NCBI GenBank assembly: GCA_000004985.1
Contig: GG738864.1
Direction: 5' to 3' (one strand)
Source of the DNA: Naegleria gruberi
Lineage: Eukaryota
DNA: 64,000 bases
In this document: positions 1-64,000 of the stretch, in pieces
How positions within the stretch are numbered: position 1 is the first letter of the stretch
How the letters are laid out: the number at the start of each line of letters is the position of its first letter
Position numbers and translations under genes: made by a program
The notes under the pieces: model-generated
The model's database searches: none
Told to the model about the DNA's origin: nothing
What the model saw: only the letters and a program-made list of their open reading frames with translations

Positions 1-1109
1 GTAATCAATGGGGAAGTATCTTAATTCCAAAATTAAATTTAACCATCATAGCATAATCATTGAACAATGAATTATTTATGCAACAATAATATATTCAATT
101 GTCATATTCATGTCAGTAATCAGTGAAGGTGACACTTCTTAACCCTTAGTATACACATCTCAATATGTAGACAGTCAATTCCACTGAAACTTGAAATATT
201 ACCTATCTAGATGATATAATGATGATTCTCCATAGTAACATGCATGTGTAATTGAATGTTGACACTTTTCATCTTGTTATATTTATAGAGATGGTATCCA
301 ACAGAGTCAGTTCACAATATTAAATATTGAAACTCATTCTATATGACATGTTTGATGTATGGTACGGGTTTTTATTGATTGTAATCAGTTTGAAATAATT
401 TGATGAAATTGACACTGTCTAGTCTCCATTACATGACAAATAGACCATAGTTTACATTCCATCTCAGTCATTTCAACGAGTTATTGATTAATTCCACCAC
501 CATTATGTTTCTCATACATTGTAGTACAGTTTATATTTCAAGAGTGATTTCTGTGTAGATTATTATAATCGTAATATCATCCAATACCAATAAAACTCAA
601 TAGAAGAGTTAATTCATCTCATTTTCAAATAGATTATTCAATATAGAACACATCTAGATAGTTTCCAGATCACAAAAGTCAAGATACTATATATGGTCTT
701 TGATTAAATTTAAAAATAGACTGCCGTTAATTACTGGAATATTAATTCAAAGCTTGTTGATCAAGCTATTGATTGAAATCAAACCGATTATTGAATATTG
801 ATCATTGAATTGGTGAATAATCACTCTCTTGATAATGTTACTTATTCATATTGCATGCAAATCAACCTGATTCAATCTACAAAGGTTGGTAGTTGCACCA
901 CTTCGTGGCGAAACTACCCATCCACGATGAATCAACATGTGATTCACTTCCATTCAACTCAATTTGACCGTTATAATCAATAAATCAATGAAATGTTTCT
1001 TTATTAGCAATACCTGTTCAATCCAATGAGTAGATTCACGTCCCAAACATTTGACTTCTAAAAGTCCATAATTCAAAAGTTAGTACTGACCTGACCTTTA
1101 AATATCTGT

Positions 1110-1159
1110 NNNNNNNNNNNNNNNNNNNNNNNNNNNNNNNNNNNNNNNNNNNNNNNNNN
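1110..1159. other. Assembly gap (50 N)
   Basis: Run of exactly 50 N directly abutting the telomere-like repeat array. Confidence 0.95.
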
Positions 1160-1590
1160 AAACCCAACCCCAAACCCAAACCCAAACCCAAACCCAAACC
1201 CAAACCCAACCCCAAACCCAAACCCAAACCCAAACCCAAACCCAAACCCAAACCCAAACCCAAACCCAAACCCAACCCAAACCCAAACCCAAACCCAAAC
1301 CCAAACCCAAACCCAAACCCAAACCCAAACCCAAACCCAAACCCAAACCCAAACCCAAACCCAAACCCAAACCCAAACCCAAACCCAAACCCAAACCCAA
1401 ACCCAAACCCAAACCCAAACCCAAACCCAAACCCAAACCCAAACCCAAACCCAAACCCAAACCCAAACCCAAACCCAAACCCAAACCCAAACCCAAACCC
1501 AAACCCAAACCCAAACCCAAACCCAAACCCAAACCCAAACCCAAACCCAAACCCAAACCCAAACCCAAACCCAAACCCAAACCCAAACCC
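1160..1590. repeat. Telomere-type hexamer array (CCCAAA)n, about 72 units. On the opposite strand this is TTTGGG, with a few CCCCAA/TTGGGG variants.
   Basis: Perfect tandem 6-mer repeats are read directly. Variant units with an extra C occur near the left edge and around 1200-1280. The 'GFGFGF' and 'GLGLGL' ORFs in the track are translation artefacts of this array. Confidence 0.9.
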
Positions 1591-2235
1591 ACGACTAAGG
1601 TCAGACCCGACATTTTGACTTTTATTCATCTTAATTAATTTTCTCAATAAATACTCATTATAAATCAATATATTATATATCAATATACTCCAAATTGAAT
1701 ATATAATCATATTATAACATAATATTACATCATTATAATAACTATTATAAGTTAATTTCATATAATAGATTAGACAATTAGAAAATCAATAAAAACATTT
1801 CAAAATCATTTCAAATCAATATATCACCTTATTAATCATGTTAATAACAATATATATCAATTTCAAATACTTTGGTATCATTTCAGGATATTTACTATTC
1901 AACTTGTCAACTGACCTATACTAACATTGAAGATAGAAATCTATACCACTTCAATTCACTTCCAATACATCTATATATGTTAATGAAATACAATAATATC
2001 AATTTGACATTCATCCATATCATACATGGTACATGGCTGATCCACTTGATACCTACAGGGATGTGACAATGACATCTACAATACAGATCATTATGAAATT
2101 GATACAGTACCTTACTAATGGTGAATAAACACTACTGTATCAGTTTCATGACAATTTGAAATCATTCAACATGTCAGGAGTGTAATCATGAGAATAATGA
2201 ATGTCAAGATAATGAAATCATATTAATTTTTAAAT

Positions 2236-2285
2236 NNNNNNNNNNNNNNNNNNNNNNNNNNNNNNNNNNNNNNNNNNNNNNNNNN
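2236..2285. other. Assembly gap (50 N)
   Basis: Run of 50 N. Confidence 0.95.
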
Positions 2286-2823
2286 TAAGGTAGAATGAGT
2301 ACAGTATACTAAGGATATTATAAATTATATTTTCAACAATTCTACAAGGTAGATATCATCATTATACATCATATATATGAGATTGGTGATGATTCTATTA
2401 ACATTCATATAATAGTACAATAAATGTTGAAAATTTAATATTTAGACATGTTGTAATTTATTTAATATACCGATTCAACATGATTAATTCATAATATCAT
2501 CTATTCATACATATATCTACAATATATTAAAATTTACATTCCAACCCAACTTTGAAATTTTAGACCTACTAGGGTAAATACCTTAATATTTTAGGCAATG
2601 CCTTATAACTTTTTGGCCTCCAACTATGTTTTAATTTTTTCACCGAATTTAGTCAACTCGTATATTGATCTATTGATTATGTGTAGATGGTATTTCAGAT
2701 ATTCCTAGTTATTGAGATATGCGAAGAAAACCTAACTTTTTTTTCATCGAGTACCTATTATCTCTAGAACCACTTTGAGTTTTTATTAGCATATAACAGT
2801 TTGTCGATGAAATTGTACCCTGA

Positions 2824-5800
2824 TTAACATATATAAGATCCAAGTTTTAAATATTGGCCATTAATAAAATGGTAATGGGTTTTCGCCATACCCAAACCCA
2901 ACCCCAAAACCCTCTGAGTTGAAATTTCTATTTCACTCTTGATTGCTTGATTAACTACATTGTCAAGAATGGTAAAGGACTTGTCAATAATGTTTTGTCC
3001 CAGTTTTTCTTCCTTATTTACCATCGAGTGAAGGGCATAAACGATAATTGAAGAAGTTGATTCAGATATTGTTTCTTCTGAAATAGTTTCAATAGCACTT
3101 GTCAAGGTATCTAGAAGTTGAGTTTGAATTTGAGATACAATTGTGGAGTCTTGTTGATCTTGAGGTAGCGTTTTTAACATTTGAGTTGCTGAAACAATTG
3201 TGTTAATTGTTTGAGAGATACTTTGAGATGCATCTCCGTCTTGAATGAAAGATGTCTTGATAATATTTGTTTGATTGGTAACTTGCTTAAATATTTCACT
3301 TATTGATGATACAATAATACTTGTAACAGTGACATTTGAATACATTATTCTTGATTCTCCAGTTGCTGAATCTATTAGTTCAATATACAAATTAACTATT
3401 TCATGGTTCATTGCTGGTAATTTGAAGGTGCCTTCTGGGGTCAGAGTAATTCCAACTTTAATTCCACTTTCCGCATCAATGTAGCCTTGCTTAATTTGAA
3501 TGGTGTTGGCTTCATTTTGACAGTTTTGACACGTCAAGGTAAAATCAGTCGTCATTGAGAAACCAGCTGAAGGAATGACTGAACATGGACACTTCTTTGG
3601 TTTGGATGCCTTAAAGTAACTAAAAGTGCTTTCAGATAGAGAAATTTCAATCAACTCATTAGAGCCACTTTGCTGTTTAACAAATGAAACCAAAAATTGA
3701 ACGGAATGATCAATACCTTCTTCCAAACCACTGACATCAATAATAATTCCACTTTGTTCTTTGTTGTTAACAATCTTTGCGTAACTTGAAAAAGGAGAAG
3801 CTGCTGCTGTTGAAATAGCATCTGATGCTGAACTAACACTCTCATATAAAATAAATCCATCTATTTTCCATTGAGTTTTAAGAAGCATTGAAGAATCTGA
3901 AACATCTCGCTCTGAATGAATTACCTCAATCGAAATCTTATCATTTCCCTTTACTATGGATTTAGAAGCAGGAGAAACATTAATAACTTTTACAATTGGT
4001 GGAGAATGAACAATATTCAAAGTTATGGAAGCTGAAACTTGTCTTTCACCTTTTGTAATTGTTAGTGTGAATTTTGGTTTTTCCAAAGAGACAAAGTCTT
4101 CCTTTTTCATAATTATCAAAGTTGACTGATCAAGGGAATACTGAGTCAATTTACCACTTGCACTGCTCCCACAATAACCATTAGATTCTGAATTGACACA
4201 ATTCCATTGCCAAACTTCCTTTTCATCCAAGTTACTTTCAGGGTCGACATAATTAACTTGAATACTGTTACTCAGAGATGATGATTCCTTCAGTGACAGC
4301 GATAACAATAGATCAGGCTGAATTGTATTGACGATAATAGAATCACTATTTGCTTGATTATTAGCAGCCACTATTGAAACCTTGAAAATAAACTTCCATT
4401 GTCCACTTGGGAACTTGTCAATAATCAAATTGTTTTTGGAATCTTTTCTGAATTTAAGGGATGGTCCACTAACTTGTTCCCAGTCAATATTAACTTGTTG
4501 ACCTATCAAGTAAGAAGGTACAAAAGCTGTCTTTTTGATAGTAACTAGCTTGCTAATTGACTTGTATGAAACTTCCTTTTCTCCAATGATAGAAACTGCT
4601 GGAAGCTCAACTTCTTGAATTTCGAAACTTAGGTACTCAACTGAGCTCACTTGGCTAGTTGCCTTACTTTTCACAATCAATGAAACATTGTAAACGCCTT
4701 GTCTTAAAATTCCCCTCTCAACCTTAATAGATGATCCTTTGGAAGAACTTATTGCAGAAAATACAGAGATAGGAATTGAATTTCCTTCAATATTCCAATA
4801 ATATTCCAATTCCTTCTTGTCACCAGAATAACTATTAGCTCCACTAATATAAATGTCCTCATTGACAAAGTAAACCTTCTTTGTGGATTTAATTTTTGCT
4901 ACAGGACTTTGTAGAGTATTTGGAATGATAATGTACATTCGTGTATAATCATTGAGTGCTCGTTTTTTAGTTTTCTTTAAGAAAACATTAGTATTTAATC
5001 TAAAGCTCAAGTTTGCATCTAGCTTGAAATCATAATCAAATTGAATCTTGAAATTGGAATTTGTCTTGTTTGTCCAGAAACATTTAGGTTCTGTTCCAAA
5101 AATTGACACATCGTCTGAATGTATAAGATTTGAACATGAAATTGAATTGGAAGTGTAGGTAGCAGGAGCAAATAGCTTGAAAGTTACACCATCAAAACTT
5201 GGAGTTATCTCTGCGTAAACACTGTCGACTAATGTATAGTTAGCATTAGGGACTGTTAAAGGTATCTCATGGGATGTCTTATTTTCACAATAGTTAGGTT
5301 TCGTACAGTTACCGGTTCCATTGCAAACATTTGGATCCTCAGATAAAATACCGAAACAAATAGGTAATGAACAATTAGCTCCGTAATATCCTTCTCTACA
5401 TCCAATACCACTGGTATTGTTAAAGGAAATTGTTTGATTTGTACTAAGGGTGTCATTAGTATTGTCTGTTGTAATGTTATTAATAAGTGATGAATTAATG
5501 TTTGAAAGATTATTTCCAGTTACATTGGCATTTTCAATTGTTAGATTATTAGAATGAAAAATTGTAGAGTTCAGGGTTTCTGTGGAATTTGATTCAGTGG
5601 AATTATCAACAGTTTCGTTAGAAATTGCTTTAGTATCGTTTGTGGTCGTATTAAGAGTGGAGTTGAGCTTATTTTCAATTGAGGAAGTATTTGAATTCTC
5701 AGTTATATTACCGACTGAAGAATTATCAAGAGTTGAATTAAGAGTATTGTTAATGGTTGTGGCATTTGAATGTTCAACAGTTGAATTAGTCCTGTCAGAT

Positions 5801-7887
5801 GTAGTACCATTAAGAGTGGTGTTGAGATCAATTGAGGAAGTATTTGAATTTTCAATTGAGGTATTTGCAAAAATAGTATTATTACTCTCGGTTATATTAC
5901 CGACTGAAGAAGAAGTATATAGAGTGGAATTAAGAGTTGTGGCATTTGAATTTTCAAGAGTTAAATTAGTACGGTCAGTACCATTAAGAGTGTTGATATT
6001 ATTTTCAATTGAGGTAGTATTTGAATTCTCAATTGAACTATTTGAAAATGACGTGTTTTCAAAATTGGAAGTATTCATAACTACTGTGGTATTACTGACT
6101 GATGTGTTTGTAACATTGGTTGAGTTTGTGTTTAAAGAAGTGGGTTGAGTTGAATTAAAACCATCAATAGTAGTTACATTACTCGAAGTATTTGAAGAAA
6201 CAATGGAATTGCTGTCCGATACAGTAGTTGAGTTGAACGTTGAGTTAGTTGACTGGGATGAGTTATCACTTGTACTTGTTGTATTGCTGAAGACAGTAAA
6301 ATTACCTGGCTCTTCATGTGTTGAGCTTGAATTTGTGTTCAAAGAGGAATTATTGAAAGTGGAATTTAGACTGGTATTCGTATTCGAAACACCCAATGTC
6401 CCGTTCAATAATGAAATGTTAGTGTTGGTTTGGTTGGAAATAGTATTCTCGAAATTAGTGCTATTTACGGTAATAGAAGTATTACTCTGTGTCAAATTAC
6501 TATATGATGCGTTTGTAAAATGCTGGGTGGAATTAGAGGTTAGGGAGGTAGTATTAAATATTGTGGAATGATTCATTGATTGTGTTGAATTAAGGGTATT
6601 ATTAATTGAGGAAACATTAGTTGAATTTCCAAATGTTGAATTAGTTGTACTATTAATTCTGAACGTAGAATTAAATTGGGTGGAATTAAGAATTGAAGTA
6701 TTACTTGGAACAGAGCAATCTAAAACAGTTAATTCATCATTGAATGGAGATTCACCACTCACAATACTATTAAGGTCGAATGAGGCTAGGAACATGTCAT
6801 AAATATCACTAGGGGAGTGGAAGAAAAAGAGTTTAAAATCATTATCTGCATCCTGTTGAGCTTCTAAAGAAGCTTCATTGCAGAATTGGGTGTTTGTGGT
6901 TTGGAACAAATATACACCAATAACATCATCTGATGCTCTTTTTGTAATTGTTGAACCAATGACTGTTATCGAAGAAGTAGTACTGTTACTTGTAGTGTTG
7001 ATTAAAGAATTTGTTAGTGAAATATCAACTTCTTGACACGCTGATCCAAGAAATCCAGGTTTACAAGCACATTTGTTAGGTAGTGTACAATTACCGTTTC
7101 CACTGCAAACAAGTGGATCTGAGGACTGAATTCCAAAACAAATTAGTAAGGGTGATTCATACACTACTATGGTTGCATTTAAAAACACAGATTGACATTG
7201 TGCTCCAATAAAACCAGCTTTGCAAGTACATACATTTGGTTTCGCGCAATAACCATTTCCACTGCAAACAAATGGATCTGAAGATTGAATTCCAAAACAA
7301 ATTGGAAAGCCGCAAATAAAAAAGTTAATAGAGTCTGTACAATCAATCTCAGAAGATAGATACACAGGTCCAGACTGACATTGTTCTCCAATAAAACCAG
7401 CTTTGCAAGAGCATTCATTTGGTTTCGCGCAATAACCATTTCCACTACAAACAAGTGGCTCTGAAGATTGAATTCCAAAACAAGATATTAAGCTGGAAGC
7501 ATTTCCTCCTTCTGGGTCTTTGTCACAAATCCCGTCCTCACATGTTAGTTGTGATAATTTTCTAATATTGAATTGATTTTCTATAAAGTATATATCTCCA
7601 TTCGACTGATCTATTGCTAAGGAAGTTGCTCCAATTAAAGAGTTTTCAGATATAATTCCATCCGGGGTTTCTCCTTGGGTACCATTTCCAAGAATTGTAA
7701 TAATTTGGTTATCACTTCCAATTGATATCTTATTAATCTGATAGTTATTGTTGCATGTGGTAGTCCAGTACAGTTCATCATTAAAGCAATCCCAGGAAAC
7801 ATAACACACAACATTAAATGTGAAGTTTCCGTACTCATTAATTTTCGTAATGTAGAAGGGACTCCGTAATCCAGAGGAATCATACAC
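2824..7887 (-). CDS. Giant secreted or surface glycoprotein, main exon. It has NHL-like beta-propeller segments, 5 or more tenascin-type EGF-like repeats of the form CFGIQSS[DE]P[LF]VCSGNGYCxxPNxCxCKxGFxGxxCQ, and a ~650-aa Ser/Thr/Asn-rich mucin-like region with dozens of N-x-S/T sequons. The exact 3' end is uncertain.
   Basis: This is a 1687-codon open frame. The tool's start codon is GTG, which lies just after the acceptor of a 35-nt GT-AG intron. The repeated Cys spacing is typical of tenascin/ComC-like EGF modules. The C-terminal ~15 codons read through a telomere-like fragment, so the true stop or last exon is probably elsewhere. Confidence 0.65.
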   Translation of the reverse strand: MYDSSGLRSPFYITKINEYGNFTFNVVCYVSWDCFNDELYWTTTCNNNYQINKISIGSDNQIITILGNGTQGETPDGIISENSLIGATSLAIDQSNGDIYFIENQFNIRKLSQLTCEDGICDKDPEGGNASSLISCFGIQSSEPLVCSGNGYCAKPNECSCKAGFIGEQCQSGPVYLSSEIDCTDSINFFICGFPICFGIQSSDPFVCSGNGYCAKPNVCTCKAGFIGAQCQSVFLNATIVVYESPLLICFGIQSSDPLVCSGNGNCTLPNKCACKPGFLGSACQEVDISLTNSLINTTSNSTTSSITVIGSTITKRASDDVIGVYLFQTTNTQFCNEASLEAQQDADNDFKLFFFHSPSDIYDMFLASFDLNSIVSGESPFNDELTVLDCSVPSNTSILNSTQFNSTFRINSTTNSTFGNSTNVSSINNTLNSTQSMNHSTIFNTTSLTSNSTQHFTNASYSNLTQSNTSITVNSTNFENTISNQTNTNISLLNGTLGVSNTNTSLNSTFNNSSLNTNSSSTHEEPGNFTVFSNTTSTSDNSSQSTNSTFNSTTVSDSNSIVSSNTSSNVTTIDGFNSTQPTSLNTNSTNVTNTSVSNTTVVMNTSNFENTSFSNSSIENSNTTSIENNINTLNGTDRTNLTLENSNATTLNSTLYTSSSVGNITESNNTIFANTSIENSNTSSIDLNTTLNGTTSDRTNSTVEHSNATTINNTLNSTLDNSSVGNITENSNTSSIENKLNSTLNTTTNDTKAISNETVDNSTESNSTETLNSTIFHSNNLTIENANVTGNNLSNINSSLINNITTDNTNDTLSTNQTISFNNTSGIGCREGYYGANCSLPICFGILSEDPNVCNGTGNCTKPNYCENKTSHEIPLTVPNANYTLVDSVYAEITPSFDGVTFKLFAPATYTSNSISCSNLIHSDDVSIFGTEPKCFWTNKTNSNFKIQFDYDFKLDANLSFRLNTNVFLKKTKKRALNDYTRMYIIIPNTLQSPVAKIKSTKKVYFVNEDIYISGANSYSGDKKELEYYWNIEGNSIPISVFSAISSSKGSSIKVERGILRQGVYNVSLIVKSKATSQVSSVEYLSFEIQEVELPAVSIIGEKEVSYKSISKLVTIKKTAFVPSYLIGQQVNIDWEQVSGPSLKFRKDSKNNLIIDKFPSGQWKFIFKVSIVAANNQANSDSIIVNTIQPDLLLSLSLKESSSLSNSIQVNYVDPESNLDEKEVWQWNCVNSESNGYCGSSASGKLTQYSLDQSTLIIMKKEDFVSLEKPKFTLTITKGERQVSASITLNIVHSPPIVKVINVSPASKSIVKGNDKISIEVIHSERDVSDSSMLLKTQWKIDGFILYESVSSASDAISTAAASPFSSYAKIVNNKEQSGIIIDVSGLEEGIDHSVQFLVSFVKQQSGSNELIEISLSESTFSYFKASKPKKCPCSVIPSAGFSMTTDFTLTCQNCQNEANTIQIKQGYIDAESGIKVGITLTPEGTFKLPAMNHEIVNLYIELIDSATGESRIMYSNVTVTSIIVSSISEIFKQVTNQTNIIKTSFIQDGDASQSISQTINTIVSATQMLKTLPQDQQDSTIVSQIQTQLLDTLTSAIETISEETISESTSSIIVYALHSMVNKEEKLGQNIIDKSFTILDNVVNQAIKSEIEISTQRVLGLGLGMAKTHYHFINGQYLKLGSYIC
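2891..2912. repeat. Short telomere-like fragment cccaaacccaaccccaaaaccc lying inside the 3' end of the giant minus-strand ORF
   Basis: About 3.5 degenerate units of the same CCCAAA family. On the minus strand it translates to the ...GLGLGMAK... tail of ORF 2824..7887. Confidence 0.6.
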
Positions 7888-7922
7888 CTACAACAGTTAA
7901 ATTGGATGAATGAATAACTTAC

Positions 7923-8486
7923 ATTTAAGAAGAGAGTACTTTTACAATAAATAAAATTGATTCGAAAATCTCTTAACATGTTATCATTTGCATAATTTGT
8001 TCTACTTCCACTTGTGATGTTATGAATCATGGGTTGATAAATATCAAGAGAATAAGCATTATCTGTGGTATGATCAACTGAAAAATGAGTAAACAATCCC
8101 GTAATTGTGGTATGTTGTTTTGAATTTGGGTCCAGTATGGTTATTCCATAAGAATCAATCCAAACCAAACTTCCCTTCCATAGATAAATCCATTGTTCAT
8201 GCAATGCAAAAACATTCCTTGAACCACTACCCAAATCTAACAGTTCAGACCTACCAGCTTGTAGCCCCTTAAATTCATATCCGTTCTGCAAGAAATAACT
8301 GGTTTTATTCTTGCTTTCAAATGCCAGGCTTGATATTGGGTATAGACTAGATGTATAAACTGTTGAAATCCGATATTTTTCTGATGCATCCACAAGACAA
8401 CATCCAACAATCACCAACAGCACCAACAACAAATACACATGCTTTGTGTACAGAGTGTATTTTTTCCTAGAGTATGAAAGACGCAT
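7923..8486 (-). CDS. Exon 1 of the same glycoprotein gene: genuine ATG, signal peptide VYLLLVLLVIVGCCLVDA, and about 170 aa of N-terminal domain
   Basis: ATG CGT CTT... on the minus strand at 8486. A hydrophobic signal follows. The donor is AAT|gtaagt at 7922/7923 and the acceptor is ...tgttgtag|GTG TAT GAT at 7888/7887. The splice keeps the frame (LFLN|VYDSSG). Confidence 0.6.
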
Positions 8487-9361
8487 TTTTTATGACTAGT
8501 ACAGTGTGTGTTGTTGGCTGAGTGTTGTCCAAATATGAAGATATCAAAAACCTTACTACAGTTATTACAGTGCCCATAATACAGCTGAGGAAGAGCGTGC
8601 ATATTGCTGCCATAACCACACAACATGGTGGAAATCAATAATAAGCGATGTGTGGCACATGTTCATTGGTTGAAATAAAAGAAGATGCCTTGCTATTCGC
8701 AAAGTAGAATGCCAAAGTTTGCATTTTCAATCTTTTTTTAAATGGATGTTACTGTAATGTAAGGAAGCTTCAAAATTTATCAAAACTCTAAATGGATATT
8801 GTTCTTAATTTGAAACTGTGCACAATCTGACAAAGCAACTGCTTAGCAACAAATGTTCAACAACTCACTCAACCTTTGAGGGATTATTCCATAATATTGA
8901 TGGTTGATAGGGAGAGCCATTATTACATCAACCCAAATTGCAAAATGAATAACAAAGGTAGATTGATAAATTGCATTCTTTTTCATTACACTTAGAATAT
9001 TAAAACCTGTAATTTATTCTGGTGATAATAGACATTTCTTATACTCTAATATCTTTTATTTTCCTCTTTTTGTTGTTTTCCCATGGAGAATAATTGTAAA
9101 GTTTCTATCATTAACATGGTAAATCTTCAATATGTAAAATTACCACAAAAGATATTTATTAGGTAGAGAGTGGATAGTTTACATGCTTCTTGTCATGTTT
9201 CCGAGTGTAAAAGTAATCAACATCATAAGAAACTTAATAAAAACATCAATTATTCAGATATAGATGATCTCCAAGAGTTACGATACAAGACTTTAAATTA
9301 TACATTTAATAATTAAATAAACATTATACGTTGTTGTTTTATTATTGTTTAATTTGTAATT

Positions 9362-9672
9362 GGGCCATGAATCAACTCTGGTAGATGAAATATCGGAACT
9401 TGGCAAATTGATAAGATGATGAAAATCTGATAATAAATATGATGTTTATTATCTATTTAAATAGTAGTACTAAAAGACATGATTCAAGTTGGTGAAGTAC
9501 ATGTTGAGTTATGGTCCATGTACTTTTTCAAAATTCACATGTACCTATCCCTATCATAACTTGACCAAAATTGATAAGATAAAGTTCTCCTACCTACTAT
9601 TGACTATTCCGAACAATGCTACATTGACAGTTTTCCAACTTATCCAGTAGATCCAGCAGTGATCTTTGGATA
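9362..9672 (+). repeat. Copy 1 of a ~300-bp direct repeat family of unknown type
   Basis: By eye it is about 75-80% identical to 10862..11155. Shared blocks include gggaccatgaata, ctgataataaatat, ttcaagttggtgaagtacatgttgag, tatggtccatgtac and acatgtacctatc. Confidence 0.6.
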
Positions 9673-10861
9673 TAAAATTTTATTAAAATAATTAATTTTA
9701 TTGTTTAAAATCATCAAGAAATTTAATGCCATCATCTTTAGATGAATCTTGGAAAACTTTCAAATCAATAAGACTAGGTTTCATCACCATATCCACATGT
9801 ACAATATCGGAACATCATTCCAATATCATGGAGATACTCCCATAGGTGTGGAGAACCAAGTTTTATATCTTTAAAAAGTATTTCTCTTTCACAATTGTTT
9901 ATATATTTGAAACTTTCTACTAAAACAAAATAGATTAATATTGAAAAATAGAAATTCTCATGATAATAACCTTACCAAAATACTCTTTATATAACACATA
10001 TGTGTTGGAGTGCTTCCTTAACAATCTGCCTATCATTAAAGAAGCTTTTCCCTTGTTTAACATTCGCCTTAGATTAAAGAAAAAAATGGAAGAATAACTA
10101 ACCGTTTCCTTCATGCCATGTTTTAATAGTTGGACTTTATCTAATAAATTAACTCATCTCTACTATCAAGCAGACAGTAGTTATATAGAAAAAGAAATCA
10201 GTAATGCTTTAAAGAACAAGAATTGTAAAGTGTTCCAGGCAATTATATTCGAATAAAATTTATGCGAATAAATTTCATACTAAATAAATTCGCATGGTTT
10301 GGCAATGCGAAATTCATTCTTATGGTCATAACTTCCATAAATAAAGAATATGTTGAGAAAAGGTGTTTATCATTCTCCTTTTCCAATGTTTGAGGAAACA
10401 ACCAATAAGACCAAAACCATCGTCAAAAGTCATATTTTATATGGTGTTAAAGATTTGACTCTTTCTTCCTGATTTCAATTCAGGGAGTGTCCAAAATTTG
10501 TACAACACTTTCAAACAATCATGATATCAATCCCTCCTCATATCATGAAGTGAGGAATCATATTTATATGAAGAATAACCGCAGAATAATTTGCAAGATT
10601 TCAAAAACCTAAATACACAAAAACACAATAAAACATGATTAGAGAATCAACAATGGATTATTTACATGTAACTAGTCTAGTTTACATCAACAAATATGGT
10701 ATATGTGATGTGAAATTTAATTAAAAACAGAAAAATCAAAATCTTCATGATTTCAACGAAACAAGACGAAATAATTGATATGGTACATCTACAATAGTAC
10801 TAATAAAAGTTTATTAATGTTTCAAGAAGATTGACTGTGTACTTTTGGCATGAATCATGAT

Positions 10862-11155
10862 TGGGACCATGAATAACCCGAAGTTGGCAAAAACACAAAA
10901 TGATGAAAAACTGATAATAAATATATTGTTTATTATGTATTTGAATAGTAGTTATGAAAGACATTTTTCAAGTTGGTGAAGTACATGTTGAGATATGGTC
11001 CATGTACATGTTGAAAATATACATGTACCTATCATCATGATAAACAATAGGGAAATGTTCGGAAGTGATTTTACCTGATGGAATCGACCATGCTGAACAA
11101 TACTAGATTGAAAGTTTTCCAAATTATCATGTGAATCTGGCAGTGATGATGATTT
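10862..11155 (+). repeat. Copy 2 of the same ~300-bp direct repeat
   Basis: See copy 1. It has the same orientation and lies about 1.5 kb downstream. No LTR hallmarks (TG..CA ends, PBS, PPT) were found. Confidence 0.6.
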
Positions 11156-11983
11156 TAGTGAAAATATTAAATTTCACTAAAATATTACTATTATCAGATT
11201 TATTTCCGCAAATATTACTATTATAATGATGATAAATAACAATGATGATGGTTGGTAGTTGTTCCGATGATGATATACCAACTTGAATTTTTCCAAATAA
11301 TAAAATTATTTCCAAATCATGATGAAGGATTAAATTCCAGAAATTACTAGTAATACTATTATTTAAATCATGATGAGATGATGTGGTGAAATTCTTGGAG
11401 TTAATAGATGTGAAATCACTCCAAGAATCAACAGAGTCGTGATGTACCTGATGTTGATCCAATATTTTTGAAATATTTTTCCAAGTTCTTGTAGATTCCA
11501 AACACCTAAGAATCGGTGTGCCCAAAGATATTTTTTGCATGGAAGAATAATGCGACCGAATATTACCGAATAATTTTTTATACGGGTTTATTTCGTATAT
11601 AACATAAAGTTTACAGATTTTATGAAGATTATTATGATATATCACAAGATGAAGACGTTACTATTAAACAAATTGTAAATCACGAAATGTTATTTGGAGA
11701 CAATCCTTCAAACAAACGTCTTAATTAGTGTGTGATTAAGAAAAGTAAACAAAGTGATGCAACCGGACTTGTGCTCACAAAAGAAACAATGGATGATTAC
11801 TCTCCTTCATCAGACAGGATGGTTAGATTTAATATTATCGGCTTTGAGATAGCCCACACTGAATTTCATAGCACAACATTTGATATTGTATTCGTTAATG
11901 GTTGGCATAAACAATATTTTGTTGTTTGTTGAAAGTTTGCTTCCTCAACAACAGAAAGTTACAAGATCAACAAATTCAACAAT

Positions 11984-12226
11984 TTGAAGGGTATTGGAAA
12001 ACCAAGTCAACCTAAATATCAGCAATACTCTGAGCATTTCCTTAAATTTAATTACAGCCAATCAGTTAACAAATTTCATCCATCGTTTGCATTCGTTGAT
12101 TGTTTAATTGAATCAGTGACCAGTCAATCTACATTTAGATTATCCTTATCACAAATTGAATGTTTATTTACTTTATGTCAACAAATCTCATTATTGAAAA
12201 AGGAAAATTTGGAAGAAATTGTGTAA
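11984..12226 (+). CDS. Possible exon of a hypothetical multi-exon gene
   Basis: It is an open frame only, has no recognisable domain and begins with a TTG alternative start. It lies in line with the downstream ORFs 12269..12980. Confidence 0.2.
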   Translation: MKGIGKPSQPKYQQYSEHFLKFNYSQSVNKFHPSFAFVDCLIESVTSQSTFRLSLSQIECLFTLCQQISLLKKENLEEIV

Positions 12227-12268
12227 CAATTAGAGGCATTTTCAACAAAGTATTGTCAATATTCTGAT

Positions 12269-12980
12269 TTGTTTTCAGAAATTCTAACAGATACATGGAA
12301 TGATACCTATAATTCTATTCAGGTATTTAAAAGTTGGGCTTTCTTTCCTTTTCAAAAGATTACTCAACCTTTCTTGTTCGATTCTGAACTTGCTCAGGAT
12401 TCTCCACATCTTCTCAGATACCTCATTTCATGTAAATATGGTAATTTATTGGCAGGTCAAATCCTTTCTCAAATATATCTGGTAGAAGATGAAGATGGAG
12501 ATTTATTTAGATTGGCAAAGCAATGTGGTGTCCCAGAGGAGAACTCTCCAAACTCAATTGAGCAATATCCTAATATTTTACTGAGAGGAAATAGAAAAGA
12601 GTTGAGCAATGTAAATACAGATCCCAGATTGTGGTATTTTCATCCTACATATAATTGTAATTATTCAAGATTTCCAAAAATACTTATTTGGCTTGGATTG
12701 GTATTTACTTTATTTATTTGTTTTAGGATTGAGATTTAAAGAAAATGTTGAAAAAGTTAAACCAATTCTCAAAGAGTATAATATTGGTCTCTATCATCAC
12801 TTTATTAGACAATTACTTCCAACTACTTTAGAAAGAATTGAATGTTCTAAAAAAGCAATTGCAAATGAAGATATTCAATTAATTAATACGACAACAGAAG
12901 AACCAGAAATGCTGTTGTGGAGAAGTCTTGCTCGTTTATTTGAGGAAGAAAAAACAGAGTATAAATCCTCTTCCTGCTAA
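12269..12980 (+). CDS. Hypothetical protein, probably 2 exons covering ORFs 12269..12739 and 12693..12980. The splice junction is unresolved.
   Basis: There are two overlapping open frames with a gtattt...ttttag intron-like segment at about 12709..12734. I could not find a frame-consistent junction. Confidence 0.3.
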
Positions 12981-13026
12981 CTTAACTGGATGAAGTTGTT
13001 GAGATATTACCAATAATTGGATTTCT

Positions 13027-13461
13027 TCAATTTATACTGAAAAATTCATTGTATAAAAACAGTATTCCTCCAATAATCAAGAACACCACAATCATATAGG
13101 GAAAATAGATAACCATCACAATTTCAAGAACCAACAAGATAAGAGTTACCACAGGAGTTAAGCATATTAAAGTGATAAGCAGCCAATTAGGAAGACATGT
13201 TTCATTGACATAATCTGCAGTATGAACTCTAACATAGAACAGGAAGAAATGTGCTGGGAATAAGAACATTAGAAACGGAATTCCAAGATAAGTAATCAAA
13301 CTCAACCAAGGAAGGTCCATAGTCTTTGCCAACAACTGTTGGAAGGAGTTACTTGTTATTGGGCTACTAGTAGTTGAAGTTTCGTTGGATTCTACTTCTT
13401 CATTGTCAAGATTTGTTGGCATTGGTTCACAAGTTTCCTGCGCTGTTGGTGTTTCTGACAT
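13027..13461 (-). CDS. Small hypothetical membrane protein (144 aa) with an acidic N-terminus and 3 predicted TM helices
   Basis: A real ATG is present (ATG TCA GAA ACA CCA). Hydrophobic segments include LSLITYLGIPFLMFLF, LLITLICLTPVVTLILLVLEIV and MIVVFLIIGGILFL. Confidence 0.4.
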   Translation of the reverse strand: MSETPTAQETCEPMPTNLDNEEVESNETSTTSSPITSNSFQQLLAKTMDLPWLSLITYLGIPFLMFLFPAHFFLFYVRVHTADYVNETCLPNWLLITLICLTPVVTLILLVLEIVMVIYFPYMIVVFLIIGGILFLYNEFFSIN

Positions 13462-13622
13462 TTTTTACTTCAAATAAACTGCAAGCTATTCTAATCTTCT
13501 TTTTTATTTCGTAATTAACGTGAGTATTCTTAAAAATCGAAACGTGATTTGTTGTAATTGAACAGTAAAACTGAAAGTTCAGAAGTACTTTGTTAGAAGA
13601 CAATCTATTCATATGCAATAAC

Positions 13623-15095
13623 TTAAAATTCATTCTTCTTCTTTTTCAATTTGTCAACCTTAATCTTGTCAATTTTCATTTCACGTTGGAAAGCAAGAGA
13701 TTGTTTGAATCGATGATGTGTGTCCATCATGACCAGACATGTTTCCTTTTCTAAAATATTGAACATGGTATCTGGTAGAGTTTCAATTTGCTTATCATTG
13801 AACTTGTCAAGATAATCCTTGACAGAATCAGTTAAAACATGTGACACATTGACAGCCATTTCACCAGTCACTTCCAAGAATTCAGTAAAAATCTCAAATG
13901 CAACTTCATACTTTTTAGCTTCCGTTTCGTTATATTCCCTCTCTAGTGGTGATTCCTTCTTCTTTTTTACAGAGCTAGCAGATTCGGCTGAAGTATCACT
14001 TGATACATCACTTATATTCGAATCATGTCCAAACATTCTCATTTGCAACTCAATTGATCGTTCACATAACGAACGATAATATTGAATCTTTTCAAGAAGT
14101 AAGAAATTCTCCATTGACTTTTCCTTTTCACAATGAGTTTTGAAAATAGCTCTCAAAGTTTCGTCTTCCATCGTATCCATCAACATGATTGCATTTGCAC
14201 GACGAATCTTTTCCAAATACAATGAATCTCTATTAATTGCAAACGTAAACACAAATACTATAATTGGTAATATCACAACCAATGAAAAACAAATCACAAT
14301 CAACTGAACCAACGTAATCGCCAACACATTCTCATCCTTATCACCTTCCTTCTCCTGCACATACGAAACCAAATCCTCCAATCCTCCCCTAAACCTTTCC
14401 AAGTATCCATTATACACTTGAGAATTCAATCTTTCAATCGCATCTCCTTTCTGTCCTCTCAATATAAACAAATTAATTTGAGTATTTTGAGAATCTAACA
14501 TGTTGGATGCTTCGATTGTTGTTGCATTGAGCATGATTTGGATTTTTGGATCGTTGAGAGTGAGTTGAATGTTTTTGAGGATTGATTTGACGGATTGGGA
14601 GGCATTTCTGTATTGTGCTGAAACTAGACTGAATTGAGTTTCGTCGTAGCTGATTCCTGTAAAGATGTACTTTACAATGATTGAGTTTGAACTTTCGAAT
14701 ATGGATGTTACTTGACCAACACTTATTAGAATTTCAGTTGATTTGGATGAAACTGTTATGAACGCAGCAATGGCAACTCCAGCTAATACTAATAATCCCA
14801 TCACTGTCACTAACATGCCAAGTAAACATGCCAATTTCATGGCAGTCAACTCAACCACACCACAACAGGTACGAACTTTAAATTTTGAAAAGGACGTTCT
14901 GGAATTCCCACTTTCACTTGGATTTACGAAAGCAACTTGTGTTGTTGGTTGTTTTGGTGTTGTTGGCGATGCGATGGTCACAACTTTCTTATTGGAAACT
15001 GGTGGAATGTTATTGGATGCTTGTGGTGATTTGGCAGGTGAAGTGGATGTTGAATTGACAACAATATTTGGTGAAATCTTGTCCGCATTATTCAT
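13623..15095 (-). CDS. Membrane-anchored RGS-domain protein (regulator of G-protein signalling), 490 aa
   Basis: A real ATG is present (ATG AAT AAT GCG). There is an N-terminal TM helix (LACLLGMLVTVMGLLVLAGVAIAAFITV) and a second one (ITLVQLIVICFSLVVILPIIVFVF). The C-terminal RGS-like motifs are SMENFLLLEKIQYYR, YEVAFEIFTEFL...VNVS and FKQSLAFQ. Confidence 0.6.
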   Translation of the reverse strand: MNNADKISPNIVVNSTSTSPAKSPQASNNIPPVSNKKVVTIASPTTPKQPTTQVAFVNPSESGNSRTSFSKFKVRTCCGVVELTAMKLACLLGMLVTVMGLLVLAGVAIAAFITVSSKSTEILISVGQVTSIFESSNSIIVKYIFTGISYDETQFSLVSAQYRNASQSVKSILKNIQLTLNDPKIQIMLNATTIEASNMLDSQNTQINLFILRGQKGDAIERLNSQVYNGYLERFRGGLEDLVSYVQEKEGDKDENVLAITLVQLIVICFSLVVILPIIVFVFTFAINRDSLYLEKIRRANAIMLMDTMEDETLRAIFKTHCEKEKSMENFLLLEKIQYYRSLCERSIELQMRMFGHDSNISDVSSDTSAESASSVKKKKESPLEREYNETEAKKYEVAFEIFTEFLEVTGEMAVNVSHVLTDSVKDYLDKFNDKQIETLPDTMFNILEKETCLVMMDTHHRFKQSLAFQREMKIDKIKVDKLKKKKNEF

Positions 15096-15500
15096 TTTCC
15101 ACTCTATGTGAACAAATAATGGATATTATTAATTATTCTAAACTGTTCGAAACCTTTAAACCTACGTTAATGATGAAAGGACCAGATCTTGTCTTGTTTT
15201 TTTCTATTGTTTTGCATATGAGATGCCAACCATCTATTGGAGCGGAAACCAAATTGCCTTCCTTTTTAATGAAATCGATATTTCTGTGCCATAGAAAGCA
15301 ACACATCACTTTTGTGAAAAACAAGCATTTTAAAAAATTGTACAAATTTGGTGATGGGTTTTCCTGATTGGATAGTGACAGTTCAGTAGCCACAAAGGCA
15401 ACATTCTAATACCATGCCCAAAAAACACAACATTTCAATAATGGTGTTATTAGTAACATAATTGTCTTTGTAATCTAATGGAATAGTTTCATGAATTATT

Positions 15501-17765
15501 TTACAACCATTCAAATTCAACACAATCTGGATGGTAGAGCATAACTAATGGATAGACAGGAAGTCTCACATTTTCAAAACTGGCAAGTTCCTTATCATTT
15601 TTAAATATTTGTAATAGTTGACTTTTACAATCCAAAGAAAGTGTTAACACATCTCCAGCTCCAAACTCTGCTCCTTCCTTCTTGTAGTTGTGCATGTTTT
15701 TTAATTGTTTATCCCAAACGTAACCATTTCCAGAGAGGAAGTATCCACCAACGTTGAGATTTGCATCAGTTCCATATACACCTTCATCAGCAGTATCCCT
15801 TCTCATGACTCCTATACCAACCCATGTGAATTTTACAACTTTGATTTTCCATTTGAATGTGGAATTGCAATGATTCGTAGTTCCTAGTAAGGTATCAATG
15901 AATATTGAAGAGTAGAAACCAGCTACTGTCTTGCTTATTCTGTTTTGATTGATAGCTATACAGGAACGATCACATTTGAAGGAAGGAATAGTTCCCAATA
16001 GTCTTGTTCCATTAGAAACATCCAAAATATTATCTGAATATTTCAATATTCTCAAAGATTCATTTCCAAAGAGCATAAAGAATGGGTAAACTGGCAATTT
16101 AACATGGTTGATTCTAGTTACTCTATTTGCAAAATTATTCTTATAAAATGTGAGCTCACAATTTAAACAGTTCATTTCTACAATGATAGTATCTCCAATC
16201 TTGTAACTTGCCTTTGGATCCTTGGTGAACTTTGGCTCCACAAATCGATTCCAAGTATTTCCCTCATGATCTAATAGATAGGCTCCCTCTTGATTATAAG
16301 GATTTGTAGCAAATTTAAGCTGGTTTGTTTGGTTTTCCATCAAAACACCAATAGCATTGTACTGATCCAAATAGTCAATTTTAACTCTCCATCTCTTGAT
16401 ATTATCTTCAGTTTGACATTTGTCATTCAGCCAAACATTTGAATATTCACCATTATTGGACAGTTTCCTAATCAATGAACCATTCTTTTCAATCATACTC
16501 GAATCACAATTAAATTCGTAAGAGTTGTCAAGTTTTGGAAGGTTTGGTGAAGGAAACGATGTGACTTGTTGAAAATCTAACAATTCAACAGCATCAAGTC
16601 CATAACACATCACCAATGGGACAAGTGGCAATTTGACATTCTTGAAGGATGCAATATTCACTTCTTCCTTTGTAATTGTAAATTCCCTTGTTGAACAATT
16701 CAATTCCAGAGTAATGACATCTCCAGTGGAAGATTTAATTCCAACATTGGAGTTCTTACTATCTCCATTATAGCAGCAACTCCAAAGATAACCGTTAATA
16801 GTGTACATGTATCCTCCAAAACTAATTAATGGAGAAAGATCATAGTAGCATTCCTGAGCAATTTCTTGATCAACAGCTCCAACACCAATCCAATTTGCAT
16901 GTGTCAAAACTTTGATTTTCCATCTATATATTCCATAATCCTTGGCATCTCCTAATGATTTCCTTAAAAATAGAGAAGCATATGAACCTGATGTCAATTT
17001 TTGAATAACTCCATTTGTGCATTGATAATGATGTTTAGGATAGACAAATTCGAAGGTCTGTACTGCATCCATAGCTTCAGTCTCAGTTACACCCATAAAC
17101 TCGACACTCTCAGTTCCATGCATCATGAAAGAAGGATAAACAGGTAATCCAACATTTTTCACAGAACTCACAACAATACCATTCTTTAAAAATGTCAATT
17201 GACCAATTCTTGTATCCAACTCTACTGTGATAACATCTCCAACTCCATAGCTACCTCCTTTAATCACCAAATGTTTAGTATCTCCTGCAATTCTTCTATC
17301 CCAAATATAACCATTTGCAGAAAACATAAATTGACCATGTTCATCAAATGGTGTAAATGAAAATCTGTGATCCTTGACAATTGAAGTGTTTGCAACGCCA
17401 AGAGAAAACCAAGAATTCAAATTAATAATTTTAACATTCCATCTATAAATTAAATTTCCTTCAAGTAATTTATCTACAAATACACTGGAATATCCAATTT
17501 TGTTTTTTGCAATTATTACTGATGAAGAGGATGATGAAGGAGAAATTGGATCATAGAATGATTGATCAAGTATTAATGAAGGTAATTGTGTTGTTGCTGT
17601 TACTTTTGCTGTGGTTTCTTCCTTTGATGATACAAGTGTTGTTGTTGGCTTCTTTTTCTTTTCCAAACTTTCGAATAGCAAACCAAGACCTTTCTCTGCT
17701 GAGTATTGCAATGAATCAATAGGTGGTGGATCGATGAGTTTGGCTGGTGTTGTGGATGATGCCAT
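15501..17765 (-). CDS. Protein of 754 aa with four tandem SPRY/B30.2-like repeats
   Basis: A real ATG is present (ATG GCA TCA TCC ACA). Four repeats of about 180 aa each follow the pattern W(K/R)(V/I)K(I/V)...W(I/V)G(V/I)...GY(F/L)...NGY(I/L)WD...GD(V/I)(I/L)T(L/V)...LP(V/L)YP... Confidence 0.65.
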   Translation of the reverse strand: MASSTTPAKLIDPPPIDSLQYSAEKGLGLLFESLEKKKKPTTTLVSSKEETTAKVTATTQLPSLILDQSFYDPISPSSSSSSVIIAKNKIGYSSVFVDKLLEGNLIYRWNVKIINLNSWFSLGVANTSIVKDHRFSFTPFDEHGQFMFSANGYIWDRRIAGDTKHLVIKGGSYGVGDVITVELDTRIGQLTFLKNGIVVSSVKNVGLPVYPSFMMHGTESVEFMGVTETEAMDAVQTFEFVYPKHHYQCTNGVIQKLTSGSYASLFLRKSLGDAKDYGIYRWKIKVLTHANWIGVGAVDQEIAQECYYDLSPLISFGGYMYTINGYLWSCCYNGDSKNSNVGIKSSTGDVITLELNCSTREFTITKEEVNIASFKNVKLPLVPLVMCYGLDAVELLDFQQVTSFPSPNLPKLDNSYEFNCDSSMIEKNGSLIRKLSNNGEYSNVWLNDKCQTEDNIKRWRVKIDYLDQYNAIGVLMENQTNQLKFATNPYNQEGAYLLDHEGNTWNRFVEPKFTKDPKASYKIGDTIIVEMNCLNCELTFYKNNFANRVTRINHVKLPVYPFFMLFGNESLRILKYSDNILDVSNGTRLLGTIPSFKCDRSCIAINQNRISKTVAGFYSSIFIDTLLGTTNHCNSTFKWKIKVVKFTWVGIGVMRRDTADEGVYGTDANLNVGGYFLSGNGYVWDKQLKNMHNYKKEGAEFGAGDVLTLSLDCKSQLLQIFKNDKELASFENVRLPVYPLVMLYHPDCVEFEWL

Positions 17766-18228
17766 TTTTTTGAATCTTAAAGTTCATACACTCACAAAAT
17801 GGTGTAACGGGCACACACAGTTGAACATTGAAAATTGATCAAGTTTCCAAAATCCTTATCAGTATTCTGATGTATCAATTACAAAAAATATTAGCAAGAT
17901 TACTTTACATAATTCTTCCAAACACTGAACCTTCTAGAAGGAATTAAAACAATCGTTTTCCATTTTGTAAAAAACAATCACTACTGGATGTACTCTATTT
18001 TCTTCCGATAAATATTGTGCAGCGGCATCATTAGATTTCTAAAATTCAATCATCAAAGCCATCATGATGAAATTCTCTTCTTCCTTACTTGATGCGCAGG
18101 AATTGCACTTTAGCACCAAAAATCTCATCAAATTACTGCTCCCTCACTATTTTCAACAACGCACATTTTAAAACGCGAGATAACCCACAAACCAAATCAA
18201 CAAAACTCAAGAAAAAAAAACAAGAGAG

Positions 18229-19411
18229 ATGAAGGCTATGATTATTGAGGATTATTGTGAGGAACCAAATTTCATTGATTCCGAGCAACCAAAACCAACC
18301 ATTTCAAAAGCTAATCAAGTATTGGTCAAATTGTGTGCTGCCAGTGTCAATCCAGTCGATTATAAAGTGAGAAAGGGAGGAATGAGGGCAATTATGACAT
18401 TGCAATTTCCATTAATTTTGGGAAAGGATGGAAGTGGAATTGTTGAGCAAGTGGGTGAAGAGGTTAGTAGATTTAAAGTAGGAGATAAGGTTGCTGGGTT
18501 TCTTCCGTTTAGGAAAACTGGAACATATGCAGAGTATGCAATTTTTGAGGAGGACGAAATTGTAAAGTATTCAAATGAGCTATCTCATCAACAAGCTGCT
18601 GCATTCCCATTGGCTGGTTGTACAATAATGGAAATGTTGAGAAAACATTCGGAAGTTTTCAAGGTTTTGGAAAGAGAAGGACAAAACTCGTACGAAAATA
18701 ATCAAATTTCAGATCCATTACCAACTTTAGAGAAGAAACCATTGAAAATTCTCATAGTTGGGGCTTCAGGTGGTACAGGATTGGCAGCATGTATCATTTG
18801 TAAGCAATTTCTTTCGAGATATTTCAACACTACCATTTATGCAGTATGTTCTGAACGTAATTCAAAACTAGTTTCGGATATGGGAGCTGATGTCATTATC
18901 GATTATTCCAAGACTTCAGCCAGAGCAGGTTCCAGTACAACTCATTCTACTGGTGGACTTTCTAATGAAAAAAGTATTTGTCAAATTATTAAGGAGAACG
19001 GTGATGATTATGTGGATATTGTTTTGGATTGTGTTGGTGGTTATTACTATTATGATGATGTATGTCAGACGTTGGATTGTTCTAAGGCACCTAATGGATG
19101 TGTTTTTACAACGATTGGAACACCAACAAGTGAGAATCAAGAGTGTTTCTACTGTTTTTCGAATTGGATATTATCTCATTTCGAATAAGGTAAAAAGTTT
19201 AATTTCATGTGGATATCCATCATTTTACATGTTCATGATGGTAAAGAATGTAAGAGATATGCATTTATTGTTAAATCATGTTGTAATTTCGGATAGAGCA
19301 TTCGAAAAGTTACCACTAATTCTATTCAAATTAGAACAAGTGAAAGAAGCCCATTTACAAATGCAATCTCAGAGAACCGTTGGTAAAATAATTATCAATC
19401 ATGAACTTTAG
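18229..19411 (+). CDS. Medium-chain dehydrogenase/reductase. It is quinone-oxidoreductase-like (zinc-type ADH superfamily) with 2 or more exons.
   Basis: Conserved motifs are VNPVDYKVRKGG, VGDKVAG, a Rossmann GASGGTGLAA motif and VLDCVGG. The family's conserved C-terminal end, VISDRAFEKLPL...EAHLQMQSQRTVGKIIINHEL, sits in a different frame (ORF 18890..19411). This implies an intron at about 19150-19290 whose exact junction I could not fix. Confidence 0.6.
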
Positions 19412-19422
19412 TATCCAATGTT

Positions 19423-20406
19423 TTGGAAATGCATTCGAATCCAGTCAACAAATATAAATGGCATCTCATTCATCATTTTGTCAATCAATATTCAACAGTC
19501 AAACTCATAAAAAAAATGCATAGCTCAACTGGCTCAATTTTCATTCTGATAATGACACTTGCCACCATGGTCATCACAGCTGCTCCAATCCAACTCAACA
19601 AATCAGGAGACAAAGCTTATGGAATTGTTAAAAGTAATGAAATGATCATGTATTATGTATATACCGATACTTCATTTACATTGAGTTTGAATTATGTAGA
19701 TTCGGTGACTGTTTACATCAGATCAGGATATGAACCGACTAGGATAATGTATGATTACATTATAACGTCAGCATATCCTTCACAAGATGTTTTAGTCTAT
19801 TCGAATTCAACCTATTTTATTGGAGTTTCAACAACAGCGACACAGAAAAGCTACACGATCGAATTGAAAAAATCAAATAGTAATTCACAGAGCACAGAAT
19901 CTGGATTGGCCAATTGGATAATCGCAGTCATTGCAACCATTGTTTCAGTGGTTGTGTTGTGCATTGTTGGAATTACCTTCTTGATCATTGGATTGATTTG
20001 TTGTGGAGTGTTTGGATGTGGTTTGGTGTGTTGTGGTATTGGAGGTGCTGCTGCAATGCATGCAAATTCAACTCAACAACCAGCTTCGTCAACTACAACT
20101 GTTACAACCACATATGGTGGTGTGAATGGTCAACCAATGCAACCACAGCAACAGCTATATTATCAGCCACAGCCACAGCCACAGAAACCACCATACTCTG
20201 ATATTCCAATGCAACCAATGGCTATTCCAGTGGCTGCACAACCAAATCCAATCAGTTCAATGCATTCGATGAATTCGTGGGAGGGATCTCAAATTTCGTT
20301 AAATTCTGGATTTTCAAGTCAAGCTCAACTCTATGAAAATTTACAACCAACTTGTCCTGTAATTGAAGAAGAGGAAGAAGAACCAAAGGAATTGGTAATG
20401 AATTAA
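19423..20406 (+). CDS. Hypothetical type I membrane glycoprotein. The likely true start is ATG 19516 (MHSSTGSIFILIMTLATMVITAAP signal). It has a Cys/Gly-rich TM region and a Q/P-rich cytoplasmic tail.
   Basis: The in-frame ATG at 19516 is followed by a signal-like segment. The TM region is WIIAVIATIVSVVVLCIVGITFLIIGLICCGVFGCGLVCCGIGG. The tail contains QPQPQPQKPPYSDIP. Confidence 0.4.
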   Translation: MEMHSNPVNKYKWHLIHHFVNQYSTVKLIKKMHSSTGSIFILIMTLATMVITAAPIQLNKSGDKAYGIVKSNEMIMYYVYTDTSFTLSLNYVDSVTVYIRSGYEPTRIMYDYIITSAYPSQDVLVYSNSTYFIGVSTTATQKSYTIELKKSNSNSQSTESGLANWIIAVIATIVSVVVLCIVGITFLIIGLICCGVFGCGLVCCGIGGAAAMHANSTQQPASSTTTVTTTYGGVNGQPMQPQQQLYYQPQPQPQKPPYSDIPMQPMAIPVAAQPNPISSMHSMNSWEGSQISLNSGFSSQAQLYENLQPTCPVIEEEEEEPKELVMN

Positions 20407-20499
20407 TTCATTAAGTTAATTTATTCGACTAAAATATTTTGGAATGTTCACATCACCAATTATATGAAAATCTTCAAAGGTGATTGATAATAAATTAAT

Positions 20500-20964
20500 T
20501 TATCTACATTTTGGTGTGTTTGGTTGGTATTGAGATAGATTACAATATCCTTCACTTGTTGCCAGGACTGAAGATTGACCCTTTCCAAATTGTGGAGTTT
20601 TGCATTCAGGACATGGACAATTCTTATCGAAACTCTTCCATGCTTTGAAACATTCCTCATGTACATTAGTTCCACAAACAAGACAGTGATCTGTCTTTTC
20701 CTTTCCAGGAACGAAATCCTCATAACAAATTGGACAATGAGATCCAGCAAGTGTTTTTCTTTGTTGTCCAATAGTTAATTGAGAAGTATCTTGGCTCATT
20801 AAATTATTATAGCTCTGAATAACTTGATCGCTAGCTTTCAGAGATTGTGACAATACCTTAGGAGCATGTGCAAAAATGGCTTCTAACTCTGATTTCATTA
20901 ATGCCTTTTGGTAGACTACATAATGAGTGGCTGGTATTCTCAAAACTCTCAAATAAACAAATAG
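20500..20964 (-). CDS. SWIM+RING E3 ligase (ZSWIM2-like), exon 3, carrying the C-terminal RING-H2-type zinc finger
   Basis: The zinc finger is CPICYEDFVPGKEKTDHCLVCGTNVHEECFKAWKSFDKNCPCPEC. The acceptor is ...ctatttag|CTA TTT GTT at 20965/20964, in phase 0. Confidence 0.55.
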   Translation of the reverse strand, partial: LFVYLRVLRIPATHYVVYQKALMKSELEAIFAHAPKVLSQSLKASDQVIQSYNNLMSQDTSQLTIGQQRKTLAGSHCPICYEDFVPGKEKTDHCLVCGTNVHEECFKAWKSFDKNCPCPECKTPQFGKGQSSVLATSEGYCNLSQYQPNTPKCR

Positions 20965-21018
20965 CTAAATAGAATTAAATGTTAAAAACAATTACAATTC
21001 AACCACTAAAAAACTTAC

Positions 21019-21116
21019 AATATGTTTGCAGAAATTTCCTCTCTTAAAATCTGGACAACTACAAGTTGGAACTTGACAAACATGTACATCATAAACATTG
21101 CCAGTTGTACCGAATA
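21019..21116 (-). CDS. ZSWIM2-like exon 2, a 98-nt micro-exon that encodes the SWIM zinc finger
   Basis: After splicing it reads VFGTTGNVYDVHVCQVPTCSCPDFKRGNFCKHI, a CxCx(n)CxH SWIM signature. It is flanked by gtaagt donors on the minus strand at 21018 and 21163. Confidence 0.5.
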
Positions 21117-21163
21117 CTATAACACATTATCGATTAGTCAATCAAAAAAATACTGAAACTTAC

Positions 21164-22199
21164 CTGCAAAGGTTTCCTCATATTCCTTTTTATCCTTTCT
21201 GCCAATTAGGAAAAGTCTTTGAGTTAATGCTCTTTGAATTCTATCCAATAGTTTTTCACTACACGAAGAAACAAACTTTTTCTTTCTCTTTTCAGTTGAA
21301 TCAACAGGTGGAGATGTCATGGTTGCAAGTGGACTATCAGCAGGAATGGTTGTTGTTGAAACTGGTTGAGCTGGAGTGGAGTCCTTCTTTTTCCTAGATT
21401 TCTTTTTTTCAGAATGGGCCTTTGGTGTGGCAGCATTTGTAATTTTCAATTCTGGTGACGATGGACGTACTACTTGTTGTGAGCTGGTCTGTGTTGATAT
21501 TCCAGTAATTTGTGAGCTTGATGGTGTTATTGAAGATCTAGGAGAATTGATATTAAGTTGTGAGAGAGGAACAGTGGTCGAAGGAGAGAATAAAAGTTGG
21601 GAATATTGATCCAAATGAAGATTTGCCAAATCATTAAAGGTTGGCGTAGGAACATGTGATGATGCTGTTTGAGAGTATGATAAGGATGCATTACTACTGA
21701 GTGGAGTATGAATTGGTTGTTGTTCTGCCTTGAATGATCCATCAAGATATGGACCTAGAATATTCTTTCTATCAGTTTGTTTTGTTGGAGTTGTAAATCC
21801 TCCTTGTGATGATGTAGTTGACATTGGAGAGACAGTTCCTGGTGATGTTAAACTTGTCGAGGACATTGGGGAAGAACCTGGTGTTGCTTTGCGTCCATTT
21901 CTCCTCTTTGTTGGTGTTGTGATTTCAGGTTTTACTTCTGCCTTTACGAAAATAACATCATCAGTCACTCCATTCGATGTCACAGGACTATTATCTAAAG
22001 AAATAACCTCTATAGAAGAGTGTGGTCTTTTCATAGGAGATGCTTTTTGAGGAGAAGGCATATTACTGTATTGATTATTGTGAGAATATGATCCAGAATG
22101 TTGATGTTGTTGATGTGGTGGAGTATTACTTTGTGTTGGTTGATAAAAGTGTGGTTGATGAATTGGTTTGGAAGGTGACAGTGTTGGTGGTGGATTCAT
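21164..22199 (-). CDS. ZSWIM2-like exon 1, about 345 aa of Ser/Thr/Pro/Gln-rich low-complexity N-terminal region
   Basis: It is a long open frame ending at the donor GCA G|gtaagt. It has a real ATG (ATG AAT CCA CCA) at 22199. Confidence 0.5.
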
Positions 22200-22441
22200 T
22201 CCGAAATTATTTGTTGTTGTTGGTGATGCATTGCATTGTTTGTTGTTGCTACTCCTCCATTTAAATTGAATGTTGAAGCATTCAATCGTAACACTCTAAT
22301 CAATTCCGTCAATTGTTTTGTAGAGAATTGTTCCACACCTTTCGTAATATTAAATTCTCTCTTTAGCACATCCAAATAAATTCTATCGGTAAAACTTGTT
22401 GGCGATTGTTGCAGTTGTTGTTGTTGTTGGGAATCACTCAT
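22196..22441 (-). CDS. Small 81-aa ORF with a real ATG, directly upstream of the ZSWIM2-like exon 1 and offset from it by one base. It may be the true N-terminus, or a uORF.
   Basis: It begins ATG AGT GAT TCC CAA and carries a poly-Q. Its TGA overlaps the ATG of ORF 21138..22199 (gGAATGAATcc). A single-base indel would fuse the two. Confidence 0.2.
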   Translation of the reverse strand: MSDSQQQQQLQQSPTSFTDRIYLDVLKREFNITKGVEQFSTKQLTELIRVLRLNASTFNLNGGVATTNNAMHHQQQQIISE

Positions 22442-23008
22442 TGTTCTTGGTTTATAATGACCTTGCCAAAGATGATGGGACTGAATAAATCAAAGCAGCG
22501 GCAGAATATCAATATGTTGTGATATTTTTTTTGAAATTATTAACGGCAATTTTTTTTTAGCTTTTGATCACAAAAGATTGGAAGTTGTAATATTCTTGAT
22601 TGATGATGAAAATAATATTCGCTGCGTTCATCCGGGAAGACTTTGAGGCAAAAGTACAAAAAAATTGATAAACACCACTGGTCCCAGCACAATTTGACCC
22701 TCCACCATTGTTAATCTGAGTCATCTCTCATCAGGAAATCTTCTCTCTTCAACCTCTGCGTATTGGATGGTACTTCTCTTGTTTGAATGTATTTTGAAGG
22801 TTCCAGTTGATAACCGAAACGATATGTTCTGAGCACTCTTTCCAGCATAGAAGCTTTGAAAGTATGCTCAGCACATAATTGACATCATGATAAATTATTG
22901 GAAAGTGAGCAATCATGGCTGTTCAACACTGTAGTTCCTTCTTTCGTCAGCAAAATGAACAGAAAGTTATACCACTCACCATATTTATAAATAATCTATT
23001 TTTATTAA

Positions 23009-23048
23009 TTGCTATTTTTATTATTTTTTAATTGAAATTAATTTTTAT
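23009..23048. repeat. Perfect AT-rich palindrome (15-nt arms, ttaattgaaattaat / attaatttcaattaa, with a 10-nt spacer)
   Basis: The right arm is the exact reverse complement of the left arm. Flanking A/T runs extend the stem to about 21 nt. Confidence 0.7.
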
Positions 23049-23937
23049 TAACATTAATTTCAATTAAAAAAAAATGCCTAAACCAAATCATCTGATCCTT
23101 GAACCATGGCAGTTAATGAAGAAAGTAAGTAGTTTATAGTAAATAATTAACAATTTGAACAGAATTAATTGAGTTATTCAGTGAAACTCAAAAACAAGCC
23201 TAAATCCAATTTAAACTAAAACAATTGATCAACGTAAGTTTTTTTATCATTTCAACTTTTATTTAACTAAAAACCTAGTCCGCACAATCAAACCAGCAAC
23301 AACAGTCATTAACAAATGTAAGTTTAAACCGATTTATTTATTGATGATTAACATATTTTTTTGTTAAATATCTGAAATTTTCAACTGTCACAAAGAGAAG
23401 GGTATTGAGTTGATTCATTAGTTGTAAGTCACTTTACTTTTATTGTTATTAATTCAAAACTAACAAGAATACATTATTGAAGAGCCCTTAACTGACCCGA
23501 AGAGGATGATCTTGAAGAAGAAGGCTGACAGAACTCATAGTGCTTCAAATCAACTGTTTCTTCTTGGCCTTTTCGTTAGCACTGAATCAATGATGATTAA
23601 GCTTATATTACGGCTGTGATGTGGTGCCATTTTTTTGTTGATTACTTCCAATTTATTTAGGTTGACCACAACTATTTTCAATAAACATTTTTCTTCAACT
23701 ACAAGTCAAATCAAGTCTTCTGAGAACAATGTAAAGTGAGCAATCTGAGCACACATACTAGCACACCCCCCAGAACAGTGCTCAGAAGACTTCTCAGCAC
23801 ACCTCTCAGAACTGTGCCCAGATCAATCCCAGCACAGATTCCTAGCACAGTGCCTAGAAGTGTGCTGGAGATGATTTACCTGGGAAGCCCCTGGGATGAC
23901 CACTCGGAATACAACCACGATCATACTCATCAAACGA

Positions 23938-24660
23938 CTATTTTCTCCTCTTGTTATTATTCTCTTTTGATTCCGAAGGTCTTTTTCTTTTTAAATCATT
24001 TCCTTCCTCATCATCATGATTTTTTACTTCTTCTTCCGATGATGATTCCGAAGATGAGCAAACTTTCTCTTCATCATCGGAAGAATTAATAGCTTCCCTA
24101 ATTCTTGTTCTCACCCTTTCCAATCCAACTTGTCTTGCTTTTGGTACGCCTCTCGTTCCATGCCACAATTCAGCATTGTCAGTGGCTAGTAAAACCTTCC
24201 TTGCTTCTTCATTCTGTGAGAATTTGCAATATAACATCTCCTCCAACAGGGAAAACTTCTTCCGATTCCACTCTCTTATCTGTTCATCATTCAACATGAC
24301 CATTTTACGTTGTTTTCTAGCATCTTCTCCATCTCCTTTCGAAAGCTTACTTTTACTCTCTAAACAAAATTGATGAGCCTTCTCTGTCGATGCAAGAGCA
24401 ATCTTTTGAGCATGAAAGCAATGTTCAACCGTTCTGTACGATTTGTTCTTGTATGTAAACGTTCCGATATGAAAGTTTGAGAGAATTTGTCGCCAATTCT
24501 TAATTTTGGATAGTTTTGAAAAATCATCGGAAGGATTTAGAGTTTCGTTTGCTCCTTTTCCAGGTGCTTTATCAGCAGATTTTGAGTAAAAGAAGAGAAT
24601 TGATGATGTTGGACCTTCTTCGTTGCTACTTTGAGACATTTTTTTATTGTAATTTTTCAT
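23938..24660 (-). CDS. NADAR (DUF1768, YbiA-like) domain protein
   Basis: The domain motifs are ILSNFHIGTFTYKNKSYRTVEHCFHAQKI...LLATDNAELWHGTRGVPKARQVGLER. I take ATG 24660 (MKNYNKKMSQSS) as the start; an alternative is ATG 24640. The tool's start at 24705 is a non-ATG codon. Confidence 0.55.
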   Translation of the reverse strand: MKNYNKKMSQSSNEEGPTSSILFFYSKSADKAPGKGANETLNPSDDFSKLSKIKNWRQILSNFHIGTFTYKNKSYRTVEHCFHAQKIALASTEKAHQFCLESKSKLSKGDGEDARKQRKMVMLNDEQIREWNRKKFSLLEEMLYCKFSQNEEARKVLLATDNAELWHGTRGVPKARQVGLERVRTRIREAINSSDDEEKVCSSSESSSEEEVKNHDDEEGNDLKRKRPSESKENNNKRRK

Positions 24661-24695
24661 TTCCTCCAAAAGATGGAAAATAAAATAACAAAAAA

Positions 24696-25934
24696 ATGTC
24701 ATCACAATTAAACATCAGCTTTCATAGATCAAATCATCAAGAAGAATCTGATTTTCTGATCTCTACTTCGTTTATTCATTGCCATGTCCACGAAAGTATT
24801 ATCAAGAAACATTTTAAAATGTTAGAAACAATGATGAATGGTAAATGGAAAGTTGAAAAGAAGGAAAATTTAACAATTTTTGAATTTGATTCGGAAAGTG
24901 AGAAGGAAATAGTTGGATTGATGGAAGAACAAAAGAAACAATTGCTCATGAAATGTCTTCTTTCGAATATTTATAAGAAAGAAGGAGAGAAAGTAGAAGA
25001 AAGTCAATTTTTGATTGAATATGACTTTTTGACTTGTTTTTACAATCTTGCTAATTATTTAGGTGCTGATGACTTATGCTCCTACTTGTTATTGGAACAA
25101 GATATCTTCCCGCCAACTGTCAAATTATTTCTTTACAAATTATGGAAACTTGACATTCCAGAAAAGATAAGAATTTCTTGGCTTTTCAAAGTTGAAACTC
25201 TTTCAGATTGCGAATTTGGTGAGCTACCAGTTGAAGCTCTCGATCAGATTATGGACGATGATTTAATTTCATTAAGTTCCAAGATTAAAATCTATGTGAA
25301 TCATGTTTCAAAGAATGGAGCTGAGAATTATGTGAAAATTGCTGAAAAGCTTAAGAAACTTTACGAATCATGTGGAAACTTGTTGGTGAATGATAATTTT
25401 GATTCCACTATTCAAGATTATTTGTTGGAATACTATGATATTTTCAAGGAAAGAACTCAAGTTGAAGATGCCAACGACACGCAACTATTCGAAACTGAAA
25501 CATTTATTCATTATTTTAGCATCTTTTTGGAGCTTGATTCTACAGATGATGAACCATATCCACTTTTAACAAAATTGAAGCTCAATTTGGAACAACATGA
25601 TAGCGATTCCATCTATTGGTGGTATTTCAAATTTCAAAATTCACTTCCAGATAATTTCAATGTCAGATTTTATTGTACATGTGACAATACTGACCTTTTT
25701 ATTAATGATTGGATTGAGAAATTGAATCCAATTCACTTGAAAGACTATTCTAAACCTCAAACTATTGACACCGATCAAGGATTTGAAAGTTTTGATGGTG
25801 AATCTTACATCACTCTTCATTCCTTAATTGTAATTGAAAAGGAAAATCCAAATAAGAGAAATCACGCAAATCTTCCAATCAATGATAATGACAATGAATT
25901 GAATTCCCTTTCCAAAAAGCAAAAATCAGATTAA
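24696..25934 (+). CDS. Hypothetical 412-aa protein with no recognisable domain
   Basis: It has a real ATG and a long open frame. It diverges head-to-head from the NADAR gene, with the two start codons only about 35 nt apart. Confidence 0.45.
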   Translation: MSSQLNISFHRSNHQEESDFLISTSFIHCHVHESIIKKHFKMLETMMNGKWKVEKKENLTIFEFDSESEKEIVGLMEEQKKQLLMKCLLSNIYKKEGEKVEESQFLIEYDFLTCFYNLANYLGADDLCSYLLLEQDIFPPTVKLFLYKLWKLDIPEKIRISWLFKVETLSDCEFGELPVEALDQIMDDDLISLSSKIKIYVNHVSKNGAENYVKIAEKLKKLYESCGNLLVNDNFDSTIQDYLLEYYDIFKERTQVEDANDTQLFETETFIHYFSIFLELDSTDDEPYPLLTKLKLNLEQHDSDSIYWWYFKFQNSLPDNFNVRFYCTCDNTDLFINDWIEKLNPIHLKDYSKPQTIDTDQGFESFDGESYITLHSLIVIEKENPNKRNHANLPINDNDNELNSLSKKQKSD

Positions 25935-26007
25935 TTTCCAATATTTTTCACCTCTTTAGAATATAACCCATTATCTCAATCTCCTTCTCTCTACATCCAT
26001 TTACAAT

Positions 26008-26931
26008 TCACTCAACCACAACATATGCACATTCAGTTTCAATTCCAAGATTATAATGCAAATCAACTCCTCTTTTAATCTTGAAAAATCCATCCAATCC
26101 AAATTCTGAACCCCACGAATTTCTCACCACCCAAAATTTTGTATCCTTTTCAATTCCCCAACCAACAATGGAAATGACGTGATTTAATTTGATGAATTCA
26201 CGGAATTCCTCGAATATTCCTCCATTGTAATGAGCGAGAGATTTTGTGGCGTCAATTCCACAACTGATTGGACCTCTATTGAATATTTCTCTCATCATTC
26301 GAAATTCACCTCTAATTTTTCCATAATGAAGTGCTCTGTATCGTTTATAGTTTCGAATAGGAAAACATCCTGTCGAATTACAAAATCCACACTCTTCAAA
26401 TTCACTGCATTTCTCATCTATGGCTTTGTAATTATTACAACTTTCGTCTGGAATCCCATGATGGAGTGCATAATGATAAACTCCCAAATGACTTCCTCCA
26501 TGACAAGAACCAACTTTTGCGCAGTCAATTACGTGTTGAACACTGAGAAGTAATGAATTTGGCCAACTGGATGCAATGTTGATTCGATCGGCAAGGGAGG
26601 AAGTTGCTGCATGAGCCCAGCAACTGCCACAATATTGAGGAATGTGTTGGTTTCTAACAACTGAAAGAAAATTCTTATTCGAAACATTTCTCCAATCAAA
26701 AGAAGAAGGAAATTCATTTTGATTGATATTTTCATGATCATCATCGAAAGGTATAGAATCAAATCTTGAATCTTTCAAATGGCATGGATTTTCTTCCAAA
26801 TGATCAATTAATTGATCGTAAAATTCATTTAGTTTCGAATCGGTTGAAACTCTTTCAATGTAAACAAAACTAAACAAGAAGAAAAGAAAGAAAATACTCA
26901 GCCAATAATTTGTGTTGACTTGTTTGCCCAT
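26008..26931 (-). CDS. Cathepsin X/Z-like papain-family cysteine protease
   Basis: The likely start is MGKQ, followed by a signal-like segment. The active-site motifs are QYCGSCWAHAATS, GCHGGSHLGVYHYAL and VISIVGWGIEKDTKFWVVRNSWGSEFGLDGFFKIKRG. Confidence 0.8.
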   Translation of the reverse strand: MGKQVNTNYWLSIFFLFFLFSFVYIERVSTDSKLNEFYDQLIDHLEENPCHLKDSRFDSIPFDDDHENINQNEFPSSFDWRNVSNKNFLSVVRNQHIPQYCGSCWAHAATSSLADRINIASSWPNSLLLSVQHVIDCAKVGSCHGGSHLGVYHYALHHGIPDESCNNYKAIDEKCSEFEECGFCNSTGCFPIRNYKRYRALHYGKIRGEFRMMREIFNRGPISCGIDATKSLAHYNGGIFEEFREFIKLNHVISIVGWGIEKDTKFWVVRNSWGSEFGLDGFFKIKRGVDLHYNLGIETECAYVVVE

Positions 26932-27275
26932 TTTTTGTAATTTTCTAAAAGTAGAAATGCAAAATGAAACTCTCAAAAATCAACCCAAAAATCAAACCTT
27001 TCAACACATTACAATAATTTGTATTGTAAAGTTGCAAATTTACAACAACATATTAAGCTCAAATAAGCTAACCAGTTCAAATTTAGCAATTTGTACTTTT
27101 TTAATCTAATGACCATCAAATTTCCAACACGAAAAAAAAACTCACAAAAAAAATCTCAACATCCCCGCGCTAAATTTCATCCTCATTTATCATCATACCA
27201 TCGTGTTCATGTCTGCACCATCATCAATCAGCATCCTTAGAGGAGAATTTTGGAACTTGTTCTTCAACTCAACTA

Positions 27276-27693
27276 ATGACTTGTTCTTCCGCTCCAAATA
27301 TTAAAGAAGATGAACAAGTTAGAATTTTACAAGACTTGGAGACTAGAAAACGAATCAAGGAAAAGTGGAATCAAGCCTTTGAATGGGCAAAGGAAATGTC
27401 CTTTGATGATGCTATTGAAAAGGGCTGGATGGAATATTCGCAAACTAGAAAGAATGTCAAGATTTATCAAACGACTAGACGAATTCAAAATGAAAAGTTT
27501 GAAGGACATATGTGTATTAGAGGAGATGTTTTGGTGGAGAAGTGTACAGCAGAGGAATTTATGACGCCTTTTACTTGTTTGGATATGGAAATAAAGAAGA
27601 TTTTGGATCCACTTGTGAAGAGAAATGAAGATGTTGAAATGTGGACTGATGAGGATGGTACATTTAAGATTCAATACTTTTTAATTGGAACAG
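27276..27693 (+). CDS. START (StAR-related lipid transfer) domain protein, exon 1
   Basis: A real ATG is present. The donor is ACA G|gtaggt at 27693/27694. Confidence 0.65.
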
Positions 27694-27751
27694 GTAGGTT
27701 TGCATTGTGCATATTAGTATATTAATAGGTAATATTCAAAATGAATGATAG

Positions 27752-28086
27752 CTCCATTAGTTTCGGATAGAGATTTCATCTATGTTGTGAAAATTGGTAA
27801 ATTGACACCAACGATATCCTATGTAGTTTCAGCAAGTATTCACTCTGAGACTTATGAACCACCATCGGATTTTGTCACATCAACAAAAGCTGTTCGTTCA
27901 CACAACTATTTCATTTCAAACTTTTATGAACAATTGGAAGATGGAAATTTGAAAGCAACCTATTGCACTTGTTCAGATCCTAGAGGTTGGATTCCAACAG
28001 CACTCACAAATACATTCCTGCAACATCAACCTTTAAAAATGGCTGATATTGCCAAAGTTGCACAAAAGAATTTATTGGAACATTAA
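27752..28086 (+). CDS. START domain protein, exon 2
   Basis: The acceptor is ...aatgatag|CT. The 58-nt intron preserves the frame (LIGT-A-PLVSDRDFIY...). The START-like end is DPRGWIPTALTNTFL. Confidence 0.65.
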
Positions 28087-28302
28087 CACTTGACAAACAA
28101 GAATATTCCTTCATCCTTTCTACCACAAAGTTCTTCCAAATTTTGAACACTAAGCTGTAGCATTGTGCAACCATTAGATAATTCCTCAGTTTGAGATTCG
28201 AAATAAATATTCCAAACTTGGAAACTTTGATTTTAATGAACTTTTGTTAATAAATGTCTTTATTTGAAATAAACTAAAATAATTAGTAAGGAGAGTAAAG
28301 AT

Positions 28303-31300
28303 TTATTCAAGTCCAAGGCTTGATGTTGACTGGTAAGCATACAAATTGCCAATGAATGAAATCTTGGCAAAATCACTAGGGAACAAACAATAAATACTAC
28401 CTTTCTTTTCACTGTCAACTGTATAATTGAGTTTAACTTTGGTTGTTGGTGAGATGGCTTGGTTAGCTTTAGAGTCCAAAACCACTTCATTGATTTCAAT
28501 TTGACAAATCTTTGATGTAAGTGAAGTGTCAATTTCCTTTGAATTTTCCACAGGTTTTCCTAATTTTTCTGCTGAAAGTTTTTCCTTGATCAAGTAGAGG
28601 GCATAATTTGACAATGCCAAACAACATTGTTCTTCCTTAGAATCAGTGTTTGTAAAGAGGACATCACAGTAGAACAATAATTGTTCATCCACACCAGAGG
28701 TAAAGACTGATGTTTGGAGGAGTTTGTGCAATCTCCAATCTACAGAAATTTCAGTATTTACAAGTTTAGAAGAAATTTGTGAAATAAACTTTGAGGTGAA
28801 TGTATCATTGCTAAAGTTGATAACATAAAAGCCCTTATTTGAAGTCTTCAGTCCGAGATACTTTCCAGAATAAGGAGAAGCAATATGCATTGCTTCTATT
28901 TGAGAGAAATTAGTAGAGCTTGATTCAGTGAGGAACAATTTACCAGTCTTGGTATCTTCTGTGTAAGTGTAGAGTCCAAACTTCTTCTCGTGAAGGACAA
29001 TAATAAGAGGCTCACCATTAATGACCACCTTGTCATAGCTCAACACATCACCAACAGAAAGACTCTTGCACAGGAGATTACTTCTTCTTACTAGAGATTC
29101 TTCTCTCAAAATTTGTTCCAATAAGGAATTTCTCAAGGAAGGAGTGGACAAGACAGAGTAATAAGAGTTAGAACTCTCAAGAGAGTTACCTGGCTCATTG
29201 GCAGTGAATGGTGATAATCTAACAATAAAGTCTAACATGTTGTACAAGTTGAATCTATCATATTTCATGTAAACACCACAAATTTCAGTAAGCATCATAG
29301 TGAGTTTTCGTTTTTGGTTCATGTATTGGGAGTGTGGATTGGAAATATTAGTTCCTGAAAATTCTTGCTTGTCACTAGTGACACTGTACAAAGGTAATGT
29401 TAACTCTTCAAGATATTGAATTCTATACAAGTTACCAAACAAAAAGTTATCTCTAGTATCATCAGAGTCTGTCGAGTGTTCAGTGATGGAATGGTAATAG
29501 AGTAATCTGAGCAAAACGGCAAAATCAGGAAGAGGAAGTATCCAGAAACTGAGCAATTGGCTTTGACAGAGATCATTCAATAACTCACTTTCGTAATCCT
29601 TATTATCATTCATTAGATGGAATGGAATAGATCTTACATTTGTTGTAATTAAATGCCACAACTTGACAAACTTGAATAAAAAGTGTCTTTCATCACTAGA
29701 AAATGGTTTGGTATGGGAGAAGTGGAATTGAATTCTATATCTGATAGTATTGTTGATTTGTTGCATTATTTGGGCTATTTGATCCATCAACTCGATAACT
29801 GATCGCCAAGCATCGGCCTTTCCTTTTTGGTTGGCAATGCTTTGGAGAGCAGTACCAGTGCTTTGAGTTTTTTGGAGAGCAGATTCCAATAAATCTGTCA
29901 TGATCTTGACAGCCAAGAGATTTAATCTATATGATCCAAATAATGTGTTAGATAAAGCCATGTAGATGAGGGAAATAATTTGTCCATTATTAATATCTGT
30001 TGGTTTGATGAGAGCAATCAATCTTAAACCAATAGTTCCAATGAAGAGATGTTTGAGTTCCTTATCTGATAAAAGTTGAGAAAGAGAAATCTTAGTAGTA
30101 TTGACAGATTGTGTAATAACATCATAAACATTGTCACGAGAAAGTTCATCAGAAAAGACGAGTCTGTAAAAGTCATTTGCCGAAAAGGAGCTCTTGACTT
30201 CATCATAGAAAGACCACATAGTAGTGAGCGGATTATGGGTGCCTTCGGTTGGTGCGTCCTTTTGCTTTTTTCTTCTCAACAAATCAACAAATTCATTCTT
30301 TGTACCAGATTTTCTGTGAATTCTTCTAATCTTGGCTGATTCGTCATTTGATTCGTCTTCCTCTTCGCTGTCATATGATGAAATATCTGTAAGAGAGCTA
30401 TCAGCAGATATAGTAAGGTCATCCTTACTGTCTTCAGAAACAGTCTTGTTGTTGGTGTGAATAAAGAATGGATTGAAAATCTTGAATGGATTATGTTTCA
30501 ACTCATCACTCCATTCTGAGGCTACGTCATCGAGAATTAATGCATGTAAAGCTCTTGAAATACTAAAGGAGCGTTCATTCCAATAGTTGGCAGAATACTG
30601 ATCAAACATACTATAGTTGAGCATTTGTACATAGTTTGGTTGTTTGATTTGGCTGGCCAGCTCTTCTGGGTTTACCCTCATGGATGATCTTTTCTTCATT
30701 CGAAGGGAATTTCTACGATTATCTTCATTATTCTTCTTTGCATTTTCTTCAGAGGAAAACATGGCCTCCATTGATTCAAAACTACGAGTTGATAATTGAA
30801 TGGATTTTCTCAAGGATTTACATCTTACTCTTCTCAATTCTGTTGTGGAGAGCTTTCCTTGGTTATTCTCAGAGAGTGCTGTTGGCTTTGAAACAAGTGT
30901 CATAATATTTTGTAATAAGGTAATAACCATTTGACGTCTTTCCTTTTGTTCCTCTCCGAATTCTTTATCGAATTTGGGTGTAGACATGGATTCCAAAGCG
31001 CCAACGAGGTTGATCATGACTCGAAGACAAACAAAGCTCGAAATGTCCAACTCTGAAATGCATTTGAGAAGAATAATATACTGATTGGAGAAGAGTGGTA
31101 AAGACTCTACAGTAAGAGTTTGATTTCTGCTGGAAGTATCACTAATTTGTATACCAATACCATTGAAAGATGCATTTTGTTCAAAGTTTTCAATAGTATA
31201 CAGTTGCGAATTTTCTCTTTCTATTTGTTGCTCTTGCTTGGTAATTAATATGAATAATTTACCATATTGCTCAAAGTCTAATTGTTCTGGAGGAGGAGAA

Positions 31301-34150
31301 GGTTGCAAAACTTTCAAGAGCCTAATACAATTATCAATCAAGTTATAATAAAGTTGCTTGGTTGATAAGTCAACTGTAAGCTGTTGAATAATTTTAAGTA
31401 ATTGTATGAGAAGGATATCCTTATATTCCGACAATAATTCTTCCTTCTTTACATGAGAAAGAATACCGAGAAGGGATGTTAATTCAAAGGAGTGGTTGAG
31501 CTTTGTTCCTCTATAACCTGCCTCTCTGGACAAGGCACTAATAGCTGTTACTACTCTCTTCAACAAATCCTTTTCAATGTTAGTCTCTCTGATTACTGTA
31601 ATAAAGCAACTAGCTGCCAATCCATTCAATTCCAAAGAACTAGAGACAGATATGGTACTATTTCCGGAATCTAGTGTGTTACTTGAGGCTGATTGCGTGT
31701 TTGTATTGACTAGTACAAGATTGAGAAGTCTAGTTTGTAAGTCAGCACAATACTTTGAATCATTGATCATTTTCAAGTGTTTGTTAATATTCAATAATGG
31801 AAGCATTTGAATGAGATGCAAAATTGTTGAAACCAATGGTACACCAAGAGTTGGATTGATGAGAATGTTTTGCAAATTTTCTTCTTGAATAAATTGAAGT
31901 AAAACATCCTGTAAATCATGGATTTGATTTAAATTGATCATTAATTGCATTCCTTGCAAACGATAGGATTCGTCAGTCATTTGATTAGAATCTCCAGCTC
32001 TAACGAGAGTTCTACTAGAGGTAACATATTGAGTTTGATGTTTGACCATCTTGTGGTGATAAATTGATAAAAGAGTGTCCACTGATTCAATAGCACCAGA
32101 TACTTGTTTGATATTCATATTAGAAATTCCAATTTGTAGAAAATGTTTCAGAGTGCCTAATAACAAATCCATAAATTTTCTTTGTTGGAACATGTCATCC
32201 TTAATTTTAGAAACATGACACACACTAGATAATGCAATTTGGATAGTTGGTAAACAGGTTGCAAAATGGGTTTGATTAAAGCCTGTTATTAATTGATGAA
32301 TGATATCATCATTGATTTCTGTACATTCTTTTTCGTCTTGAGTCTTGGCAAAGTAAACAGCTTTGGTAAGATATTCTGTGAGAGTGATGATTTTTCCAGT
32401 GAATTTTTCAGCACAGGCAGAAGTTGCAATGAAAAGTTTCAAGAGAAGATTGTACTTTTGAACTTGAGGTTGTAATACAGTTGGTTTCGTTGGAGAATTA
32501 AGGAAACCTTCATGTGATTTGATAATTACCTCCATCAAGTGATCGAAAAAGTCGGATTCAGTCATTGCCAAAACCATTGAATCATTGAAATTGAAAGTTT
32601 TGACAAGCAAGTTTGTACTCTGAATCTGAAGTTGAACAACTTCATTTGGAAGATCGTCAATCATGTTGGAGAAGGATTTGAATTGGTTGGTCATGTATTC
32701 TTGATAGAATTTGGATATGCCTTGCAATTTTTTACCTTTAGCTGCTGTCAAGAGACTATTATTAGTGTCCTCTGTAAATGATGAGCTTGGCGATTTCTTT
32801 GGTGAAATGTCATCATCGATTGGTCCAACATATGATGAACGTCTTCTATCGGAAAAGTTTGGAACAAGGAAGCTTGGTGAAGACGTATTACTTTGATCAT
32901 CTAAACTGAGTGGTTGTTTGAGTTTGATACTCATTCTGTTCAATTCTTGAGGAGTGGAAATCTTTGGTGTTGTTAAAGGATCGTAATCTTCAAAGTATTT
33001 CAATACATTGCATAAATTACTGATTGGGTGTTGGTTATATTTGCCTTTTTGACCCAATATGAATTGATGCAAGCATTGGTTGGTAATTTTGAGAATTTCA
33101 CTATTATTATTCCAGAACAAGAATTTACCCAATTCTGTGAGTCCTTGAACTTCCTCTCTTGTTGCACTGTCTAGACTCTTACTGAAAAAGCCAAAACTTG
33201 TGACAATGCAACGAATGAAACATTCTCTAGTGGTATGTGTTTCATCTCTTGAAACGTATCCCTTCAATAATTCAATAAATTTGACATAACCATTCAAACC
33301 AATAGTATTTGGGTCATCTTCATGAAGTTTCATTGAAATATCAGAAATGTTGGCTAGCAATTGTTTCATAGTTCTTAAAAGTTTTTGACCAGCAACAAGT
33401 AAATATACTTGTGAGGTATTTTCCAAAACTTCATTAATCTTTTCAAAGTGGGTTTGTTCTTTAATGCTCTCAACGATGGTTGGTCTACGTCCACTATTAT
33501 CTTCATGCATGGTTATTGGCTCATCCTTCAGAGATGTTTGCAAAACACTGAACAAATTATTAAAAGATGGAACACGTTTCATGAGACCTCTTGAAGTACC
33601 CTTCAATTGTTCACCAACTTCATCAAAGAAGAGTGGTTGAACAGTACCTTCAACACCTTGAAGAGCAGCCCTTCTTTCCTTGGAGAGAACTTCCTTTCCA
33701 TCCAGGCTAACAATTGGCAATCTGGAAATAAATAAAGTCCTATAATTCATTAATTTCATAACGAAAGGATTCGAATCAAAATTGATAGCTTTGATTTTTT
33801 TAAATCCTAACTTGAGCTCTCCTAAAAAGTTATCCAACTTTTCCTTATTCATATCCAATTGATTAAATGACATGTTCAAATCTTTCAATTTCACACAGGT
33901 GTGTAATCTTGTCAAAGATTCTAAACCATTACAAATCATGTTATACGAAATATCCAAAGATTCCAAATTGATCAGTTGTGAAATAGATTCTGGTATTGAT
34001 GAGAGCGAATTGTGTGACAAGTCCAAACGCACCAAATGTACATGAGCATTACTAAAGAGACATTTGTGAATTTCATTATGTGAGGCGTATAATCTTTTCA
34101 ATCTGGAAAATATTTCAAAATTCTTGTCAATTTCTTTAAATTGATTATTG
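28303..34150 (-). CDS. Large leucine-rich-repeat protein, exon 2 (about 1950 aa). It has N-terminal LRRs, a long helical middle and a PH/GRAM-like C-terminal region.
   Basis: The LRR segments are LRLDLSHNSLSSIPESISQLINLESLDISYNMI... This is the 1932-codon ORF. The acceptor ...aattatag|C lies upstream of the tool's TTG start. Confidence 0.65.
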
Positions 34151-34203
34151 CTATAATTTAAAAAGAAAATAATTAATTAGTTGTGAAAGAATATAAAACC
34201 TAC

Positions 34204-34427
34204 CTAATATCCAACTCTTTCACACTCGATGCACCCTTCATCACAGCCTTCACAGCACCCAACGATGAAAGTTGAAACTTTTCATTAGAAAAATCCAAAT
34301 AGATAGGGTAGGACAACTTTTTTGTTACATCCTTCGTACACAATCTCTTAAAAGCCTCTTCATCGAGATCCGAATAGAAGCGATCGGGCGTAAGGAGAAA
34401 GTTTCGCTTTTTTTTATCGATTGGCAT
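34204..34427 (-). CDS. LRR protein, exon 1 (75 aa, real ATG MPIDKKKRN..., with a further LRR)
   Basis: The donor is GAT ATT AG|gtaggt. A 53-nt intron runs 34151..34203. The splice gives ...VKELDI-S-NNQFKEIDKNFEIF... Confidence 0.55.
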
Positions 34428-34881
34428 ACTTATTGTAGATTTTAATTTTGGTAATTTTGGAGGGAATTTTCTTAGGCTATTTATGCCGTGTTATTAGTTG
34501 TTGTTGTTTGTTGCTTTTGATGTTTTTTTGTTGATTGCGAAAATATATAGGAAATGATTATCGCAATGATTGTTCTTTTCTATTGTTGTTCGCTTCTAGA
34601 TTGTTTACTTGATGAGGTAAGAACAATGTTCTATGGTACAGTGTTGAATCCTAGGGTTTTTTGTGGTTTGTTTTGTGAAGAAGAAAAGGAATCCACAATG
34701 TGATGATTTGTTTTTGGTGTGATGATTTTTTTTATGATGGAGGAATTTTGTTATTGACAGCTGACTTTTAGGTAACGGTTTGACAAGCGAATGAGAAGAA
34801 TACCAAGTTTTAACTGAAATTAATAAACATTAGTAAAATAGGGTATTCTTGATACCGCTTTGCATATCAGCATTATATTAT

Positions 34882-35958
34882 TTAATGATAACGATCAAGG
34901 AGTAATGATTCAAGAAAATAATTGGCACTTTCCAATAATTCATTCAATGGAATTGGAACAAATGAATCGTTCACTTTCTTTGGAAACAATTTAGACACTT
35001 CAGGGGAACTACCATCTGAGCTCAAATACGTCAATCCTGGCATTCCATAAAATGCATGACCATGTGCATGACCAAAATATAGATATTCAAACTCATTAAT
35101 CAATAAAATCAAAATCTCAAAGTCATAATCAACTTTCTTATAGAGACACATTTTGCCACATTTTCTATACTCAACAATTAAGCTAGCCACTCTATCCACA
35201 TTTGATTCACTTACAAATATCTTGTCTTTCACCTCATGTGTAGGATGTAATTCAATATTGGTCAAATTGGCCTCAAATTCATCATTTTCTTGAATAAATT
35301 CTTTGAAAATTTCCATAGCAAATAAACAATCAGATTCTGGACATTTTACATCACAAAGACTATTACAAAATGCAACATTTAAAATAACATTATCATCAAA
35401 GATATCATTAGCATTGATTGCTGCGTAGTTAATCTTTGGAATATGAGGAGAACATTTCTCCGAACACACATGATGAGCCATTTTGTTCTTCAACATTTTG
35501 AAAAGATTAATTTCACCACTATCATCGGAAGATTGACACTTAACCTCCACATCTTGAAATACTAATATTTGAGTTATTTCTTTAGTTAACTTTACCCTTT
35601 TCTTCTCCTCTCTTTCTTCTCTAAAATCCTTTCGTTTCTTATTCAATTCTTCTGGTGTAATAATTTTACGACTAAAGTAATCCACCACTTGTACTACTAT
35701 CCTTTCCAGACCTAAGAAGAGCGCGTGGTGCTTTTCCACCTGTTGATTTTCTGTATGTTTGTTTGGTTCGTGCCATTTTTTTGAGGTTTTTGTAAAAAGA
35801 AAAACTAAGTTTTCCAAAAAAATGTCATCACATGAATGGGGAGGAGATTTTGAGTTGTTCACGATAACGGAAGATGTTATTACTGTTATTGCACCTTTTC
35901 TACCACTGGATGATCGTTTGAAATTTATTAGAATTAGCAAGACTTGGCTCCGAGCCAT
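34882..35958 (-). CDS. Hypothetical protein with possible OTU-like cysteine-protease motifs (tentative). Its 5' end overlaps the divergent plus-strand gene.
   Basis: The Cys motif ESDCLFAMEIF resembles the OTU D(G)NCLFRA motif. The His motif YLYFGHAHGHAFYG lies near the C-terminus. The ATG at 35958 is real, but the first ~45 codons overlap ORF 35759..36931 on the other strand. Confidence 0.3.
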   Translation of the reverse strand: MARSQVLLILINFKRSSSGRKGAITVITSSVIVNNSKSPPHSCDDIFLENLVFLFTKTSKKWHEPNKHTENQQVEKHHALFLGLERIVVQVVDYFSRKIITPEELNKKRKDFREEREEKKRVKLTKEITQILVFQDVEVKCQSSDDSGEINLFKMLKNKMAHHVCSEKCSPHIPKINYAAINANDIFDDNVILNVAFCNSLCDVKCPESDCLFAMEIFKEFIQENDEFEANLTNIELHPTHEVKDKIFVSESNVDRVASLIVEYRKCGKMCLYKKVDYDFEILILLINEFEYLYFGHAHGHAFYGMPGLTYLSSDGSSPEVSKLFPKKVNDSFVPIPLNELLESANYFLESLLLDRYH

Positions 35959-36931
35959 CCGATCACTTCAGAGAATGTGGCGCGATGATGTTTTTATTGG
36001 AATTTTAAGAGGAGATAGGACAATTGGATTGGAAGGAGGTGAGAAAGAGTACTGGGAAGCGTATCCGAACAATTCCAATGAAGATAGCGTGGATTGGATG
36101 AAAGTTGTTCAATTGCAATTTTTAAAACTTCCAAAAAAGATGCAAGTTAAAAAGCATCAAGTTATAAAGATATTGGGAGAAAGCCATTATGGAAATGTTG
36201 ATTTGGTGAAAGAGTGGAAATCACCCTTCCAACCAAAGATTCGTAAAACTATTGAACTACCCTCTGAGAGTTCAATATTTGAATTTCCGTTTAATATTCG
36301 AAATGAAATTGATAAGATTGATGATTTGGATAGAAAAAAAGGAAAACTCAAAGGAATTTATGCTTGTTGCTTTTTCTATGAAATGCTTTCACTAGGTGAT
36401 TATGTACCAAATTTGTATAATGATATAATCAATGTTATTCCAGTTTCAGAAAATTACCAAGTCAACTTGGATTACTTTGCGAGGAGAGAATCTTTTGCTT
36501 TCATTTTGCTAACTATTTTACTGGAAGATTACAAGGATATTTTCCTGGATTGGTTCTTGGAAAGATTAGTTTGCAAATTGAAAGAGCCAAATTGTAAAAT
36601 GTATGAAACCCGAAACATTGTTGGTGAAAAATACACTGAGGAGATGGTAATGGAAGGAGGAATCAGTGATTTGGATTTTTGTCCTAATATTAACGTTAAA
36701 TCATGGCTTTTATTGGAATTATTCAGATACTCTGTTGATTATTTGGAAATTCATGATGATTGGAAGAATCAAGAAGCCAAATTAGATTCCTACATGCTGA
36801 ATGAACTATTTCCATTGTACTATAATGCTGGAGGTGGTTATTATGATGTTCTTAAGGTTACTTTCAGTTTGGATAAATCAAATGGAAACAGAGTTATTCT
36901 TACAAGAACTGAATCTGAAGAATTTTACTAA
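35759..36931 (+). CDS. Hypothetical protein with an F-box-like N-terminal segment. The likely start is ATG 35822 (MSSHEWGG).
   Basis: The F-box-like pattern is DVITVIAPFLPLDDRLKFIRISKTWLRAI. The open frame is 390 codons. The tool's start is upstream of the first plausible ATG. Confidence 0.4.
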   Translation: MFGSCHFFEVFVKRKTKFSKKMSSHEWGGDFELFTITEDVITVIAPFLPLDDRLKFIRISKTWLRAIRSLQRMWRDDVFIGILRGDRTIGLEGGEKEYWEAYPNNSNEDSVDWMKVVQLQFLKLPKKMQVKKHQVIKILGESHYGNVDLVKEWKSPFQPKIRKTIELPSESSIFEFPFNIRNEIDKIDDLDRKKGKLKGIYACCFFYEMLSLGDYVPNLYNDIINVIPVSENYQVNLDYFARRESFAFILLTILLEDYKDIFLDWFLERLVCKLKEPNCKMYETRNIVGEKYTEEMVMEGGISDLDFCPNINVKSWLLLELFRYSVDYLEIHDDWKNQEAKLDSYMLNELFPLYYNAGGGYYDVLKVTFSLDKSNGNRVILTRTESEEFY

Positions 36932-37437
36932 GCTTATGGTTGATAAACCTATTAGCTAATATCTTTACAATGTATTTTACTATTGTATTTGCAGACCACT
37001 GATTGGTGACACCATGACACAACAGTATAATTAACTTCACAATTTCATTTTTGATCTTTTAACATAATACAACATGAATATCAGTAAGCCATGTCATGAA
37101 AATCTTTCCAATCAAAAAAGTCACTCTCACAAGAATTTTCCTTTTCATCATTCGATCACTGACATGTTTCAATACTAACACTTTCTAATACAACGTAATT
37201 GCAATTGCATCTACTATTCGAATTGTATCTACATTGCAAAAATGTTTTCCCTCCATAACAAACTTCGCTTTAAAACAAACAGAAAAAAAAGAGTCGACAT
37301 CGCGTTTTGCTCAGCGTTTCATTTTCTCTCTTGTTGGACAAAGATCGGCAATTAAAACAAAAAAGGGTTTCAATACGAAAGGTCTTGTATAGTGCGCAGT
37401 CAATTAGGAAAGAAAATTAATTGGACAATAGGAAAAG

Positions 37438-38865
37438 ATGGGTAATTCGATTCATAGGAGAAAACAACATGAACGTGTTGGAAAGAAGGAAAGACATGTT
37501 GCAAGGAAGGAATTTGAATTATTGGCTTTTGGATTTCAAGCATGCATTTCGAATAATGCTAACAACAGTGGAATACATCAGGATGCAACAGCAAACAATA
37601 CAGAGCTGTCATCATGCAAAAGGACTCTTCACTTGCCTTCTAAATCCATTGTTCGTGAAATAATATCTGGAGGCAACTTTACCGTTTTCAGAACCTTCTC
37701 AAACAAGCTATTTATCAAACATATCGGAGAGGCAAAGAAGACATCTGGTAATGCAATTCGACTTTCTGGTAAGGTTGCAAGATTTAAATATCATAAAGTC
37801 AACCATCAGAAAAATAATGACCAAATGTGGGGCGACAACCTAAAACGATTGCAATACAAGATTGGGAACAATACAGACCTTGGAGAAATTCATTGCTCGA
37901 ATCATTCAATTTGTTTGAGAATGAAGGATGATTCAATAACAATATTTGATGATTATTCCAAGAGTATGCTCCACATTACTGATTACAAGAGCAGAAATGA
38001 ATTGAAAAGCATCTATTCTGGCTCATTGGCATCAACCTTTATATTTGTAAATAATAGAAATCAAGTCTATTTATGCAAACACAAGGAAAATAATATAATT
38101 GACAAGAATTATGAACCGTTCACATTCTTAAAGAATGTACCATTACCTGAAATTTTTGGAAAGTCAACAATCATTAAGGGAGTTTGTGGAGCTGAAAAAT
38201 CATTTATAATTATTGAGAATTGTACGGATGGTTCTCATCAGCTTTGTTCTTTCAATGATACGATTCAACAATTTGAAATCGTACCAACACTCTTCCAAGG
38301 AGAGCGTATTCAAGATATTTCATGTGGTTATCGACACATGGCAGCAATTCTGGAATGTGGTGATGTTTTCCTTAGTACAAGTACTTCTGAAATATCATTC
38401 AAATTGATTCAATTTCCTCTCTTCCCATTCATAAAGTTGAACGAACCTCCAAAAAGAAGAAGTAATCCAAATAGAAAGCAAGAAGTTTCCAAAGATCCAT
38501 ATGCATTAATATATGAAAGAGATCAAATGGTAGGAACTATCAAACCGTTCATTCCTCAAAGAGTTTTATGCTCCTCTCTTGCTACCTTCTTCCTCAATGA
38601 CAAGGGATGCATCATACTAGGTCAACCATGTAATGATGTTACTCCAACATTTTTATTCGATGATGGCAGTTCTGCTTTCTATCATGCATTCAATGAAGAT
38701 GGTCTTGTGCCCAACAGTGAAATTAGTGTAGGTGGTTGGCACTTTTCCTTTCATCAGACTAAATTAATTTCCAAAACCTCACTCCAACACTTTCAATCCA
38801 ATTTTAAATATTTAACAGATGATAATACTACAAGTACGAGTGATATTACTATCATTTGCCAATAA
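37438..38865 (+). CDS. Hypothetical 475-aa protein with an N-myristoylation-type start (MGNSIH) and an RCC1-like repeat fragment
   Basis: A real ATG is present and the protein begins MGNS. An RCC1-like motif is DISCGYRHMAAILECGDVFL. Confidence 0.45.
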   Translation: MGNSIHRRKQHERVGKKERHVARKEFELLAFGFQACISNNANNSGIHQDATANNTELSSCKRTLHLPSKSIVREIISGGNFTVFRTFSNKLFIKHIGEAKKTSGNAIRLSGKVARFKYHKVNHQKNNDQMWGDNLKRLQYKIGNNTDLGEIHCSNHSICLRMKDDSITIFDDYSKSMLHITDYKSRNELKSIYSGSLASTFIFVNNRNQVYLCKHKENNIIDKNYEPFTFLKNVPLPEIFGKSTIIKGVCGAEKSFIIIENCTDGSHQLCSFNDTIQQFEIVPTLFQGERIQDISCGYRHMAAILECGDVFLSTSTSEISFKLIQFPLFPFIKLNEPPKRRSNPNRKQEVSKDPYALIYERDQMVGTIKPFIPQRVLCSSLATFFLNDKGCIILGQPCNDVTPTFLFDDGSSAFYHAFNEDGLVPNSEISVGGWHFSFHQTKLISKTSLQHFQSNFKYLTDDNTTSTSDITIICQ

Positions 38866-38940
38866 AGATATTTAAATAATGGATCATTAGATATCATCAC
38901 CAACAGTACTACCAAATTGATTTCAAGTTCCGATAAAAAG

Positions 38941-39255
38941 TTATTCATCATCGTCATCAAAGGTTTCTCCATATTCTTGTTTAATAGAGTCAAACAATTG
39001 CTGTTTGCTCTCCTCGAATTTATTCCTCAACTCTTCGTATACTTTTTCATATTCATCAAACATTTCCTCCTCTGCCGAATCTAGAACAATTTCCCTCTTA
39101 CAGACTGCTGGTTGTCCCGAAAATTCTGATGAAAGGGTAAAAATCTTATTTTCTTTAAAATCGAGCGTTGCTGATGGTGGAAGAGGAGGAGGTACAACTA
39201 TGGAATTTAGAGCATTATCATAATCCTCGAAATCCTCATCGTCATACAAAACCAT
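38941..39255 (-). CDS. Small acidic protein (104 aa)
   Basis: A real ATG is present (ATG GTT TTG TAT GAC GAT). The protein is rich in D/E at both ends and has a PPPLPP motif. Confidence 0.3.
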   Translation of the reverse strand: MVLYDDEDFEDYDNALNSIVVPPPLPPSATLDFKENKIFTLSSEFSGQPAVCKREIVLDSAEEEMFDEYEKVYEELRNKFEESKQQLFDSIKQEYGETFDDDDE

Positions 39256-39836
39256 TTTTTTTAAATATTTTTAAATATTATTATTATTTTAAAAGGTTCT
39301 CATTTACTGTTTGGATTCAAGTACGTAATAATAAAAATACTTAATTTATTAAATTAATTTCAATTATGTTCATCGAGCTTCAATTATACCAATAAGGAAA
39401 CGTAAAAATAACTATCTTAAATCCTCACAAACAACAAACTATTTCACTAAGGAATTGATACAAAACTTCTGTTATACAACAAAACCACTTCACTGAGCCA
39501 TCTATTCAACAATGGTCAACATCGTACATTCATAATTTTATTGCCCTCATCACAATTTTGGGCAAATTCAAGTTTTGTAATCTCCATGTCTACAGCTGCG
39601 ATCTTTGGAGAATAGGAGAAAACTTTGAGTTTTAAAATAAACTTCGCACTCTTGTCGTTAAAAAAAATTTACATTAAAAAAAAGCGGCAATTCTCTTCCA
39701 ATCCCTTCTCTCCTGTACATTACCTAGATTTGGCTGCTTTTTGAAGCTTCATCGCTATCATACAATTTCCATCACCATCATCAAAAATAATATTATTATT
39801 ATTTTATTAAATTTTTAATAGATCATTCCGAATATC

Positions 39837-40466
39837 ATGTCTTCTCTAATTTCCAATAATAATACATCTGCTAATAGACGTTTGGCTGTCCATTTGAATC
39901 ACTTGGTTCCTTCAACAACATCACCTCTTGCTCAACAAGCAAGCAGCAGCAACAACAGCAGCAGTACTATTGAACAACAAGTTTGTGCTGGCCAAATCAT
40001 TCAAGCAAATCCAACTCTTGGTTATACTTATCCAAACGAAGAAAATGATCGTTACAGCAGTATTTCATACAACTATAACCATACTTTTGATGTCAAAAAG
40101 ATGCAAGCTTGGTTGAATGGCAGTTTTGATAAGAAGGCCATGTATAAATTCCTTGATAATCCACTCTTGCTCAAGAGATCCACAAATATGCCAAAGGAAG
40201 AAGCCAGAGAATTGACTCTTCAACAAGTTGCCTTCCTCTGCAAGTCAGGTCTCTATCGTATTTCGGATATGAAAAAGACACCAGAACTCATTCTTAACAG
40301 ATTGGAAAATACTGGTCTCATTGAATCATCAAGTAATGTCAAGTTAGGTGTCCAATTGGTTCTTTTCGCTGGTAGTATCCTCAATTTGGGTACTAAGAAG
40401 CATCACGACAAGTATTTGAAGGCAGCTGAATGTATTGAGCTTCCTGGTATGTTTGCCATGACTGAA
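39837..40466 (+). CDS. Acyl-CoA oxidase, exon 1 (N-terminal low-complexity region plus the N-terminal domain)
   Basis: A real ATG is present. The exon ends ...ELPGMFAMTE and the donor is GAA|gtatgt. Confidence 0.8.
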
Positions 40467-40549
40467 GTATGTTATTTGTTTTATATTTGATTTTTTAACA
40501 CAATCATTTCCGATTTCATTATCTTCTATTGGATAATTAATAATTACAG

Positions 40550-42172
40550 ATTGAACACGGAAGTAATGTCAGACAACTCCAAACTACTGCCACTTTTGAT
40601 GAAAATACTAACGAATTCATTATCAACACTCCAAATAAGGGTGCTGTAAAGTGGTGGCTCGGTAATGCTGCTTGTCACGGTGTTATGGCTACTGTCTTTG
40701 CCAGACTCATTTTGAAGGGTAAGGATTATGGTGTCCATGCATTCCTCTGTCCAATCAGAGATGCCCAAACACATAAACTCATGCCTGGTGTTATTGCTGG
40801 TGACTGTGGTGACAAGATTGGTTTGCACGGTATTGACAATGGCTTCTTGGAATTTACCAATGTTCGTGTTCCATATGATAATTTGTTGGACAGATTTGGA
40901 GGTATTGATTTGAATACCAAGAGTTACAAGTCTGACTATGAAAATCCAGACAGAAGATTTGCTGCTGTTTTGGGTGAATTGATTACTGGTAGAGTTACCC
41001 TCATCAGTGGTTCAATTAATTGCAGAAGAGCTGCCCTTATGATTGCTACTCGTTATGCTAGTCAAAGATGTCAATTTGGTCCTGGAAAGGATTTACCAGA
41101 ACAACCAATTCTTGACTACAAGTCACACAAGGTCAAGTTGATGCCAATCATTGCCTCTGCCTATGCCTATGAATTTACCAAGAGAAAGGTTATCAAGAAG
41201 TATTGCAGAATGCACTTGGAAAAGGTCAGTGACGATGAATTACAAGAAGTTCACGCCCTTGCTGCTGGTGTTAAGGCTGTTATCACTTGGGATACTCAAG
41301 AATATTTGCAAACCCTCAGAGAAATGTGTGGTGGTCATGCTTACTCTGCATATAACCGTTTGGGTGCTGTTCGTGATGATCACGATGTTTTCCAAACCTT
41401 TGAAGGTGATAACACTGTTCTCATCCAACAATTGGGTGGTTTCTTGTTGAAGGAATTCAGTAGACAATTCACTGGTGAAATGATTTCTGATTCTATCAAT
41501 TATATTAGAAAGCAAGTTGGTGGTATGCTCACAAAGAGAAATCCAGTCATTACTAGATTTGCCAGTAAGAAGCACTTGAGAAATTCTGAATTCCATCTCC
41601 AAGCTTTTGAATACAGAACTGCCAAATTGCTCCAAGAATGTGCCATTGAAATTAATGGTAGAAAGAAGAAGCAAGGCATGTTCCATGCTTTCAATGAATC
41701 TCTTCCAAAACTCATTCGTTTGGGTAGAGCTTATGTTGAACAAGTTGCTCTCCAAGACTTCCTCAGTGAAATTGAAAATATCACTGATTCTGAACTTAAG
41801 CGTATTTTGAAATTGATGGCTGACTTGTTTGCTTTGGATACCATGTCTAAGAATATTGGTGAATTCCTTGACCTCATTAAGAAGAACAAGTTCTCTGCCA
41901 TCCAAAACATGATTGAATGGTTGTGTGATGAATTAAGAGTCCATGCTGTTTCCTTGGTCGATGCTTTCGGTTTCCCAGACTTCCTTCTTGATGCTCCAAT
42001 TGGTAAGAGAGATCATGGTAATTATGTTCACCACATTCTTGATTATGCTCTCACTAGAAATAAGGGTAATGCTGATATTGTTGGCAAGATGGTCACAGCC
42101 AAGAAGGTCAACAAGAAACAAGTTGTCAGAGATGAAAGAGAAACTAACGATGTCATGGAAATTGATTTGTAA
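40550..42172 (+). CDS. Acyl-CoA oxidase, exon 2
   Basis: After the ~83-nt intron the protein reads IEHGSNVRQLQTTATFD...WWLGNAA..., then GFLEFTNVRVPYDNLLDRF and CGGHAYSAYNRLG. These are the ACOX N-terminal, middle and C-terminal domain signatures. The frame is consistent with ORF 40685..42172. Confidence 0.85.
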   Translation: MEHGSNVRQLQTTATFDENTNEFIINTPNKGAVKWWLGNAACHGVMATVFARLILKGKDYGVHAFLCPIRDAQTHKLMPGVIAGDCGDKIGLHGIDNGFLEFTNVRVPYDNLLDRFGGIDLNTKSYKSDYENPDRRFAAVLGELITGRVTLISGSINCRRAALMIATRYASQRCQFGPGKDLPEQPILDYKSHKVKLMPIIASAYAYEFTKRKVIKKYCRMHLEKVSDDELQEVHALAAGVKAVITWDTQEYLQTLREMCGGHAYSAYNRLGAVRDDHDVFQTFEGDNTVLIQQLGGFLLKEFSRQFTGEMISDSINYIRKQVGGMLTKRNPVITRFASKKHLRNSEFHLQAFEYRTAKLLQECAIEINGRKKKQGMFHAFNESLPKLIRLGRAYVEQVALQDFLSEIENITDSELKRILKLMADLFALDTMSKNIGEFLDLIKKNKFSAIQNMIEWLCDELRVHAVSLVDAFGFPDFLLDAPIGKRDHGNYVHHILDYALTRNKGNADIVGKMVTAKKVNKKQVVRDERETNDVMEIDL

Positions 42173-42223
42173 ATATATTGTATAAAACAGTTTTTATTTA
42201 TTGAAGTTAAATTTGAAATTCAC

Positions 42224-45200
42224 TTAATGGAAGTTAGATTGAGGAGTTTCACCATTTTCCAATGTATGATGGTAGTTTTTGGTATTCTTTCGAATATGGT
42301 AAACGGTTCCAATCAGCGTTACTAACAATACACTGAATGAAATTAATGAGATTGAAACCAATGCCAGAATATATGAGTGCCCACTGCTTGCTTGAACTTG
42401 TGGAGAATAAACAGGAAGGGGGTTCACTATAGGAGTCAATACACAAGCTTGCATTGTATCAGAAACCTTATAATCACTGTTTGAGCAGTAAGGAGTCAAC
42501 ATTCTAATTCTATCACTCTCGTCGTCAGTAAAGTAAACAGATAGTCCATCACTTGAGAAGGAGAGGGAACGAGAAAAGGTTAATCTTGTTGGTTTGGCAT
42601 CACCATCCCCATTGTAACCAAAATCAAATCCTGCTATTCTTTCCACTATGGCATTCTCCTCTCTCCACAAAAGTTTGAATATTCCACTACTTGAGTGTTC
42701 CGTAAATAGAACATATTGGTCATTAGCTAGGATGCTAGCTGGGTATGACAATAAAGTGTCCTTTCCTTTTGAACCTTCTCTGATGAATGAGTGTTGATGA
42801 GGTTTTCCAATAACTGTTGAAATAATTCCTTTAGAAATCTTTCTAATAATGAAATTTCTCTGATCCACAAAGAATAAATCGCCATTCTTCGTAAGACTCA
42901 TATGAGTTGGGCTATTAAGCAAAGCTTTGGATGCATCTGTTTCATCGTTATAGCCATGAACCCCAGGAATTCCATAAAGTGTTGACATTATACCATTTTT
43001 TGAAACTTTTCTAATAACATGATGACCAGAGTCAGCAATTAAAATCTCATCCTCAGGAGTCACTATGAAAGAGCCAGGATCATATAATAGTGCCTGATTT
43101 GCTGGTAAGCCATCACCTATTCCACCGCCAATAGTTTTGACCAATCCATTCGATAGTTTTCTTATTAATCCCTTTTTAGGTTCAGTAAATAATATGTCTT
43201 GCTCTGTTTCTCCAAATGACAAGCCATTAAGGAATGTGAAATGAAACCTTGTTGGGTCACTCAAATCATTGGCAGAAACTGTAATATTTCCAACTAAAAG
43301 GGTCAATTTACCTTCTGAAAACTTGCTTAAAGAGCCAGGCAAATGTGTTACATAAATATCATCACTTTTGGAAAGAATCAAGTGTTGAGGTCCATAAACT
43401 TCAAATACTGTGGAGATATTTCCGTTTGGTGAAATCCTTTTCACTTTTCCGTCCAACATGTCTGTCATATAAATTTCTTCTTTTGAATTTACAGCAATAC
43501 TTGATGGTCTAATGAAATAGTCAGCTCCCTGTGTAACAATTTCAACCATGTCACCAACTACTTTCAAAATTCTATTATTGTTTGCATCTGCTACATAGAG
43601 TTTGTCATCTTCAGTAACATATAAACCTTCTGGGAAATCCAATTGAATATCAGTAGCTGTTCTATTTCTAATATCACTCACACCTGTAACACCACTTCCT
43701 AAAACAGTTTCCATTTTCTTTTCTTCAATATTCACTTTTTTAACTTCAGATCCTGTTGAAAAGTATATTAAACCATTTCTTTCAAAGATCGCCAGTGGTT
43801 CTTCAATGAACGTATTGATAATTGCAGAGCTATCCATTCCAACAAGAGTTGAAATAATGCCCTTCTTATTGATTGCTCTGATTCTTTGATTTTTGGTATC
43901 AGCAATTAATACCATTTCTAATTGATTGGAATAAAAGACTGATAATGGATGATAGAGGAGAGCACTTGTAGCTAATGAGCCATCTCCATAATAGTGATGT
44001 CTGGTTCCAGCAACTCGAATAACCTTCCCAGTGGCTGATGAGAATTTATAAATAGTGTCATCCTGTGTGAAATAAACATCATTGCCAACTCTTTGAGCCA
44101 TAATATTAGGGTGATTCTCCAATTTAACCTTATTTAAAGGCAAATCATCTAGGTATTTGTGAGTGGAGATGGCTGATTTTACTCCCAATGTATGAGTAAT
44201 GATTGAATTTGCAATGGTACGAATTTTAGGATATTCCAAGTGGTCGACTAGGGTAACAATATCCCTTCCATTCTTTGACGTTACATGAATGTGATGAGGA
44301 GTTGATTGGGATTGAATGGCAGGTTTACCATTACCAAAGTAGAACTTTTCACCATTACCAAAAGAATTTGTGACTTGCCCATTTCCATCAATCTTAAAGA
44401 TGATATTGCTTTGAACACTGGCTACATAAATATCAGCACTATTTTCGAATTGAATCAATGAGTAAGGAAGAGTGATTTTAGAACTTGGAATGGAGAAAAT
44501 CTTTCCTTCAGATGTTATTTTCCTAACACCATCAAAACTCAATTCTGTGAATAGGATTTCATTATTGTGGTTGACAAAGATCTTGTGAGGTACAATACTG
44601 ACATTCGTGGCGATGTAACCATCAATAACAGGAAGATCTACTCCCTTACCAGCAATGATTGTAACAATACCATTCTCAACCTTTCTAATATTATAGGTAT
44701 CAGTAATGTAAACTATTGTCTTTCCACTCTTTGAATCATACTTTACAAAAACAGAACTAGGATTAGTCAAGAGATCATTTGATTCCACAACAGAATCATC
44801 AGCATCTCCACTCTTTCCACATTTTCCAGCAACTATTGTAATGTTACCACTCGATAATTCAATCTTCCTTATCCAATGATTGTGTGTTTCAACAACGTAC
44901 AAATATTCCTCACTTCCTTCACTGGAATGAAAAAGATCTTGAATTTGTAAAAAACCAGGATTTTCTACAGTTGTTTCTGAATCAACTTGACACCTCTCAT
45001 TATTTCTACTATTAGAAGCCACTAGAACAATCCTTCCACTTGAATCAATCTTTTTAATTTCATTTCCAAAAGTTTCCACAAAGTAAACTTGCCCACTCTT
45101 CTTGGAAACAGTCAAGGCATGAGGAGAGATTTTCTGTTGTGTGGCCATCTGTGATTCAAACCATCCAACAAAACCAGAAACTCCAGCAATAACCTCAACA

Positions 45201-45532
45201 ACCTTAGAAGGCTCACCCTCAATAAGAGATAACCTCTTTATCAGACCACTCATTCCATCTACAACAAATAGATAATTTTGATAGTAATCCATTGATAGAG
45301 GTCTTCCGATTGGCAATTCATCAGGTGATAATAATGTTTCTCCACCAGCAATGGTTGAAATATTGTACTGGAGAGGAGCATACCTTTGACCAGCTTGTTC
45401 ATTCTTCCTTAATTGCTGACTTGAAACCAGCCTCGTCATTATGATCATCACAATAACACTCATCATTGGCATTATTCTTCTAAGAGTTGTTATTACTTTC
45501 ATTGTTGATGAGGAAGGAACGGAGGAGGACAT
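42224..45532 (-). CDS. NHL-repeat type I transmembrane protein (1102 aa) with a multi-blade beta-propeller ectodomain, a single C-terminal TM and a short tail
   Basis: A real ATG and a signal-like segment MPMMSVIVMIIMTRLVSS are present. NHL-type repeats are IYVTDTYNIRKV, VLIADTKNQRIRAI, LYVADANNNRILKV and ILIADSGHHVIRKV. The TM is ILALVSISLISFSVLLVTLIGTVY. Confidence 0.75.
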   Translation of the reverse strand: MSSSVPSSSTMKVITTLRRIMPMMSVIVMIIMTRLVSSQQLRKNEQAGQRYAPLQYNISTIAGGETLLSPDELPIGRPLSMDYYQNYLFVVDGMSGLIKRLSLIEGEPSKVVEVIAGVSGFVGWFESQMATQQKISPHALTVSKKSGQVYFVETFGNEIKKIDSSGRIVLVASNSRNNERCQVDSETTVENPGFLQIQDLFHSSEGSEEYLYVVETHNHWIRKIELSSGNITIVAGKCGKSGDADDSVVESNDLLTNPSSVFVKYDSKSGKTIVYITDTYNIRKVENGIVTIIAGKGVDLPVIDGYIATNVSIVPHKIFVNHNNEILFTELSFDGVRKITSEGKIFSIPSSKITLPYSLIQFENSADIYVASVQSNIIFKIDGNGQVTNSFGNGEKFYFGNGKPAIQSQSTPHHIHVTSKNGRDIVTLVDHLEYPKIRTIANSIITHTLGVKSAISTHKYLDDLPLNKVKLENHPNIMAQRVGNDVYFTQDDTIYKFSSATGKVIRVAGTRHHYYGDGSLATSALLYHPLSVFYSNQLEMVLIADTKNQRIRAINKKGIISTLVGMDSSAIINTFIEEPLAIFERNGLIYFSTGSEVKKVNIEEKKMETVLGSGVTGVSDIRNRTATDIQLDFPEGLYVTEDDKLYVADANNNRILKVVGDMVEIVTQGADYFIRPSSIAVNSKEEIYMTDMLDGKVKRISPNGNISTVFEVYGPQHLILSKSDDIYVTHLPGSLSKFSEGKLTLLVGNITVSANDLSDPTRFHFTFLNGLSFGETEQDILFTEPKKGLIRKLSNGLVKTIGGGIGDGLPANQALLYDPGSFIVTPEDEILIADSGHHVIRKVSKNGIMSTLYGIPGVHGYNDETDASKALLNSPTHMSLTKNGDLFFVDQRNFIIRKISKGIISTVIGKPHQHSFIREGSKGKDTLLSYPASILANDQYVLFTEHSSSGIFKLLWREENAIVERIAGFDFGYNGDGDAKPTRLTFSRSLSFSSDGLSVYFTDDESDRIRMLTPYCSNSDYKVSDTMQACVLTPIVNPLPVYSPQVQASSGHSYILALVSISLISFSVLLVTLIGTVYHIRKNTKNYHHTLENGETPQSNFH

Positions 45533-45787
45533 TTTTTAATAGATGTGATGAAAATTATACGGTACTACTGTAGTAGTAGGTACATTATGGATTCTACTTT
45601 TGATTATTTCACCATACGATAAATTGTTGTTGTGTTTGATGAAAATAGTGTCGAGCATGAGGTCATGATGATAGTTTTTTTAAATTTTAAACGGCTAGAC
45701 AAATGAAATGTTGATCTTCCTCTTGTTGATGAGCATGTTGCTCTGATTTCTCTTGCCTGTGAGGAAGAATTCTTTTTCATGTGGTAG

Positions 45788-47236
45788 CTAGAATGAGATT
45801 CTGAAACCTTCAGGACAAAATGGAACTGCCTTCATTATGAACCTTTCTGTTTGATCCACAAAGTAGAAGGACAAAGCATTTTCATCTCCAAGTTTCAAGC
45901 GATACACTCTTCCAATTGATGAGAAGAAGATATATTGACCATTAGGAGAGATTGAATACGAAACAGGTTGCATCAAATAGGTTTCATTTCCTCTCCTCCC
46001 TTCAAGTGGAACGACCAAGCTCTTTACCTTCGAGCCAACAATTGTCGTGATAATTCCTTTTGAGATTCTTCTAATGAGGTTATTTTTCGAATCAAATACA
46101 TACAAGTCACCATCATTGGTGTAGTGAATATCTTTAGGTTGATTGAAGAGTGTTTTTGAAGCGTCACTTTCTGTATTGTATCCAGACACTCCAGGAATAC
46201 CATAGAGAGTAGAAATGATGCCCTCCTTTGAAACTTTTCTAATAACATGATCTTGTGTATCTGCAATAACCATTTCGCCTTCAACACTGACAAAGAAGGA
46301 GGAAACTTCTTGAATTTTGGCCTCTGTTGCTGGAAGTCCATCACCCAAGCCACCTGCAACCTTGGTAAGAGTATTTCCTTTTACTTTCCATACGAAACGA
46401 GTTGGTTCGGTAAAGTAAATTTCATCTTCTGTTTCACCAAAACAGAGAGAATCAATTGAAACGAATCGAGTTTCCAAAGGGTTGGAATAAGAAGTAGTTG
46501 TAGCATCAGAACCAACAATTCTCACCAATTTACCATCCACAACCTTACTCACAAACATTTCATGGGCAACATGTATTTCATCCTTACTGTTAATCAAAAC
46601 AGATGATGGCATTTTCACATCGATAAACCTTTCCCAAGTTCCATCTGTTTTAAGCTTGAAAAGGAATGATCCAAATTTTAAGGCAATAATGAAATCACCA
46701 TTTGAAAGTACATCAAAGGATGAAATAGAGGAGGTTTTATCTTGACGAACTAGTTCCGTTTGACTAGTTACGGCTTTGACAATAGTCAAAGAATCTAGAA
46801 GGCATAGATAAATATCACCATTATCCATTATTTTCATTTTACCTGGCAAAACTATTCTAGATAGATGCTCATATTTGGAATTTACCTTAAGGGTTTCCAA
46901 ATTCAAAATTTTTAAACTATTGCCCTCAATAAAGAAAATCTGACAATCCTTTTCAGTTAAAGAATAAATTTCACACTACAATATTTTTCTGGCCAATTTC
47001 TTATTAAACGACTTGAGGGGAGCTGTGCTTAATTTCCAGCCAAAATTTTTGTAATGATGAGCCGTCTTGTTGTTGTCGTTTAGTGGGATGAAATATTGTG
47101 GTGCTCTTTCCTTCATCCATACTGGTTCTCCAATCACCGAATTTGTACCTTCTTCATTATCGGGAGAGATTGTTCCTCCAGCAATTCTCATGGTCCTCCA
47201 TCTTAATGGAATTTTGATTAGATGTATACAGCACAT
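45788..47236 (-). pseudogene. Truncated tandem paralog of the NHL-repeat gene. It is one continuous frame interrupted by an in-frame TAG at 46976..46978, and it has no signal peptide and no TM.
   Basis: ORFs 46976..47236 and 45788..46906 share a frame and are separated only by TAG. The N-terminal piece MRIAGGTISPDNEEG... matches the ISTIAGGETLLSPDELPIGRP region of gene 42224..45532. The C-terminal ~250 aa align with that gene's last NHL blades (MVIADTQDHVIRKVSKEGIISTLYGIPGVSGYN matches ILIADSGHHVIRKVSKNGIMSTLYGIPGVHGYN). No splice removes the stop. Confidence 0.55.
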
Positions 47237-47304
47237 CTAATTTTTAACTCTAAGGCAACGCTGTTTTTGTCTGTATATGAAGAATTTATTTTTATGAATG
47301 TGAA

Positions 47305-47375
47305 GCGTCGATGGTTTAGTGGTAGAATACGGCGTTGCCATCGCCGTGACCCGGGTTCAATTCCCGGTCGACGCA
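47305..47375 (+). tRNA. tRNA-Gly (anticodon GCC)
   Basis: The 71-nt sequence is GCGTCGATGGTTTAGTGGTAGAATACGGCGTTGCCATCGCCGTGACCCGGGTTCAATTCCCGGTCGACGCA. It has a 7-bp acceptor stem GCGTCGA/TCGACGC, a D-arm, the anticodon loop TTGCCAT and a T-arm GGGTTCAATTCCC. A T-run (TTTTT) lies about 15 nt downstream. Confidence 0.88.
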
Positions 47376-47993
47376 TGAATTATCTTTTTATTCATTCTTT
47401 TTTGAAGTAATTTGAATTATTTTTCTACCACTCATAGAAGACATGTATTTGTACAATAATCTGTATTTTCTCTCAATTTAGAACAGTAATCATCGAGATA
47501 TTCACCTCCTTCCAAATAGCATTTTTTAACCTAAAAAATATGCTAAAAAAAGATGCCTACTAACTTTTTAACAACAACAATACAGATTCAATCTATTGAA
47601 AATCTCCTTGAAAACATGCCGTCAACATGAATTCTAATCACCAATGGATTTTAACGATTCCCAATGAGGATATTCTTTACCAACCTGGTCATTGTGAAAT
47701 GAAAATCGCCAAAAACAATATAGAGATAATGGCTAATTCTCATCTTGTCTTCAATTTTTAACAATGATTGGTTAAGGGTTTGAGATACCAAAAATCTTCA
47801 CTCCTTCAGCGAAAAATTGCCCGAAGCGGCATTGCACACAAATAAGAAACCTTAGAAAATACACATTTAAGAACATCTCTTTGAGAGTTGAAATTGCCCG
47901 AGTCTTTTAATATTTACTAAGGACCAAAAAAACAACACAACAAGTACTGAGCAAATTCCATCTTCTGAACACCAACAAACCTTAATCAACAAC

Positions 47994-48725
47994 ATGGGAA
48001 GTTTTACAAGTGCTATCATTAAACACTTTGAAGAGGAATACAGATTTGAGGAACATTATAGAAATAGACCTCCTATTAAACCACTTGAATCACTTTCACA
48101 TCACCAACAAGTGAAAATGAATTTTCATCAACCTCAACAGCAACCACTTCACAACACGACTTGCTACTCTCGAAAGAATAGCCTTGGAATTGTCAGCACT
48201 AGTATAAGCAGCTCGAATACAAGCTCCACCAGTAGCACAAGCACGAGCAGTATTAGCAACAGTACATTAAGACATGCCTCCTCCCGAATGTCAAAATATT
48301 TCATATCAAGTGATGATTCAAACAATCAAAATATATCACCAGGACCTGGTGGTTCAGGAACAATCATGAGAAAATCCTCAAAACCTGATCTATATAAGAA
48401 AATCCTCTCACCTGTACCAATAGATATTCCAGAATATCCAATAGAAGATTCTACATCAGATAACTCCTCACATTCCCTCCTGAAACAAAACTCACTTCCC
48501 TGTTTAAAACCAAATGGATGTGATAGATTGAAAGAAAAGACACTTACCAAGAGTAGGTCAATGCGAGAAAAGGGCTTGAAACAAATTAGATTTGCAGATG
48601 AGCCAGAAATTATTATGGAGAGAGTTGGCTCTGCTGATTCGCGTGCAGAGATGATGTTTAGCAAAAAGATGGTGCAACAACACGATGCTTCTTCTTCTGC
48701 ATCGACTGCTTCTAGAAAACAGTAG
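47994..48725 (+). CDS. Hypothetical Ser-rich protein (243 aa) with an MGSFTS N-myristoylation-type start and a KQIRFADE (RVxF-like) motif
   Basis: A real ATG is present. A long Ser/Thr tract is followed by the KQIRFADEPEI motif. Confidence 0.4.
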   Translation: MGSFTSAIIKHFEEEYRFEEHYRNRPPIKPLESLSHHQQVKMNFHQPQQQPLHNTTCYSRKNSLGIVSTSISSSNTSSTSSTSTSSISNSTLRHASSRMSKYFISSDDSNNQNISPGPGGSGTIMRKSSKPDLYKKILSPVPIDIPEYPIEDSTSDNSSHSLLKQNSLPCLKPNGCDRLKEKTLTKSRSMREKGLKQIRFADEPEIIMERVGSADSRAEMMFSKKMVQQHDASSSASTASRKQ

Positions 48726-48911
48726 CTGGGAAAAGGCTCACCCACCAAACTCACACATTGTTTAATGTTATCACTCTCAAACACAACCCCACAAACCTCC
48801 ATAACCACTACCTTAATCTGTACATAAATCTTAATTTATTTCTCAATGCACAGAAAAGTCCATTTGACACCGAAATCAAAGGCGCTTAATCGGAAGATCG
48901 TATGTCCATCT

Positions 48912-50180
48912 TTAGAGCTGAGCGAAAAAGTCCCTTGTTTGTTCGTCACTTGTGGACATATCGAGAGGTGGGCTATCTTCATCCATTAGATTGATTGAAT
49001 GTGGAGAGTCTGGTGATGTAGGCGAAATGCTGAATGTTGGTTGTGTTGGTTGAGAAAAACATGGGTTGGTAAATCTTCCCATTCCTGGATAATTTTCCAT
49101 GACTTCCATTCTCCTTACCATTTCTTCTTCTTCCATTTTCATAACATATCTACTATATTCTTCTTCTTCTTCCAGTCTTCTCATATTTATCATTCTTCTC
49201 CTTCCAAAACCTCCACCACCTCTAAAACGACGACCTACAGGATTATAGTCTCTTTCCATCATTCTCAAAGATTGGAAATCAGGATGGTCATCCATTGCAT
49301 CATATTGCTGATCAGATTGATTCATTGTTTTGAATGAATTGGTAGCATTGGAAAACTTGCCAATAAATCCCTTTTCTTCATTTTCCTTCAGGTAGACATG
49401 CAAAGGTTGTTTGAGATTTGACTCTATTCTCTTCACATTGTTATAAAAAGCCTTGAGAGCATTTCTCTTGGATTCGTCAAGCCTCTTTGTCTGAAAGTTA
49501 AAGTTGAAATTCAAAGCCTTCTCCTCTCCTTTATCGTCACAATGATTCTTCTTTTTGATAGTTCTTCTGACAAAGTGACCCTTTGGTGGTGCAACATTTC
49601 TTTCAATCTTACGAGGTGAAATATGATATGGATCAGTTGATGATGATGATGACTCCTTTCCAAACTCTATGAATGCAAATGAATCATCTTGTTCTTCTCT
49701 AGCTAATGATAATGCTGATTCGAATGATTGTCCCATAGAGAAGAATGGAGATTCATGCGATGAGGCTGTTTGCTGCTGCTCCTCCAACTCCTCTTTAGTG
49801 TAGAGTTTCGTATCAACTTTGAATAGGCTCTCATCTTCACAATAGAGAGAAGAATAAGGCTTGTTCGATTGTTCTGCAGAAGGACCTCCACCACCACCAT
49901 ACGAACGAATCATCGAGTTGTTGTTATATCTTAGAGGTTTTACCATAGTAGTATACAGAGAGAAAGGTGTGTTTGTTGTTGAGGTGTTTTTTTCGAGTTG
50001 GAGTTCTTGGCTTTTCTGTGTTTGAGGCTGTTTTTCAATGTAGTGAATCAAGGCTGACTCGCTAAGAGTATTGTTATCGGAGGAAGAAACAAGCCTAATT
50101 TTCAATTCTCTCTCTTTAATGAGAGGCAATTTCAATTTGAAAAGGTGTAGTGACAATTTGTGGAACACTGAGAATATCAC
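48912..50180 (-). CDS. Hypothetical protein, terminal exon (422 codons); the 5' exon was not found
   Basis: The tool's start is GTG. No ATG lies between the upstream in-frame TGA and the GTG, and there is an acceptor-like ...cacacag|ATC site at about 50195. The product is Gly-rich and acidic with no recognisable domain. Confidence 0.35.
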   Translation of the reverse strand: MIFSVFHKLSLHLFKLKLPLIKERELKIRLVSSSDNNTLSESALIHYIEKQPQTQKSQELQLEKNTSTTNTPFSLYTTMVKPLRYNNNSMIRSYGGGGGPSAEQSNKPYSSLYCEDESLFKVDTKLYTKEELEEQQQTASSHESPFFSMGQSFESALSLAREEQDDSFAFIEFGKESSSSSTDPYHISPRKIERNVAPPKGHFVRRTIKKKNHCDDKGEEKALNFNFNFQTKRLDESKRNALKAFYNNVKRIESNLKQPLHVYLKENEEKGFIGKFSNATNSFKTMNQSDQQYDAMDDHPDFQSLRMMERDYNPVGRRFRGGGGFGRRRMINMRRLEEEEEYSRYVMKMEEEEMVRRMEVMENYPGMGRFTNPCFSQPTQPTFSISPTSPDSPHSINLMDEDSPPLDMSTSDEQTRDFFAQL

Positions 50181-50451
50181 ATGGTCATAGATCTGTGTGA
50201 TTTCGAATAATATTAATCATCAAATAATTACTAAATTTTCACAAAGCCACCAACAATAATTCCAAATAATATAGTCAACATCAAAACCTAATAATCCACA
50301 TGTGATCTTCCTCTCTGCCCTTTTCATAGGATTCCAACATGTTCATCCCAAAATTCCCTTCACCCCAGCTTCACCATCATGAGATGACGCTCATAAACTT
50401 TCAAGTACTCGTCATGATCCAGAAAGTTATTTTTTTATAAAATTTAAAAAA

Positions 50452-50551
50452 ATGATCTTTTCCACAGCTGTTTCCATGACTGCTCACAAGAGCAATAAGA
50501 TTCTCTCTGGTAGACCAGCAGCATTGAAGATGATGATCCAAGGTTCTTCAG
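50452..50551 (+). CDS. mcu: Mitochondrial calcium uniporter (MCU) homolog, exon 1, with a presequence-like N-terminus
   Basis: ATG 50452 gives MIFSTAVSMTAHKSNKILSGRPAALKMMIQGSS. The donor is TCA G|gtaggt. Confidence 0.6.
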
Positions 50552-50829
50552 GTAGGTTTTGATCATGTTTTATATTGTTTGTTTAAATATATTGATGAAC
50601 ATTTTTTACCAATCATGATGGAATTTTTTGTATTCCTCCATTTGCTCTCTTCTTTGATCATTGTCATCATTTGATGATAATATATTTACACTGCTATAAT
50701 AATAATGGATCTTTATGATGATTAATTTCACTATGATCTTCATGTTAAAACAATATCTCTCATCAAATAATAATAATATTTCTTGATCATCGACCAAAAT
50801 ATTTACTCTACAAACAACAATAATAACAG

Positions 50830-51689
50830 CAAGAAACTTCTCAACATCCATGAATGCTCTCAACTTCTCGGATAATAGTGATATCAGAGCTATTGATAGA
50901 CATACTAGAATCCAAACTTTCAAGGACTTTTTAAACAAGGATAACAAAATTTCTATACCAAGAGAAGAATTCTACAAACTTGCTCAAGAAAAGGTCAAGG
51001 TCACTAGGGAAGAAGCTGAAACATTGTTGGAACAATTCAACAACTCAGCTGATGTATTAATATTGCCAGATAATGAAGCTTTGAAGGAACTCGTTATCCT
51101 CAAGCCTCACCTCATCACTAATCGTCTCTTGCAACACTTGAATGTTGATGTTGTGGAACAAGAAATTGAAATGAGAAGAGATTCATTGTTACAATTGGAA
51201 AAGGATCTTATTCCACTCCGTCGTGTAAAGGAAGAATGTGACAGAAAGGCAGCCAAATCTGTCAATAGAATTTTGTGGGGAGGTTTGGGTTACTTGTGTA
51301 CTCAATCTTTCATTTTGGCTAAAATGACTTGGATTGATTATGGTTGGGACGTTGTCGAACCAATCACTTACTTTGTAACTTTTACTACAGCAATGGGTGG
51401 TTATATTTACTTTAGTTTACAAAAGCGTGATTATACCTATGAAAGTGCTACTGAAGTTATTTTACACAAGAGACGTTTGAAGTTCTACAAGCAAGCAAAC
51501 TTTGATTTTGAAAAGTATCAAGAATTGGCCAAACAATATAATTATACCGTTTCACAAATTGAAGCTAACATTAAGCTTGTACACGGAATGGTTCCACTCA
51601 AGTGTGAGGAATTATTGCACGATATTAAGGAACAAGCTTTGAAGGAATATCAAGAAAGAAAGGTTTCTCCATCATCTGTTCTCCACTAA
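50830..51689 (+). CDS. mcu: MCU homolog, exon 2 (coiled coil - TM1 - filter - TM2 - coiled coil)
   Basis: ILWGGLGYLCTQSFILAKMTWIDYGWDVVEPITYFVTFTTAMGGYIYF aligns to the MCU region [49 protein letters not shown]. The acceptor ...aataacag|CA follows a ~278-nt intron. Confidence 0.75.
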
Positions 51690-51708
51690 ATTGTACATCT
51701 AGAATCAT

Positions 51709-52517
51709 TTATTTAATAAATTTACTCGAATACCCTCCTGAGGAAATGGTAGAGTATTTGATCCATTTCACACAATTTGCTTGTTCAATGTCAAACGTTT
51801 TCAATTTGAGTTTAGTCATTCGTTTCTTTGGCACTTCAAATTTCACGAGATGGACAGATGAAACAAGCTTTTTGTAGTTCTCTGGATCGAGGGGTTTCTG
51901 CATGATAAGTTTTACAGTAAGGCACTGCTCTTGCTCACCTGGTATATTGTCCAACTTCCACAAGACGTATTTTTCCTTTTCCAAGTAAATTTGTTGACTT
52001 TCCACTTCCTCCTCTGCTAGATCTCTTACATCCCGAGAGAAGTTACAATTACAATTGATAATCTTTTCATTTCGAGGCAGTGGAACGAGAAGATGAACAT
52101 TCTTTGCCTTCATTGCCGCTTTGTAATCAGATTTGAGTCTCACCACAACCTCCATAACAAATTCATTTACCTTTCTAATGTCCCAATAGATTCTGAATGG
52201 TATTTTCATATTTTCATTATAAGCCACTCTATAGTTCGCCAATACGAATTGTCCTTCATGAGCTATAAATGAGAATTTTCCATCCTGAAATAGTGTTGAA
52301 TTGACTGCATTGGCATGTAAATTCATATAGGTCAAATTCTGATACTTCTTATTGAGTTCAACTTTTACAATTGGTTTTGTATCAATATATGACTTCACCT
52401 TGATATATCCCAACACTTCAATTTTAAACATTTCTCCATTATTTCCCATTTCACAAATTACCTTTTCAATGACATCAACAAATATTTCATTTGTTTTAAT
52501 TGTTACTGGTCTTTCAG
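51709..52517 (-). CDS. apm4: AP-4 complex mu subunit, exon 4 (mu-homology domain)
   Basis: The C-terminal mu-homology domain ends ...VKWIKYSTISSGGYSSKF, which matches the family's WVRYITQNGDYQLR end. Confidence 0.7.
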
Positions 52518-52566
52518 CTGGTACCATTAGTTAATATTGCAATAATCACAAATGATATCAACTTAC

Positions 52567-52714
52567 AGGCCTCTGCAGATGCAACACTAGGTTGGAAATA
52601 ATCAAATAATAAAGTATCTGGAGGTTCTTCTATTTGTTTTGGAAGGGTTACTATCAATTCCGATAAATTTAAAGTATCTTGTACATGACCTCCTTCCAGA
52701 GTTTCATCAATTAT
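52567..52714 (-). CDS. apm4: AP-4 mu, exon 3
   Basis: IIDETLEGGHVQDTLNLSELIVTLPKQIEEPPDTLLFDYFQPSVASAEA matches AP-4 mu [24 protein letters not shown]. GT-AG introns of 79 nt and 49 nt flank this exon. Confidence 0.6.
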
Positions 52715-52793
52715 CTAATCATCGAGATCGAGGCAATAATTCAATAATATTATTAATACTCTTAATATTAATATTCTTAATATATCAACTCAC

Positions 52794-53071
52794 CTCATAA
52801 ATTAAATCCTGATTAATCCAAACCTTCTTCTCACTCAACACTCCTATATAATCATTAATTACTAAATACAATCGATCGAGATATTCAATCGGAACAGAGG
52901 GTGAAATATTCTGTCTACTCGTACACATGAAATACAAATCATTTCTCTTAATATGAAAGAATGTTATACCAAATATCACAAAGCAAGAGGGTGCATTCTC
53001 TCCCTTCTCCTTTGCAGCCTTAATCCTCCTGAAGAATATATCCTGAACATTATCTATAATATCGTGCCTTA
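52794..53071 (-). CDS. apm4: AP-4 mu, exon 2 (longin-like N-terminal domain)
   Basis: RHDIIDNVQDIFFRRIKAAKEKGENAPSCFVIFGITFFHIKRNDLYFMCTSRQNISPSVPIEYLDRLYLVINDYIGVLSEKKVWINQDLIYE aligns with the AP-4 mu stretch [52 protein letters not shown]. Confidence 0.6.
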
Positions 53072-53122
53072 CTATTTGAATTAACAGTATATTTCTGTAT
53101 AAAAATTACTTGAATAACTCAC

Positions 53123-53180
53123 AATTACGAGATATAATCTTATCCCCTCTATTGGACAATATACACACGTGTGTGATCAT
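53123..53180 (-). CDS. apm4: AP-4 mu, exon 1 (MITHVCILSNRGDKIISRN)
   Basis: It has a real ATG and the family's N-terminal pattern M-I-x-x-x-f-I-L-x-x-x-G-D. The 51-nt intron 53072..53122 removes an in-frame TAA and keeps the frame. Confidence 0.55.
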
Positions 53181-53629
53181 TGTGCTCTCTTGGTGATGAT
53201 CAGAAAATATTTTTTAAGCAAAATAAATTTCTATGAATAAGGGTGATAGTTTACTATTATTATTATTCATATTATTTATGATGTCCAATGGATGGGAATA
53301 CTGTATAATGATGTAATACATTATTCTAGAGGAAAAATACTTTCAAAAAACAACAATTTATTCAAATCATTTAAAAAAACAGTAGTTGCCTTCAGCGGTA
53401 TCTTTTCATTCCGCCAAAATTATTTTTAACGTTCATTTTCTTCCCGCCTTTCAAATCTCGCGCCAATTTTTTCACAACGCCTGTCAGAAATCACAATAAA
53501 TAATTCATCAATATTAATTTCTCTTTGAAAAAAAAATCAACAACATACAACTCTAACTCACAACATTACCTTGTGTGTCTAAGTACAAAAACTCCCAACA
53601 CTAAACAACAATAATCTAACTTTATACAA

Positions 53630-54988
53630 ATGACAAGAGAAATCATTTCCATCTCCGTAGGTCAATGTGGTAACCAAATTGGCCAACAATTCTGGAGAAC
53701 CATCTCCCAAGAACATGGATTATCAATGGATGGTCATTCAACCAACACTGCTTCTCCACTCGAAAAGGAAAATCTCGGTGTTTACTTCTCCGAATCATCC
53801 GACAGATATGTCCCACGTGCTGTTTTAGTTGATTTGGAATCAGGTGTTTTGGATTCTGTTAAATCCTCATCCCAAGGTCAATTATTCCGTCCAGATAACT
53901 TTATCAATGCTGCCTCAGGTGCTGGTAACAATTGGGCTAAAGGTTTCTACACTGATGGTACTGAATTAATTGATGAAATTATTGATACTATTAGAAAGGA
54001 AAGTGAATCATGTGATAGTTTGCAAGGATTCCAATTAACCCACTCATTGGGTGGTGGTACTGGTTCTGGATTAGGTACCTTGTTAGTCTCCAAAATTAAG
54101 GAAGAATTCCCAGATAGAATGTTGGCTACCTTCTCAGTTTTTCCAAGTGCTAAAGTTTCTGATACCGTTGTTGAACCATACAATGCTACTTTGAGTATTC
54201 ATCAATTGATTGAAAATGCTGATCAAGTTTTCACTATTGATAATGAAGCTCTTTTTGATATTTGCACAAAGAGTTTGAAATTGGCAACTCCAAACTTTGA
54301 AGATTTGAATCAATTGATTGCTTCTGTCATGTCTGGTGTTACTTGTAGTTTGAGATTCCCAGGTCAATTGAACTCTGATTTGAGAAAATTGAGTGTTAAT
54401 TTGGTTCCATTCCCAAGATTGCACTTCTTTATGGTTTCAAATGCTCCAATTGTTGCTGAATATAACAAGCAATACCATAACTTGTCAATTGCTGAATTGA
54501 CTTCTCAAATGTTCTCCAGAAAGAATATGTTTGCTGCCTGTGATCCAACTTCAGGTAAATACTTGGCTGCTAGTGCCATTTTCAGAGGAGCCAACTTGTC
54601 AACCAGTGATATCGATCAACAAATGTTGAGTCTCCAAACCAAATCCAAAGATAATTTTGTTTCATGGATTCCAAACAATATCAAATCATCTGTTTGTGAT
54701 GTAGCTCCAAAGAATTTGCCAGTTTCTGGAACTTTCATTGGTAACACAACTGCCATTCAAGATGTTTTCAAGAGAATTGGAACTCAATTCCATCAAATGT
54801 ATAAGAAGAAGGCCTTCTTGCATTCTTATATTAATGAAGGAATGGACCAAATGGAATTCACTGAAGCTGAAGCTAATATGAATGATTTGATTAATGAATA
54901 TCAACAATATCAAGATGCTACCATTGAAGATGATGTTGATGGTGGTTTTGGAGGTAATGCTGATGATGAATTGCAACAACAAGAATAA
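53630..54988 (+). CDS. tubB: Beta-tubulin, a highly divergent single-exon gene
   Basis: The motifs are [28 protein letters not shown] and [34 protein letters not shown]. By eye it is about 65% identical to canonical beta-tubulin. It has an extra Thr after Met1 and an acidic C-terminal tail. Confidence 0.9.
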
Positions 54989-55312
54989 TTTTAAAAAGTT
55001 TTAATTTTCAAGAATAAGAAATTGTGTGTCTAGTAGTGTATTTTATGGAATATTCTATGGATTGTCTCGATAGAATTTGTAAATATGCTAATTCATGTAA
55101 TAAAAAGAGAATCTGCTAGGTTTTTAAAGTTTATTTGTCGAGTTTATTAGATGTGAAACTAAACTATTTGGCTTAACAGATTTTTTAATTATCTGGAGAC
55201 GAAAATGGATAAATACTAGAAAATACACATCCAAAATTGGTATTCTTCTTTCTTTGCCAAATCACAATCCACAAACACTTTCAAAAATTTAAAAAAACAA
55301 AATTCGAAACTA

Positions 55313-55558
55313 ATGTCCTCATCGTCAGTTAAGAAAATTTGCATTCTCAATGGCTCTGGTCGTTTGGGAAGACACATTATCCAATCACTCACCACCGTAA
55401 GAGAACATTCGGTTGGATCCGAAAGTGATTTCTCCAATTTGAGAATTGAAACTTATTGTAAGGAAGATCGAGTTGATTCATTGAAGAATGAAAGTTATGG
55501 ATCAAAGATTGATAAGATTATGATTGATAGAGTTGATAAGATGGATTTGAAAACAATG
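55313..55558 (+). CDS. NmrA-like / PadA-like NAD(P)-binding protein, exon 1
   Basis: It has a real ATG and a Rossmann motif ICILNGSGRLGRHI. The donor is ATG|gtaagt. Confidence 0.6.
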
Positions 55559-55604
55559 GTAAGTTTGTTAAGCCACTTTAGAATATACTTATAGTTTCGA
55601 ATAG

Positions 55605-56576
55605 ACTCAAAAATTCTCTGGTTATGACATTTTAATCAATGCCACAGATTTTGAGAAGAATACTAATGAAGAAGAATTCGAAACCAATGTAATTGAAGCT
55701 TGTTTAAAGACCAATTCCATTCAACGTTACATTCCAGCTGATTTTACTTTGGATTATCGTAAATTCTCAGAAGGTGAAAATGAAAAGATGGATATTCGAA
55801 AGAGAATCCTTTCTCTATTGGAAAAGAATAAGGAAAAGTTGAGTTATACCTCAATTCTTAATGGTGTTTTCATGGAGAGACTTTTCGATCCATTCTACAA
55901 GTGGAAAATTCTCAATTTAGAAGAAAGAAAGGTAGAATTCTATTCGAATGATAAAAGTGAACCAATTTTGGACTTTTCATTGTATCCTCAAGTTGGTCAA
56001 CTATGCGCTCTCTCCACTACCTTACTCTATGACCAATCTGAGAATATTACCATTCCATTTGTGTCCGAATCCTTGTCCATGTCCGAGTTGGCCAAAATGC
56101 TTTCTCAAGATTTAGGACATGGCCAATGGAAAGTTGAAAAATTGGGCACCCTTAATGATTTGAAAGATGCCGTCAAGAAGAAACAAGAAAAGAGACAAGA
56201 GAAGGAGTTGGATAATTCCTATGCCTACGATTATTTACTTGCTATATTTAGTCAAAAAGGAAGAATTGATATTGACAAAAATGGAAAGGACTTTATTAAG
56301 GCAGCTCAAAAGATGATTGGTTCCATTGAGAAGAGTTATAGAGAGAGAAATGAAAATGTTGGTAAAAGTGTCTTGTTTGGAGCAAGTGTTGGTCTTTCCA
56401 AAGTTGCCACTACTGAAGCAAGTAAGAAGAAATTGGAAGAAAGTGGTGGAATCTTGCATCAAATGGTGAGTGATCAATTTGGAAGTAAGGATACCTCCAA
56501 ACTGGATTTGGAACAAATCTGCTCTCGTTTCGGTTGTGCATACACTCCAAAAGCCAACCCAGAAGCAACCAAATAA
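55605..56576 (+). CDS. NmrA-like protein, exon 2
   Basis: The acceptor ...tcgaatag|ACT follows a 46-nt intron. The exon is in frame with ORF 55749..56576 and carries the NmrA-like stretch YDILINATDF... Confidence 0.6.
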   Translation, partial: TQKFSGYDILINATDFEKNTNEEEFETNVIEACLKTNSIQRYIPADFTLDYRKFSEGENEKMDIRKRILSLLEKNKEKLSYTSILNGVFMERLFDPFYKWKILNLEERKVEFYSNDKSEPILDFSLYPQVGQLCALSTTLLYDQSENITIPFVSESLSMSELAKMLSQDLGHGQWKVEKLGTLNDLKDAVKKKQEKRQEKELDNSYAYDYLLAIFSQKGRIDIDKNGKDFIKAAQKMIGSIEKSYRERNENVGKSVLFGASVGLSKVATTEASKKKLEESGGILHQMVSDQFGSKDTSKLDLEQICSRFGCAYTPKANPEATK

Positions 56577-56626
56577 TTATTATTCGAATAAAATAAACTA
56601 TTGTGTGTGAACAATTCTCCAATTTA

Positions 56627-57913
56627 TTAAAAAAACAAGGTAGGATGTGAACACTTCAACTGTTTCCTAGAAATGTTATACTCCAACTCAATCACCAACA
56701 TGGCTCCAAACAGTAAAACCTGATCTGTGGCCTCACAAATTGGCGGGAAATCAATCACCATGTTTTTCAGTGGTGCACAAATTTCATTTTGGAAACCAGA
56801 TGCTTGCTTGATGATTTGACCAGTTTTTTGGGAGATTCTTGTAGATTGGTAAGTTGGGGTAGGGCCTATGGAAACTACGAGTTTTGAAGTCACATCTTGG
56901 ATGTTGAAGAGACGATTGGTTTTGGTGTTGGGGTTTCGAATAATGAATCGTAATTCATTCTTGTGATTGACAATGTTAATGTGCATATGCTTGTTACTGA
57001 GGGTGATTTTGGGCCTAATTTCACCAATGATATTGTTGTTGGAATCTCTGACAAGGTAGGAAGATCCCTTGAAACCCTCCATTCGAAACAGGAGTTTATC
57101 CTCTAAAAGAATATCTGAATTATTTTCACCACTGATAGATTTTTCAACTTGTAACATGTCACTTCTTTCTATTTCTCTTTGCTTTTGTAAATCTGTTAAT
57201 ATTTGATTGAGAATTTCAATTTCCATTAATTTTGTCATTTCAATAAGAACATCTATTCTAATCTTTGAAGAATATCCCAAGTTTTCAATAATCTTCATTG
57301 AATTAATTTCCACATTTGAAGAATGTGCACTTCCACCTTTTCCACTTCTCAACTTGGATTTGAAATTCAACATTCGATGTCGCATCACTTTCAGATAATC
57401 AAATTCTGTTCGATTCTTTAGAAAATGTTCCTCAACCCACTCATCCAGACCTTCCAACTCATCCCTCTCTGTAAATGTTCCCTCACTTTCTTCGAAATTT
57501 TGATCAGAAGGATAATGTGGAATGTTTGGCTCCATTTCTTCAACTTTTCCAATTTCTCTTCTTTTAATGGTAACGTAATGATCAGAGAAAAATTGAGTGT
57601 GTTTTCCAAGAGAGGCAGTCAGAGCACTCCCAGAGAGGGCATACTTGTTGGGATGAAAAATTGGACTATCAGAAACGTCTATCATACGAACAGTTACCAA
57701 TCTGTCTTCTTTCTTTTTCTTTTTTGGTTGAAAAGTTTGTGGAGAATGGTCAACTTGTCTCTTACGTTGTAAAACATTGTAAATGACGTGCCCTGTGAGT
57801 CCTCGATTGGAACGAAATTTATAAAATAGAAAGGGAGTACTCTTGTGGGAGTCATAATTCTTATCATTTTCTGGATTATTGGTGAGGAATTCGTATCCAA
57901 CTGATTGAATCAT
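56627..57913 (-). CDS. Protein with a C-terminal scramblase/LURP-one-like (tubby-like fold) domain and a low-complexity N-terminal half
   Basis: A real ATG is present (ATG ATT CAA TCA). The C-terminal ...MVIDFPPICEATDQVLLFGAMLVIELEY resembles the scramblase motif llGAcfLIDfmfFE. Confidence 0.45.
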   Translation of the reverse strand: MIQSVGYEFLTNNPENDKNYDSHKSTPFLFYKFRSNRGLTGHVIYNVLQRKRQVDHSPQTFQPKKKKKEDRLVTVRMIDVSDSPIFHPNKYALSGSALTASLGKHTQFFSDHYVTIKRREIGKVEEMEPNIPHYPSDQNFEESEGTFTERDELEGLDEWVEEHFLKNRTEFDYLKVMRHRMLNFKSKLRSGKGGSAHSSNVEINSMKIIENLGYSSKIRIDVLIEMTKLMEIEILNQILTDLQKQREIERSDMLQVEKSISGENNSDILLEDKLLFRMEGFKGSSYLVRDSNNNIIGEIRPKITLSNKHMHINIVNHKNELRFIIRNPNTKTNRLFNIQDVTSKLVVSIGPTPTYQSTRISQKTGQIIKQASGFQNEICAPLKNMVIDFPPICEATDQVLLFGAMLVIELEYNISRKQLKCSHPTLFF

Positions 57914-58289
57914 TTCGGGAAGTAATAGTATTGAATGTTGTTCTTTACAATTTTTTCAATAGTTAATAGATTAGGAAACTTACTTTCGACAAATTCAGTT
58001 TCCACATGATCATCTGTATGAAAGTGAGGTAAATGAGAAGGAGAAAAGACATGATTCAATGCATAAACATTCGTCAGGTTTAGTACTTGCATTTTTTTAT
58101 GTGTTTTTTTGATCAAAAAAGTAATCTTTCCAATTCATTCCATCATTGAATTCTATCATTGAACTTTTAATACAATTCAACACTATTTAGTAATACTATT
58201 TTGTAAACTATTAAACTCCGAAAAAATCTGGCGCCAAAATTCCTTATCAAGAAGACAATCCACAATTTAATTGGACCACTTTAAAAAAA

Positions 58290-58775
58290 ATGGCTAGTTT
58301 ACGAACTGCTAATGGATCTTTCATGTTTGTTGCAGCAGCATTCTTGATTTTCGTAATCATGATGATCACAATGATGGAAAATATTGTTGCAATTTCCATC
58401 CTTCCGAATAATGATGAACTGAAAGTTTTTCATTCCGAATTTGCCAAATATTTGCAAATTATTAATGAGGTAAATAGAGATTATCGTGATGGTGCTTCTA
58501 CTTGGATGGCTGCTCCTAATGATGTAATGAGAAATCCAGAGCGAATTCAATTTTTAGGCTTGAAGAATATGAAACAATTGGAGGAGTTTGAGATGAAGGT
58601 CAATGGAGGGGAATTATCGCAATTTATGAAGGAACACTTGATCTTGTTGAGAACATTGATTAAGAGAGGTGCTATGGAACCACCTAAGAGTGTGAGTGGA
58701 AAATCTATTTTGAAGAGAAACTATATGAATATTGCTGAATTTGACAGTAGACAAAAGTGGCCAAATTGCGTTCAT
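58290..58775 (+). CDS. Cathepsin B-like cysteine protease, exon 1 (signal/TM-like N-terminus plus propeptide)
   Basis: A real ATG is present. The hydrophobic segment FMFVAAAFLIFVIMMITMM follows. The propeptide ends ...QKWPNCVH, at the donor CAT|gtaagt. Confidence 0.8.
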
Positions 58776-58820
58776 GTAAGTTTAGTTTGATAAATAATTG
58801 AAACATAATCTGAATGATAG

Positions 58821-58963
58821 CCAATCAGAGACCAGGGCAATTGTGGTAGTTGCTATAGCTTTGCAAGTTCAGAAGTAATGAGTGATAGATTTTGTATATT
58901 TTCAAATGGTTCTGTCAATGTCGTCTTGTCACCTCAAGATTTAGTGACCTGTTCTTGGTATTC
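58821..58963 (+). CDS. Cathepsin B-like, exon 2 (active-site Cys)
   Basis: [46 protein letters not shown] matches cathepsin B [29 protein letters not shown]... Confidence 0.8.
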
Positions 58964-59009
58964 GTAAGTTTCTTGTTTTTAGAGTAAAGTTAAATTTCGA
59001 TCATTCAAG

Positions 59010-59379
59010 ATTTGGATGTAATGGAGGTATTCCAGGTTTAGTTTTTGATTATATTCACAAGGATGGTTTAGTGTCTGATGCTTGTTTCCCATACTTGTCC
59101 TATGATGGTAATACCCATGTTAAGTGTCCTGATTTCTGCTATAACAACAAAACCAAGTCATTCAAGAGTGATAAGCATTTTGCTGATAAGGTTTATCATG
59201 TTGGTGAATTTTTGGAAGATAAAGCAAAACGTGTTTTGGAAATTCAAAAAGAAATCTTGACCCATGGACCAGTGAATGCTGATTTTATGGTCTATTCTGA
59301 TTTTACAGTGTACAAGAGTGGAGTTTACAGACATCAAACTGGATCTTTTGAAGGAATTCATGCTGTTAAAATTATTGGA
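59010..59379 (+). CDS. Cathepsin B-like, exon 3 (occluding-loop region and active-site His)
   Basis: The exon reads FGCNGGIPG...HGPVNADFMVYSDFTVYKSGVYRHQTGSFEGIHAVKIIG. Confidence 0.8.
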
Positions 59380-59444
59380 GTAAGTTGTAATATTCAGTGC
59401 TCTAGATATTAATGGATTACTAAAATTATTTAAATTTGAAATAG

Positions 59445-59538
59445 TGGGGAACTGAGAATGGAGTTGATTATTGGTTGATTGCCAATTCGTGGGGAACAAC
59501 ATTTGGTTTGCAAGGATTTTTCAAAATTGTTAGAGGAG
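59445..59538 (+). CDS. Cathepsin B-like, exon 4 (active-site Asn)
   Basis: The exon reads WGTENGVDYWLIANSWGTTFGLQGFFKIVRG. Confidence 0.8.
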
Positions 59539-59609
59539 GTAAGTTTATACATCTTGAAGAGAAAAGTAGTAATTAATAATTAAAATACCTTTGATTTTCT
59601 ATGTTATAG

Positions 59610-59662
59610 TGGACGAATGTGGTATTGAATTGTCTGTATATGCTGGTATTCCAAAACTTTAA
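59610..59662 (+). CDS. Cathepsin B-like, exon 5 (C-terminus VDECGIELSVYAGIPKL, stop)
   Basis: It matches cathepsin B RGQDHCGIESEVVAGIP. All four introns are GT-AG and 45-72 nt long. Confidence 0.75.
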
Positions 59663-60090
59663 ATTGTTAATATTCAACAAAAATTAAATTAAAAATTTAA
59701 AAAAATGGAAAAAGTGGATTCTTGCTCGTCGTTTCCGCTTCTTATTTCGCAAAGAGGTTCAAGGATTAACATGTTTAATTGGACACCAGAAGGTAATTTT
59801 ATAATTCTACAAAATAGGTAAATGAACAAATCAGAAGGCATTATCAAAAAAATTGACGAGATGCAAGATTTGATGGATAAAGAGGTTGTAATGTAAATTT
59901 TTAATTTCGCAATACATTACAAACACCAAGAGGCATTAAAATATAATAGTGCCATACGCTATTCGTCAGCTCCATGTTAAGATATCAGATACTCATATCT
60001 GTTATCTAGATGCTGTGTCATGGCAACAATCCTCCAATATTAGCAGATTTTTCAAGAGTCAATTAGTTCATTAATCATTAAAAAAACAAA

Positions 60091-63000
60091 ATGACTTCAC
60101 GAGTGTATCCTCAAACACAAAACACAACAAGAGCTGCTACAGGAAGTGTAGTGCTTAACGACGCTGAAAGTTCCTCTCAATTTGGTGCAGGAACTTCTGC
60201 CACTTCAAGCACATATGCTTCTTCATTGGGTGGGAAAAGTGTTGTAAACAATGCTGGAATAAGTATATTCTCATTGATAACAACTCTCAGACCTAAAGAT
60301 ACACTAGTTGGTAACGAGAATACTTACATGTTGCTTGGAATGGTATTCTATCACATTTACTTGATATACAACTCTGTAATACTCTCATCAATTTCAACAC
60401 CAATGATTAGAGATGGCGATTCTACATTGTGGGGAGTTATACCTGGTTGGATATGGAGAGCTTTGTATTTTCCAATTAATTTGGCATCTGAATTCTATCC
60501 ATACTTTTTAATTATTGCACTATCAATACTATTTGTAGTTATACAAGTATGTACTTGTTTTGGAATTTATTATTGCAAGTGGGCTGCAAGAAAGGGAGGA
60601 AAATTGTTTGAAAAGATCAAGACATTTCTATTGAATTCTTTGATATTCCAAAGAACTTTCACTTTATTCATCTTGTCCATTCATGCAATTTTGTTATCTC
60701 CAAACACCAAGAATGGTACTTTATATTACTTTCCAAGTCAATCTTTCAGCTCAGTGATACAAATAGTTTGTGCAGTAATAGGATGTGTTGGAATATTGTT
60801 GAATATAGGTTTGACGGCCATTGCAACACTATTAACTGGCGAAACAAGCCCTCAGTTGGGTCGAAGAATTTGGTTTTCATTGTACTCTATTTCACCATTT
60901 ATGTTCTTTGATTTTGTTAATCAACTAAGTTTAATTTCAACTATTATTTGTGCAGAACCCTATACTTATATTGCTTCTATTATGAAAGTTGTAATGAATT
61001 TATTACTACTAGTAGTAACCGTGAAATCCTTGCCATTCTTTAGAAAATGGGAGAATTGCTTCTATTTAGCATTGATTAGTTTGAAAGTTTTTACTCCAAT
61101 ACCACCATTAATTTTGCCATTTCTTTCTTCTAATCAATTAAATCAACAAGAGATTGGTGGTATCGTGACAGGTGTTACTTTTGCAACTGCTGTCATTTCT
61201 TTTGTATCTGGATTCATTATTTCTTACATTTGGTTAGCATTTAAAATGAAATCAATCAGAAACATACTATCCAATAAGGAAGACAGCTCAGCAACATTGC
61301 TTCTTCTTGAGAAATCAAAAAAGAAACAAGAGAACCTTTCACTATTCATAAGATTTGCAAACAATAGTTCTCCAGCAATGAAATCGAGGGAAGGAAGTGA
61401 TTTTGACTTGGCCAAACATGCTGTCAACACACTTGTCAAACCAATTGAAAATGTTGAACTATTAATTATCAGTTCCTTATTTGTTTCTTTTGGTGGAATT
61501 CTAGATTATGATTATTCCCAATCATTTAGTATTGGATTGGCTCTATTACAAAAAGCTCAACGAATTTCACCTTCGCTATCTCAGATGTTCAATATCATGT
61601 TAAGAAATGAAGAAGTTGAGTTTCATGCCTTTCATGGAAATAATCTTGAAGTTTTGAGAAAACTTGTAATGGTTGAAAAGAAAGTGAAATCATTGTCTAG
61701 ATGTCACAAGTCATTCTTTAAAGAATTATTGAATGACAAACCATCTATTGGTAAATTAGAACATATTAATAGTACCATTTGTTCGATTTATAATGAATGT
61801 GATACAATTTATGATAATTTACTAGTTTCTAATAGATCCAACAAGACACTACTCAGATCATATGCCTCCTATTTGGAAAAATACAAGTGGGAAATCAATT
61901 TAGCAAAACAATTATTTGAAGAAGCCCAAGACAATGATGAAGATAAGAATAAGCAACAGTTTAAGGCACCAGAATCTTCGTTCCATAAAGGAAACACATC
62001 TAGATTTAGTATAGATTCACAAAGAGCTAATATGGATGGTTGGGATTCTGTCAGTGTTGCTGGTGCAGACGAAAACGATGAAGATAGAAAAGATCATGTT
62101 TTGAGAATGGCAATCAACTCTCCCATGTCAACTGTTGCTTATTCCACATTATTTTTCCTTTTCTGTACCCTCTCTGTACTAACTATTTGTATCGTAGCAC
62201 CAGTTTCACTTGTATTTACTCAGAGTATCAATGAGAGAATGACAATGCAAGAGCAGGTTTGCTTAATGACCTCAGTTCCATACAAATTATTAACTCAGGT
62301 TCTAGCGCTTCAAGCAGAATATAGTTTGAGAGGAAATAATACTGAGAAATTACTTAATTCTACCATTGATTATACCAATAACTTGTTGGATACTGTAAAA
62401 ACAGTAGTAACAGCAGGAGACAATAACATGTTAATGCCAGAAGTTGCAAGAGAATATTTGAAAAATCAATATGAACTTAAACTTCCAATTACTAATGATT
62501 CATTAATTGGAAATGAAATACCAGGATATACAATCACTAATACCTCTATTCAATTCTACTTATCTTCCGTGTACACCCATGGAAAGACCTTGCTACAAGA
62601 ATTTAATGATATGGACCAACTGGTTTCGAATACCGATGAGAATTATGCTTTGTTATTTATATTCTACAATAGAATTCCAATGACTCAAGCTTTCAATAGT
62701 TTGTGTTCTAAATTTGTAGAAGAAAGTGTAGCTTCAATTGAAACGAATTTCGAACAATTGTGGATAGTTACAGTTTCTGTTCTTGTTACTTATTTGAGTA
62801 TTTCACTAATTTTCTTTGCAGTAATATTCACACACTCTAGAAGACTTGTTGTTGAGCTTAAAGAAATATTCAGAAGAATAACAAAAGATGAAATAGGAAA
62901 AGTTTATCACAGTTTTGAAAAGAAAATAGACGATTCTATTAGCTCTTCAAATAACCTTTTGAAAATGAGCAATATCCTAATGTTTGGAAGTTTCCTCTTT

Positions 63001-64000
63001 GTAATCGTCATTTGTTTATGTTCCCTACTAGTTGTAGTCGAGCTCAACAGCAATACCAAACAAAGTGCTCGAACCATGAATGTTGTTGGTTCTATTAATG
63101 CAGTTTCGCTTAGAACTTCAAGAACCAACTTTAGATTAATCTGGTTTATTGAAAGGATAAAGTATCTAACAATGGATCCTTTATCTGTTAACCAGGAAAA
63201 TAAGCAAGACTTGCTTGATTTGAGAACATATTGGAATTATGTTGTGGTGGGTGATGAATCAACTTCTTACACCTCTGCCGTGTTTGGAAAATATGAAGAT
63301 GTCGATTATCTATTATCCGATCTTTGTAATGATACTGTTTCAATGGCTGATCCTTGTCATAGTTTAACTGTTGCATTGACTGATTACATTACAAAAGCTC
63401 TAGATTATAATGAAGTATTCTATTACCAAAAAAAGAGTAAGACGTTTATTCAAAATGCATATTTTGCAAAAGTATTCTATGTCACACAGACAGTTACTTA
63501 CAATTTACAAACTTTAATCTCTGCTCTTGTAACTCATGAAAAGGTTTCAAATATTGGGTTAACAGCTAGTATGATTGGTTTGTGTTTCGTTTCTACAATT
63601 TTATATGCTGCCATTTGTTATTCATCCTTGAATAGGTATTGGAAGGAAAGAGCTTGTTTGAGAATGATGTTGAATTATATCAATATAGATCTAATTGAAA
63701 GTAATTTGATATTGAGAGAGTATGTCATGTCAAATGTTGTTCCTTCAAAGATTTCCTCTAAAATAGTGCCATCCTTTGAAACTGAGCAAGAAAAGGATGA
63801 CAAGATTGAAATGGTAAAGACAGTATTGAATGGAGGTGTTGATTCTGCAATTATTTGTGATAAGGATGGAAATATTACAATTTTCAATAATTCTGCTGAG
63901 GAAATGTTCGGCTATTCCAGATCACAAGTTTTAGGGTTACCAATTCAAACCCTATTTACCTCTGAATATTCTGAGAGACTCATGAAATTGATTTCAACTG
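60091..64000 (+). CDS. Large polytopic membrane protein with a PAS domain near residue ~1270. It is 5'-complete and runs off the window end.
   Basis: The ATG is at 60091. I spot-checked the frame at 62881 and 63901 and found it open. The ORF track lists no plus-strand ORF here, because no stop is reached. At least 10 hydrophobic helices are present. The PAS-like stretch is DSAIICDKDGNITIFNNSAEEMFGYSRSQVLGLPIQTLF. Confidence 0.55.
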   Translation, partial: MTSRVYPQTQNTTRAATGSVVLNDAESSSQFGAGTSATSSTYASSLGGKSVVNNAGISIFSLITTLRPKDTLVGNENTYMLLGMVFYHIYLIYNSVILSSISTPMIRDGDSTLWGVIPGWIWRALYFPINLASEFYPYFLIIALSILFVVIQVCTCFGIYYCKWAARKGGKLFEKIKTFLLNSLIFQRTFTLFILSIHAILLSPNTKNGTLYYFPSQSFSSVIQIVCAVIGCVGILLNIGLTAIATLLTGETSPQLGRRIWFSLYSISPFMFFDFVNQLSLISTIICAEPYTYIASIMKVVMNLLLLVVTVKSLPFFRKWENCFYLALISLKVFTPIPPLILPFLSSNQLNQQEIGGIVTGVTFATAVISFVSGFIISYIWLAFKMKSIRNILSNKEDSSATLLLLEKSKKKQENLSLFIRFANNSSPAMKSREGSDFDLAKHAVNTLVKPIENVELLIISSLFVSFGGILDYDYSQSFSIGLALLQKAQRISPSLSQMFNIMLRNEEVEFHAFHGNNLEVLRKLVMVEKKVKSLSRCHKSFFKELLNDKPSIGKLEHINSTICSIYNECDTIYDNLLVSNRSNKTLLRSYASYLEKYKWEINLAKQLFEEAQDNDEDKNKQQFKAPESSFHKGNTSRFSIDSQRANMDGWDSVSVAGADENDEDRKDHVLRMAINSPMSTVAYSTLFFLFCTLSVLTICIVAPVSLVFTQSINERMTMQEQVCLMTSVPYKLLTQVLALQAEYSLRGNNTEKLLNSTIDYTNNLLDTVKTVVTAGDNNMLMPEVAREYLKNQYELKLPITNDSLIGNEIPGYTITNTSIQFYLSSVYTHGKTLLQEFNDMDQLVSNTDENYALLFIFYNRIPMTQAFNSLCSKFVEESVASIETNFEQLWIVTVSVLVTYLSISLIFFAVIFTHSRRLVVELKEIFRRITKDEIGKVYHSFEKKIDDSISSSNNLLKMSNILMFGSFLFVIVICLCSLLVVVELNSNTKQSARTMNVVGSINAVSLRTSRTNFRLIWFIERIKYLTMDPLSVNQENKQDLLDLRTYWNYVVVGDESTSYTSAVFGKYEDVDYLLSDLCNDTVSMADPCHSLTVALTDYITKALDYNEVFYYQKKSKTFIQNAYFAKVFYVTQTVTYNLQTLISALVTHEKVSNIGLTASMIGLCFVSTILYAAICYSSLNRYWKERACLRMMLNYINIDLIESNLILREYVMSNVVPSKISSKIVPSFETEQEKDDKIEMVKTVLNGGVDSAIICDKDGNITIFNNSAEEMFGYSRSQVLGLPIQTLFTSEYSERLMKLIST

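What the first reader, a model, noticed from the sequence alone, without database searches (positions are those of the whole stretch)
1110..2285. Telomere-type (CCCAAA)n array about 1.1 kb inside the scaffold, between two 50-N gaps
The array is 431 bp of TTTGGG/CCCAAA units with TTGGGG variants, and its C-rich strand reads left to right. That orientation is what a left chromosome end gives. Yet 1.1 kb of unrelated sequence precedes it, and gaps bracket the array plus its flanking block. There are two readings. It may be a true chromosome terminus that was mis-scaffolded onto another contig. It may instead be a genuine interstitial telomeric sequence. If the organism is a dictyostelid the repeat type itself is notable. 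The best-known member, D. discoideum, lacks simple telomeric repeats.
Basis: partly seen in the sequence, partly recalled or inferred. Interest (0 to 1): 0.6.

Follow-up and report, generated by a model that had tools for sequence, protein, structure and literature searches.

The report
Naegleria gruberi telomere beside misplaced contig
The repeat is the already-reported TTTGGG telomere of the amoeba Naegleria gruberi, most likely at a real chromosome end, and the 1.1 kb of sequence outside it is most likely a small contig that the assembly put in the wrong place.

Summary
Window 1160-1591 is a 432-bp array of 72 AAACCC units at 98% match. It has two AACCCC variants and one 5-mer. It directly abuts a 50-N gap, and a second 50-N gap lies at 2236-2285.

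The organism guess is wrong. Four proteins encoded in the window are exact matches to Naegleria gruberi NEG-M proteins on a 441,990-bp scaffold. It is neither a dictyostelid nor a ciliate. TTTGGG was already reported as the candidate N. gruberi telomere repeat (Fulneckova et al. 2013).

The array's polarity, its purity next to the unique DNA, its position at a contig edge, its closeness to the window start and the gene-free AT-rich DNA inside it all favour a real chromosome end. The 1,109-bp contig to its left would then be misplaced, or it could be an alternative haplotype. That cannot be proven without reads.

One new point: 1.3 kb inside the array, a 22-27-bp telomere-like tract (2886-2912, same polarity) starts within two bases of where gene NAEGRDRAFT_48552 loses homology to its paralogs. 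The paralogs continue for about 330 more residues, including a membrane anchor. This looks like an old chromosome break healed by telomerase and later capped by a new distal block.

Interest is low to modest.

The parts
1..1109 (.). Contig A: unique AT-rich (30% GC) non-coding sequence lying outside the telomere array. Its placement is doubtful.
   Evidence: No ORF longer than 62 aa and no Pfam, Rfam or tRNA hit. No significant similarity to contigs B or C or to the rest of the window. It is separated from the array by a 50-N gap.
1110..1159 (.). 50-N scaffold gap. It hides the outer junction of the array.
1160..1591 (+). Telomere array: (CCCAAA)n on the + strand, equal to (TTTGGG)n running 5'->3' leftward on the - strand. 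72 units.
   Evidence: TRF 98% match, score 843. Unit census. 73 pattern matches against 0.07 expected. The motif equals the published N. gruberi candidate telomere.
1592..2235 (.). Contig B: unique subtelomeric DNA at 24.7% GC, non-coding, directly joined to the array.
2236..2285 (.). Second 50-N scaffold gap.
2286..2885 (.). Left end of the large contig C: AT-rich (19-27% GC) non-coding DNA between the gap and the short internal telomere tract. With contig B it forms a block of at least 1.3 kb distal to the truncated gene.
2886..2912 (-). Short internal telomere-like tract. The minus strand reads GGGTTTTGGGGTTGGGTTTGGG(TATG), the same polarity as the terminal array. Read as a fossil of an earlier telomere.
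   Evidence: It is the only tract outside the array that reaches 20/22 identity to perfect repeats; the next best in 64 kb is 17/22. Chance expectation is 0.07 sites per window. It begins within two bases of the last codon that is homologous to the paralogs.
2824..8489 (-). Gene NAEGRDRAFT_48552 (XP_002677934, 1765 aa): signal peptide, EGF and REJ domains. It is truncated at its 3' end and is the last gene before the chromosome end. The 8489 boundary is approximate, because the exons for the first 128 residues were not mapped.
   Evidence: Residues 129-1765 map at 100% identity to 7737-2827. Identity of the protein. Pfam REJ and EGF hits. Signal-peptide-like N-terminus and no C-terminal transmembrane helix. 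Paralogs continue 324-339 aa past the homology end at 2914. No remnant of that part is found in 1-2913.

Best explanation
The window comes from a 441,990-bp scaffold of Naegleria gruberi strain NEG-M. The 432-bp (CCCAAA)n array is this species' ordinary telomerase-type telomere (TTTGGG, G-strand running outward). The 1,109-bp contig A, drawn outside the telomere, does not belong there. It is a small, gene-free contig, presumably tied to this end only by weak read-pair information. Two gaps of exactly 50 N look like placeholder sizes rather than measurements. Its real position is probably between B and C, or at another locus. Shown: the array, its polarity, its purity, the species, and that the motif is already published. 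Inferred: that the array is physically terminal and that contig A is misplaced.
For: Species: four window ORFs are exact matches to N. gruberi NEG-M proteins on one 441,990-bp record. Gene NAEGRDRAFT_48552 maps at 100% identity. The nearest relatives of the tubulin are Naegleria and Willaertia. Long ORFs under the standard genetic code argue against a ciliate.

Motif: TTTGGG was reported as the candidate telomere repeat of N. gruberi, judged from position and orientation in the genome assembly.

Terminal character:
- The polarity is correct for a left end.
- The array lies at a contig edge abutting a gap.
- The 312 bp next to the unique DNA are perfect repeats, and all variants lie in the outer 116 bp. 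That fits a maintained telomere or low-quality read ends, not a decaying internal relic.
- The only two gaps in 64 kb both lie within 2.3 kb of this end.
- The inner 1.3 kb is gene-free at 19-27% GC.
- A second short telomere tract of the same polarity sits at a truncated gene 1.3 kb inside, an architecture typical of subtelomeres.
- An internal array placed at random in a 64-kb window would lie within about 1.2 kb of the window's left edge, in left-end polarity, in roughly 1% of cases. This is my own arithmetic: 1160/64000 x 0.5.
Against: The outer junction of the array is not sequenced, because it is a gap. Physical terminality is therefore not shown. The scaffolder did have some reason to put contig A on that side. 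I could not establish that window position 1 is the scaffold start. The meaning of a 50-N gap in this assembly is my assumption. No overlap or homology links contig A to the B/C gap, so the alternative position is unproven. Fulneckova et al. note that many genomes also carry large internal telomere-repeat blocks.
Confidence: 0.6

Rival explanations
1. The array is a real telomere on only some chromosome copies. One homologue, or a sub-population of the culture, ends at 1592 after a terminal deletion healed by telomerase. Another copy continues from B into contig A and beyond. The assembler then keeps both branches: B with its telomere, and A as the continuation. It places A on the outer side with a minimal gap.
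For: This explains why contig A was placed outside the array. It also explains a placeholder-sized gap, since the true A-B distance would be about zero or negative once the array is inserted. The same chromosome end shows evidence of an older healing event at 2886-2912.
Against: There is no direct evidence. The right end of A and the left end of B show no overlap. No read data are available. Ploidy and heterozygosity of NEG-M were not examined here.
Confidence: 0.2
2. The array is a genuine interstitial telomeric sequence. Contig A is correctly placed, and the chromosome continues to the left of the array in all copies. The array would be a relic of an end-to-end fusion, or of telomerase-mediated repair.
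For: The scaffold order as deposited. Large internal blocks of telomere repeats are reported in many genome assemblies. A short internal tract demonstrably exists 1.3 kb away.
Against: At 98-100% purity over 432 bp, the array is unlike an old internal relic. The array ends at a contig edge instead of being bridged. Contig A's inner end carries no inverted G-rich array, which a head-to-head fusion would leave. The closeness of the array to the window edge and the gene-free AT-rich flank fit a terminus.
Confidence: 0.12
3. The array is not Naegleria sequence at this locus at all. It would be a contaminant (for example ciliate DNA), or a chimeric clone or assembly artefact.
For: TTTGGG/TTGGGG mixtures are also the Paramecium telomere type (from my own knowledge). 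The contig carrying the array is only 1,076 bp long and is isolated by gaps.
Against: The motif was found at N. gruberi assembly termini by others. A related telomere-like tract lies inside the large contig, fused to a bona fide N. gruberi gene. Contig B has the same AT-rich non-coding character as the adjoining 2286-2885.
Confidence: 0.03

Closest known systems
Candidate telomere repeat TTTGGG of Naegleria gruberi (Fulneckova et al. 2013, Genome Biol Evol 5:468, PMC3622300)
   Same: Same species, same motif and the same kind of evidence (position and orientation in the public assembly). The array here is one instance of what they described.
   Different: They reported the motif only. The library holds no per-scaffold list, because the supplement is not available. 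They give no account of this end's misplaced contig or of the internal tract at the truncated gene. Experimental proof of terminal position is still lacking, by their own statement.
Paramecium macronuclear telomeres (mixed TTGGGG/TTTGGG repeats; from my own knowledge, not tested here)
   Same: The same two hexamer variants, added by telomerase.
   Different: The organism here uses the standard genetic code, with long ORFs containing no in-frame TAA or TAG, and its proteins are exact N. gruberi matches. TTTGGG makes up 66 of the 72 units here, with only two TTGGGG-type variants. There is no evidence of programmed chromosome fragmentation.
Chromosome breakage healed by de novo telomere addition, as in truncated subtelomeric genes of Plasmodium falciparum and human terminal deletions (from my own knowledge)
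   Same: A gene loses its distal part. Telomere repeats in the outward polarity begin at the breakpoint (2912/2913), with a possible 1-3 nt G-rich microhomology.
   Different: Here only 22-27 bp of repeats survive, and they are no longer terminal. At least 1.3 kb of unrelated DNA and a new telomere lie outside them, so a second event is required. No experimental lineage shows the event.
Short internal telomere tracts between subtelomeric blocks, as in yeast X-(TG1-3)-Y' ends and human subtelomeric (TTAGGG)n islands (from my own knowledge)
   Same: The order is: proximal unique DNA, short telomere tract, distal block, terminal telomere, all in one polarity.
   Different: It is not shown that the block 1592-2885 is shared with other chromosome ends. 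It has no ORF and no detectable family.

Membership tests
Telomerase-type terminal telomere array | Tandem array of a short T/G-rich unit | tested here: met
   72 units of TTTGGG at 98% match.
Telomerase-type terminal telomere array | G-rich strand runs 5'->3' away from the adjoining unique DNA, toward the end | tested here: met
   The C-rich strand lies on + to the left of unique contig B.
Telomerase-type terminal telomere array | Same motif at the other chromosome ends of the species | not tested
   Reported by Fulneckova et al. 2013. The rest of the N. gruberi assembly could not be reached with these tools.
Telomerase-type terminal telomere array | Physically terminal (nothing distal; Bal31-sensitive) | tested here: inconclusive
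   The array ends in a 50-N gap, with a 1,109-bp contig drawn outside it.
Interstitial telomeric sequence (for the 432-bp array) | Sequenced unique DNA contiguous on both sides of the repeats | tested here: not met
   The left side is a gap. Only the right junction (1591/1592) is sequenced.
Interstitial telomeric sequence (for the 2886-2912 tract) | Sequenced unique DNA contiguous on both sides of the repeats | tested here: met
   The tract lies about 600 bp inside the large contig, flanked by the gene on one side and AT-rich DNA on the other.
Healed chromosome break (de novo telomere addition) | Homology to intact relatives stops abruptly at the repeats, and the relatives continue | tested here: met
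   BLASTP alignments to P0278 and P0137 both end at the Gln codon 2914-2916. The paralogs continue for 324 and 339 aa, including a transmembrane helix. P0129 is an ENA metagenome call, so I take it to be an unspliced ORF that reads through this point; if so, the paralog has no intron there.
Healed chromosome break (de novo telomere addition) | The lost distal part is absent from the DNA beyond the repeats | tested here: met
   tblastn with five paralog C-termini finds nothing in 1-2913. The two 50-N gaps could still hide sequence.
Healed chromosome break (de novo telomere addition) | The repeats at the breakpoint form the chromosome terminus | tested here: not met
   At least 1.3 kb of non-telomeric DNA and the long array lie distal to the tract. 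The claim is therefore a fossil healing event followed by a second event, not a current healed end.
   Exact matches to N. gruberi NEG-M proteins XP_002677854, XP_002677935, XP_002677936 and XP_002677848 (all), and XP_002677934.
Ciliate macronuclear chromosome end | Ciliate nuclear genetic code (TAA/TAG read as sense) | tested here: not met
   ORFs of 1,687, 1,957 and 1,103 codons stay open under the standard code and carry Pfam domains.

The most novel reading that the evidence does not exclude
This chromosome end of N. gruberi is dynamic and has been rebuilt by telomerase more than once. First, a break inside gene NAEGRDRAFT_48552 was healed by de novo telomere addition, leaving the fossil tract at 2886-2912. 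Second, a block of at least 1.3 kb with a new telomere was captured. Third, the present scaffold conflict, with contig A outside the array, reflects living heterogeneity: some chromosome copies end at 1592 and others continue. That would be the first sequence-level evidence of chromosome healing and variable ends in Heterolobosea.
Probability: 0.2. Interest if true: 0.5.

Novelty: already known. Interest (0 to 1): 0.22.

Why it matters
There is little to gain for telomere biology. The repeat type of N. gruberi is already in the literature, and the odd placement is most likely a scaffolding error in a 2010 draft assembly. It is worth flagging to anyone who uses this scaffold end.

The modest value lies in two places. 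First, this end gives a clean telomere-to-subtelomere junction (1591/1592). That junction could serve as a probe or primer site for the experimental confirmation (Bal31, TRAP, long reads) that Fulneckova et al. said is still missing. Second, the truncated gene with a fossil telomere tract is a concrete, testable trace of chromosome breakage and healing in a lineage where nothing is known about end dynamics.

Tried and rejected
- **Ciliate (Paramecium) origin.** This was my first guess from the TTTGGG/TTGGGG mixture. I rejected it because ORFs of up to 1,957 codons stay open under the standard code and the proteins are exact N. gruberi matches.
- **Dictyostelid origin.** Rejected on the same evidence.
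- **Fixing the window's position in the scaffold from accession numbers.** The GenBank protein numbers (EFC45104, EFC45110, EFC45190-45192) do not follow position and appear grouped by strand. The offsets fit any position, so I dropped this argument.
- **Fetching the NCBI scaffold, or an independent assembly of this end.** The look-up of encoding contigs has no N. gruberi record for the RGS protein. It returns only a 2.2-kb ENA metagenome contig for the tubulin, which is 98.4% identical in DNA and so comes from a different strain.
- **The search for homologous proteins with the gene's C-terminus.** Two searches (700 aa and 257 aa) returned nothing. They missed even the identical protein P0128, which is in the collection. 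I treat this as a tool miss, not as evidence.
- **Exact-pattern scans of JGI metagenomes.** One used the subtelomere junction and one used a hairpin-like 31-mer from contig A. Both returned no matches.
- **Overlap or homology among contig ends A, B and C in either orientation.** Nothing exceeded shuffled controls at the ends. Whole-contig A versus B scores are slightly high (0.5-1.5% of shuffles), but the aligned stretches are short AT-rich runs.
- **RNA genes and domains in 1-3000.** Rfam gave only sub-threshold chance hits. There are no tRNAs and no Pfam hits in the small ORFs. The hairpin at 888-918 is not significant (z = -1.76).
- **The idea that the telomere-like tract is the 5' end of an intron with the missing exons further left.** tblastn finds no such exons, and the paralog apparently has an uninterrupted ORF across this point. 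Sequence hidden in the gaps cannot be excluded.

Full report
**Observation.** The feature is present as described. Window 1160-1591 is a 432-bp tandem array with period 6, 72.2 copies, 98% matches and consensus AAACCC. All variants lie in the outer 116 bp, and the 312 bp at 1276-1587 next to the unique DNA are perfect. A telomere 15-mer with up to two mismatches matches 73 times, against 0.07 expected from shuffles. The two gaps are exactly 50 N each (1110-1159 and 2236-2285) and are the only gaps in the 64 kb. The array touches the left gap directly. Its C-rich strand reads left to right, which is the polarity of a left chromosome end.

**Organism.** The mixture of TTTGGG and TTGGGG first suggested a ciliate. 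However, 40 ORFs of at least 150 codons, the longest 1,957 codons, stay open under the standard genetic code, and they carry ordinary eukaryotic domains. A beta-tubulin in the window has its closest full-length relatives in Naegleria fowleri (88%), N. gruberi and N. lovaniensis paralogs, and Willaertia. An exact-sequence look-up settled the matter. Four window ORFs are identical to N. gruberi NEG-M proteins XP_002677854, XP_002677935, XP_002677936 and XP_002677848, all on one 441,990-bp record. A fifth, XP_002677934, maps at 100% identity.

**What is known.** Fulneckova et al. 2013 (PMC3622300) searched public genome assemblies for terminal minisatellites. They judged candidates by position and orientation, and they named TTTGGG as the unexpected candidate telomere repeat of N. 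gruberi. They stressed that experiments are still needed to prove terminal position, and that many genomes also hold internal blocks. Further searches of the held literature found nothing more on Naegleria telomeres. The repeat type here is thus already on record, and this array is one instance of it.

**Terminal or interstitial.** The sequenced junction (1591/1592) joins perfect repeats to unique, gene-free DNA of 19-27% GC, which runs through contig B and the first 600 bp of the large contig. Several points favour a real end:
- The polarity is right for a left end.
- The array sits at a contig edge, as expected when reads run out inside a repeat.
- It is pure next to the unique DNA and variable only at the outer edge. 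That fits a maintained telomere or poor read ends, not a decaying relic.
- The only two gaps of the window crowd into this 2.3 kb.
- A second short telomere tract of the same polarity lies 1.3 kb inside.
- An internal array dropped at random into a 64-kb window would lie this close to the left edge, in this polarity, about 1% of the time. This is my own arithmetic.

Contig A (1-1109) is unique and non-coding. It has no RNA gene and no domain, and no overlap or homology with B or C in either orientation. Two gaps of exactly 50 N look like placeholders rather than measured distances. That is my inference, and I could not check the assembler's convention. I conclude that the array most likely caps a true chromosome end and that contig A was placed on the wrong side, at 0.6 confidence. 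A variant reading, at 0.2, is that contig A continues the chromosome in another homologue or sub-population while the sequenced copy ends at 1592. A true interstitial array gets 0.12 and contamination or chimera 0.03. None of these can be separated without reads, because the outer junction is a gap.

**A second tract and a truncated gene.** Outside the array, the only stretch in 64 kb that reaches 20/22 identity to perfect repeats is 2886-2912. Its minus strand reads GGGTTTTGGGGTTGGGTTTGGG, the same polarity as the terminal array. It lies in the last 29 codons of the annotated gene NAEGRDRAFT_48552. This is a 1,765-aa protein with a signal peptide, EGF repeats and a REJ domain.

A full HMMER scan found N. 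gruberi paralogs: NAEGRDRAFT_71165 (1,843 aa) with its ENA counterpart P0129, and NAEGRDRAFT_76569. BLASTP alignments to both N. gruberi paralogs stop at the same residue, the Gln codon 2914-2916. The tract begins at 2912. The paralogs then continue for 324 and 339 residues, including a transmembrane helix and a cytoplasmic tail. The window gene has no transmembrane helix. tblastn with five paralog C-termini finds homology down to 2914 and nothing in 1-2913. P0129 comes from an ENA metagenome, so I take it to be an unspliced ORF call. It reads straight through this point, which argues that the paralog has no intron there.

The simplest reading is that an old break inside the gene was healed by telomerase. 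Later, a distal block of at least 1.3 kb with its own telomere was acquired, by recombination or capture, and this left a short internal tract. The first step is well supported by sequence. The second step is inferred. Exons hidden in the two gaps remain a formal alternative.

**Dead ends.**
- The NCBI scaffold itself and any independent assembly of this end could not be reached.
- Two word-indexed protein searches returned nothing, even for a protein known to be in the collection.
- Two metagenome scans were empty.
- Accession numbering does not fix the window's position in the scaffold.

**Verdict.** The telomere type is already known, and the layout is most likely an assembly artefact. The truncated gene with a fossil telomere tract is a small new observation of a known kind. 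Interest is about 0.2.

Noticed in passing
window 2886-2916, with gene 2824-8489 (-): A 22-27-bp telomere-like tract sits exactly where gene NAEGRDRAFT_48552 loses homology to its paralogs, which continue for about 330 aa including a transmembrane anchor. The annotated C-terminus (RVLGLGLGMAKTHYHFINGQYLKLGSYIC) is read from telomere repeats and AT-rich DNA. This is probably a fossil of a healed chromosome break.
   Followed up: yes
L001 1-2173 versus window 52843-55020: An ENA metagenome contig (ERZ929261, run ERR1078381, project PRJEB11402) is 98.4% identical in DNA to the tubulin locus and encodes the identical protein. A close relative of N. gruberi NEG-M is therefore present in that sample, and it could serve as an independent comparison for this chromosome end.
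   Followed up: partly
window 53630-54988 (+): The beta-tubulin XP_002677854 is divergent. It is 88% identical to N. fowleri FDP41_012527 but only about 72% identical to another N. gruberi beta-tubulin, and about 62-65% identical to typical eukaryotic beta-tubulins. It may be one of the separate mitotic tubulins described for Naegleria. That link is from memory and was not tested.
   Followed up: no
window 11130-11657 (-) and 12227-12977 (+): ORFs of 176 and 170/121 codons lie between the REJ-domain gene and the RGS gene. Those two genes carry consecutive UniProt accessions (D2VD89, D2VD90), which seem to follow position, so these ORFs may be unannotated. They could be missed genes or chance ORFs.
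   Followed up: no
window 47305-47375 (+): A tRNA-Gly (GCC) gene, the only tRNA found in the window.
   Followed up: no
searches, not a window feature: In the 90%-identity protein collection, the tubulin's cluster is represented by a 32-aa fragment. The word-indexed search also fails to return the identical 1,765-aa protein. Negative results from that search are therefore unreliable for N. gruberi proteins.
   Followed up: partly

What the first reader, a model, noticed from the sequence alone, without database searches (positions are those of the whole stretch)
2824..2930. The giant glycoprotein ORF ends by reading through a telomere-like fragment
The last ~12 codons of the 1687-codon ORF (…RVLGLGLGMAK…) are encoded by cccaaacccaaccccaaaaccc, about 1.3 kb inside the main telomeric array. 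Two explanations fit. The gene's real 3' end may have been lost to a break healed by telomere addition. Alternatively the true last exon may be spliced elsewhere and this read-through is fortuitous.
Basis: inference. Interest (0 to 1): 0.5.

Follow-up and report, generated by a model that had tools for sequence, protein, structure and literature searches.

The report
Surface-protein gene cut off at telomere scar
Near a chromosome end of the amoeba Naegleria gruberi, a large surface-glycoprotein gene has lost its membrane-anchor end at a short telomere-repeat scar, so the annotated protein tail is accidental read-through; this is a clear but ordinary example of chromosome-end breakage and repair.

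Summary
The window is Naegleria gruberi. The 1687-codon ORF (2824-7887, minus strand) is the main exon of NAEGRDRAFT_48552 (D2VD89, 1765 aa), and the public gene model ends at the same stop.

A 22-nt tract (2891-2912, CCCAAACCCAACCCCAAAACCC) is the only telomere-like run outside the 72-copy CCCAAA array at 1160-1591. It has the same polarity as the array and the same variant units. Simulated sequences gave none.

Homology to every informative relative stops exactly at this tract:
- The closest in-genome paralogue, NAEGRDRAFT_71165, is 50% identical over 438 aa. The alignment ends at ...EISTQ, the codon touching the tract.
- Nucleotide identity to a near-identical (at least 90%) metagenome copy of that paralogue falls from 64% to 31% across the junction.
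- The three closest relatives run on for 322-338 residues and more distant family members for up to about 480, with a Cys motif, one transmembrane helix and a cytoplasmic tail. This protein has none of these.

The DNA beyond the tract is 25-26% GC, has stops in all frames and holds no candidate exon.

So the 3' end was lost at a break that received telomeric repeats. The last 29 codons (about 7 from the tract, 21 from non-coding DNA) are fortuitous.

Caveats: the tract is now internal, the link to the terminal array crosses a 50-N gap, and there are no transcript data. It is a new member of a known kind, of modest interest.

The parts
1160..1591 (+). Terminal-type telomere array. (CCCAAA)n reads on the + strand, so (TTTGGG)n runs 5'->3' leftwards, the polarity of a left chromosome end.
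   Evidence: TRF finds 72.2 copies at 98% matches. The units are 66 CCCAAA, 3 CCCAA, 2 CCCCAAA and one terminal CCCA. TTTGGG is the candidate N. gruberi telomere repeat (PMC3622300).
1110..1159 (.). 50-N scaffold gap between the array and a 1.1-kb contig (1-1109) placed beyond the telomere.
   Evidence: Read directly. The 1-1109 contig is 30% GC, non-coding, and unrelated to the rest of the window.
1592..2235 (.). Subterminal AT-rich non-coding DNA, contiguous with the array.
   Evidence: GC is 24.7% and stops occur in all three minus-strand frames. There is no similarity elsewhere in the window.
2236..2285 (.). 50-N scaffold gap. The link between the gene contig and the telomere contig depends on it.
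   Evidence: Read directly.
2286..2826 (.). AT-rich non-coding DNA distal to the tract and contiguous with the gene. It contains the fortuitous stop TAA (2824-2826, - strand).
   Evidence: GC is 26.3% against 33.6% in the gene, with 6.5-10 stops per 100 codons in every frame. No paralogue-tail homology.
2827..2890 (-). 21 read-through codons (MAKTHYHFINGQYLKLGSYIC) from non-telomeric, non-homologous DNA.
   Evidence: Translation. Nucleotide identity to the paralogue gene is 31% here against 64% upstream. P(21 open codons) is about 0.16 at the local stop frequency.
2891..2912 (+). Interstitial telomeric tract CCCAAACCCAACCCCAAAACCC. On the gene strand it reads GGGTTTTGGGGTTGGGTTTGGG and encodes (R)VLGLGLG.
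   Evidence: It is unique outside the array, with an expected count of about 0. It has the same polarity and variant units as the array.
2914..7737 (-). Retained, family-homologous part of the main exon of NAEGRDRAFT_48552: EGF repeats, an N-glycosylation-rich Asn/Ser/Thr region, a REJ domain and the first part of a helical juxtamembrane region. The last homologous codon is CAG (Gln) at 2914-2916.
   Evidence: 100% identity to P0001 residues 129-1765. Pfam REJ 58.7 bits, EGF_2 42.8 bits. Homology ends at ...EISTQ.
7917..8468 (-). Upstream exons of the annotated model, including the hydrophobic signal-peptide-like segment.
   Evidence: tblastn of P0001 residues 1-140. Hydrophobic segment at residues 16-34.

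Best explanation
A double-strand break fell inside the coding region of a subtelomeric EGF-REJ surface-glycoprotein gene of Naegleria gruberi. It lay immediately 3' of the Gln codon at 2914-2916.

Telomerase extended the centromere-proximal broken end with TTTGGG-type repeats. The distal part of the gene was lost: about 320-340 codons, encoding the rest of the helical region, a juxtamembrane Cys motif, the single transmembrane helix and the cytoplasmic tail.

The healed end later became internal. A very short or eroded new telomere acquired 1.3 kb of subterminal DNA plus a fresh terminal array, by capture or recombination with another chromosome end. This left a 22-bp interstitial telomeric scar.

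The reading frame now runs through the scar and 21 codons of non-coding DNA to the first stop. The 29-residue C-terminus in the public annotation is therefore not ancestral. If the gene is expressed, the product is a secreted, anchor-less protein.

Shown: the truncation point, the telomeric nature and polarity of the tract, and the absence of the lost module from the window.

Inferred: telomerase as the agent, the order of events, the origin of the distal 1.3 kb, and expression.
For: - Identity: the ORF is 100% identical to N. gruberi EFC45190.1 / NAEGRDRAFT_48552, and the model ends at the same stop.
- The tract is the species' candidate telomere unit, with the array's own variants and polarity.
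- BLASTP against the closest in-genome paralogue, P0064 (NAEGRDRAFT_71165), gives 50% identity over 438 aa. The alignment ends exactly at query ...EISTQ and subject residue 1519 of 1843.
- phmmer against 1.84 billion representatives: the two closest relatives both match the query up to residue 271 of 299, which is the junction. They continue for 322 and 338 residues.
- An alignment with seven more distant family members ends at the same place. Six of them continue for a further 320-480 residues; the seventh, P0008, lacks most of that stretch but keeps the transmembrane anchor.
- Codon-aligned nucleotide identity to the paralogue-type gene in L001 is 64% in the 25 codons before the junction and 31% in the 25 after.
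- All relatives with complete C-termini have one C-terminal transmembrane helix. P0001 has only the N-terminal hydrophobic segment.
- The distal DNA is non-coding in character and holds no tail-like exon.
- Precedent: telomere healing and recombination compete at subtelomeric breaks in Plasmodium falciparum (PMC5550746).
Against: - The tract is not terminal. At least 605 bp of contiguous unrelated DNA lie distal to it, so a second event must be assumed. There is no direct evidence for that event.
- The link to the terminal array crosses a 50-N gap. A further contig is scaffolded beyond the telomere, so the local scaffold order is doubtful.
- No unbroken allele or true orthologue was found to show the ancestral sequence. 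The best relatives are 50-55% identical paralogues.
- N. gruberi genomic DNA outside the window could not be reached. It is therefore unknown whether the distal 1.3 kb is shared with other chromosome ends.
- There are no transcript data.
Confidence: 0.5

Rival explanations
1. One-step repair junction. The break was never a functional chromosome end. Telomerase, or telomerase-primed synthesis, added about 3.7 repeats to the resected proximal end. That end was then joined directly to another DNA end. The other end was either this chromosome's own terminal 1.3 kb, which would mean an interstitial deletion removing the gene's 3' end, or ectopic DNA. The gene truncation and the fortuitous tail are the same as in the best explanation; only the history differs.
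For: - The tract is very short, 22 bp. This is typical of short interstitial telomeric sequences inserted at double-strand-break repair sites in mammals (PMC2246262, PMC7215372).
- It needs only one event.
- The distal DNA shows no sign of being a repeated subtelomeric element within the window.
Against: - Classical ITS insertions leave both flanks contiguous. Here the distal flank is not the continuation of the gene, so a deletion of at least 1 kb or a translocation must be added.
- The same polarity as the terminal array is required under healing but has only even odds here.
- The location 1.3 kb from a chromosome end fits end dynamics.
Confidence: 0.3
2. Assembly or cloning artefact. The junction gene / telomere-like tract / AT-rich DNA is a chimeric clone or a misassembly in the 2010 Sanger draft, or it represents one rare haplotype. 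The real gene would be intact.
For: - Two 50-N gaps lie within 1.8 kb, and a contig is placed beyond a telomere array, so this scaffold end is poorly resolved.
- No second database sequence confirms the junction. The 90% cluster of P0001 has one member, and metagenome scans found nothing.
Against: - The junction lies inside a contiguous contig, 605 bp from its end.
- The tract carries the species-specific variant pattern and the correct polarity for this chromosome end. A random chimera would not be expected to show either.
- No protein with a near-identical N-terminal part and an intact tail appears among the hits.
Confidence: 0.08
3. The true last exon(s) lie elsewhere, hidden in the 2236-2285 gap or further away, and are spliced on. 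The read-through would then be an annotation error on an intact gene.
For: - The gap size is unknown.
- The gene model has introns at its 5' end.
- GT dinucleotides exist near the junction.
Against: - Homology ends at the telomeric tract, not at a recognisable splice donor.
- About 1 kb of coding sequence would have to sit in the gap, after more than 600 bp of 26%-GC DNA with stops in every frame.
- tblastn with 11 tails finds nothing in the window.
- It does not explain why a telomere tract lies exactly at the homology boundary.
Confidence: 0.05
4. The tract is native coding sequence. Gly-Leu-rich motifs open the transmembrane segment in paralogues (GLFGLLGLG, GLFGLFGL), and LGLG can be encoded by TTGGGT repeats. 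An internal deletion could therefore have fused ...STQ to the gene's own transmembrane start.
For: - Paralogue transmembrane segments begin with Gly-Leu/Phe runs.
- (TTGGGT)n translates to (LG)n.
Against: - No hydrophobic helix or basic stop-transfer sequence follows the tract in any frame. Tail maximum hydropathy is 0.3, against 2.8-3.4 in relatives.
- The paralogue motif has period 3, not 2.
- 18 nt are identical to the array, including its variant pair.
- GC content and nucleotide homology drop at the tract.
Confidence: 0.02

Closest known systems
Chromosome breakage and telomere healing that truncates subtelomeric genes in Plasmodium falciparum (Calhoun et al. 2017, PMC5550746; earlier KAHRP/HRP cases recalled from my own knowledge)
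   Same: A break inside a gene near a chromosome end. The species' telomere repeats abut the truncated coding sequence, with the G-strand pointing toward the end. The distal gene part is lost. Healing competes with recombination between chromosome ends.
   Different: In Plasmodium the added repeats are the actual terminus. Here the tract is 22 bp and internal, followed by about 1.3 kb of unrelated DNA before the terminal array. The organism is a free-living heterolobosean, and no experimental evidence exists.
Short interstitial telomeric sequences inserted at double-strand-break repair sites in mammals (Nergadze et al. 2007, PMC2246262; PMC7215372)
   Same: A few telomeric units at an internal site mark an old break repaired with the help of telomerase.
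   Different: Mammalian short ITSs are simple insertions with both flanks preserved. Here the distal flank is not the continuation of the gene. The site is within about 1.3 kb of a chromosome end and in telomere polarity.
Yeast subtelomere architecture: a core X element, internal TG1-3 tract, Y' element, then the terminal telomere (from my own knowledge)
   Same: A short internal telomeric tract separates chromosome-specific DNA from a distal block that carries the true telomere. It is explained by recombination or capture between short telomeres and other chromosome ends.
   Different: Whether the Naegleria distal block is a shared, repeated element is untested. It has no ORF and no detectable repeats within the window.
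REJ-domain surface receptors (polycystin-1 / sea-urchin REJ type) and the large Naegleria family with EGF repeats, a REJ domain and one transmembrane helix
   Same: The retained part has EGF repeats and a Pfam REJ domain, and it aligns with family members along its C-terminal 800 residues.
   Different: It lacks the juxtamembrane Cys motif, the transmembrane helix and the cytoplasmic tail that every complete relative has. Polycystin-type 11-TM and PLAT modules are not part of this family. A GAIN/GPS fold for the lost region could not be confirmed.

Membership tests
Terminal deletion healed by de novo telomere addition | Homology of the truncated gene to intact relatives ends exactly where telomeric repeats begin. 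| tested here: met
   BLASTP to P0064 ends at ...EISTQ. phmmer stretches end at query residue 271 of 299 for P0045 and P0046. Nucleotide identity goes from 64% to 31% across the junction. The multiple alignment ends at the same place.
Terminal deletion healed by de novo telomere addition | The repeats are the species' own telomere unit, with the G-rich strand running 5'->3' toward the chromosome end. | tested here: met
   The tract has the same unit, variants and polarity as the 72-copy array at 1160-1591. TTTGGG is reported as the candidate N. gruberi telomere (PMC3622300).
Terminal deletion healed by de novo telomere addition | The added repeats form the chromosome terminus, with nothing distal to them. 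| tested here: not met
   605 bp of contiguous AT-rich DNA follow the tract. After a gap, another 644 bp follow before the array. The present state is therefore an interstitial scar, not a healed end.
Terminal deletion healed by de novo telomere addition | A GT-rich seed or microhomology at the addition site, judged against the unbroken sequence. | not testable with these tools
   The junction reads CAG A|GGGTTTT. No unbroken allele or close orthologue is available to define the original bases.
Short interstitial telomeric sequence inserted at a break-repair site | A short run of telomeric units at an internal position. | tested here: met
   22 nt, about 3.7 units, at 2891-2912.
Short interstitial telomeric sequence inserted at a break-repair site | Both flanks are contiguous in the ITS-less ancestral locus (a simple insertion). 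| tested here: not met
   The distal flank does not continue the gene. No homology to paralogue tails was found in any frame. The ancestral locus itself is unavailable.
Naegleria EGF-REJ single-pass surface glycoprotein family | EGF repeats and a REJ domain. | tested here: met
   Pfam REJ scores 58.7 bits (cut-off 25) at residues 1141-1557. EGF_2 scores 42.8 bits and EGF_Teneurin 34.7 bits.
Naegleria EGF-REJ single-pass surface glycoprotein family | A C-terminal juxtamembrane Cys motif, one transmembrane helix and a short basic cytoplasmic tail. | tested here: not met
   These are present in P0004, P0005, P0006, P0008, P0009, P0010, P0011, P0045, P0046 and P0064, and absent from P0001.
GAIN/GPS-domain receptors (adhesion GPCR and polycystin-1 type) | The lost juxtamembrane region adopts a GAIN fold with a GPS motif. 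| tested here: inconclusive
   Pfam finds no GPS or GAIN hit on three paralogues. The AlphaFold2 model of the P0009 tail shows a helical bundle, then a beta subdomain, then a transmembrane helix, but mean pLDDT is only 64. Foldseek gives only weak GAIN hits: BAI3 4dlo_B, E 1.3e-3, TM 0.13-0.18; CELSR1 8vy2_A, TM 0.21.

The most novel reading that the evidence does not exclude
Naegleria chromosome ends may be remodelled by repeated cycles of breakage, telomerase healing and end capture or fusion. The 22-bp scar, a 7-nt inverted telomere-like motif beside it (GGGTTTT at 2877-2883) and the fresh array 1.3 kb away would be traces of a breakage-fusion-bridge-like history. Such events would act on the large EGF-REJ surface-protein family as a source of variants. 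Here a membrane-anchored receptor would have been converted into an expressed, secreted, anchor-less glycoprotein whose C-terminus is partly encoded by telomere repeats.
Probability: 0.1. Interest if true: 0.55.

Novelty: new member of a known kind. Interest (0 to 1): 0.3.

Why it matters
- It gives sequence-level evidence that chromosome breaks in a heterolobosean amoeba receive TTTGGG-type repeats. This supports the in-silico assignment of the Naegleria telomere repeat. It also shows that end healing or capture operates in a deep-branching eukaryote lineage where telomere biology is essentially unstudied.
- It flags the C-terminus of a public protein model (D2VD89 / XP_002677934) as non-ancestral read-through. 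The protein is probably a truncated, anchor-less family member or a young pseudogene.
- It marks this scaffold end as one that long reads should re-examine.
- It does not open a new kind of mechanism.

Tried and rejected
- Ciliate origin. The mix of TTTGGG and TTGGGG units first suggested Paramecium, with a reassigned TAA codon. I rejected this because many long standard-code ORFs are present and the ORF is a 100% match to N. gruberi.
- Fetching other N. gruberi DNA, to test whether 1592-2890 is a shared subtelomeric element. The look-up of encoding contigs has no N. gruberi genes on record.
- Exact-pattern scans of JGI metagenomes for the subtelomere/array junction and for the gene/tract junction. 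Both gave 0 hits.
- Word-index protein searches with the last 297 aa and with a profile of the lost tail. These aimed to find alleles or an orphan tail. They returned nothing or only one of the two query sequences (P0046), and did not recover P0001 or P0045, so they are uninformative.
- Repeats or similarity among 1-1109, 1592-2235, 2286-2890 and the rest of the window. Only chance-level matches were found.
- Downstream exon search by tblastn and by hydropathy of all stop-to-stop segments. Nothing was found.
- Identification of the lost region as a GAIN/GPS domain by Pfam, PDB sequence profile, AlphaFold2 and Foldseek. The result is inconclusive.
- tRNA and Rfam scans. Nothing lies near the finding.
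- Literature searches for the locus tag or accessions gave no paper. A search for Naegleria subtelomeres gave nothing relevant.
Full report
**What is in the sequence**

The + strand of the window begins with a 1.1-kb AT-rich contig (1-1109). After it come:
- 50 N;
- a 432-bp array of CCCAAA (1160-1591, 72 copies, 98% matches);
- 644 bp of AT-rich DNA;
- another 50 N (2236-2285);
- 605 bp of AT-rich DNA;
- the tract CCCAAACCCAACCCCAAAACCC at 2891-2912.

Immediately to the right of the tract lies the 3' end of a 1687-codon ORF on the minus strand (2824-7887). On the gene strand the end reads ...ACT CAG AGG GTT TTG GGG TTG GGT TTG GGT ATG GCG ... TGT TAA. This translates as ...T Q R V L G L G L G M A K T H Y H F I N G Q Y L K L G S Y I C *.

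The tract supplies about 7 codons (ORF residues 1659-1666). A further 21 codons of non-telomeric DNA follow before the stop at 2824-2826.

**Is the tract more than chance?**

Yes.
- Twelve-mers of the repeat with up to one mismatch are expected 0.31 times per window. Outside the array they occur only at 2891-2908.
- A tolerant pattern of C3-4/A2-4 units occurs nowhere else in 62 kb and in none of 300 Markov-1 simulations, even in a two-unit form.
- The tract has the same strand polarity as the array.
- Its first 18 nt are identical to array positions 1199-1216, including the array's characteristic CCCAA+CCCCAAA variant pair.

**Whose genome is it?**

The ORF is 100% identical over 1637 residues to Naegleria gruberi EFC45190.1 / XP_002677934.1 / NAEGRDRAFT_48552 / UniProt D2VD89. 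That protein is 1765 aa and sits on a 441,990-bp scaffold. The public model adds short 5' exons and ends with the same ...RVLGLGLGMAKTHYHFINGQYLKLGSYIC. The annotation therefore uses the read-through stop.

TTTGGG was proposed from genome data as the N. gruberi telomere repeat by Fulneckova et al. 2013 (PMC3622300). The array reads CCCAAA on the + strand, which is the polarity expected at a left chromosome end.

**What the protein is and what it lacks**

Pfam finds three EGF-type repeats and a REJ domain (58.7 bits, residues 1141-1557 of the ORF). Between them lies a long Asn/Ser/Thr-rich region full of N-glycosylation sequons. The model has an N-terminal hydrophobic segment (residues 16-34) but no other transmembrane segment.

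Relatives in N. gruberi, N. lovaniensis and metagenomes are mostly 2200-2700 aa. Every relative with a complete C-terminus has a single strongly hydrophobic helix 20-120 residues from its end, followed by a basic stretch.

**Where homology ends**

Four independent comparisons agree.
1. A MAFFT alignment was started at the conserved CxC...P.G...F..C..C motif and included seven family members. It keeps P0001 in register up to ...DKSFTILDNVVNQAIKSEIEISTQ. Six of the seven then continue for 320-480 residues through more helices, a Cys motif (C...CxC...V..E) and the transmembrane helix. The seventh, P0008, lacks most of that stretch but still ends in the transmembrane helix and a short tail.
2. An exhaustive phmmer search used the last 299 residues against 1.84 billion representatives. 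It found two much closer relatives, P0045 (51% identity) and P0046 (55%). For both, the matched stretch in the query ends at residue 271 of 299, which is the Arg codon straddling the junction. They have 322 and 338 residues beyond the match.
   - P0046 is N. gruberi NAEGRDRAFT_76569.
   - P0045 comes from an ENA metagenome contig and shares a 90% cluster with N. gruberi NAEGRDRAFT_71165 (P0064).
3. BLASTP against P0064 gives 50% identity over 438 residues. The alignment ends exactly at ...EISTQ in the query and ...DIFSQ in the subject, at residue 1519 of 1843.
4. With the DNA of the P0045 gene (L001), codon-aligned nucleotide identity is 64% in the 25 codons up to and including the Gln codon. 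It is 31% in the next 25 codons.

P0045, P0046 and P0064 each carry a C-terminal transmembrane helix (hydropathy 2.8-2.9). The 29-residue tail of the window ORF peaks at 0.3.

**Is the missing part nearby?**

No.
- tblastn of the tails of 11 relatives against the whole window gives only noise and nothing at all in 1-2900.
- The DNA distal to the tract is 24.7-26.3% GC, against 33.6% for the gene.
- It has 5.6-13.6 stops per 100 codons in each minus-strand frame.
- It contains no stop-to-stop segment with a hydrophobic helix followed by basic residues.
- At the local stop frequency (0.085 per codon), an open run of 21 codons has probability of about 0.16. The read-through needs no special explanation.

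**Interpretation**

The gene was broken immediately after the Gln codon at 2914-2916. The centromere-proximal end carries telomeric repeats in the orientation telomerase would add them. This is the signature of a break that received telomeric repeats.

The present state, however, is not a healed terminus. Unrelated DNA lies distal to the tract, so the defining feature 'repeats are terminal' is not met. Two histories fit.

- (a) Healing to a functional telomere, followed by erosion and capture of another end's subterminal DNA plus telomere. This resembles the internal TG tracts between X and Y' in yeast (my own knowledge). It also fits the competition between healing and recombination described for Plasmodium subtelomeres (PMC5550746).
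- (b) A one-step repair in which a few telomerase-added repeats were trapped at a junction with another DNA end. This resembles the short interstitial telomeric sequences of mammals (PMC2246262), but here with loss of at least 1 kb of the gene.

I favour (a) modestly. The polarity and the position 1.3 kb from an array are automatic under (a). The shortness of the tract fits (b) equally well. The two cannot be separated without the rest of the genome, which the tools could not reach.

**What was lost, structurally**

An AlphaFold2 model of the P0009 tail was built from a five-sequence alignment and has mean pLDDT 64. It shows:
- a beta-sandwich (residues 1-92);
- a helical bundle (99-275);
- a poorly predicted linker;
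- a beta subdomain (350-473) that ends just before the transmembrane helix (489-521).

The position homologous to the break is about residue 228, inside the helical bundle. The truncation therefore cuts a folded module.

The helical-plus-beta arrangement next to the membrane resembles a GAIN domain. Support is weak, though. Pfam finds no GPS, and a PDB sequence profile finds only EGF noise. Foldseek gives only marginal GAIN hits with TM-scores of about 0.13-0.21. I do not claim membership.

**Rivals**

- A hidden downstream exon is unlikely. Homology stops at a telomere tract rather than at a splice donor, and about 1 kb of coding sequence would have to hide in a gap behind 600 bp of non-coding DNA.
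- An assembly or cloning chimera cannot be excluded. This scaffold end is poorly resolved, with two gaps and a contig placed beyond a telomere. But the junction is inside a contig, and the tract has the right polarity and variant pattern for this end.
- A native Gly-Leu coding motif is rejected. Paralogue transmembrane segments do start with GLFGLLGLG, but no hydrophobic or basic sequence follows the tract in any frame. In addition, 18 nt are identical to the array.

**Limits**

- No transcript evidence and no unbroken allele are available.
- No true orthologue was found; the best relatives are 50-55% identical paralogues.
- There is no access to other N. gruberi chromosome ends.
- Two of the three word-index protein searches failed to return even their own source proteins and are uninformative.
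- The intact 5-kb ORF suggests either a recent event or continued selection on a secreted product. Neither could be tested.

**Verdict**

The phenomenon, a subtelomeric gene truncated at a telomere-repeat scar, is a known kind seen here in a new lineage. The practical outcomes are a corrected reading of the annotated C-terminus and a concrete locus for studying end repair in Naegleria.

Noticed in passing
window 1-1109 and gap 1110-1159: A 1.1-kb AT-rich (30% GC), non-coding contig is scaffolded beyond the terminal CCCAAA array. Nothing should lie distal to a telomere. Either the scaffold order is wrong (the contig could belong in the 2236-2285 gap) or the 432-bp array is itself interstitial.
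   Followed up: partly
window 2877-2883 versus 2906-2912: GGGTTTT on the + strand, 7 nt to the left of the tract, is the inverse complement of the tract's AAAACCC. This makes a miniature head-to-head telomere-like arrangement, as an end-to-end fusion would leave. My post hoc chance estimate is about 1%. It is too short to interpret.
   Followed up: no
window 1160-1591: All variant units of the array lie in its distal 120 bp, next to the gap: CCCAA+CCCCAAA pairs at 1163-1174 and 1205-1216, and CCCAA at 1271. The proximal ~310 bp are perfect CCCAAA. This is the reverse of the usual pattern, in which degenerate repeats lie proximally. It may reflect telomerase infidelity or read-end errors.
   Followed up: partly
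window 7738-8486 (- strand): The first predicted intron of the public gene model (after ...GLQA, GTAGGT...TTTCAG, 177 nt) is in frame and free of stops within ORF 7635-8486. Whether it is really spliced is uncertain, and the N-terminal model may be imprecise.
   Followed up: no
window 42224-45532 (- strand): A 1102-aa ORF with teneurin-type NHL repeats (TEN_NHL 92.7 bits). This domain type also occurs in several members of the EGF-REJ family found as homologues. It may be a related surface-protein gene 40 kb from the chromosome end.
   Followed up: no
window 47305-47375, 53630-54988, 40685-42172: Ordinary housekeeping content close to the chromosome end: tRNA-Gly(GCC), a tubulin gene and an acyl-CoA oxidase gene. 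Unique genes therefore start within a few kb of the telomere.
   Followed up: no
L001 (ENA metagenome ERZ929261, contig k127_25426, 5299 bp): An environmental metagenome contig encodes a protein that falls in the same 90%-identity cluster as N. gruberi NAEGRDRAFT_71165. This shows that close relatives of strain NEG-M are present in public metagenomes and could supply orthologous loci.
   Followed up: partly

Follow-up and report, generated by a model that had tools for sequence, protein, structure and literature searches.

Among described mobile elements, Helitrons begin with 5'-TC and end in CTRR-3', insert between A and T without duplicating their target and carry a hairpin 10-12 nt before the 3' end, LTR-type elements are delimited by TG...CA ends, with near-identical terminal direct repeats and a 4-6 bp duplication, and classic subterminal repeats are usually mirrored. 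Introners, in turn, occur as many near-identical copies, each of which constitutes a single intron in a gene. In Naegleria gruberi, recognised transposons account for 0.28% (bioRxiv 10.64898/2026.06.24.734286), and repeats have been put at 5.1% (PMC6125883). Here we report a segment of N. gruberi DNA that combines a cluster of consensus splice donors with two motif-bearing, GC-richer patches and that is missing as a whole from a very close environmental strain. The observation is real and non-random, and the reading that accounts for it best is a noncoding insertion confined to one of the strains, probably a small mobile element, with intron-like signals in its interior.

The window, by which we mean the whole 64-kb stretch of DNA that was analysed, is N. 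gruberi nuclear DNA with a GC content of ~33%. The ORF at 15501-17765(-) is 100% identical to an N. gruberi SPRY-domain protein at NCBI, and the 412-aa ORF at 24696-25934(+) was equated with XP_002677848.1 by exact look-up. The gap under study (22442-23937) is the second largest ORF-free gap of the window and lies between two minus-strand genes, encoding a Q-rich protein on the left and a NADAR-domain protein on the right:

22196..22441, minus strand: first coding ORF of the left neighbour, a Q-rich protein, with a positive codon-usage score
23938..24660, minus strand: right neighbour, the NADAR-domain gene (Pfam PF08719, E 2e-13)

Elsewhere in the window, the largest ORF-free gap spans 8490-11126 (2.6 kb), further gaps of ~1 kb are found at 1786-2823, 38866-39821, 46976-47891 and 52531-53614, and two runs of N, assembly gaps of 50 nt each, are located at 1110-1159 and 2236-2285.

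Look-up of the 412-aa neighbour returned a 98%-identical protein in the ENA metagenome ERZ929261, and the same metagenome was found to contain an orthologue of the left gene (environmental protein P0004, 95% identical to the ORF at 22196-22441) on contig L002, of 1949 nt. With protein identities of 95-98%, the environmental strain is near-identical to the reference. In reverse complement, L002 aligns with the window to position 22617 (...GATGATGAAAATAATA) and picks it up again at 23912 (CAACCACGAT...), in the stretch just beyond the NADAR stop codon, with 130 identical nt to the left of the junction and 98% identity over 200 nt to its right. The resulting difference is delimited by the following features:

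22618..23911, plus strand: segment found in the reference but missing in the environmental strain, 1294 bp, including the right AATA (23908-23911)
22614..22617, either strand: left junction repeat AATA; the window has it at each junction, the environmental contig a single time
22618..22633, plus strand: left terminal inverted repeat candidate, TTCGCTGCGTTCATCC
23894..23909, plus strand: right terminal inverted repeat candidate, GGATGACCACTCGGAA (reverse complement TTCCGAGTGGTCATCC)

The two strains, very close otherwise, almost certainly differ at 22618-23911 by one insertion or deletion. Both GC-richer patches lie inside this interval, as does the entire cluster of GTAAGT donors, and its boundaries fall just outside the two patches. 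The segment starts 176 nt from the ATG of the Q-rich gene (at 22441) and ends 26 nt from the NADAR stop codon (23938-23940), and the C-terminal tail and stop codon of the NADAR gene are kept in the environmental strain. Without the segment, the intergenic gap measures ~200 bp, a length that suits the gene-dense genus Naegleria; the N. lovaniensis genome is 77% coding (PMC6125883). Because the sibling strain lacks the entire unit, the segment is not a conserved essential RNA gene. Immediately to the right of the junction, three substitutions are clustered within 15 nt, at 23922-23926 (CGATCATACTCATC versus CGATAATGGTCATC), and the environmental version of this stretch contains TGGTCATC, resembling the right end of the segment.

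The two flanking genes present several peculiarities of their own. In the reference, the Q-rich gene is divided between ORFs 22196-22441 and 21138-22199, whose frames differ, P0004 being continuous; the split maps to 22190-22250(-), where a stretch of GCATT/GTT repeats differs in length by a net 1 nt, and reflects either a true frameshift or a sequencing error in the reference. In the NADAR coding region, an A-run at 24055-24065 reads AAA in the reference and AA at positions 40-50 of L002, which would shift the environmental frame; being located near the end of the contig, this difference may be an assembly error. Exact look-ups with the genes at 21138-22441 and 23938-24660 retrieved neither as an N. 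gruberi protein, and homology searches with both yielded nothing beyond the left gene's environmental orthologue and remote NADAR relatives, at 29-49% identity in metagenome loci and 32-35% in the protein search. Both genes thus seem to be absent from, or modelled differently in, public annotation. NADAR proteins at 47-49% identity are encoded on freshwater JGI metagenome contigs (L003-L006). At 24636-24705, the start codons of the NADAR gene and of the divergent 412-aa gene (ATG at 24696) lie only ~35-60 nt apart, and with the longest NADAR ORF their start regions overlap, so that the pair has an extremely short common promoter region.

Examination of the segment ends revealed an imperfect inverted repeat. 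In the register that places TA at 22616-22617, which is the one giving the best terminal inverted repeat, the two 16-nt ends match at 11 positions (P ~0.005, as the best of 5 registers against 20000 random position pairs, 0.5% of which reach 11/16), while a gapped comparison of the ends was not significant. The AATA (or TA) present at both junctions is the trace that a microhomology deletion would be expected to leave as well. The repeat allows a Tc1/mariner-like element, with a 2-bp duplication, or superfamilies with 3-4-bp duplications, and the clean empty site typical of DNA transposons with terminal inverted repeats is observed, L002 joining 22617 directly to 23912. No second copy of the segment was detected within the 64-kb window. 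Searches of JGI metagenomes for further copies or alleles gave 0 matches, or only the NADAR relatives at 29-49% identity, a scan of viral contigs likewise gave 0 matches, and a scan of prokaryote genomes produced 2 matches to a 19-mer versus ~4 expected by chance.

Other element classes agree poorly with the end sequences, size or copy structure of the segment. At 1290-1294 bp, and with one copy seen within the window, the segment departs from miniature inverted-repeat elements (MITEs), for which a length of <~800 bp and a high copy number were used as the criteria. No register or orientation of the junction yields the TC...CTRR ends of a Helitron. The ends read TTCG...CGGAA and not TG...CA, which rejects an LTR, solo LTR or TRIM element, and the two patches share only words of 14-16 nt, which rejects diverged long terminal repeats. 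An introner was also rejected, given that the segment is intergenic and unlike the other introns in the window and that its four donor units are dissimilar to each other.

The two GC-richer patches near the segment ends contain reiterated words and potential hairpins:

22680..22960, plus strand: GC-richer subterminal patch on the left, containing AGCACA-core and GAAAGTRWGC words
23745..23870, plus strand: subterminal array on the right, made up of C[CT][CT]AGCACA-type units that recur every 12 nt
22820..22881, either strand: hairpin H1, CTGAGCA / TGCUCAG, -24.8 kcal/mol (z -5.0 on the plus strand, -5.5 on the minus strand)
23713..23792, either strand: hairpin H2 (z -2.8 on the plus strand, -2.3 on the minus strand)
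23794..23869, either strand: hairpin H3 (z -4.2 on the plus strand, -5.0 on the minus strand)

A preliminary description of the locus, made from the sequence, had proposed that the two patches share reiterated motifs and form short inverted repeats. Both propositions were borne out, with the motifs concentrated in this region of the 64-kb window. Both exact window copies of AAGTGAGCAATC are located here (22903 and 23734), as are all three of CTGAGCAC (22829, 23745 and, on the minus strand, 23778), five of the six window matches to CYYAGCACA (0.8 expected) and, within 1.3 kb, seven of the 16 plus-strand matches to AGCACA in the window (0.3 expected). AGCACA faces the same way at both ends of the segment, with seven instances on the plus strand and one on the minus strand. 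Furthermore, the patches have in common a 16-mer with 15/16 identity at a distance of 831 bp, a level reached by one of 300 shuffles. The inverted repeats correspond to H1, H2 and H3, which are more stable than shuffled sequences, and structure prediction on the right patch, which the preliminary description had singled out, returned the plus-strand z-scores of -2.8 and -4.2 listed above for H2 and H3. Patches and hairpins sit ~60-340 nt from the left end and 40-200 nt from the right end of the segment.

Between the patches, exact GTAAGT hexamers occur on the plus strand at 23125, 23234, 23318 and 23424, together with a series of features that could delimit a spliced transcript:

22982..22994, plus strand: TATA-like TATTTATAAATA, read from the sequence ~80 nt upstream of the ATG at 23074, with a putative promoter role
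23020..23075, either strand: AT-rich palindrome with 26-nt arms, 92% complementary (DNA fold z -3.6)
23074..23124, plus strand: candidate exon 1, an ATG and 17 codons up to the first GTAAGT
23125..23162, plus strand: candidate intron 1, GTAAGT...TTAAC...ACAG, 38 nt, 21% GC, with an alternative acceptor at 23181
23234..23278, plus strand: candidate intron 2, GTAAGTTT...TTAAC...CTAG, 45 nt
23318..23395, plus strand: candidate intron 3, GTAAGTTT...TCAAC...AAAG, 78 nt
23424..23467, plus strand: candidate intron 4, 44 nt, with an uncertain acceptor, ACTAAC lying only 4 nt before the AG
23680..23685, plus strand: AATAAA, the sole one on this strand inside the segment and a possible 3' end signal

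The four hexamers had been reported in the preliminary description, with two of the positions (23124 and 23428) off by 1 and 4 nt, respectively, and its view that they are unlikely to have arisen by chance is upheld by our estimates. GTAAGT is not enriched overall in the window (23 instances on both strands versus 23.5 expected), and the Poisson probability of four instances within 305 nt of one strand is 4e-7 to 1.3e-6, or ~3e-4 to 1e-3 once the scan of 64 kb on both strands is corrected for. The four units do not align to each other, so that the hexamers are not copies of one repeat and a tandem-repeat origin was ruled out. As described, each donor is followed by an AG, at 38 (or 57), 45, 78 and 44 nt; the acceptors are A/T-rich, like those of the introns deduced elsewhere in the window, and not pyrimidine-rich as had been claimed. 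Similarly, the stops reported in all frames of the intervening micro-exons are present in micro-exons 2 and 4, whereas two of the three frames of exon 3 (23279-23317) are free of them. Another four plus-strand GTAAGT are found within 770 nt at 58776-59544, among the coding ORFs 58215-58790 and 58948-59412, and this group is probably an ordinary multi-intron gene.

The candidate introns were compared with introns elsewhere in the window that had been deduced from ORF continuity (including 55559-55604, 7922-7888(-), 34203-34151(-), 27694-27751, 40467-40549 and 57983-57901(-)). These introns are AT-rich, measure 35-83 nt, end in YAG and have GTAAGTTT, GTAGGTTT or GTATGT as donors; the median intron length in N. 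lovaniensis is 80 bp (PMC6125883). The candidates measure 38-78 nt, with ~21% GC, and their donors match the GTARGTTT consensus of the deduced introns, two of the four (candidate intron 2 among them) carrying the extended donor GTAAGTTT. In three of the four, a YTAAC-like word lies 10-13 nt before the AG. GT-AG ends, donor consensus, branch-site-like motif and length are thus all as expected of U2-type introns. The splice-site-like word AAAGT[AG][AT]G also concentrates in the segment, which holds four of its eight plus-strand matches in the window and, within the segment, has it on this strand only. Removing the candidate introns restores no ORF, and, whichever acceptor of intron 1 is chosen, the frame of exon 1 runs into a stop right away in the exon that follows. 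The sequence is therefore compatible with a spliced noncoding unit on the plus strand.

Analysis of coding potential gave consistently negative results across the region. With a codon-usage profile for which 19 long ORFs from the window served as the training set, log-odds scores for 22442-23937 were near or below zero in all six frames, versus +5 to +13 in real genes, and an exhaustive search for GT-AG spliced ORFs yielded at best 92 aa, at the cost of implausible junctions. The longest ORF of the region, 121 codons on the plus strand over the right patch, has no relative among 1.84 billion representative proteins searched with HMMER and no Pfam match. A concatenated six-frame protein query also returned no match; this query missed P0004 as well, with which it shares ~45 residues, and is not relied on here. 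A protein-coding gene made up of small exons and missed by annotation, whichever its strand, is accordingly scarcely credible: the ATG right before the first donor, a 37-aa ORF in the last putative exon and the 121-aa ORF are what such a gene could be built from, and they are set against the codon-usage scores, the closure of micro-exons 2 and 4 in all frames, the lack of a homologue and the lack of a plausible model in the spliced-ORF search.

The preliminary description had also offered a known noncoding RNA locus as an option, for which Rfam provides no support. Searches of the region against Rfam 15 returned nothing at the gathering score and nothing credible at E values up to 10, the best match being SNORD24 with 25 bits versus the 41 needed, and no snoRNA or other known RNA was found by Rfam in the candidate introns or exons. 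The sole match at the gathering score in the window is a tRNA-Gly (GCC) at 47305-47375(+). In the papers searched, neither this element nor any Naegleria lncRNA is described.

Together, these results lead us to propose that the segment is a non-autonomous cut-and-paste DNA transposon or its remnant, an interpretation to which we give even chances of being correct. Among the options raised in the preliminary description, the remnant of an element with motifs common to its terminal regions has the best support, the environmental strain lacking exactly 22618-23911. It is favoured by the clean empty site, with flanks 98-100% identical up to the junction, by the junction AATA repeat containing TA, by the 11/16 inverted repeat at the very ends, by the position of the boundaries just outside motif-bearing subterminal regions with arrays and hairpins near both ends, by the lack of coding signal in the segment and by the ~200-bp gap that is left without it, which fits a gene-dense genus. 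The splice-site words that resemble those of real introns (the four GTAAGT and AAAGT[AG][AT]G) were also counted towards the best explanation. Under the proposed scenario, the element would have integrated at the TA within AATA, 26 bp past the NADAR stop codon and 176 bp before the ATG of the next gene, with its ends forming the short imperfect inverted repeat. The subterminal patches, with their AGCACA-core words, GAAAGTRWGC words and hairpins, may be binding sites for a transposase supplied in trans, and the AT-rich interior may be either a decayed intron-rich gene of the element or a noncoding plus-strand unit that is still transcribed and spliced. That the idea of a spliced transcript holds, as a property of the insert, is a tentative proposition that we consider somewhat less probable than its contrary. 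A long shot is the stronger version, in which a recently mobile heterolobosean element carries an actively spliced multi-intron noncoding unit with a U1-type 5' splice-site array.

Several observations weaken the transposon interpretation. Mobility is a presumption, a single copy having been seen in the 64-kb window that was searched for the segment. The inverted repeat is weak and not significant in the gapped comparison, a microhomology-mediated deletion in the other strain would leave a 4-bp repeat as well, the AGCACA words of the two ends have a common orientation, 1.29 kb is large for a miniature element, no remnant of a transposase was detected, and recognised transposons are scarce in N. 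gruberi.

Some of these same observations suit a different history, in which the segment is ancestral host DNA with a spliced noncoding RNA gene, the main reading of the preliminary description, and was lost from the environmental strain by a deletion between the two AATA copies. We regard this as unlikely, though worth keeping in view: the donors are consensus donors, the intron-like segments are right in both length and composition, a TATA-like box precedes the unit and an AATAAA follows it, coding signal is lacking and the 4-bp microhomology at the junction fits a deletion, but the sibling strain does without the segment, which is hence not essential, and no Rfam family matches. Moreover, a host gene would leave a 1.5-kb gap in a compact genome, and a random loss would not put its boundaries outside patches with an above-chance terminal inverted repeat. 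The coincidence of several independent enrichments on one strand of this 1.3 kb, the 15/16-identical 16-mer that the patches share 831 bp apart and the dissimilarity of the four GTAAGT units make it improbable, in turn, that the segment is nonfunctional filler DNA gained or lost by repair, with a GTAAGT cluster and motifs produced by chance or local slippage. Slippage can nonetheless create the 12-nt tandem array of the right patch, GTAAGT is not enriched over the whole window and, by extrapolation, a cluster of four GTAAGT is expected ~0.2-0.7 times by chance per 41-Mb genome. An assembly artefact, whether a chimeric environmental contig or a misjoined reference, is very improbable. L002 is short, with only 200 nt of right flank past the junction; yet both flanks are unique matches at 98-100%, the sequences joined have no more than 4 nt in common, such a join is beyond de Bruijn assembly at k=127 and the reference has no N runs nearby, only those at 1110-1159 and 2236-2285.

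The position of the segment bears on the neighbouring genes. The 176 nt upstream of the Q-rich gene are untouched, and on the opposite side one further feature is relevant to the NADAR transcript:

23652..23657, minus strand: first minus-strand AATAAA downstream of the NADAR stop codon, with a putative 3' UTR running through the right patch

Because the first downstream minus-strand AATAAA lies at 23657-23652, NADAR transcripts of the reference strain probably include the right patch, in antisense, in their 3' UTR, where hairpins of -29 and -40 kcal/mol are predicted. The segment would thereby have put structured foreign sequence into a likely 3' UTR, and it accounts for an unusually long gene-free gap. 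If truly a clean insertion, it would testify directly to recent activity of mobile DNA in N. gruberi, a model amoeboflagellate, or at the least to structural polymorphism there. If the four units are truly spliced, it would represent a rare mobile multi-intron noncoding unit, with bearing on the spread of splice signals: a transposon that spreads spliceosomal signals would be a possible source of new introns in a transposon-poor genome, and one that uses them could exert splice-site-dependent control of neighbouring transcripts. If the segment is a single-copy leftover, the finding is ordinary.

Compared with known systems, the segment resembles introners in being a possibly mobile segment with consensus splice signals, and differs from them in that it is a single 1.3-kb intergenic segment with four donors. 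With spliced lncRNAs and other noncoding host genes, it shares promoter-like and poly(A)-like signals that bracket short consensus GT-AG introns, and exons that cannot be translated; unlike such genes, it holds no known RNA and is absent from a sibling strain. Its likeness to non-autonomous transposons with terminal inverted repeats (Ds-type elements and TA-targeting Tc1/mariner derivatives) comprises a discrete presence/absence segment, a short direct repeat at the junction (TA/AATA), candidate inverted ends that are short and imperfect, the lack of an ORF, motif clusters and hairpins no farther than ~300 bp from either end and a location that is intergenic or in a 3' UTR. It differs from these transposons in the single copy seen within the window, in the weakness of its inverted repeat (11/16), in the same-facing orientation of its motifs and in a size larger than that of typical miniature elements.

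What the first reader, a model, noticed from the sequence alone, without database searches (positions are those of the whole stretch)
42224..47375. Tandem NHL-repeat paralogs: an intact type I membrane protein, then a truncated copy with an in-frame stop, next to a tRNA-Gly
The second copy keeps about 50 aa of N-terminal region and the last ~250 aa of the ectodomain, with more than 60% identity in the final blades. It has lost the signal peptide, the central blades and the TM and tail. It also carries a TAG in an otherwise continuous 483-codon frame. This is either a decaying duplicate, or a novel secreted or cytosolic short isoform if the TAG is a sequencing error. The tRNA gene sits 70 nt upstream of its ATG. 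In dictyostelids, tRNA genes are preferred integration landmarks for TRE and DGLT-A retroelements. The duplication breakpoint therefore lies next to a recombination-prone landmark, although no retroelement remnant is visible here.
Basis: partly seen in the sequence, partly recalled or inferred. Interest (0 to 1): 0.6.

Follow-up and report, generated by a model that had tools for sequence, protein, structure and literature searches.

The report
Decayed tandem NHL-repeat gene copy
In the amoeba Naegleria gruberi (not a slime mould), an intact gene for a cell-surface NHL-repeat protein sits next to the broken remnant of an old sister gene; this is an ordinary pseudogene, which the public annotation has wrongly fused to its neighbour.

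Summary
An intact 1102-codon NHL-repeat ORF lies at 42224..45532 (-). Upstream at 45788..47236 (-) is a 483-codon frame with one TAG (46978..46976), against about 35 stops expected. A tRNA-Gly(GCC) lies 68 nt upstream on the other strand.

The organism is Naegleria gruberi NEG-M, so the dictyostelid TRE/DGLT-A idea does not apply.

The copies are old paralogs. Synonymous sites are saturated and dN/dS is 0.12-0.23 in the best-conserved blades.

Two contigs (L002, L003) from a very close relative show the short copy was once a full type I membrane protein. They still carry four parts that NEG-M lacks:
- a signal-peptide-like block
- blade 1
- 22 codons of the last blade
- stalk, membrane helix and tail

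The NEG-M terminal TAG is AAG in the relative. The relative's copy has three frameshifts of its own. Changes between the two versions look neutral (7 synonymous, 15 not).

Best reading (about 0.8): an unprocessed pseudogene decaying independently in close lineages. The public model XP_002677943.1 (1317 aa) fuses both copies through two implausible "introns".

Not excluded: a soluble one-propeller product, since AlphaFold2 still folds the ORF into a six-bladed propeller.

Interest is low.

The parts
42224..45532 (-). Intact long NHL-repeat gene: 1102 codons plus stop, a type I membrane protein with about 18 NHL-type blades
   Evidence: Single ORF. Pfam TEN_NHL and NHL above cut-off. AlphaFold2 gives about 18 four-stranded blades, and Foldseek matches teneurin-like protein and LRP4/6 tandem propellers.
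45419..45478 (-). Signal-peptide-like hydrophobic stretch of the long copy (residues 19-38)
   Evidence: Kyte-Doolittle scan. The JGI model skips this stretch.
42290..42382 (-). Transmembrane helix of the long copy (residues 1051-1081), followed by a tail of about 21 aa
   Evidence: Kyte-Doolittle scan, mean 2.61.
45788..47236 (-). Short copy: a 483-codon frame with one internal TAG. It is the remnant of a once full-length paralog.
   Evidence: No hydrophobic segment.
46976..46978 (-). Internal in-frame TAG (codon 87)
   Evidence: It lies in a 130-nt stretch absent from the relative's contig L003, so its polarity cannot be set.
47114..47215 (-). N-terminal 'island' (PLRWRTMRIAGGTISPDNEEGTNSVIGEPVWM), homologous to long-copy residues 52-81
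   Evidence: 99% identical to L002 85..186. Aligns to the long copy; 0.8% of shuffles reach the score.
47216..47227 (-). Site of the lost signal-peptide block: 12 nt here against 307 nt in the relative
   Evidence: The L002 block encodes IWTSIVLYIIIALLLMTVVISS.
46975..47104 (-). 130-nt stretch between the island and blade 10, present in NEG-M only; possibly a worn blade-9 remnant
   Evidence: Window-only gap. There is a weak collinear match, TAHHYKNFGWKLSTAPL to long 509-525, but it is not significant: 21% of shuffles reach the score.
45874..45875 (-). Junction of a 66-nt (22-codon) in-frame deletion in the last blade
   Evidence: L003 has 66 extra nt here, encoding ...IEFVFKSDSALLHSVRFATNG.... 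The long copy has 35 residues at this point.
45788..45790 (-). Terminal TAG of the short frame; the relative has AAG and reads on into stalk, membrane helix and tail
45604..45787 (-). Remnant of the short copy's juxtamembrane region and cytoplasmic tail (MKKNSSSQAREIR...), after deletions of 212, 62 and 6 nt
   Evidence: ORF 45604..45780. It aligns to L003 1460..1604, which lies downstream of the L003 membrane helix.
47305..47375 (+). tRNA-Gly(GCC), divergent from the short copy
   Evidence: ARAGORN; Rfam RF00005 at 66.9 bits.
46795..47148 (-). 'Intron 1' of the public model XP_002677943.1: 354 nt, GTACAA...CTAG, placed over the TAG
   Evidence: Mapping of P0084. The frame is open apart from the TAG. 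Its 3' 181 nt have 0 stops in frame against 8 and 10 in the other frames, and are homologous to the long copy.
45368..46027 (-). 'Intron 2' of the public model: 660 nt. It skips the short copy's last 79 codons, the intergenic DNA, and the long copy's ATG and signal peptide.
   Evidence: A bona fide intron in this window is 83 nt, GC 0.20, GTATGT...TTACAG.

Best explanation
The region holds two tandem, same-strand genes of a Naegleria gruberi family of surface NHL-repeat proteins.

The long gene. The downstream gene (42224..45532) is intact. It most likely makes a type I membrane protein: a signal peptide, then about 18 NHL blades folded into tandem beta-propellers on the cell surface, then one membrane helix and a short tail. 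That this ectodomain binds ligands is inferred, and the ligand is unknown.

The short gene. The upstream copy (45604..47236) is an unprocessed pseudogene. It is the remnant of an anciently diverged, once full-length paralog that stayed under purifying selection for most of its history and was inactivated recently.

Lesions on the assembled NEG-M haplotype:
- loss of about 285-295 nt encoding the signal-peptide-like segment
- loss of a large block, blades 1 to about 9
- loss of 22 codons of the last blade
- loss of 212 nt encoding the stalk and membrane helix
- loss of 62 + 6 nt of the tail
- two nonsense codons

The version in a close relative carries a different set of frameshifts, so the locus is decaying independently in each lineage.

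The tRNA-Gly is simply the upstream neighbour.

The public 1317-aa model is most likely an artefact of a gene predictor bridging the stop codons.

Shown: paralogy, lesions, polarity, neutral-like substitutions. Inferred: lack of function, and that the fused model is an artefact.
For: - Organism: exact protein matches to N. gruberi NEG-M.
- Paralogy: E = 1e-60.
- Old duplication under constraint: pS is 0.70-0.74 (saturated) and dN/dS is 0.12-0.23 over long residues 760-962. Only about half of identical residues share a codon, so there has been no recent gene conversion.
- L002 matches window 47228..51953 with 33 mismatches in 4788 aligned columns. At the gene's 5' end it has a 307-nt block encoding IWTSIVLYIIIALLLMTVVISS and a proper blade 1 (IFVIDHASGIV). 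Both are absent from the whole window.
- The L002 N-terminus aligns to long residues 25-98 better than any of 1000 shuffles.
- L003 is collinear with window 47132..45705. It holds 66 nt of blade 18, 212 nt of stalk plus membrane helix, and 68 nt of tail that the window lacks. It has AAG where the window has its terminal TAG.
- L003 itself lacks 130, 2, 31 and 5 nt, and its coding path changes frame three times.
- Window against L003: 22 substitutions in the frame, 7 synonymous and 15 not, spread 6/8/8 over codon positions. Unselected mutation would give a synonymous fraction of 0.22.
- Divergence is 2.07% here against about 0.8% in flanking intergenic DNA.
- The short copy has no hydrophobic segment.
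- Both 'introns' of the fused model are made of ORF-like, paralog-homologous sequence and are 4-8 times longer than the one verified intron in the window.
Against: - No read or expression data could be examined.
- All three NEG-M deletions upstream of the terminal stop keep the frame. That is about 1 chance in 9 to 27 if deletions were random.
- The 395-codon ORF after the TAG has an ATG at codon 133.
- AlphaFold2 folds this ORF into a near-complete six-bladed NHL propeller: pTM 0.65, target-normalised TM-score (TMt) 0.74-0.78 to Pizza6, 0.66-0.69 to the TRIM2 and TRIM71 NHL domains. A soluble product is therefore structurally conceivable.
- With only 22 substitutions, moderate constraint on the NEG-M branch cannot be excluded.
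- L002 and L003 come from one metagenome sample and disagree on what follows the island. The history therefore involves two haplotypes, extra copies or a repeat, and is unresolved.
- L002's own copy may also be broken: a 10-nt indel puts the ATG out of frame.
Confidence: 0.8

Rival explanations
1. The short copy is a working gene for a soluble, cytosolic single-propeller NHL protein. It would be translated from an ATG downstream of the TAG (codon 133 or 136, about 349 aa). It would have been made by trimming away the signal peptide, the other propellers and the membrane anchor.
For: - The ORF is intact for 395 codons after the TAG.
- AlphaFold2 gives a confident six-bladed propeller for query residues about 80-320, and Foldseek gives a target-normalised TM-score (TMt) up to 0.78 to six-bladed NHL propellers.
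- The 285-nt and 66-nt deletions and the island junction all keep the frame.
- The terminal TAG falls right after the propeller.
Against: - The relative's version has three frameshifts in this very ORF.
- Substitutions are neutral-like: 7 synonymous, 15 not, even across codon positions.
- Divergence exceeds that of the intergenic flanks.
- An 86-codon upstream ORF precedes the putative start.
- Frame-shifted tail debris lies downstream.
- The first 80 and last 30 residues are poorly predicted.
- A recently dead gene would fold just as well in AlphaFold2.
Confidence: 0.09
2. The public model is right. There is one gene (NAEGRDRAFT_48564, XP_002677943.1, 1317 aa) whose exons come from both copies, with introns of 354 and 660 nt.
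For: - The model exists in GenBank and UniProt.
- Both proposed introns have GT...AG ends, GTACAA..CTAG and GTAAAG..CCAG.
Against: - Both 'introns' are open or nearly open in the coding frame and homologous to the paralog.
- Intron 1 exists only to remove the TAG.
- Intron 2 removes the long copy's own ATG and signal peptide, which are contiguous with the 1102-codon ORF. The product would be a membrane protein with no signal peptide.
- In the relative, the short copy has its own membrane helix and tail, so it was a separate gene.
- The one verified intron in the window is 83 nt, GC 0.20 and full of stops.
Confidence: 0.04
3. The truncation or the TAG is an assembly or sequencing artefact, or a minor haplotype, and NEG-M really carries an intact second gene.
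For: - NHL blades are repetitive and could collapse in assembly.
- Naegleria genomes are polyploid and heterozygous, with loss-of-heterozygosity tracts (PMC9928731).
- L002 shows that a version with the signal-peptide block and blade 1 exists in a near-identical genome.
- No reads could be checked.
Against: - L003, an independent Illumina metagenome contig, carries the same junction from island to AAGGAAAGAG, 29 nt at 100% identity. The truncated form therefore exists outside the NEG-M assembly.
- Blades within the gene are only 20-30% identical at the protein level, so they are too different to collapse.
- Five separate deletions and two stops are not one collapse.
Confidence: 0.07

Closest known systems
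NHL-repeat beta-propeller proteins (Pfam NHL PF01436; TEN_NHL PF25021, the teneurin NHL domain), including bacterial multi-propeller NHL surface proteins
   Same: - Both copies score above the Pfam cut-offs.
- Blades carry the usual ...G.G..GDG..A....P..i..d..g.lyvaD..n..IRK... pattern.
- The models match teneurin-like protein 9ifo, TRIM2/TRIM71/NHLRC2 NHL domains and Pizza6.
- The nearest sequence relatives are metagenomic or bacterial NHL proteins at 23-45% identity.
   Different: - No teneurin YD shell, no TRIM RING or B-box and no thioredoxin domain is present.
- The layout here is signal peptide, about 18 blades, stalk, one membrane helix and a short tail.
- No orthologue from another eukaryote turned up. 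However, the word-indexed searches were lossy: they even missed the public fused model twice.
Other N. gruberi NHL surface proteins, for example EFC49696.1 / XP_002682440.1 (731 aa)
   Same: Same species. It has a signal peptide, tandem NHL blades, a Ser-rich stalk and a C-terminal hydrophobic anchor.
   Different: It shares only 33% identity over 29% of the query, lies on another scaffold, and has far more regular blades.
Unprocessed (duplicated) pseudogenes next to their functional paralog
   Same: - The copy is in tandem, on the same strand, with flanking promoter-side DNA kept.
- It has nonsense codons and deletions.
- Recent substitutions are neutral-like.
- Lesions are independent in a sister lineage.
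   Different: It is not a young duplicate that died at birth. Synonymous sites between the copies are saturated and dN/dS is low, so it was a working gene for a long time before a recent death.
   Same: A tRNA gene lies next to a rearranged gene.
   Different: - The organism is different: Naegleria, a heterolobosean.
- The tRNA flanks hold no repeat, no reverse-transcriptase-like ORF and no remnant.
- The flanks are orthologous single-copy DNA in the relative.

Membership tests
NHL repeat / TEN_NHL beta-propeller family | Profile match above Pfam's curated gathering score | tested here: met
   Long copy: TEN_NHL 92.7 bits (cut-off 27.1), NHL 56.4 bits (cut-off 20). Short copy after the TAG: TEN_NHL 38.9 bits, NHL 24.3 bits.
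NHL repeat / TEN_NHL beta-propeller family | Four-stranded blades forming a six-bladed propeller | tested here: met
   The AlphaFold2 model of the short ORF has pTM 0.65. Its target-normalised TM-score (TMt) is 0.74-0.78 to six-bladed Pizza6 and 0.66-0.69 to the TRIM2 and TRIM71 NHL domains. The long copy has about 18 four-stranded blades at mean pLDDT 65.6. How the blades divide into propellers was not resolved.
Type I membrane protein (long copy) | N-terminal signal peptide plus a single C-terminal membrane helix | tested here: met
   Hydrophobic stretches at residues 19-38 and 1051-1081 only. This is a hydropathy scan, not a dedicated signal-peptide predictor.
Pseudogene (short copy) | Disabling lesions relative to the ancestral coding sequence | tested here: met
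   An internal TAG. Loss of the signal-peptide block, blade 1 onward, 22 codons of blade 18, the stalk and membrane helix, and part of the tail. A terminal TAG where the relative has AAG.
Pseudogene (short copy) | Relaxed selection (dN/dS near 1) since inactivation | tested here: inconclusive
   7 synonymous and 15 non-synonymous changes, spread 6/8/8 over codon positions, against an expected neutral synonymous fraction of 0.22. This fits neutrality, but there are only 22 changes and they are not assigned to branches.
Pseudogene (short copy) | No functional transcript or protein | not testable with these tools
   No read, EST, RNA-seq or proteome data were reachable. The exact ORF products are absent from the protein collection.
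Processed (retrotransposed) pseudogene | Poly(A) tract, target-site duplications and loss of the promoter context | tested here: not met
   The copy is in tandem, with its 5' intergenic DNA conserved in the relative. No poly(A) tract follows the remnant.
tRNA-targeted retroelement insertion (TRE/DGLT-A type) | Retroelement sequence (RT/EN ORF, LTR or repeat) at a fixed distance from a tRNA gene, in a dictyostelid genome | tested here: not met
   The genome is N. gruberi. The stretch 47237..47993 has no repeat in the window and no ORF longer than about 60 codons.
tRNA gene | Cloverleaf covariance-model match with an anticodon | tested here: met
   ARAGORN finds Gly(GCC). Rfam RF00005 scores 66.9 bits against a gathering score of 29.

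The most novel reading that the evidence does not exclude
The second NHL gene may be a presence/absence and structure polymorphism that still segregates in N. gruberi. Some haplotypes (L002-type) would keep a signal-peptide-bearing, possibly full-length receptor. Others (NEG-M, L003-type) would carry independently decaying or re-sculpted alleles. That would point to rapid birth-and-death or balancing selection on a surface recognition receptor, for prey, mates or self. On the NEG-M haplotype, it could alternatively mean conversion of a membrane receptor into a soluble one-propeller protein.
Probability: 0.1. Interest if true: 0.4.

Novelty: new member of a known kind. Interest (0 to 1): 0.15.

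Why it matters
The main value is for curation. XP_002677943.1 / D2VDA4 (NAEGRDRAFT_48564) should be split into an intact 1102-aa type I NHL membrane protein and an adjacent pseudogene. The fused model lacks the real signal peptide and would mislead orthology, localisation and domain-count analyses of Naegleria surface proteins.

The locus also shows fast structural turnover between N. gruberi genomes less than about 2% apart: at least 10 indel events in 1.5 kb, plus a half-deleted tRNA gene. This is a small data point on how surface-protein families turn over in a free-living amoeba.

It opens no long-standing question.

Tried and rejected
- Three word-indexed protein searches. They returned mostly bacterial or metagenomic NHL proteins. 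The two queries based on the short copy (the query also carried the L002 N-terminal segment) failed to return the public model, which contains 270+ identical residues. Absence of other eukaryotic orthologues in these lists is therefore not evidence of absence.
- Two scans of JGI metagenome contigs, one with each copy, found no relative.
- Exact look-ups of every plausible NEG-M ORF product found nothing beyond the fused model. The look-ups covered the 372, 349, 346, 86, 71 and 58 aa products.
- Look-up of N. gruberi genomic context through the gene index failed, because the genome is not indexed.
- No paper mentions PRJEB11402 or NHL repeats in N. gruberi. The 2010 genome paper is not held.
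- A small intron that removes the TAG was considered. The only GT..AG candidate, GTAGTG...TGTCAG, is 40 nt, shifts the frame and lies inside an ORF in L003. Rejected.
- Recent gene conversion as the cause of the 60-77% identical blades was considered. It is rejected because synonymous sites there are saturated.
- Defining propeller boundaries from a one-propeller homologue failed because the repeat register is ambiguous. The earlier idea that the remnant starts mid-propeller and cannot fold was dropped, because AlphaFold2 builds a closed six-bladed propeller from it.
- A 37-nt intron in L002 joining the ATG to the signal-peptide frame was considered, as was a 10-nt insertion causing a frameshift. 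This is left open.


Full report
**1. The observation**

The window has an uninterrupted 1102-codon ORF at 42224..45532 on the minus strand. Upstream on the same strand, the frame 47236..45788 runs for 483 codons with a single TAG at 46978..46976. The other two frames of that stretch have 29 and 44 stops. 2000 shuffles give a mean of 34.8 stops and never fewer than 18, so the open frame is far beyond chance.

Both products match Pfam TEN_NHL and NHL above the curated cut-offs.

The tRNA-Gly(GCC) at 47305..47375 (+) is found by ARAGORN and by Rfam at 66.9 bits. It lies 68 nt from the ATG at 47236, on the opposite strand.

**2. The organism**

Four ORFs of the window are identical to Naegleria gruberi NEG-M proteins: EFC45108, EFC45191, EFC45192 and beta-tubulin EFC45110. 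All sit on one 441,990-bp scaffold. GC is about 35%.

This is not a dictyostelid, so the argument about TRE/DGLT-A retroelements targeting tRNA genes has no basis here. The stretch 47237..47993 has no repeat in the window and no sizeable ORF. It is about 99% identical to the orthologous DNA of a close relative.

**3. Paralogy and age of the duplication**

- Short residues 89-455 align collinearly to long residues 578-962, at 34% identity and E = 1e-60.
- Short residues 9-41 align to long residues 52-81. 0.8% of shuffles reach that score.
- Identity peaks at 63-77% in 30-codon windows around short residues 313-360, roughly blades 14-16 of about 18.
- In that region only about half of identical residues use the same codon. 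pS is 0.70-0.74, which is saturated, and dN/dS is 0.12-0.23.

The duplication is therefore old, and there has been no recent gene conversion. The copy, or its full-length ancestor, was under purifying selection for most of its history.

**4. The public annotation**

The only N. gruberi protein covering the region is EFC45199.1 / XP_002677943.1 / NAEGRDRAFT_48564 / D2VDA4, 1317 aa. It fuses the two copies as follows:

| Piece | Coordinates | Content |
|---|---|---|
| exon 1 | 47191..47149 | start of the short copy |
| 'intron 1' | 47148..46795 (354 nt) | covers the TAG |
| exon 2 | 46794..46028 | short-copy blades |
| 'intron 2' | 46027..45368 (660 nt) | short copy's last 79 codons, intergenic DNA, long copy's ATG and signal peptide |
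| exon 3 | 45367 onward | long copy from residue 56 |

Reasons to doubt the model:
- Intron 1 is in frame and open apart from the TAG. Its 3' 181 nt have 0 stops in frame against 8 and 10 in the other frames, and they are homologous to the long copy.
- Intron 2 discards a signal-peptide-bearing start that is contiguous with the 1102-codon ORF.
- The one intron I could verify in the window, in the acyl-CoA oxidase gene at 40467..40549, is 83 nt, GC 0.20, GTATGT...TTACAG.

I regard the fused model as a gene-prediction artefact. This is an inference, because no transcript data were available.

**5. Independent sequence from a close relative**

An ENA metagenome assembly (ERZ929261, run ERR1078381) contains Naegleria contigs nearly identical to the window.

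*L002 (5211 bp).*
- It matches window 47228..51953 with 33 mismatches in 4788 aligned columns.
- At the 5' end of the short copy it has 307 nt where the window has 12 nt (47227..47216). This block encodes a strongly hydrophobic, signal-peptide-like stretch, IWTSIVLYIIIALLLMTVVISS, in frame with ...RIAGGTISPD....
- A shared 102-nt island follows, at 99% identity to window 47215..47114.
- L002 then continues into a proper first blade (SLRFAWNDTKVLIEEEEIFVIDHASGIV). That sequence is found nowhere in the 64-kb window.
- The L002 N-terminus aligns to long residues 25-98 better than any of 1000 shuffles.

*L003 (1604 bp).* I found it through the 171-aa, 95%-identical hit P0454. It is collinear with window 47132..45705.

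| Relative to L003, the window lacks | Relative to the window, L003 lacks |
|---|---|
| 66 nt (22 codons) of the last blade | 130 nt (47104..46975, which include the TAG) |
| 212 nt encoding the stalk and a membrane helix (GILPLTGMIISSTTILVAVLFALWYHM) | 2 nt |
| 62 + 6 nt of the cytoplasmic tail | 3 nt |
| | 31 nt |
| | 5 nt |

The window also has TAG where L003 has AAG, at 45790..45788. The small window ORF 45604..45780 (MKKNSSSQAREIR...) is the leftover of the juxtamembrane region and tail. On the L003 side, the coding path changes frame three times and was called as three separate genes.

Polarity is set by homology to the long copy. The parts that the window lacks are ancestral coding sequence, and so are the parts that L003 lacks.

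**6. Recent evolution**

- In the shared frame, window and L003 differ by 22 substitutions: 7 synonymous and 15 not, spread 6/8/8 over codon positions. Unselected mutation would give a synonymous fraction of 0.22.
- Divergence is 2.07% (26 of 1255) with 11 indel events.
- The intergenic flanks between L002 and the window differ by about 0.8%, and a conserved neighbouring gene by 0%.

This pattern fits relaxed constraint. The excess over the flanks also suggests that L003 and L002 have different coalescence depths.

**7. Interpretation**

The upstream copy was once a complete type I NHL membrane protein. On the assembled NEG-M haplotype it is now a remnant with two nonsense codons and at least five deletions. 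It has no signal peptide and no membrane anchor. The relative's version is broken differently. The simplest reading is an unprocessed pseudogene decaying independently in close lineages, at confidence about 0.8.

The tRNA is just the upstream neighbour. In L002 the gene's signal-peptide-like segment lies at the same distance from the tRNA site, so there is no duplication breakpoint there.

**8. What remains open**

- L002 and L003 come from the same sample but disagree on what follows the island: blade 1 in one, the NEG-M-like AAGGAAAGAG in the other. Possible explanations are two haplotypes or strains, an extra tandem copy, or an internal repeat. Naegleria genomes are reported to be polyploid and heterozygous, with loss-of-heterozygosity tracts (PMC9928731).
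- L002's copy may itself be disabled. A 10-nt indel puts the ATG out of frame with the signal-peptide ORF, unless a 37-nt intron is used.
- The TAG at 46976 cannot be checked, because L003 lacks that stretch.
- AlphaFold2 folds the 395-codon ORF after the TAG into a near-complete six-bladed NHL propeller: pTM 0.65, target-normalised TM-score (TMt) up to 0.78 to Pizza6 and 0.66-0.69 to the TRIM2 and TRIM71 NHL domains. All NEG-M deletions upstream of the terminal stop also keep the frame. A soluble one-propeller product is therefore structurally possible, at about 0.09. The frameshifts in the relative, the neutral-like substitutions and the 86-codon upstream ORF argue against it.

**9. The long copy**

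The AlphaFold2 model has mean pLDDT 65.6, and is confident from about residue 480 to 1015. It shows about 18 four-stranded blades. Foldseek matches teneurin-like protein 9ifo and the tandem propellers of LRP4, LRP6 and LRP2.

N. gruberi has at least one other protein of the same layout (signal peptide, NHL blades, anchor), EFC49696.1. Its function as a surface ligand-binding receptor is inferred from this architecture only.

**10. Verdict**

The finding is an ordinary pseudogene plus an annotation error, with a minor note of fast structural turnover at this locus. Interest is 0.15.

Noticed in passing
window 47330..47373 (inside tRNA-Gly 47305..47375); L002 about 540..600: The relative's contig L002 lacks 44 nt of the tRNA-Gly gene, its 3' two-thirds, and ARAGORN finds no tRNA there. 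The tRNA is therefore intact in NEG-M and broken in the relative. Whether the deletion is real or an assembly effect at a multi-copy tRNA is unknown.
   Followed up: partly
window 45368..47191 plus 42224..45367: The public model XP_002677943.1 / EFC45199.1 / D2VDA4 (NAEGRDRAFT_48564, 1317 aa) is a chimera of the pseudogene and the intact gene. It omits the real start and signal peptide of the long gene.
   Followed up: yes
L002 1..186 versus L003 1..29: Two contigs from one metagenome sample share the end of the 102-nt island and then diverge. L002 goes into an intact blade 1. L003 goes into the NEG-M-like junction. This implies two haplotypes or strains, or an extra copy, in that sample. L003 is also 2.07% diverged from NEG-M, against about 0.8% for the L002 flanks.
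   Followed up: partly
window 40467..40549 (+): A clear 83-nt spliceosomal intron (GTATGT...TTACAG, GC 0.20) splits the acyl-CoA oxidase gene between ...FAMTE and IEHGSNV.... It is useful as a local reference for real N. gruberi introns.
   Followed up: yes
window 48912..50180 (-) versus L002 2139..3167: This 422-codon ORF encodes a low-complexity protein. It differs from the relative by 15 substitutions and 5 indels, including single-nucleotide indels near its 5' end. The relative's gene call is only 342 aa. It may be fast-evolving, or mis-started in one of the two.
   Followed up: no
window 47994..48725 (+) versus L002 1222..1950: The neighbouring Ser/Thr-rich 'predicted protein' EFC45108 differs from the relative by several amino-acid changes and two in-frame indels, despite about 0.7% DNA divergence.
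   Followed up: no
another scaffold of N. gruberi (P0206 = EFC49696.1): A second N. gruberi NHL surface protein of 731 aa has a signal peptide, very regular NHL blades, a Ser-rich stalk and a hydrophobic C-terminus. NHL-repeat surface proteins thus form a small family in this amoeba, and their nearest sequence relatives in the searches are bacterial or metagenomic.
   Followed up: partly
tool behaviour: The word-indexed protein search did not return the public fused model for queries containing 270+ residues identical to it. The long-copy query returned it at once. Negative results from that tool for this repeat-rich family should not be trusted.
   Followed up: partly

What the first reader, a model, noticed from the sequence alone, without database searches (positions are those of the whole stretch)
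60091..64000. Unlisted giant ORF: a 10-plus-TM protein with a PAS domain that continues beyond the window
The ORF track misses it because no stop is reached. It starts at ATG 60091 and has at least 1303 codons. It contains multiple hydrophobic helices grouped in two clusters separated by a charged loop. A PAS-like fold lies at the very end (…IICDKDGNITIFNNSAEEMFGYSRSQVLGLPIQTLF…). The domain downstream of the PAS lies beyond this window, so the output module cannot be named from this window.
Basis: seen in the sequence. Interest (0 to 1): 0.5.

Follow-up and report, generated by a model that had tools for sequence, protein, structure and literature searches.

The report
Naegleria-type membrane PAS adenylate cyclase gene
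The open reading frame is real: it is the first ~80% of a large membrane-bound signalling enzyme of Naegleria-like amoebae, and close relatives show that the missing end is a cAMP-making cyclase domain, so it is an ordinary member of a known but unstudied gene family.

Summary
Window 60091-64000 (+) is open for 1303 codons with no stop (chance about 3e-43) and starts at a conserved Met. It has about 12 transmembrane helices (8 + 4) and ends in the N-terminal half of a PAS domain.

The window is eukaryotic and Naegleria-like. Two collinear relatives cover all 1303 residues: an uninterrupted metagenomic gene (88% identical, 1606 aa) and N. gruberi NAEGRDRAFT_68774 "FM180" (70%, 1630 aa). Both continue into a full PAS domain and a class III cyclase domain (PF00211, E about 1e-53). 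That domain carries all six canonical catalytic residues with the adenine-specifying Lys/Asp pair. About 300 residues therefore lie beyond the window, and the output is predicted to be a homodimeric adenylate cyclase.

Verdict: a new member of a known kind, of modest interest.

The parts
60091..64000 (+). Open reading frame, 1303 codons, truncated at the window end. It is the N-terminal ~81% of a protein of about 1606-1630 aa.
   Evidence: no stop; chance about 3e-43; 100% of the query covered by the 88% and 70% relatives of 1606 and 1630 aa.
60091..60327 (+). aa 1-79: Ser/Thr/Gly-rich N-terminal tail, predicted cytosolic.
   Evidence: Sequence; low family conservation; topology by the positive-inside rule.
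60328..61242 (+). aa 80-384: bundle of 8 transmembrane helices, including the conserved cytosolic motif PFFRKWEN between TM6 and TM7.
   Evidence: Hydropathy; AlphaFold helices with pLDDT mostly 85-94; family consensus PFxRRxENS.
61276..61953 (+). aa 396-621: cytosolic helical-repeat domain. Pfam TPR_TmcB (PF25474) matches aa 520-621.
   Evidence: E=2.7e-10, 40.7 bits against 27; 30 of 31 family members; helices, pLDDT 80-90; among the best-conserved stretches of the membrane module.
61954..62073 (+). aa 622-661: acidic, Ser-rich disordered linker.
   Evidence: pLDDT below 50 at model residues 562-601; low conservation.
62131..62835 (+). aa 681-915: sensor-like unit 1 (TM9, helical ectodomain aa 709-892, TM10). 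It has four N-x-S/T sequons, and C724 and C872 are nearly invariant in the family.
62836..62961 (+). aa 916-957: short Lys/Arg-rich cytosolic connector carrying the highly conserved motif KDE(I/V)GK(V/I)YH.
   Evidence: 9 K/R in 42 aa; conservation peak at aa 926-950.
62962..63624 (+). aa 958-1178: sensor-like unit 2 (TM11, helical ectodomain aa 986-1155 with C1079/C1089, TM12).
   Evidence: profile-profile similarity to unit 1, in register (hhalign probability 73%, E=3e-5; controls below 1%).
63625..63813 (+). aa 1179-1241: cytosolic juxtamembrane linker with the conserved motif LRMMLNY, leading into the PAS domain.
   Evidence: Family consensus LRxMLNY; conservation.
63814..63999 (+). aa 1242-1303: N-terminal half of a PAS domain, cut by the window end.
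   Evidence: PAS_9 E=1.1e-9, profile positions 2-51 of 103; PAS fold E=4.3e-7. The relatives complete the PAS domain and add a cyclase.

Best explanation
This is the 5' ~81% of a single-exon gene (across the part seen here) of a Naegleria-like heterolobosean amoeba. It encodes a receptor-type, membrane-bound adenylate cyclase. The predicted layout is: cytosolic N-tail, 8-TM bundle, cytosolic TPR-like (TmcB-type) domain, then two tandem units of 'TM, helical ectodomain, TM', then a juxtamembrane helix and a cytosolic PAS domain. Beyond the window, by orthology, come a coiled-coil transducer segment and one class III catalytic domain. That domain must homodimerise to form two active sites that make cAMP. 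The proposed mechanism is that a signal sensed by the ectodomains and/or the PAS domain passes through the last TM helix, the conserved LRMMLNY linker and the PAS domain to the dimeric cyclase and changes its cAMP output. Shown: the ORF, the domains present in the window, the orthologues' cyclase domain and catalytic residues, the family and its taxonomic range, and the predicted fold. Inferred: topology, receptor function, ligand-dependent regulation, and cAMP (not cGMP) as the product.
Confidence: 0.8

Rival explanations
1. The PAS domain is the true sensor (of an intracellular ligand, redox state or gas), and the 12-TM module only anchors or localises the enzyme, for example to a membrane subdomain or the flagellum.
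For: PAS is present in 29 of 31 family members, immediately upstream of the cyclase. It is the most conserved block within the window. Its nearest solved relatives are sensor PAS domains of DosP and FixL. UniProt names the N. gruberi orthologue 'FM180'. From memory only (unverified), this may mark it as a flagellar-motility-associated gene family.
Against: A simple anchor would not need a 1200-residue module conserved end to end, with invariant ecto-loop Cys, sequons and cytosolic motifs. No heme-ligating His or LOV-type Cys motif is conserved.
Confidence: 0.2
2. The membrane module is a transporter or channel fused to a cyclase, as in the ion-channel/cyclase and P-type-ATPase/cyclase fusions of alveolates. 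In that case transport or membrane potential, not ligand binding, would control cAMP synthesis.
For: The 8-TM bundle has no assigned function. Very weak Foldseek hits include EAAT/GltPh transporters and TTYH channels (E 0.01-1, TM-score <=0.2).
Confidence: 0.1
3. The enzyme is a guanylate cyclase, not an adenylate cyclase.
For: PF00211 covers both activities. Database names for paralogues include 'Guanylate cyclase domain-containing protein'. ANP-receptor and rhodopsin guanylate cyclases also match at E of 1e-35 to 1e-40.
Against: The orthologue has Lys and Asp at the two base-specifying positions (KIKTIGD, YDLWG), where guanylate cyclases have Glu and Cys/Ser. The best PDB matches are adenylate cyclases. 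The rule for assigning specificity comes from established knowledge of class III cyclases, not from an assay.
Confidence: 0.06
4. It is not a functional single gene: a chance ORF, a pseudogene, or several exons or genes read through.
For: The genome has introns (one GT..AG intron is visible in the papain-like gene just upstream). A relative on contig L002 is split at the PAS boundary by the gene caller.
Against: The chance of such an ORF is about 3e-43. The alignment to two relatives is collinear and full length. Substitutions are biased to the third codon position, 245 against 111 and 51. The whole span gives confident predicted folds.
Confidence: 0.02

Closest known systems
Naegleria gruberi NAEGRDRAFT_68774 (UniProt 'Uncharacterized protein FM180', 1630 aa) and an unnamed ENA metagenome protein (P0001, 1606 aa)
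   Same: Orthologues. They are 70% and 88% identical over all 1303 residues and collinear, with the same TM pattern, TPR_TmcB and PAS.
   Different: They are full length and show the PAS completion and cyclase domain that the window lacks. Neither has been characterised experimentally. The window comes from a distinct but related organism.
Heterolobosean family combining the TmcB-like membrane module with PAS and a class III cyclase (many paralogues in N. gruberi, N. fowleri, N. lovaniensis, Willaertia magna and Acrasis kona)
   Same: The same end-to-end architecture at 19-45% identity. It is part of the large Naegleria cyclase expansion noted in genome papers (at least 81 cyclases; PMC9928731).
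   Different: These are paralogues, and the ectodomains are among the less conserved parts. This would fit different ligand specificities, but that is an inference.
Mammalian membrane adenylate cyclases AC5, AC8 and AC9 (class IIIa)
   Same: They are the best solved-structure matches for the orthologue's catalytic domain (E about 1e-60). The helical segment preceding the catalytic domain also aligns, and both have 12 TM helices in total.
   Different: The mammalian enzymes are pseudo-heterodimers: two 6-TM blocks and two complementary catalytic halves (C1, C2) in one chain, regulated by G proteins. This protein has one catalytic domain that carries all six residues, so it is expected to work as a homodimer. 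It has an 8+4 TM layout with large ectodomains, a TPR domain and a PAS domain.
Bacterial four-helix-bundle sensor domains (4HB_MCP/TarH, PilJ, NIT and the NarQ/TorS type) of chemoreceptors and histidine kinases
   Different: No sequence-level relationship was detected. The fold is generic, since designed bundles score similarly. Here two units sit in tandem in one chain and may form an intramolecular pseudo-dimer, which is an inference; the bacterial sensors form homodimers. A small beta hairpin is inserted in unit 1.
Dictyostelium TmcB ('tiny macrocysts protein B'), which gives Pfam PF25474 its name
   Same: The cytosolic helical-repeat domain matches PF25474 above its gathering threshold.
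   Different: Whether TmcB shares the 8-TM bundle or the ectodomains could not be tested: afdb50 was unavailable, the alignment-based searches returned nothing, and no literature was held. Apart from the Pfam family's name and description, what is said about TmcB here rests on memory only.

Membership tests
Class III nucleotidyl cyclase (PF00211), adenylate-specific, homodimeric | The catalytic domain PF00211 is present in the protein. | not testable with these tools
   The domain lies beyond the window end. It is present in both orthologues (E=2e-53 and 6e-53) and in 26 of 31 family members.
Class III nucleotidyl cyclase (PF00211), adenylate-specific, homodimeric | Six canonical residues in one domain: two metal-binding Asp, the substrate-specifying Lys and Asp, and the transition-state Asn and Arg. 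| tested here: met
   Tested on the 88% orthologue P0001, not on the window itself. The alignment to AC5/AC9 C1 and C2 shows D (FFSDMVGFT), D (TIGDAYF), K (KIKTIGD), D (YDLWG), and N and R (TINTASRM).
Class III nucleotidyl cyclase (PF00211), adenylate-specific, homodimeric | Enzymatic production of cAMP. | not testable with these tools
   This needs an enzyme assay.
PAS domain superfamily | A Pfam PAS model is matched above its gathering threshold. | tested here: met
   PAS_9 scores 39.0 bits against a 27-bit cut-off, and the PAS fold 30.4 against 22.6. Only the N-terminal half (profile positions 2-51 of 103) is inside the window. The domain is complete in the orthologues.
PAS domain superfamily | A known cofactor signature: the FixL/DosP heme-ligating His or the LOV flavin-binding Cys motif. 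| tested here: not met
   The family consensus shows no conserved His in the F-alpha region and no NCRFL-type motif. Only weak matches to DosP PAS-B and FixL were found. The cofactor or ligand is unknown.
TmcB-type TPR domain (PF25474) | The Pfam model is matched above its gathering threshold. | tested here: met
   40.7 bits against a 27-bit cut-off, at aa 520-621; 30 of 31 relatives match.
Heterolobosean family: TmcB-like membrane module + PAS + cyclase | End-to-end similarity across the ~1200-residue membrane module with the same domain order. | tested here: met
   phmmer with aa 1-1200 found many 1400-1800 aa proteins aligned from about residue 20-100 to about 1200 as a single stretch, with E down to 1e-145. 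Domain content is, and the taxa are.
Bacterial 4HB_MCP / TarH / NIT periplasmic sensor domains | Sequence-profile membership in the Pfam families. | tested here: not met
   No such family was reported at E<=1.
Bacterial 4HB_MCP / TarH / NIT periplasmic sensor domains | An antiparallel four-helix bundle flanked by two TM helices on the extracytoplasmic side. | tested here: inconclusive
Mammalian-type 2x6-TM pseudo-heterodimeric adenylate cyclase | Two 6-TM blocks, each followed by a catalytic half (C1, C2). | tested here: not met
   The protein has an 8+4 TM layout, and the orthologues have a single catalytic domain.

The most novel reading that the evidence does not exclude
The ~1200-residue membrane module may be an undescribed class of eukaryotic surface receptor confined to Heterolobosea. 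In this reading, two tandem ectodomains resembling bacterial chemoreceptor four-helix bundles arose by internal duplication and form an intramolecular pseudo-dimer. That pseudo-dimer would bind extracellular ligands and, together with an 8-TM bundle and a cytosolic TPR scaffold, drive a PAS-coupled adenylate cyclase directly, giving one-component chemosensing without G proteins. The many paralogues would then be a diversified chemoreceptor repertoire, possibly linked to flagellate-stage behaviour (the orthologue's name is 'FM180').
Probability: 0.3. Interest if true: 0.55.

Novelty: new member of a known kind. Interest (0 to 1): 0.27.

Why it matters
For this scan the result is mainly housekeeping. 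An ORF that the ORF track missed is a real gene, and its missing output domain can be named. More broadly, Naegleria and its relatives carry dozens of these large PAS-cyclases, and none has been studied. The models suggest a receptor-like membrane module with no solved-structure counterpart beyond generic four-helix bundles. If the ectodomains do bind ligands, the family would be a lineage-specific chemosensory system feeding cAMP signalling, which controls encystation in other amoebae (PMC4399386) and might be relevant to N. fowleri biology.

Tried and rejected
1. The afdb50 fold library was not installed, so the models could not be compared with AlphaFold models of Dictyostelium TmcB or other eukaryotic proteins.
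2. Two alignment-based homologous-protein searches returned no hits at all, not even the known relatives. The queries were A5 (8-TM + TPR region) and A7 (TPR only). The first was probably swamped by low-complexity words. No relatives outside Heterolobosea were recovered this way.
3. Literature searches for TmcB / 'tiny macrocysts' found nothing relevant.
4. The Naegleria genome paper and the differentiation paper (Fritz-Laylin 2010) are not held, and searches for FM180/FM179 found nothing relevant. The meaning of 'FM' is therefore from memory only.
5. Foldseek against the PDB found nothing significant for either model.
6. phmmer of aa 1-1250 against PDB sequences gave only chance-level hits to designed proteins.
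7. I suspected that P0009 and four other long members were cyclase-free TmcB-type proteins or had other outputs. I rejected this. Four of them end shortly after the PAS domain. P0009 ends at the PAS boundary, aligns over aa 7-1252, and has a PAS ORF directly downstream on its contig.
8. The look-up of encoding contigs found no record for the N. gruberi orthologue, so synteny with N. gruberi was not checked.
9. A heme-type or LOV-type PAS domain was considered, but no conserved signature supports either.
Full report

Yes. Translating window 60091-64000 on the + strand gives 1303 codons without a stop. The frame is closed just upstream by several stops, and ATG 60091 is the first Met. From the window's base composition (33% G+C; stop probability 0.072 per codon), the chance of 1303 open codons is about 3e-43. 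The ORF lister skips it only because it runs off the window end.

Kyte-Doolittle scanning finds eight hydrophobic helices between aa 80 and 384. Four more lie at aa 681-708, 893-915, 958-985 and 1156-1178. Pfam finds the N-terminal half of a PAS domain at aa 1251-1299 (PAS_9, E=1.1e-9, above threshold, profile positions 2-51 of 103). It also finds a TmcB-type TPR domain at aa 520-621 (E=2.7e-10).

**2. What organism and what gene?**

The window is eukaryotic. It contains a tubulin gene, REJ/EGF, NHL, SPRY and LRR proteins. A papain-family gene with a short GT..AG intron lies just upstream of the target.

The homologue search returned two full-coverage relatives:
- P0001 is 88% identical and 1606 aa long. 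It sits on a 5.2-kb ENA metagenome contig as one uninterrupted ORF.
- P0002 is 70% identical and 1630 aa long. It is Naegleria gruberi NAEGRDRAFT_68774, UniProt 'FM180'.

The three-way alignment is collinear from the shared N-terminus MTSRV.PQ to the last window residue, with only small indels. There is therefore no hidden frameshift or intron in this stretch. Against P0001's gene, 211 codons differ synonymously and 149 non-synonymously. Differences by codon position are 111/51/245, the pattern expected under purifying selection.

**3. The missing output domain**

Both relatives complete the PAS domain and then carry a class III nucleotidyl cyclase domain (PF00211, E=2.3e-53 and 5.7e-53). About 300 residues (roughly 0.9 kb) therefore lie beyond the window.

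Compared with solved structures, the orthologue's C-terminus best matches mammalian AC5, AC9 and AC8 (E about 1e-60) and aligns to both catalytic halves. A single domain retains all six canonical residues:
- the two metal-binding Asp of C1 (FFS-D-MVGFT and TIG-D-AYF);
- the Lys and Asp of C2 that specify adenine (KI-K-TIGD and Y-D-LWG);
- the transition-state Asn and Arg (TI-N-TAS-R-M).

By the established rules for class III cyclases, which I apply from general knowledge, this predicts a catalytically competent homodimeric adenylate cyclase. The segment EEKKKSEDLLLNILP before the domain aligns with the helix that precedes C1 in AC5. This helix is typical of class IIIa enzymes.

**4. The family**

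An exhaustive HMMER search with aa 1-1200 (PAS excluded) against 1.84 billion representatives found only 100 clusters. Of these, 65 have E<=1e-10 and 26 have E<=1e-30. Many are 1400-1800 aa proteins that match as one stretch across the whole module.

Every cluster that carries a name comes from Heterolobosea: N. gruberi (many paralogues), N. fowleri, N. lovaniensis, Willaertia magna and Acrasis kona. The rest are unnamed metagenome or read-archive assemblies.

Among 31 long members, 30 have TPR_TmcB, 29 have PAS and 26 have the cyclase. Four of the five exceptions end shortly after the PAS domain. The fifth, P0009, ends at the PAS boundary. It aligns over aa 7-1252, and a separate PAS ORF follows immediately on its contig. 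These are truncated or split gene models, and no alternative output domain was seen.

The Naegleria pangenome paper counts at least 81 cyclases in the genus (PMC9928731). I found no experimental work on any member of this particular family.

**5. Anatomy and topology**

The positive-inside rule, the placement of N-x-S/T sequons and the conserved cysteines give one self-consistent topology:
- The N-terminus is cytosolic, followed by 8 TM helices.
- A cytosolic region (aa 385-680) contains the TPR-like domain and a disordered acidic linker.
- TM9 is followed by an ecto-loop (aa 709-892) with four sequons and the nearly invariant C724 and C872, then TM10.
- A 42-residue K/R-rich cytosolic connector carries the conserved KDE-IGK-VYH motif.
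- TM11 is followed by an ecto-loop (aa 986-1155) with C1079 and C1089, then TM12.
- The conserved LRMMLNY linker then leads into the PAS domain.

AlphaFold2 with a 37-sequence family alignment gave a confident, almost all-helical model of aa 61-1240 (pLDDT 82.7, pTM 0.59). A sub-model of aa 672-1190 scored pLDDT 84.9 and pTM 0.80. In both models the ecto-loops consist of long helices continuous with the flanking TM helices. The first ecto-loop also contains a small beta hairpin.

Profile-profile comparison of the two 'TM, ecto, TM' units gives an in-register match (hhalign probability 73%, E=3e-5, 123 columns). Controls against the 8-TM region score below 1%. This suggests an internal duplication but does not prove it.

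**6. Structural neighbours**

Foldseek against the PDB found nothing significant for either model. The best hits were weak TPR proteins and, at chance level, EAAT and TTYH membrane proteins.

Three caveats apply:
- The tool does not report which model residues aligned.
- Pfam sees no such sensor family in the sequence.

I therefore treat this as 'works like / looks like a TM-flanked four-helix-bundle sensor', not as family membership.

**7. Mechanism (inferred)**

This is a receptor-type adenylate cyclase. The ectodomains and/or the PAS domain would sense a signal. The signal would then pass through TM12, the LRMMLNY linker, the PAS domain and the pre-catalytic helix to a homodimeric catalytic domain.

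Published chimera and lipid-regulation work shows that the membrane domains of class III cyclases can act as receptors (PMC4821796; bioRxiv 10.1101/2024.08.06.606792). cAMP signalling components (PKA, RegA) are conserved in Naegleria (PMC4399386).

The PAS cofactor is unknown. The nearest solved PAS domains are DosP PAS-B and FixL, at weak E-values. The family consensus has no conserved heme-ligating His and no LOV-type Cys motif. The functions of the 8-TM bundle and the TPR domain remain unexplained.

**8. Rivals**

I considered four alternatives:
- The PAS domain is the only sensor and the membrane part is a mere anchor or localiser (0.2).
- The membrane module is a transporter or channel fused to a cyclase (0.1).
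- The enzyme is a guanylate cyclase (0.06). The Lys/Asp pair argues against this.
- The ORF is an artefact or pseudogene (0.02). This is effectively refuted.

**9. Novelty and score**

The gene is a new orthologue, from an organism 70% identical to N. gruberi at this locus, of a family already in public databases. That family is recognisable by Pfam as TPR_TmcB + PAS + Guanylate_cyc. I rate it a new member of a known kind.

The residual interest is that the family's 1200-residue membrane module is uncharacterised and has no solved counterpart as a whole. It also appears, as far as named sequences show, to be confined to Heterolobosea. Interest: 0.27.

**10. A lead I could not verify**

UniProt names the orthologue 'FM180' and its nearest paralogue 'FM179'. 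From memory, 'FM' was the Naegleria genome project's label for flagellar-motility-associated gene families found by phylogenetic profiling. The papers are not in the library, so this stays a lead for expression or localisation experiments and is not evidence.

Noticed in passing
window 1160-1591 (N gaps at about 1110-1159 and 2236-2285): There are 72 tandem copies of AAACCC (the complement of a TTTGGG telomere-like hexamer), 98% perfect, with the C-rich strand reading 5'->3' as at a left chromosome end. The array is preceded by an assembly gap and about 1.1 kb of other sequence. It is either a chromosome end joined to other sequence by scaffolding or an interstitial telomere-like array. It explains the GC skew of -0.47 in the first 2 kb.
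   Followed up: partly
window 59071-59660 (+): The immediate upstream neighbour is a papain-family cysteine protease (PF00112, E=1e-10). A short GT..AG intron is visible at about 59539-59610. This shows that the genome has introns, although the target ORF shows none.
   Followed up: partly
window 53630-54988 (+): An intact 452-aa tubulin gene (Tubulin/FtsZ GTPase domain E=1e-63, Tubulin_C E=1.6e-34).
   Followed up: no
window 2824-7887 (-): A 1687-aa ORF with EGF-like repeats and a REJ domain (PF02010, E=5e-16), i.e. polycystin-1/REJ-like. It sits next to the telomere-like array.
   Followed up: no
window 42224-45532 (-), 28303-34101 (-), 15501-17765 (-): Other large ORFs: a 1102-aa NHL-repeat / teneurin-NHL-like protein, a 1932-aa protein with N-terminal leucine-rich repeats and no other Pfam hit, and a 754-aa SPRY-domain protein.
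   Followed up: no
window 47305-47375 (+): A single tRNA-Gly(GCC) gene. It is the only Rfam or ARAGORN hit in the 64 kb.
   Followed up: yes
L002 (Logan SRR29240419 contig): 273-2291, 4252-6981, 8001-13075: A distant family member (P0009) is split by the gene caller at the PAS boundary, which probably marks an intron. The same 17-kb contig carries a second, unrelated cyclase-domain gene and a TrkH-family transporter gene.
   Followed up: partly
N. gruberi contig of 401,612 bp (from the database tables, not the window): The orthologue P0002 (FM180) and a distant family member P0031 (annotated 'adenylate/guanylate cyclase', D2VIU3) are both listed with a longest contig of the same length (401,612 bp). 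Family members may therefore be linked in N. gruberi.
   Followed up: no
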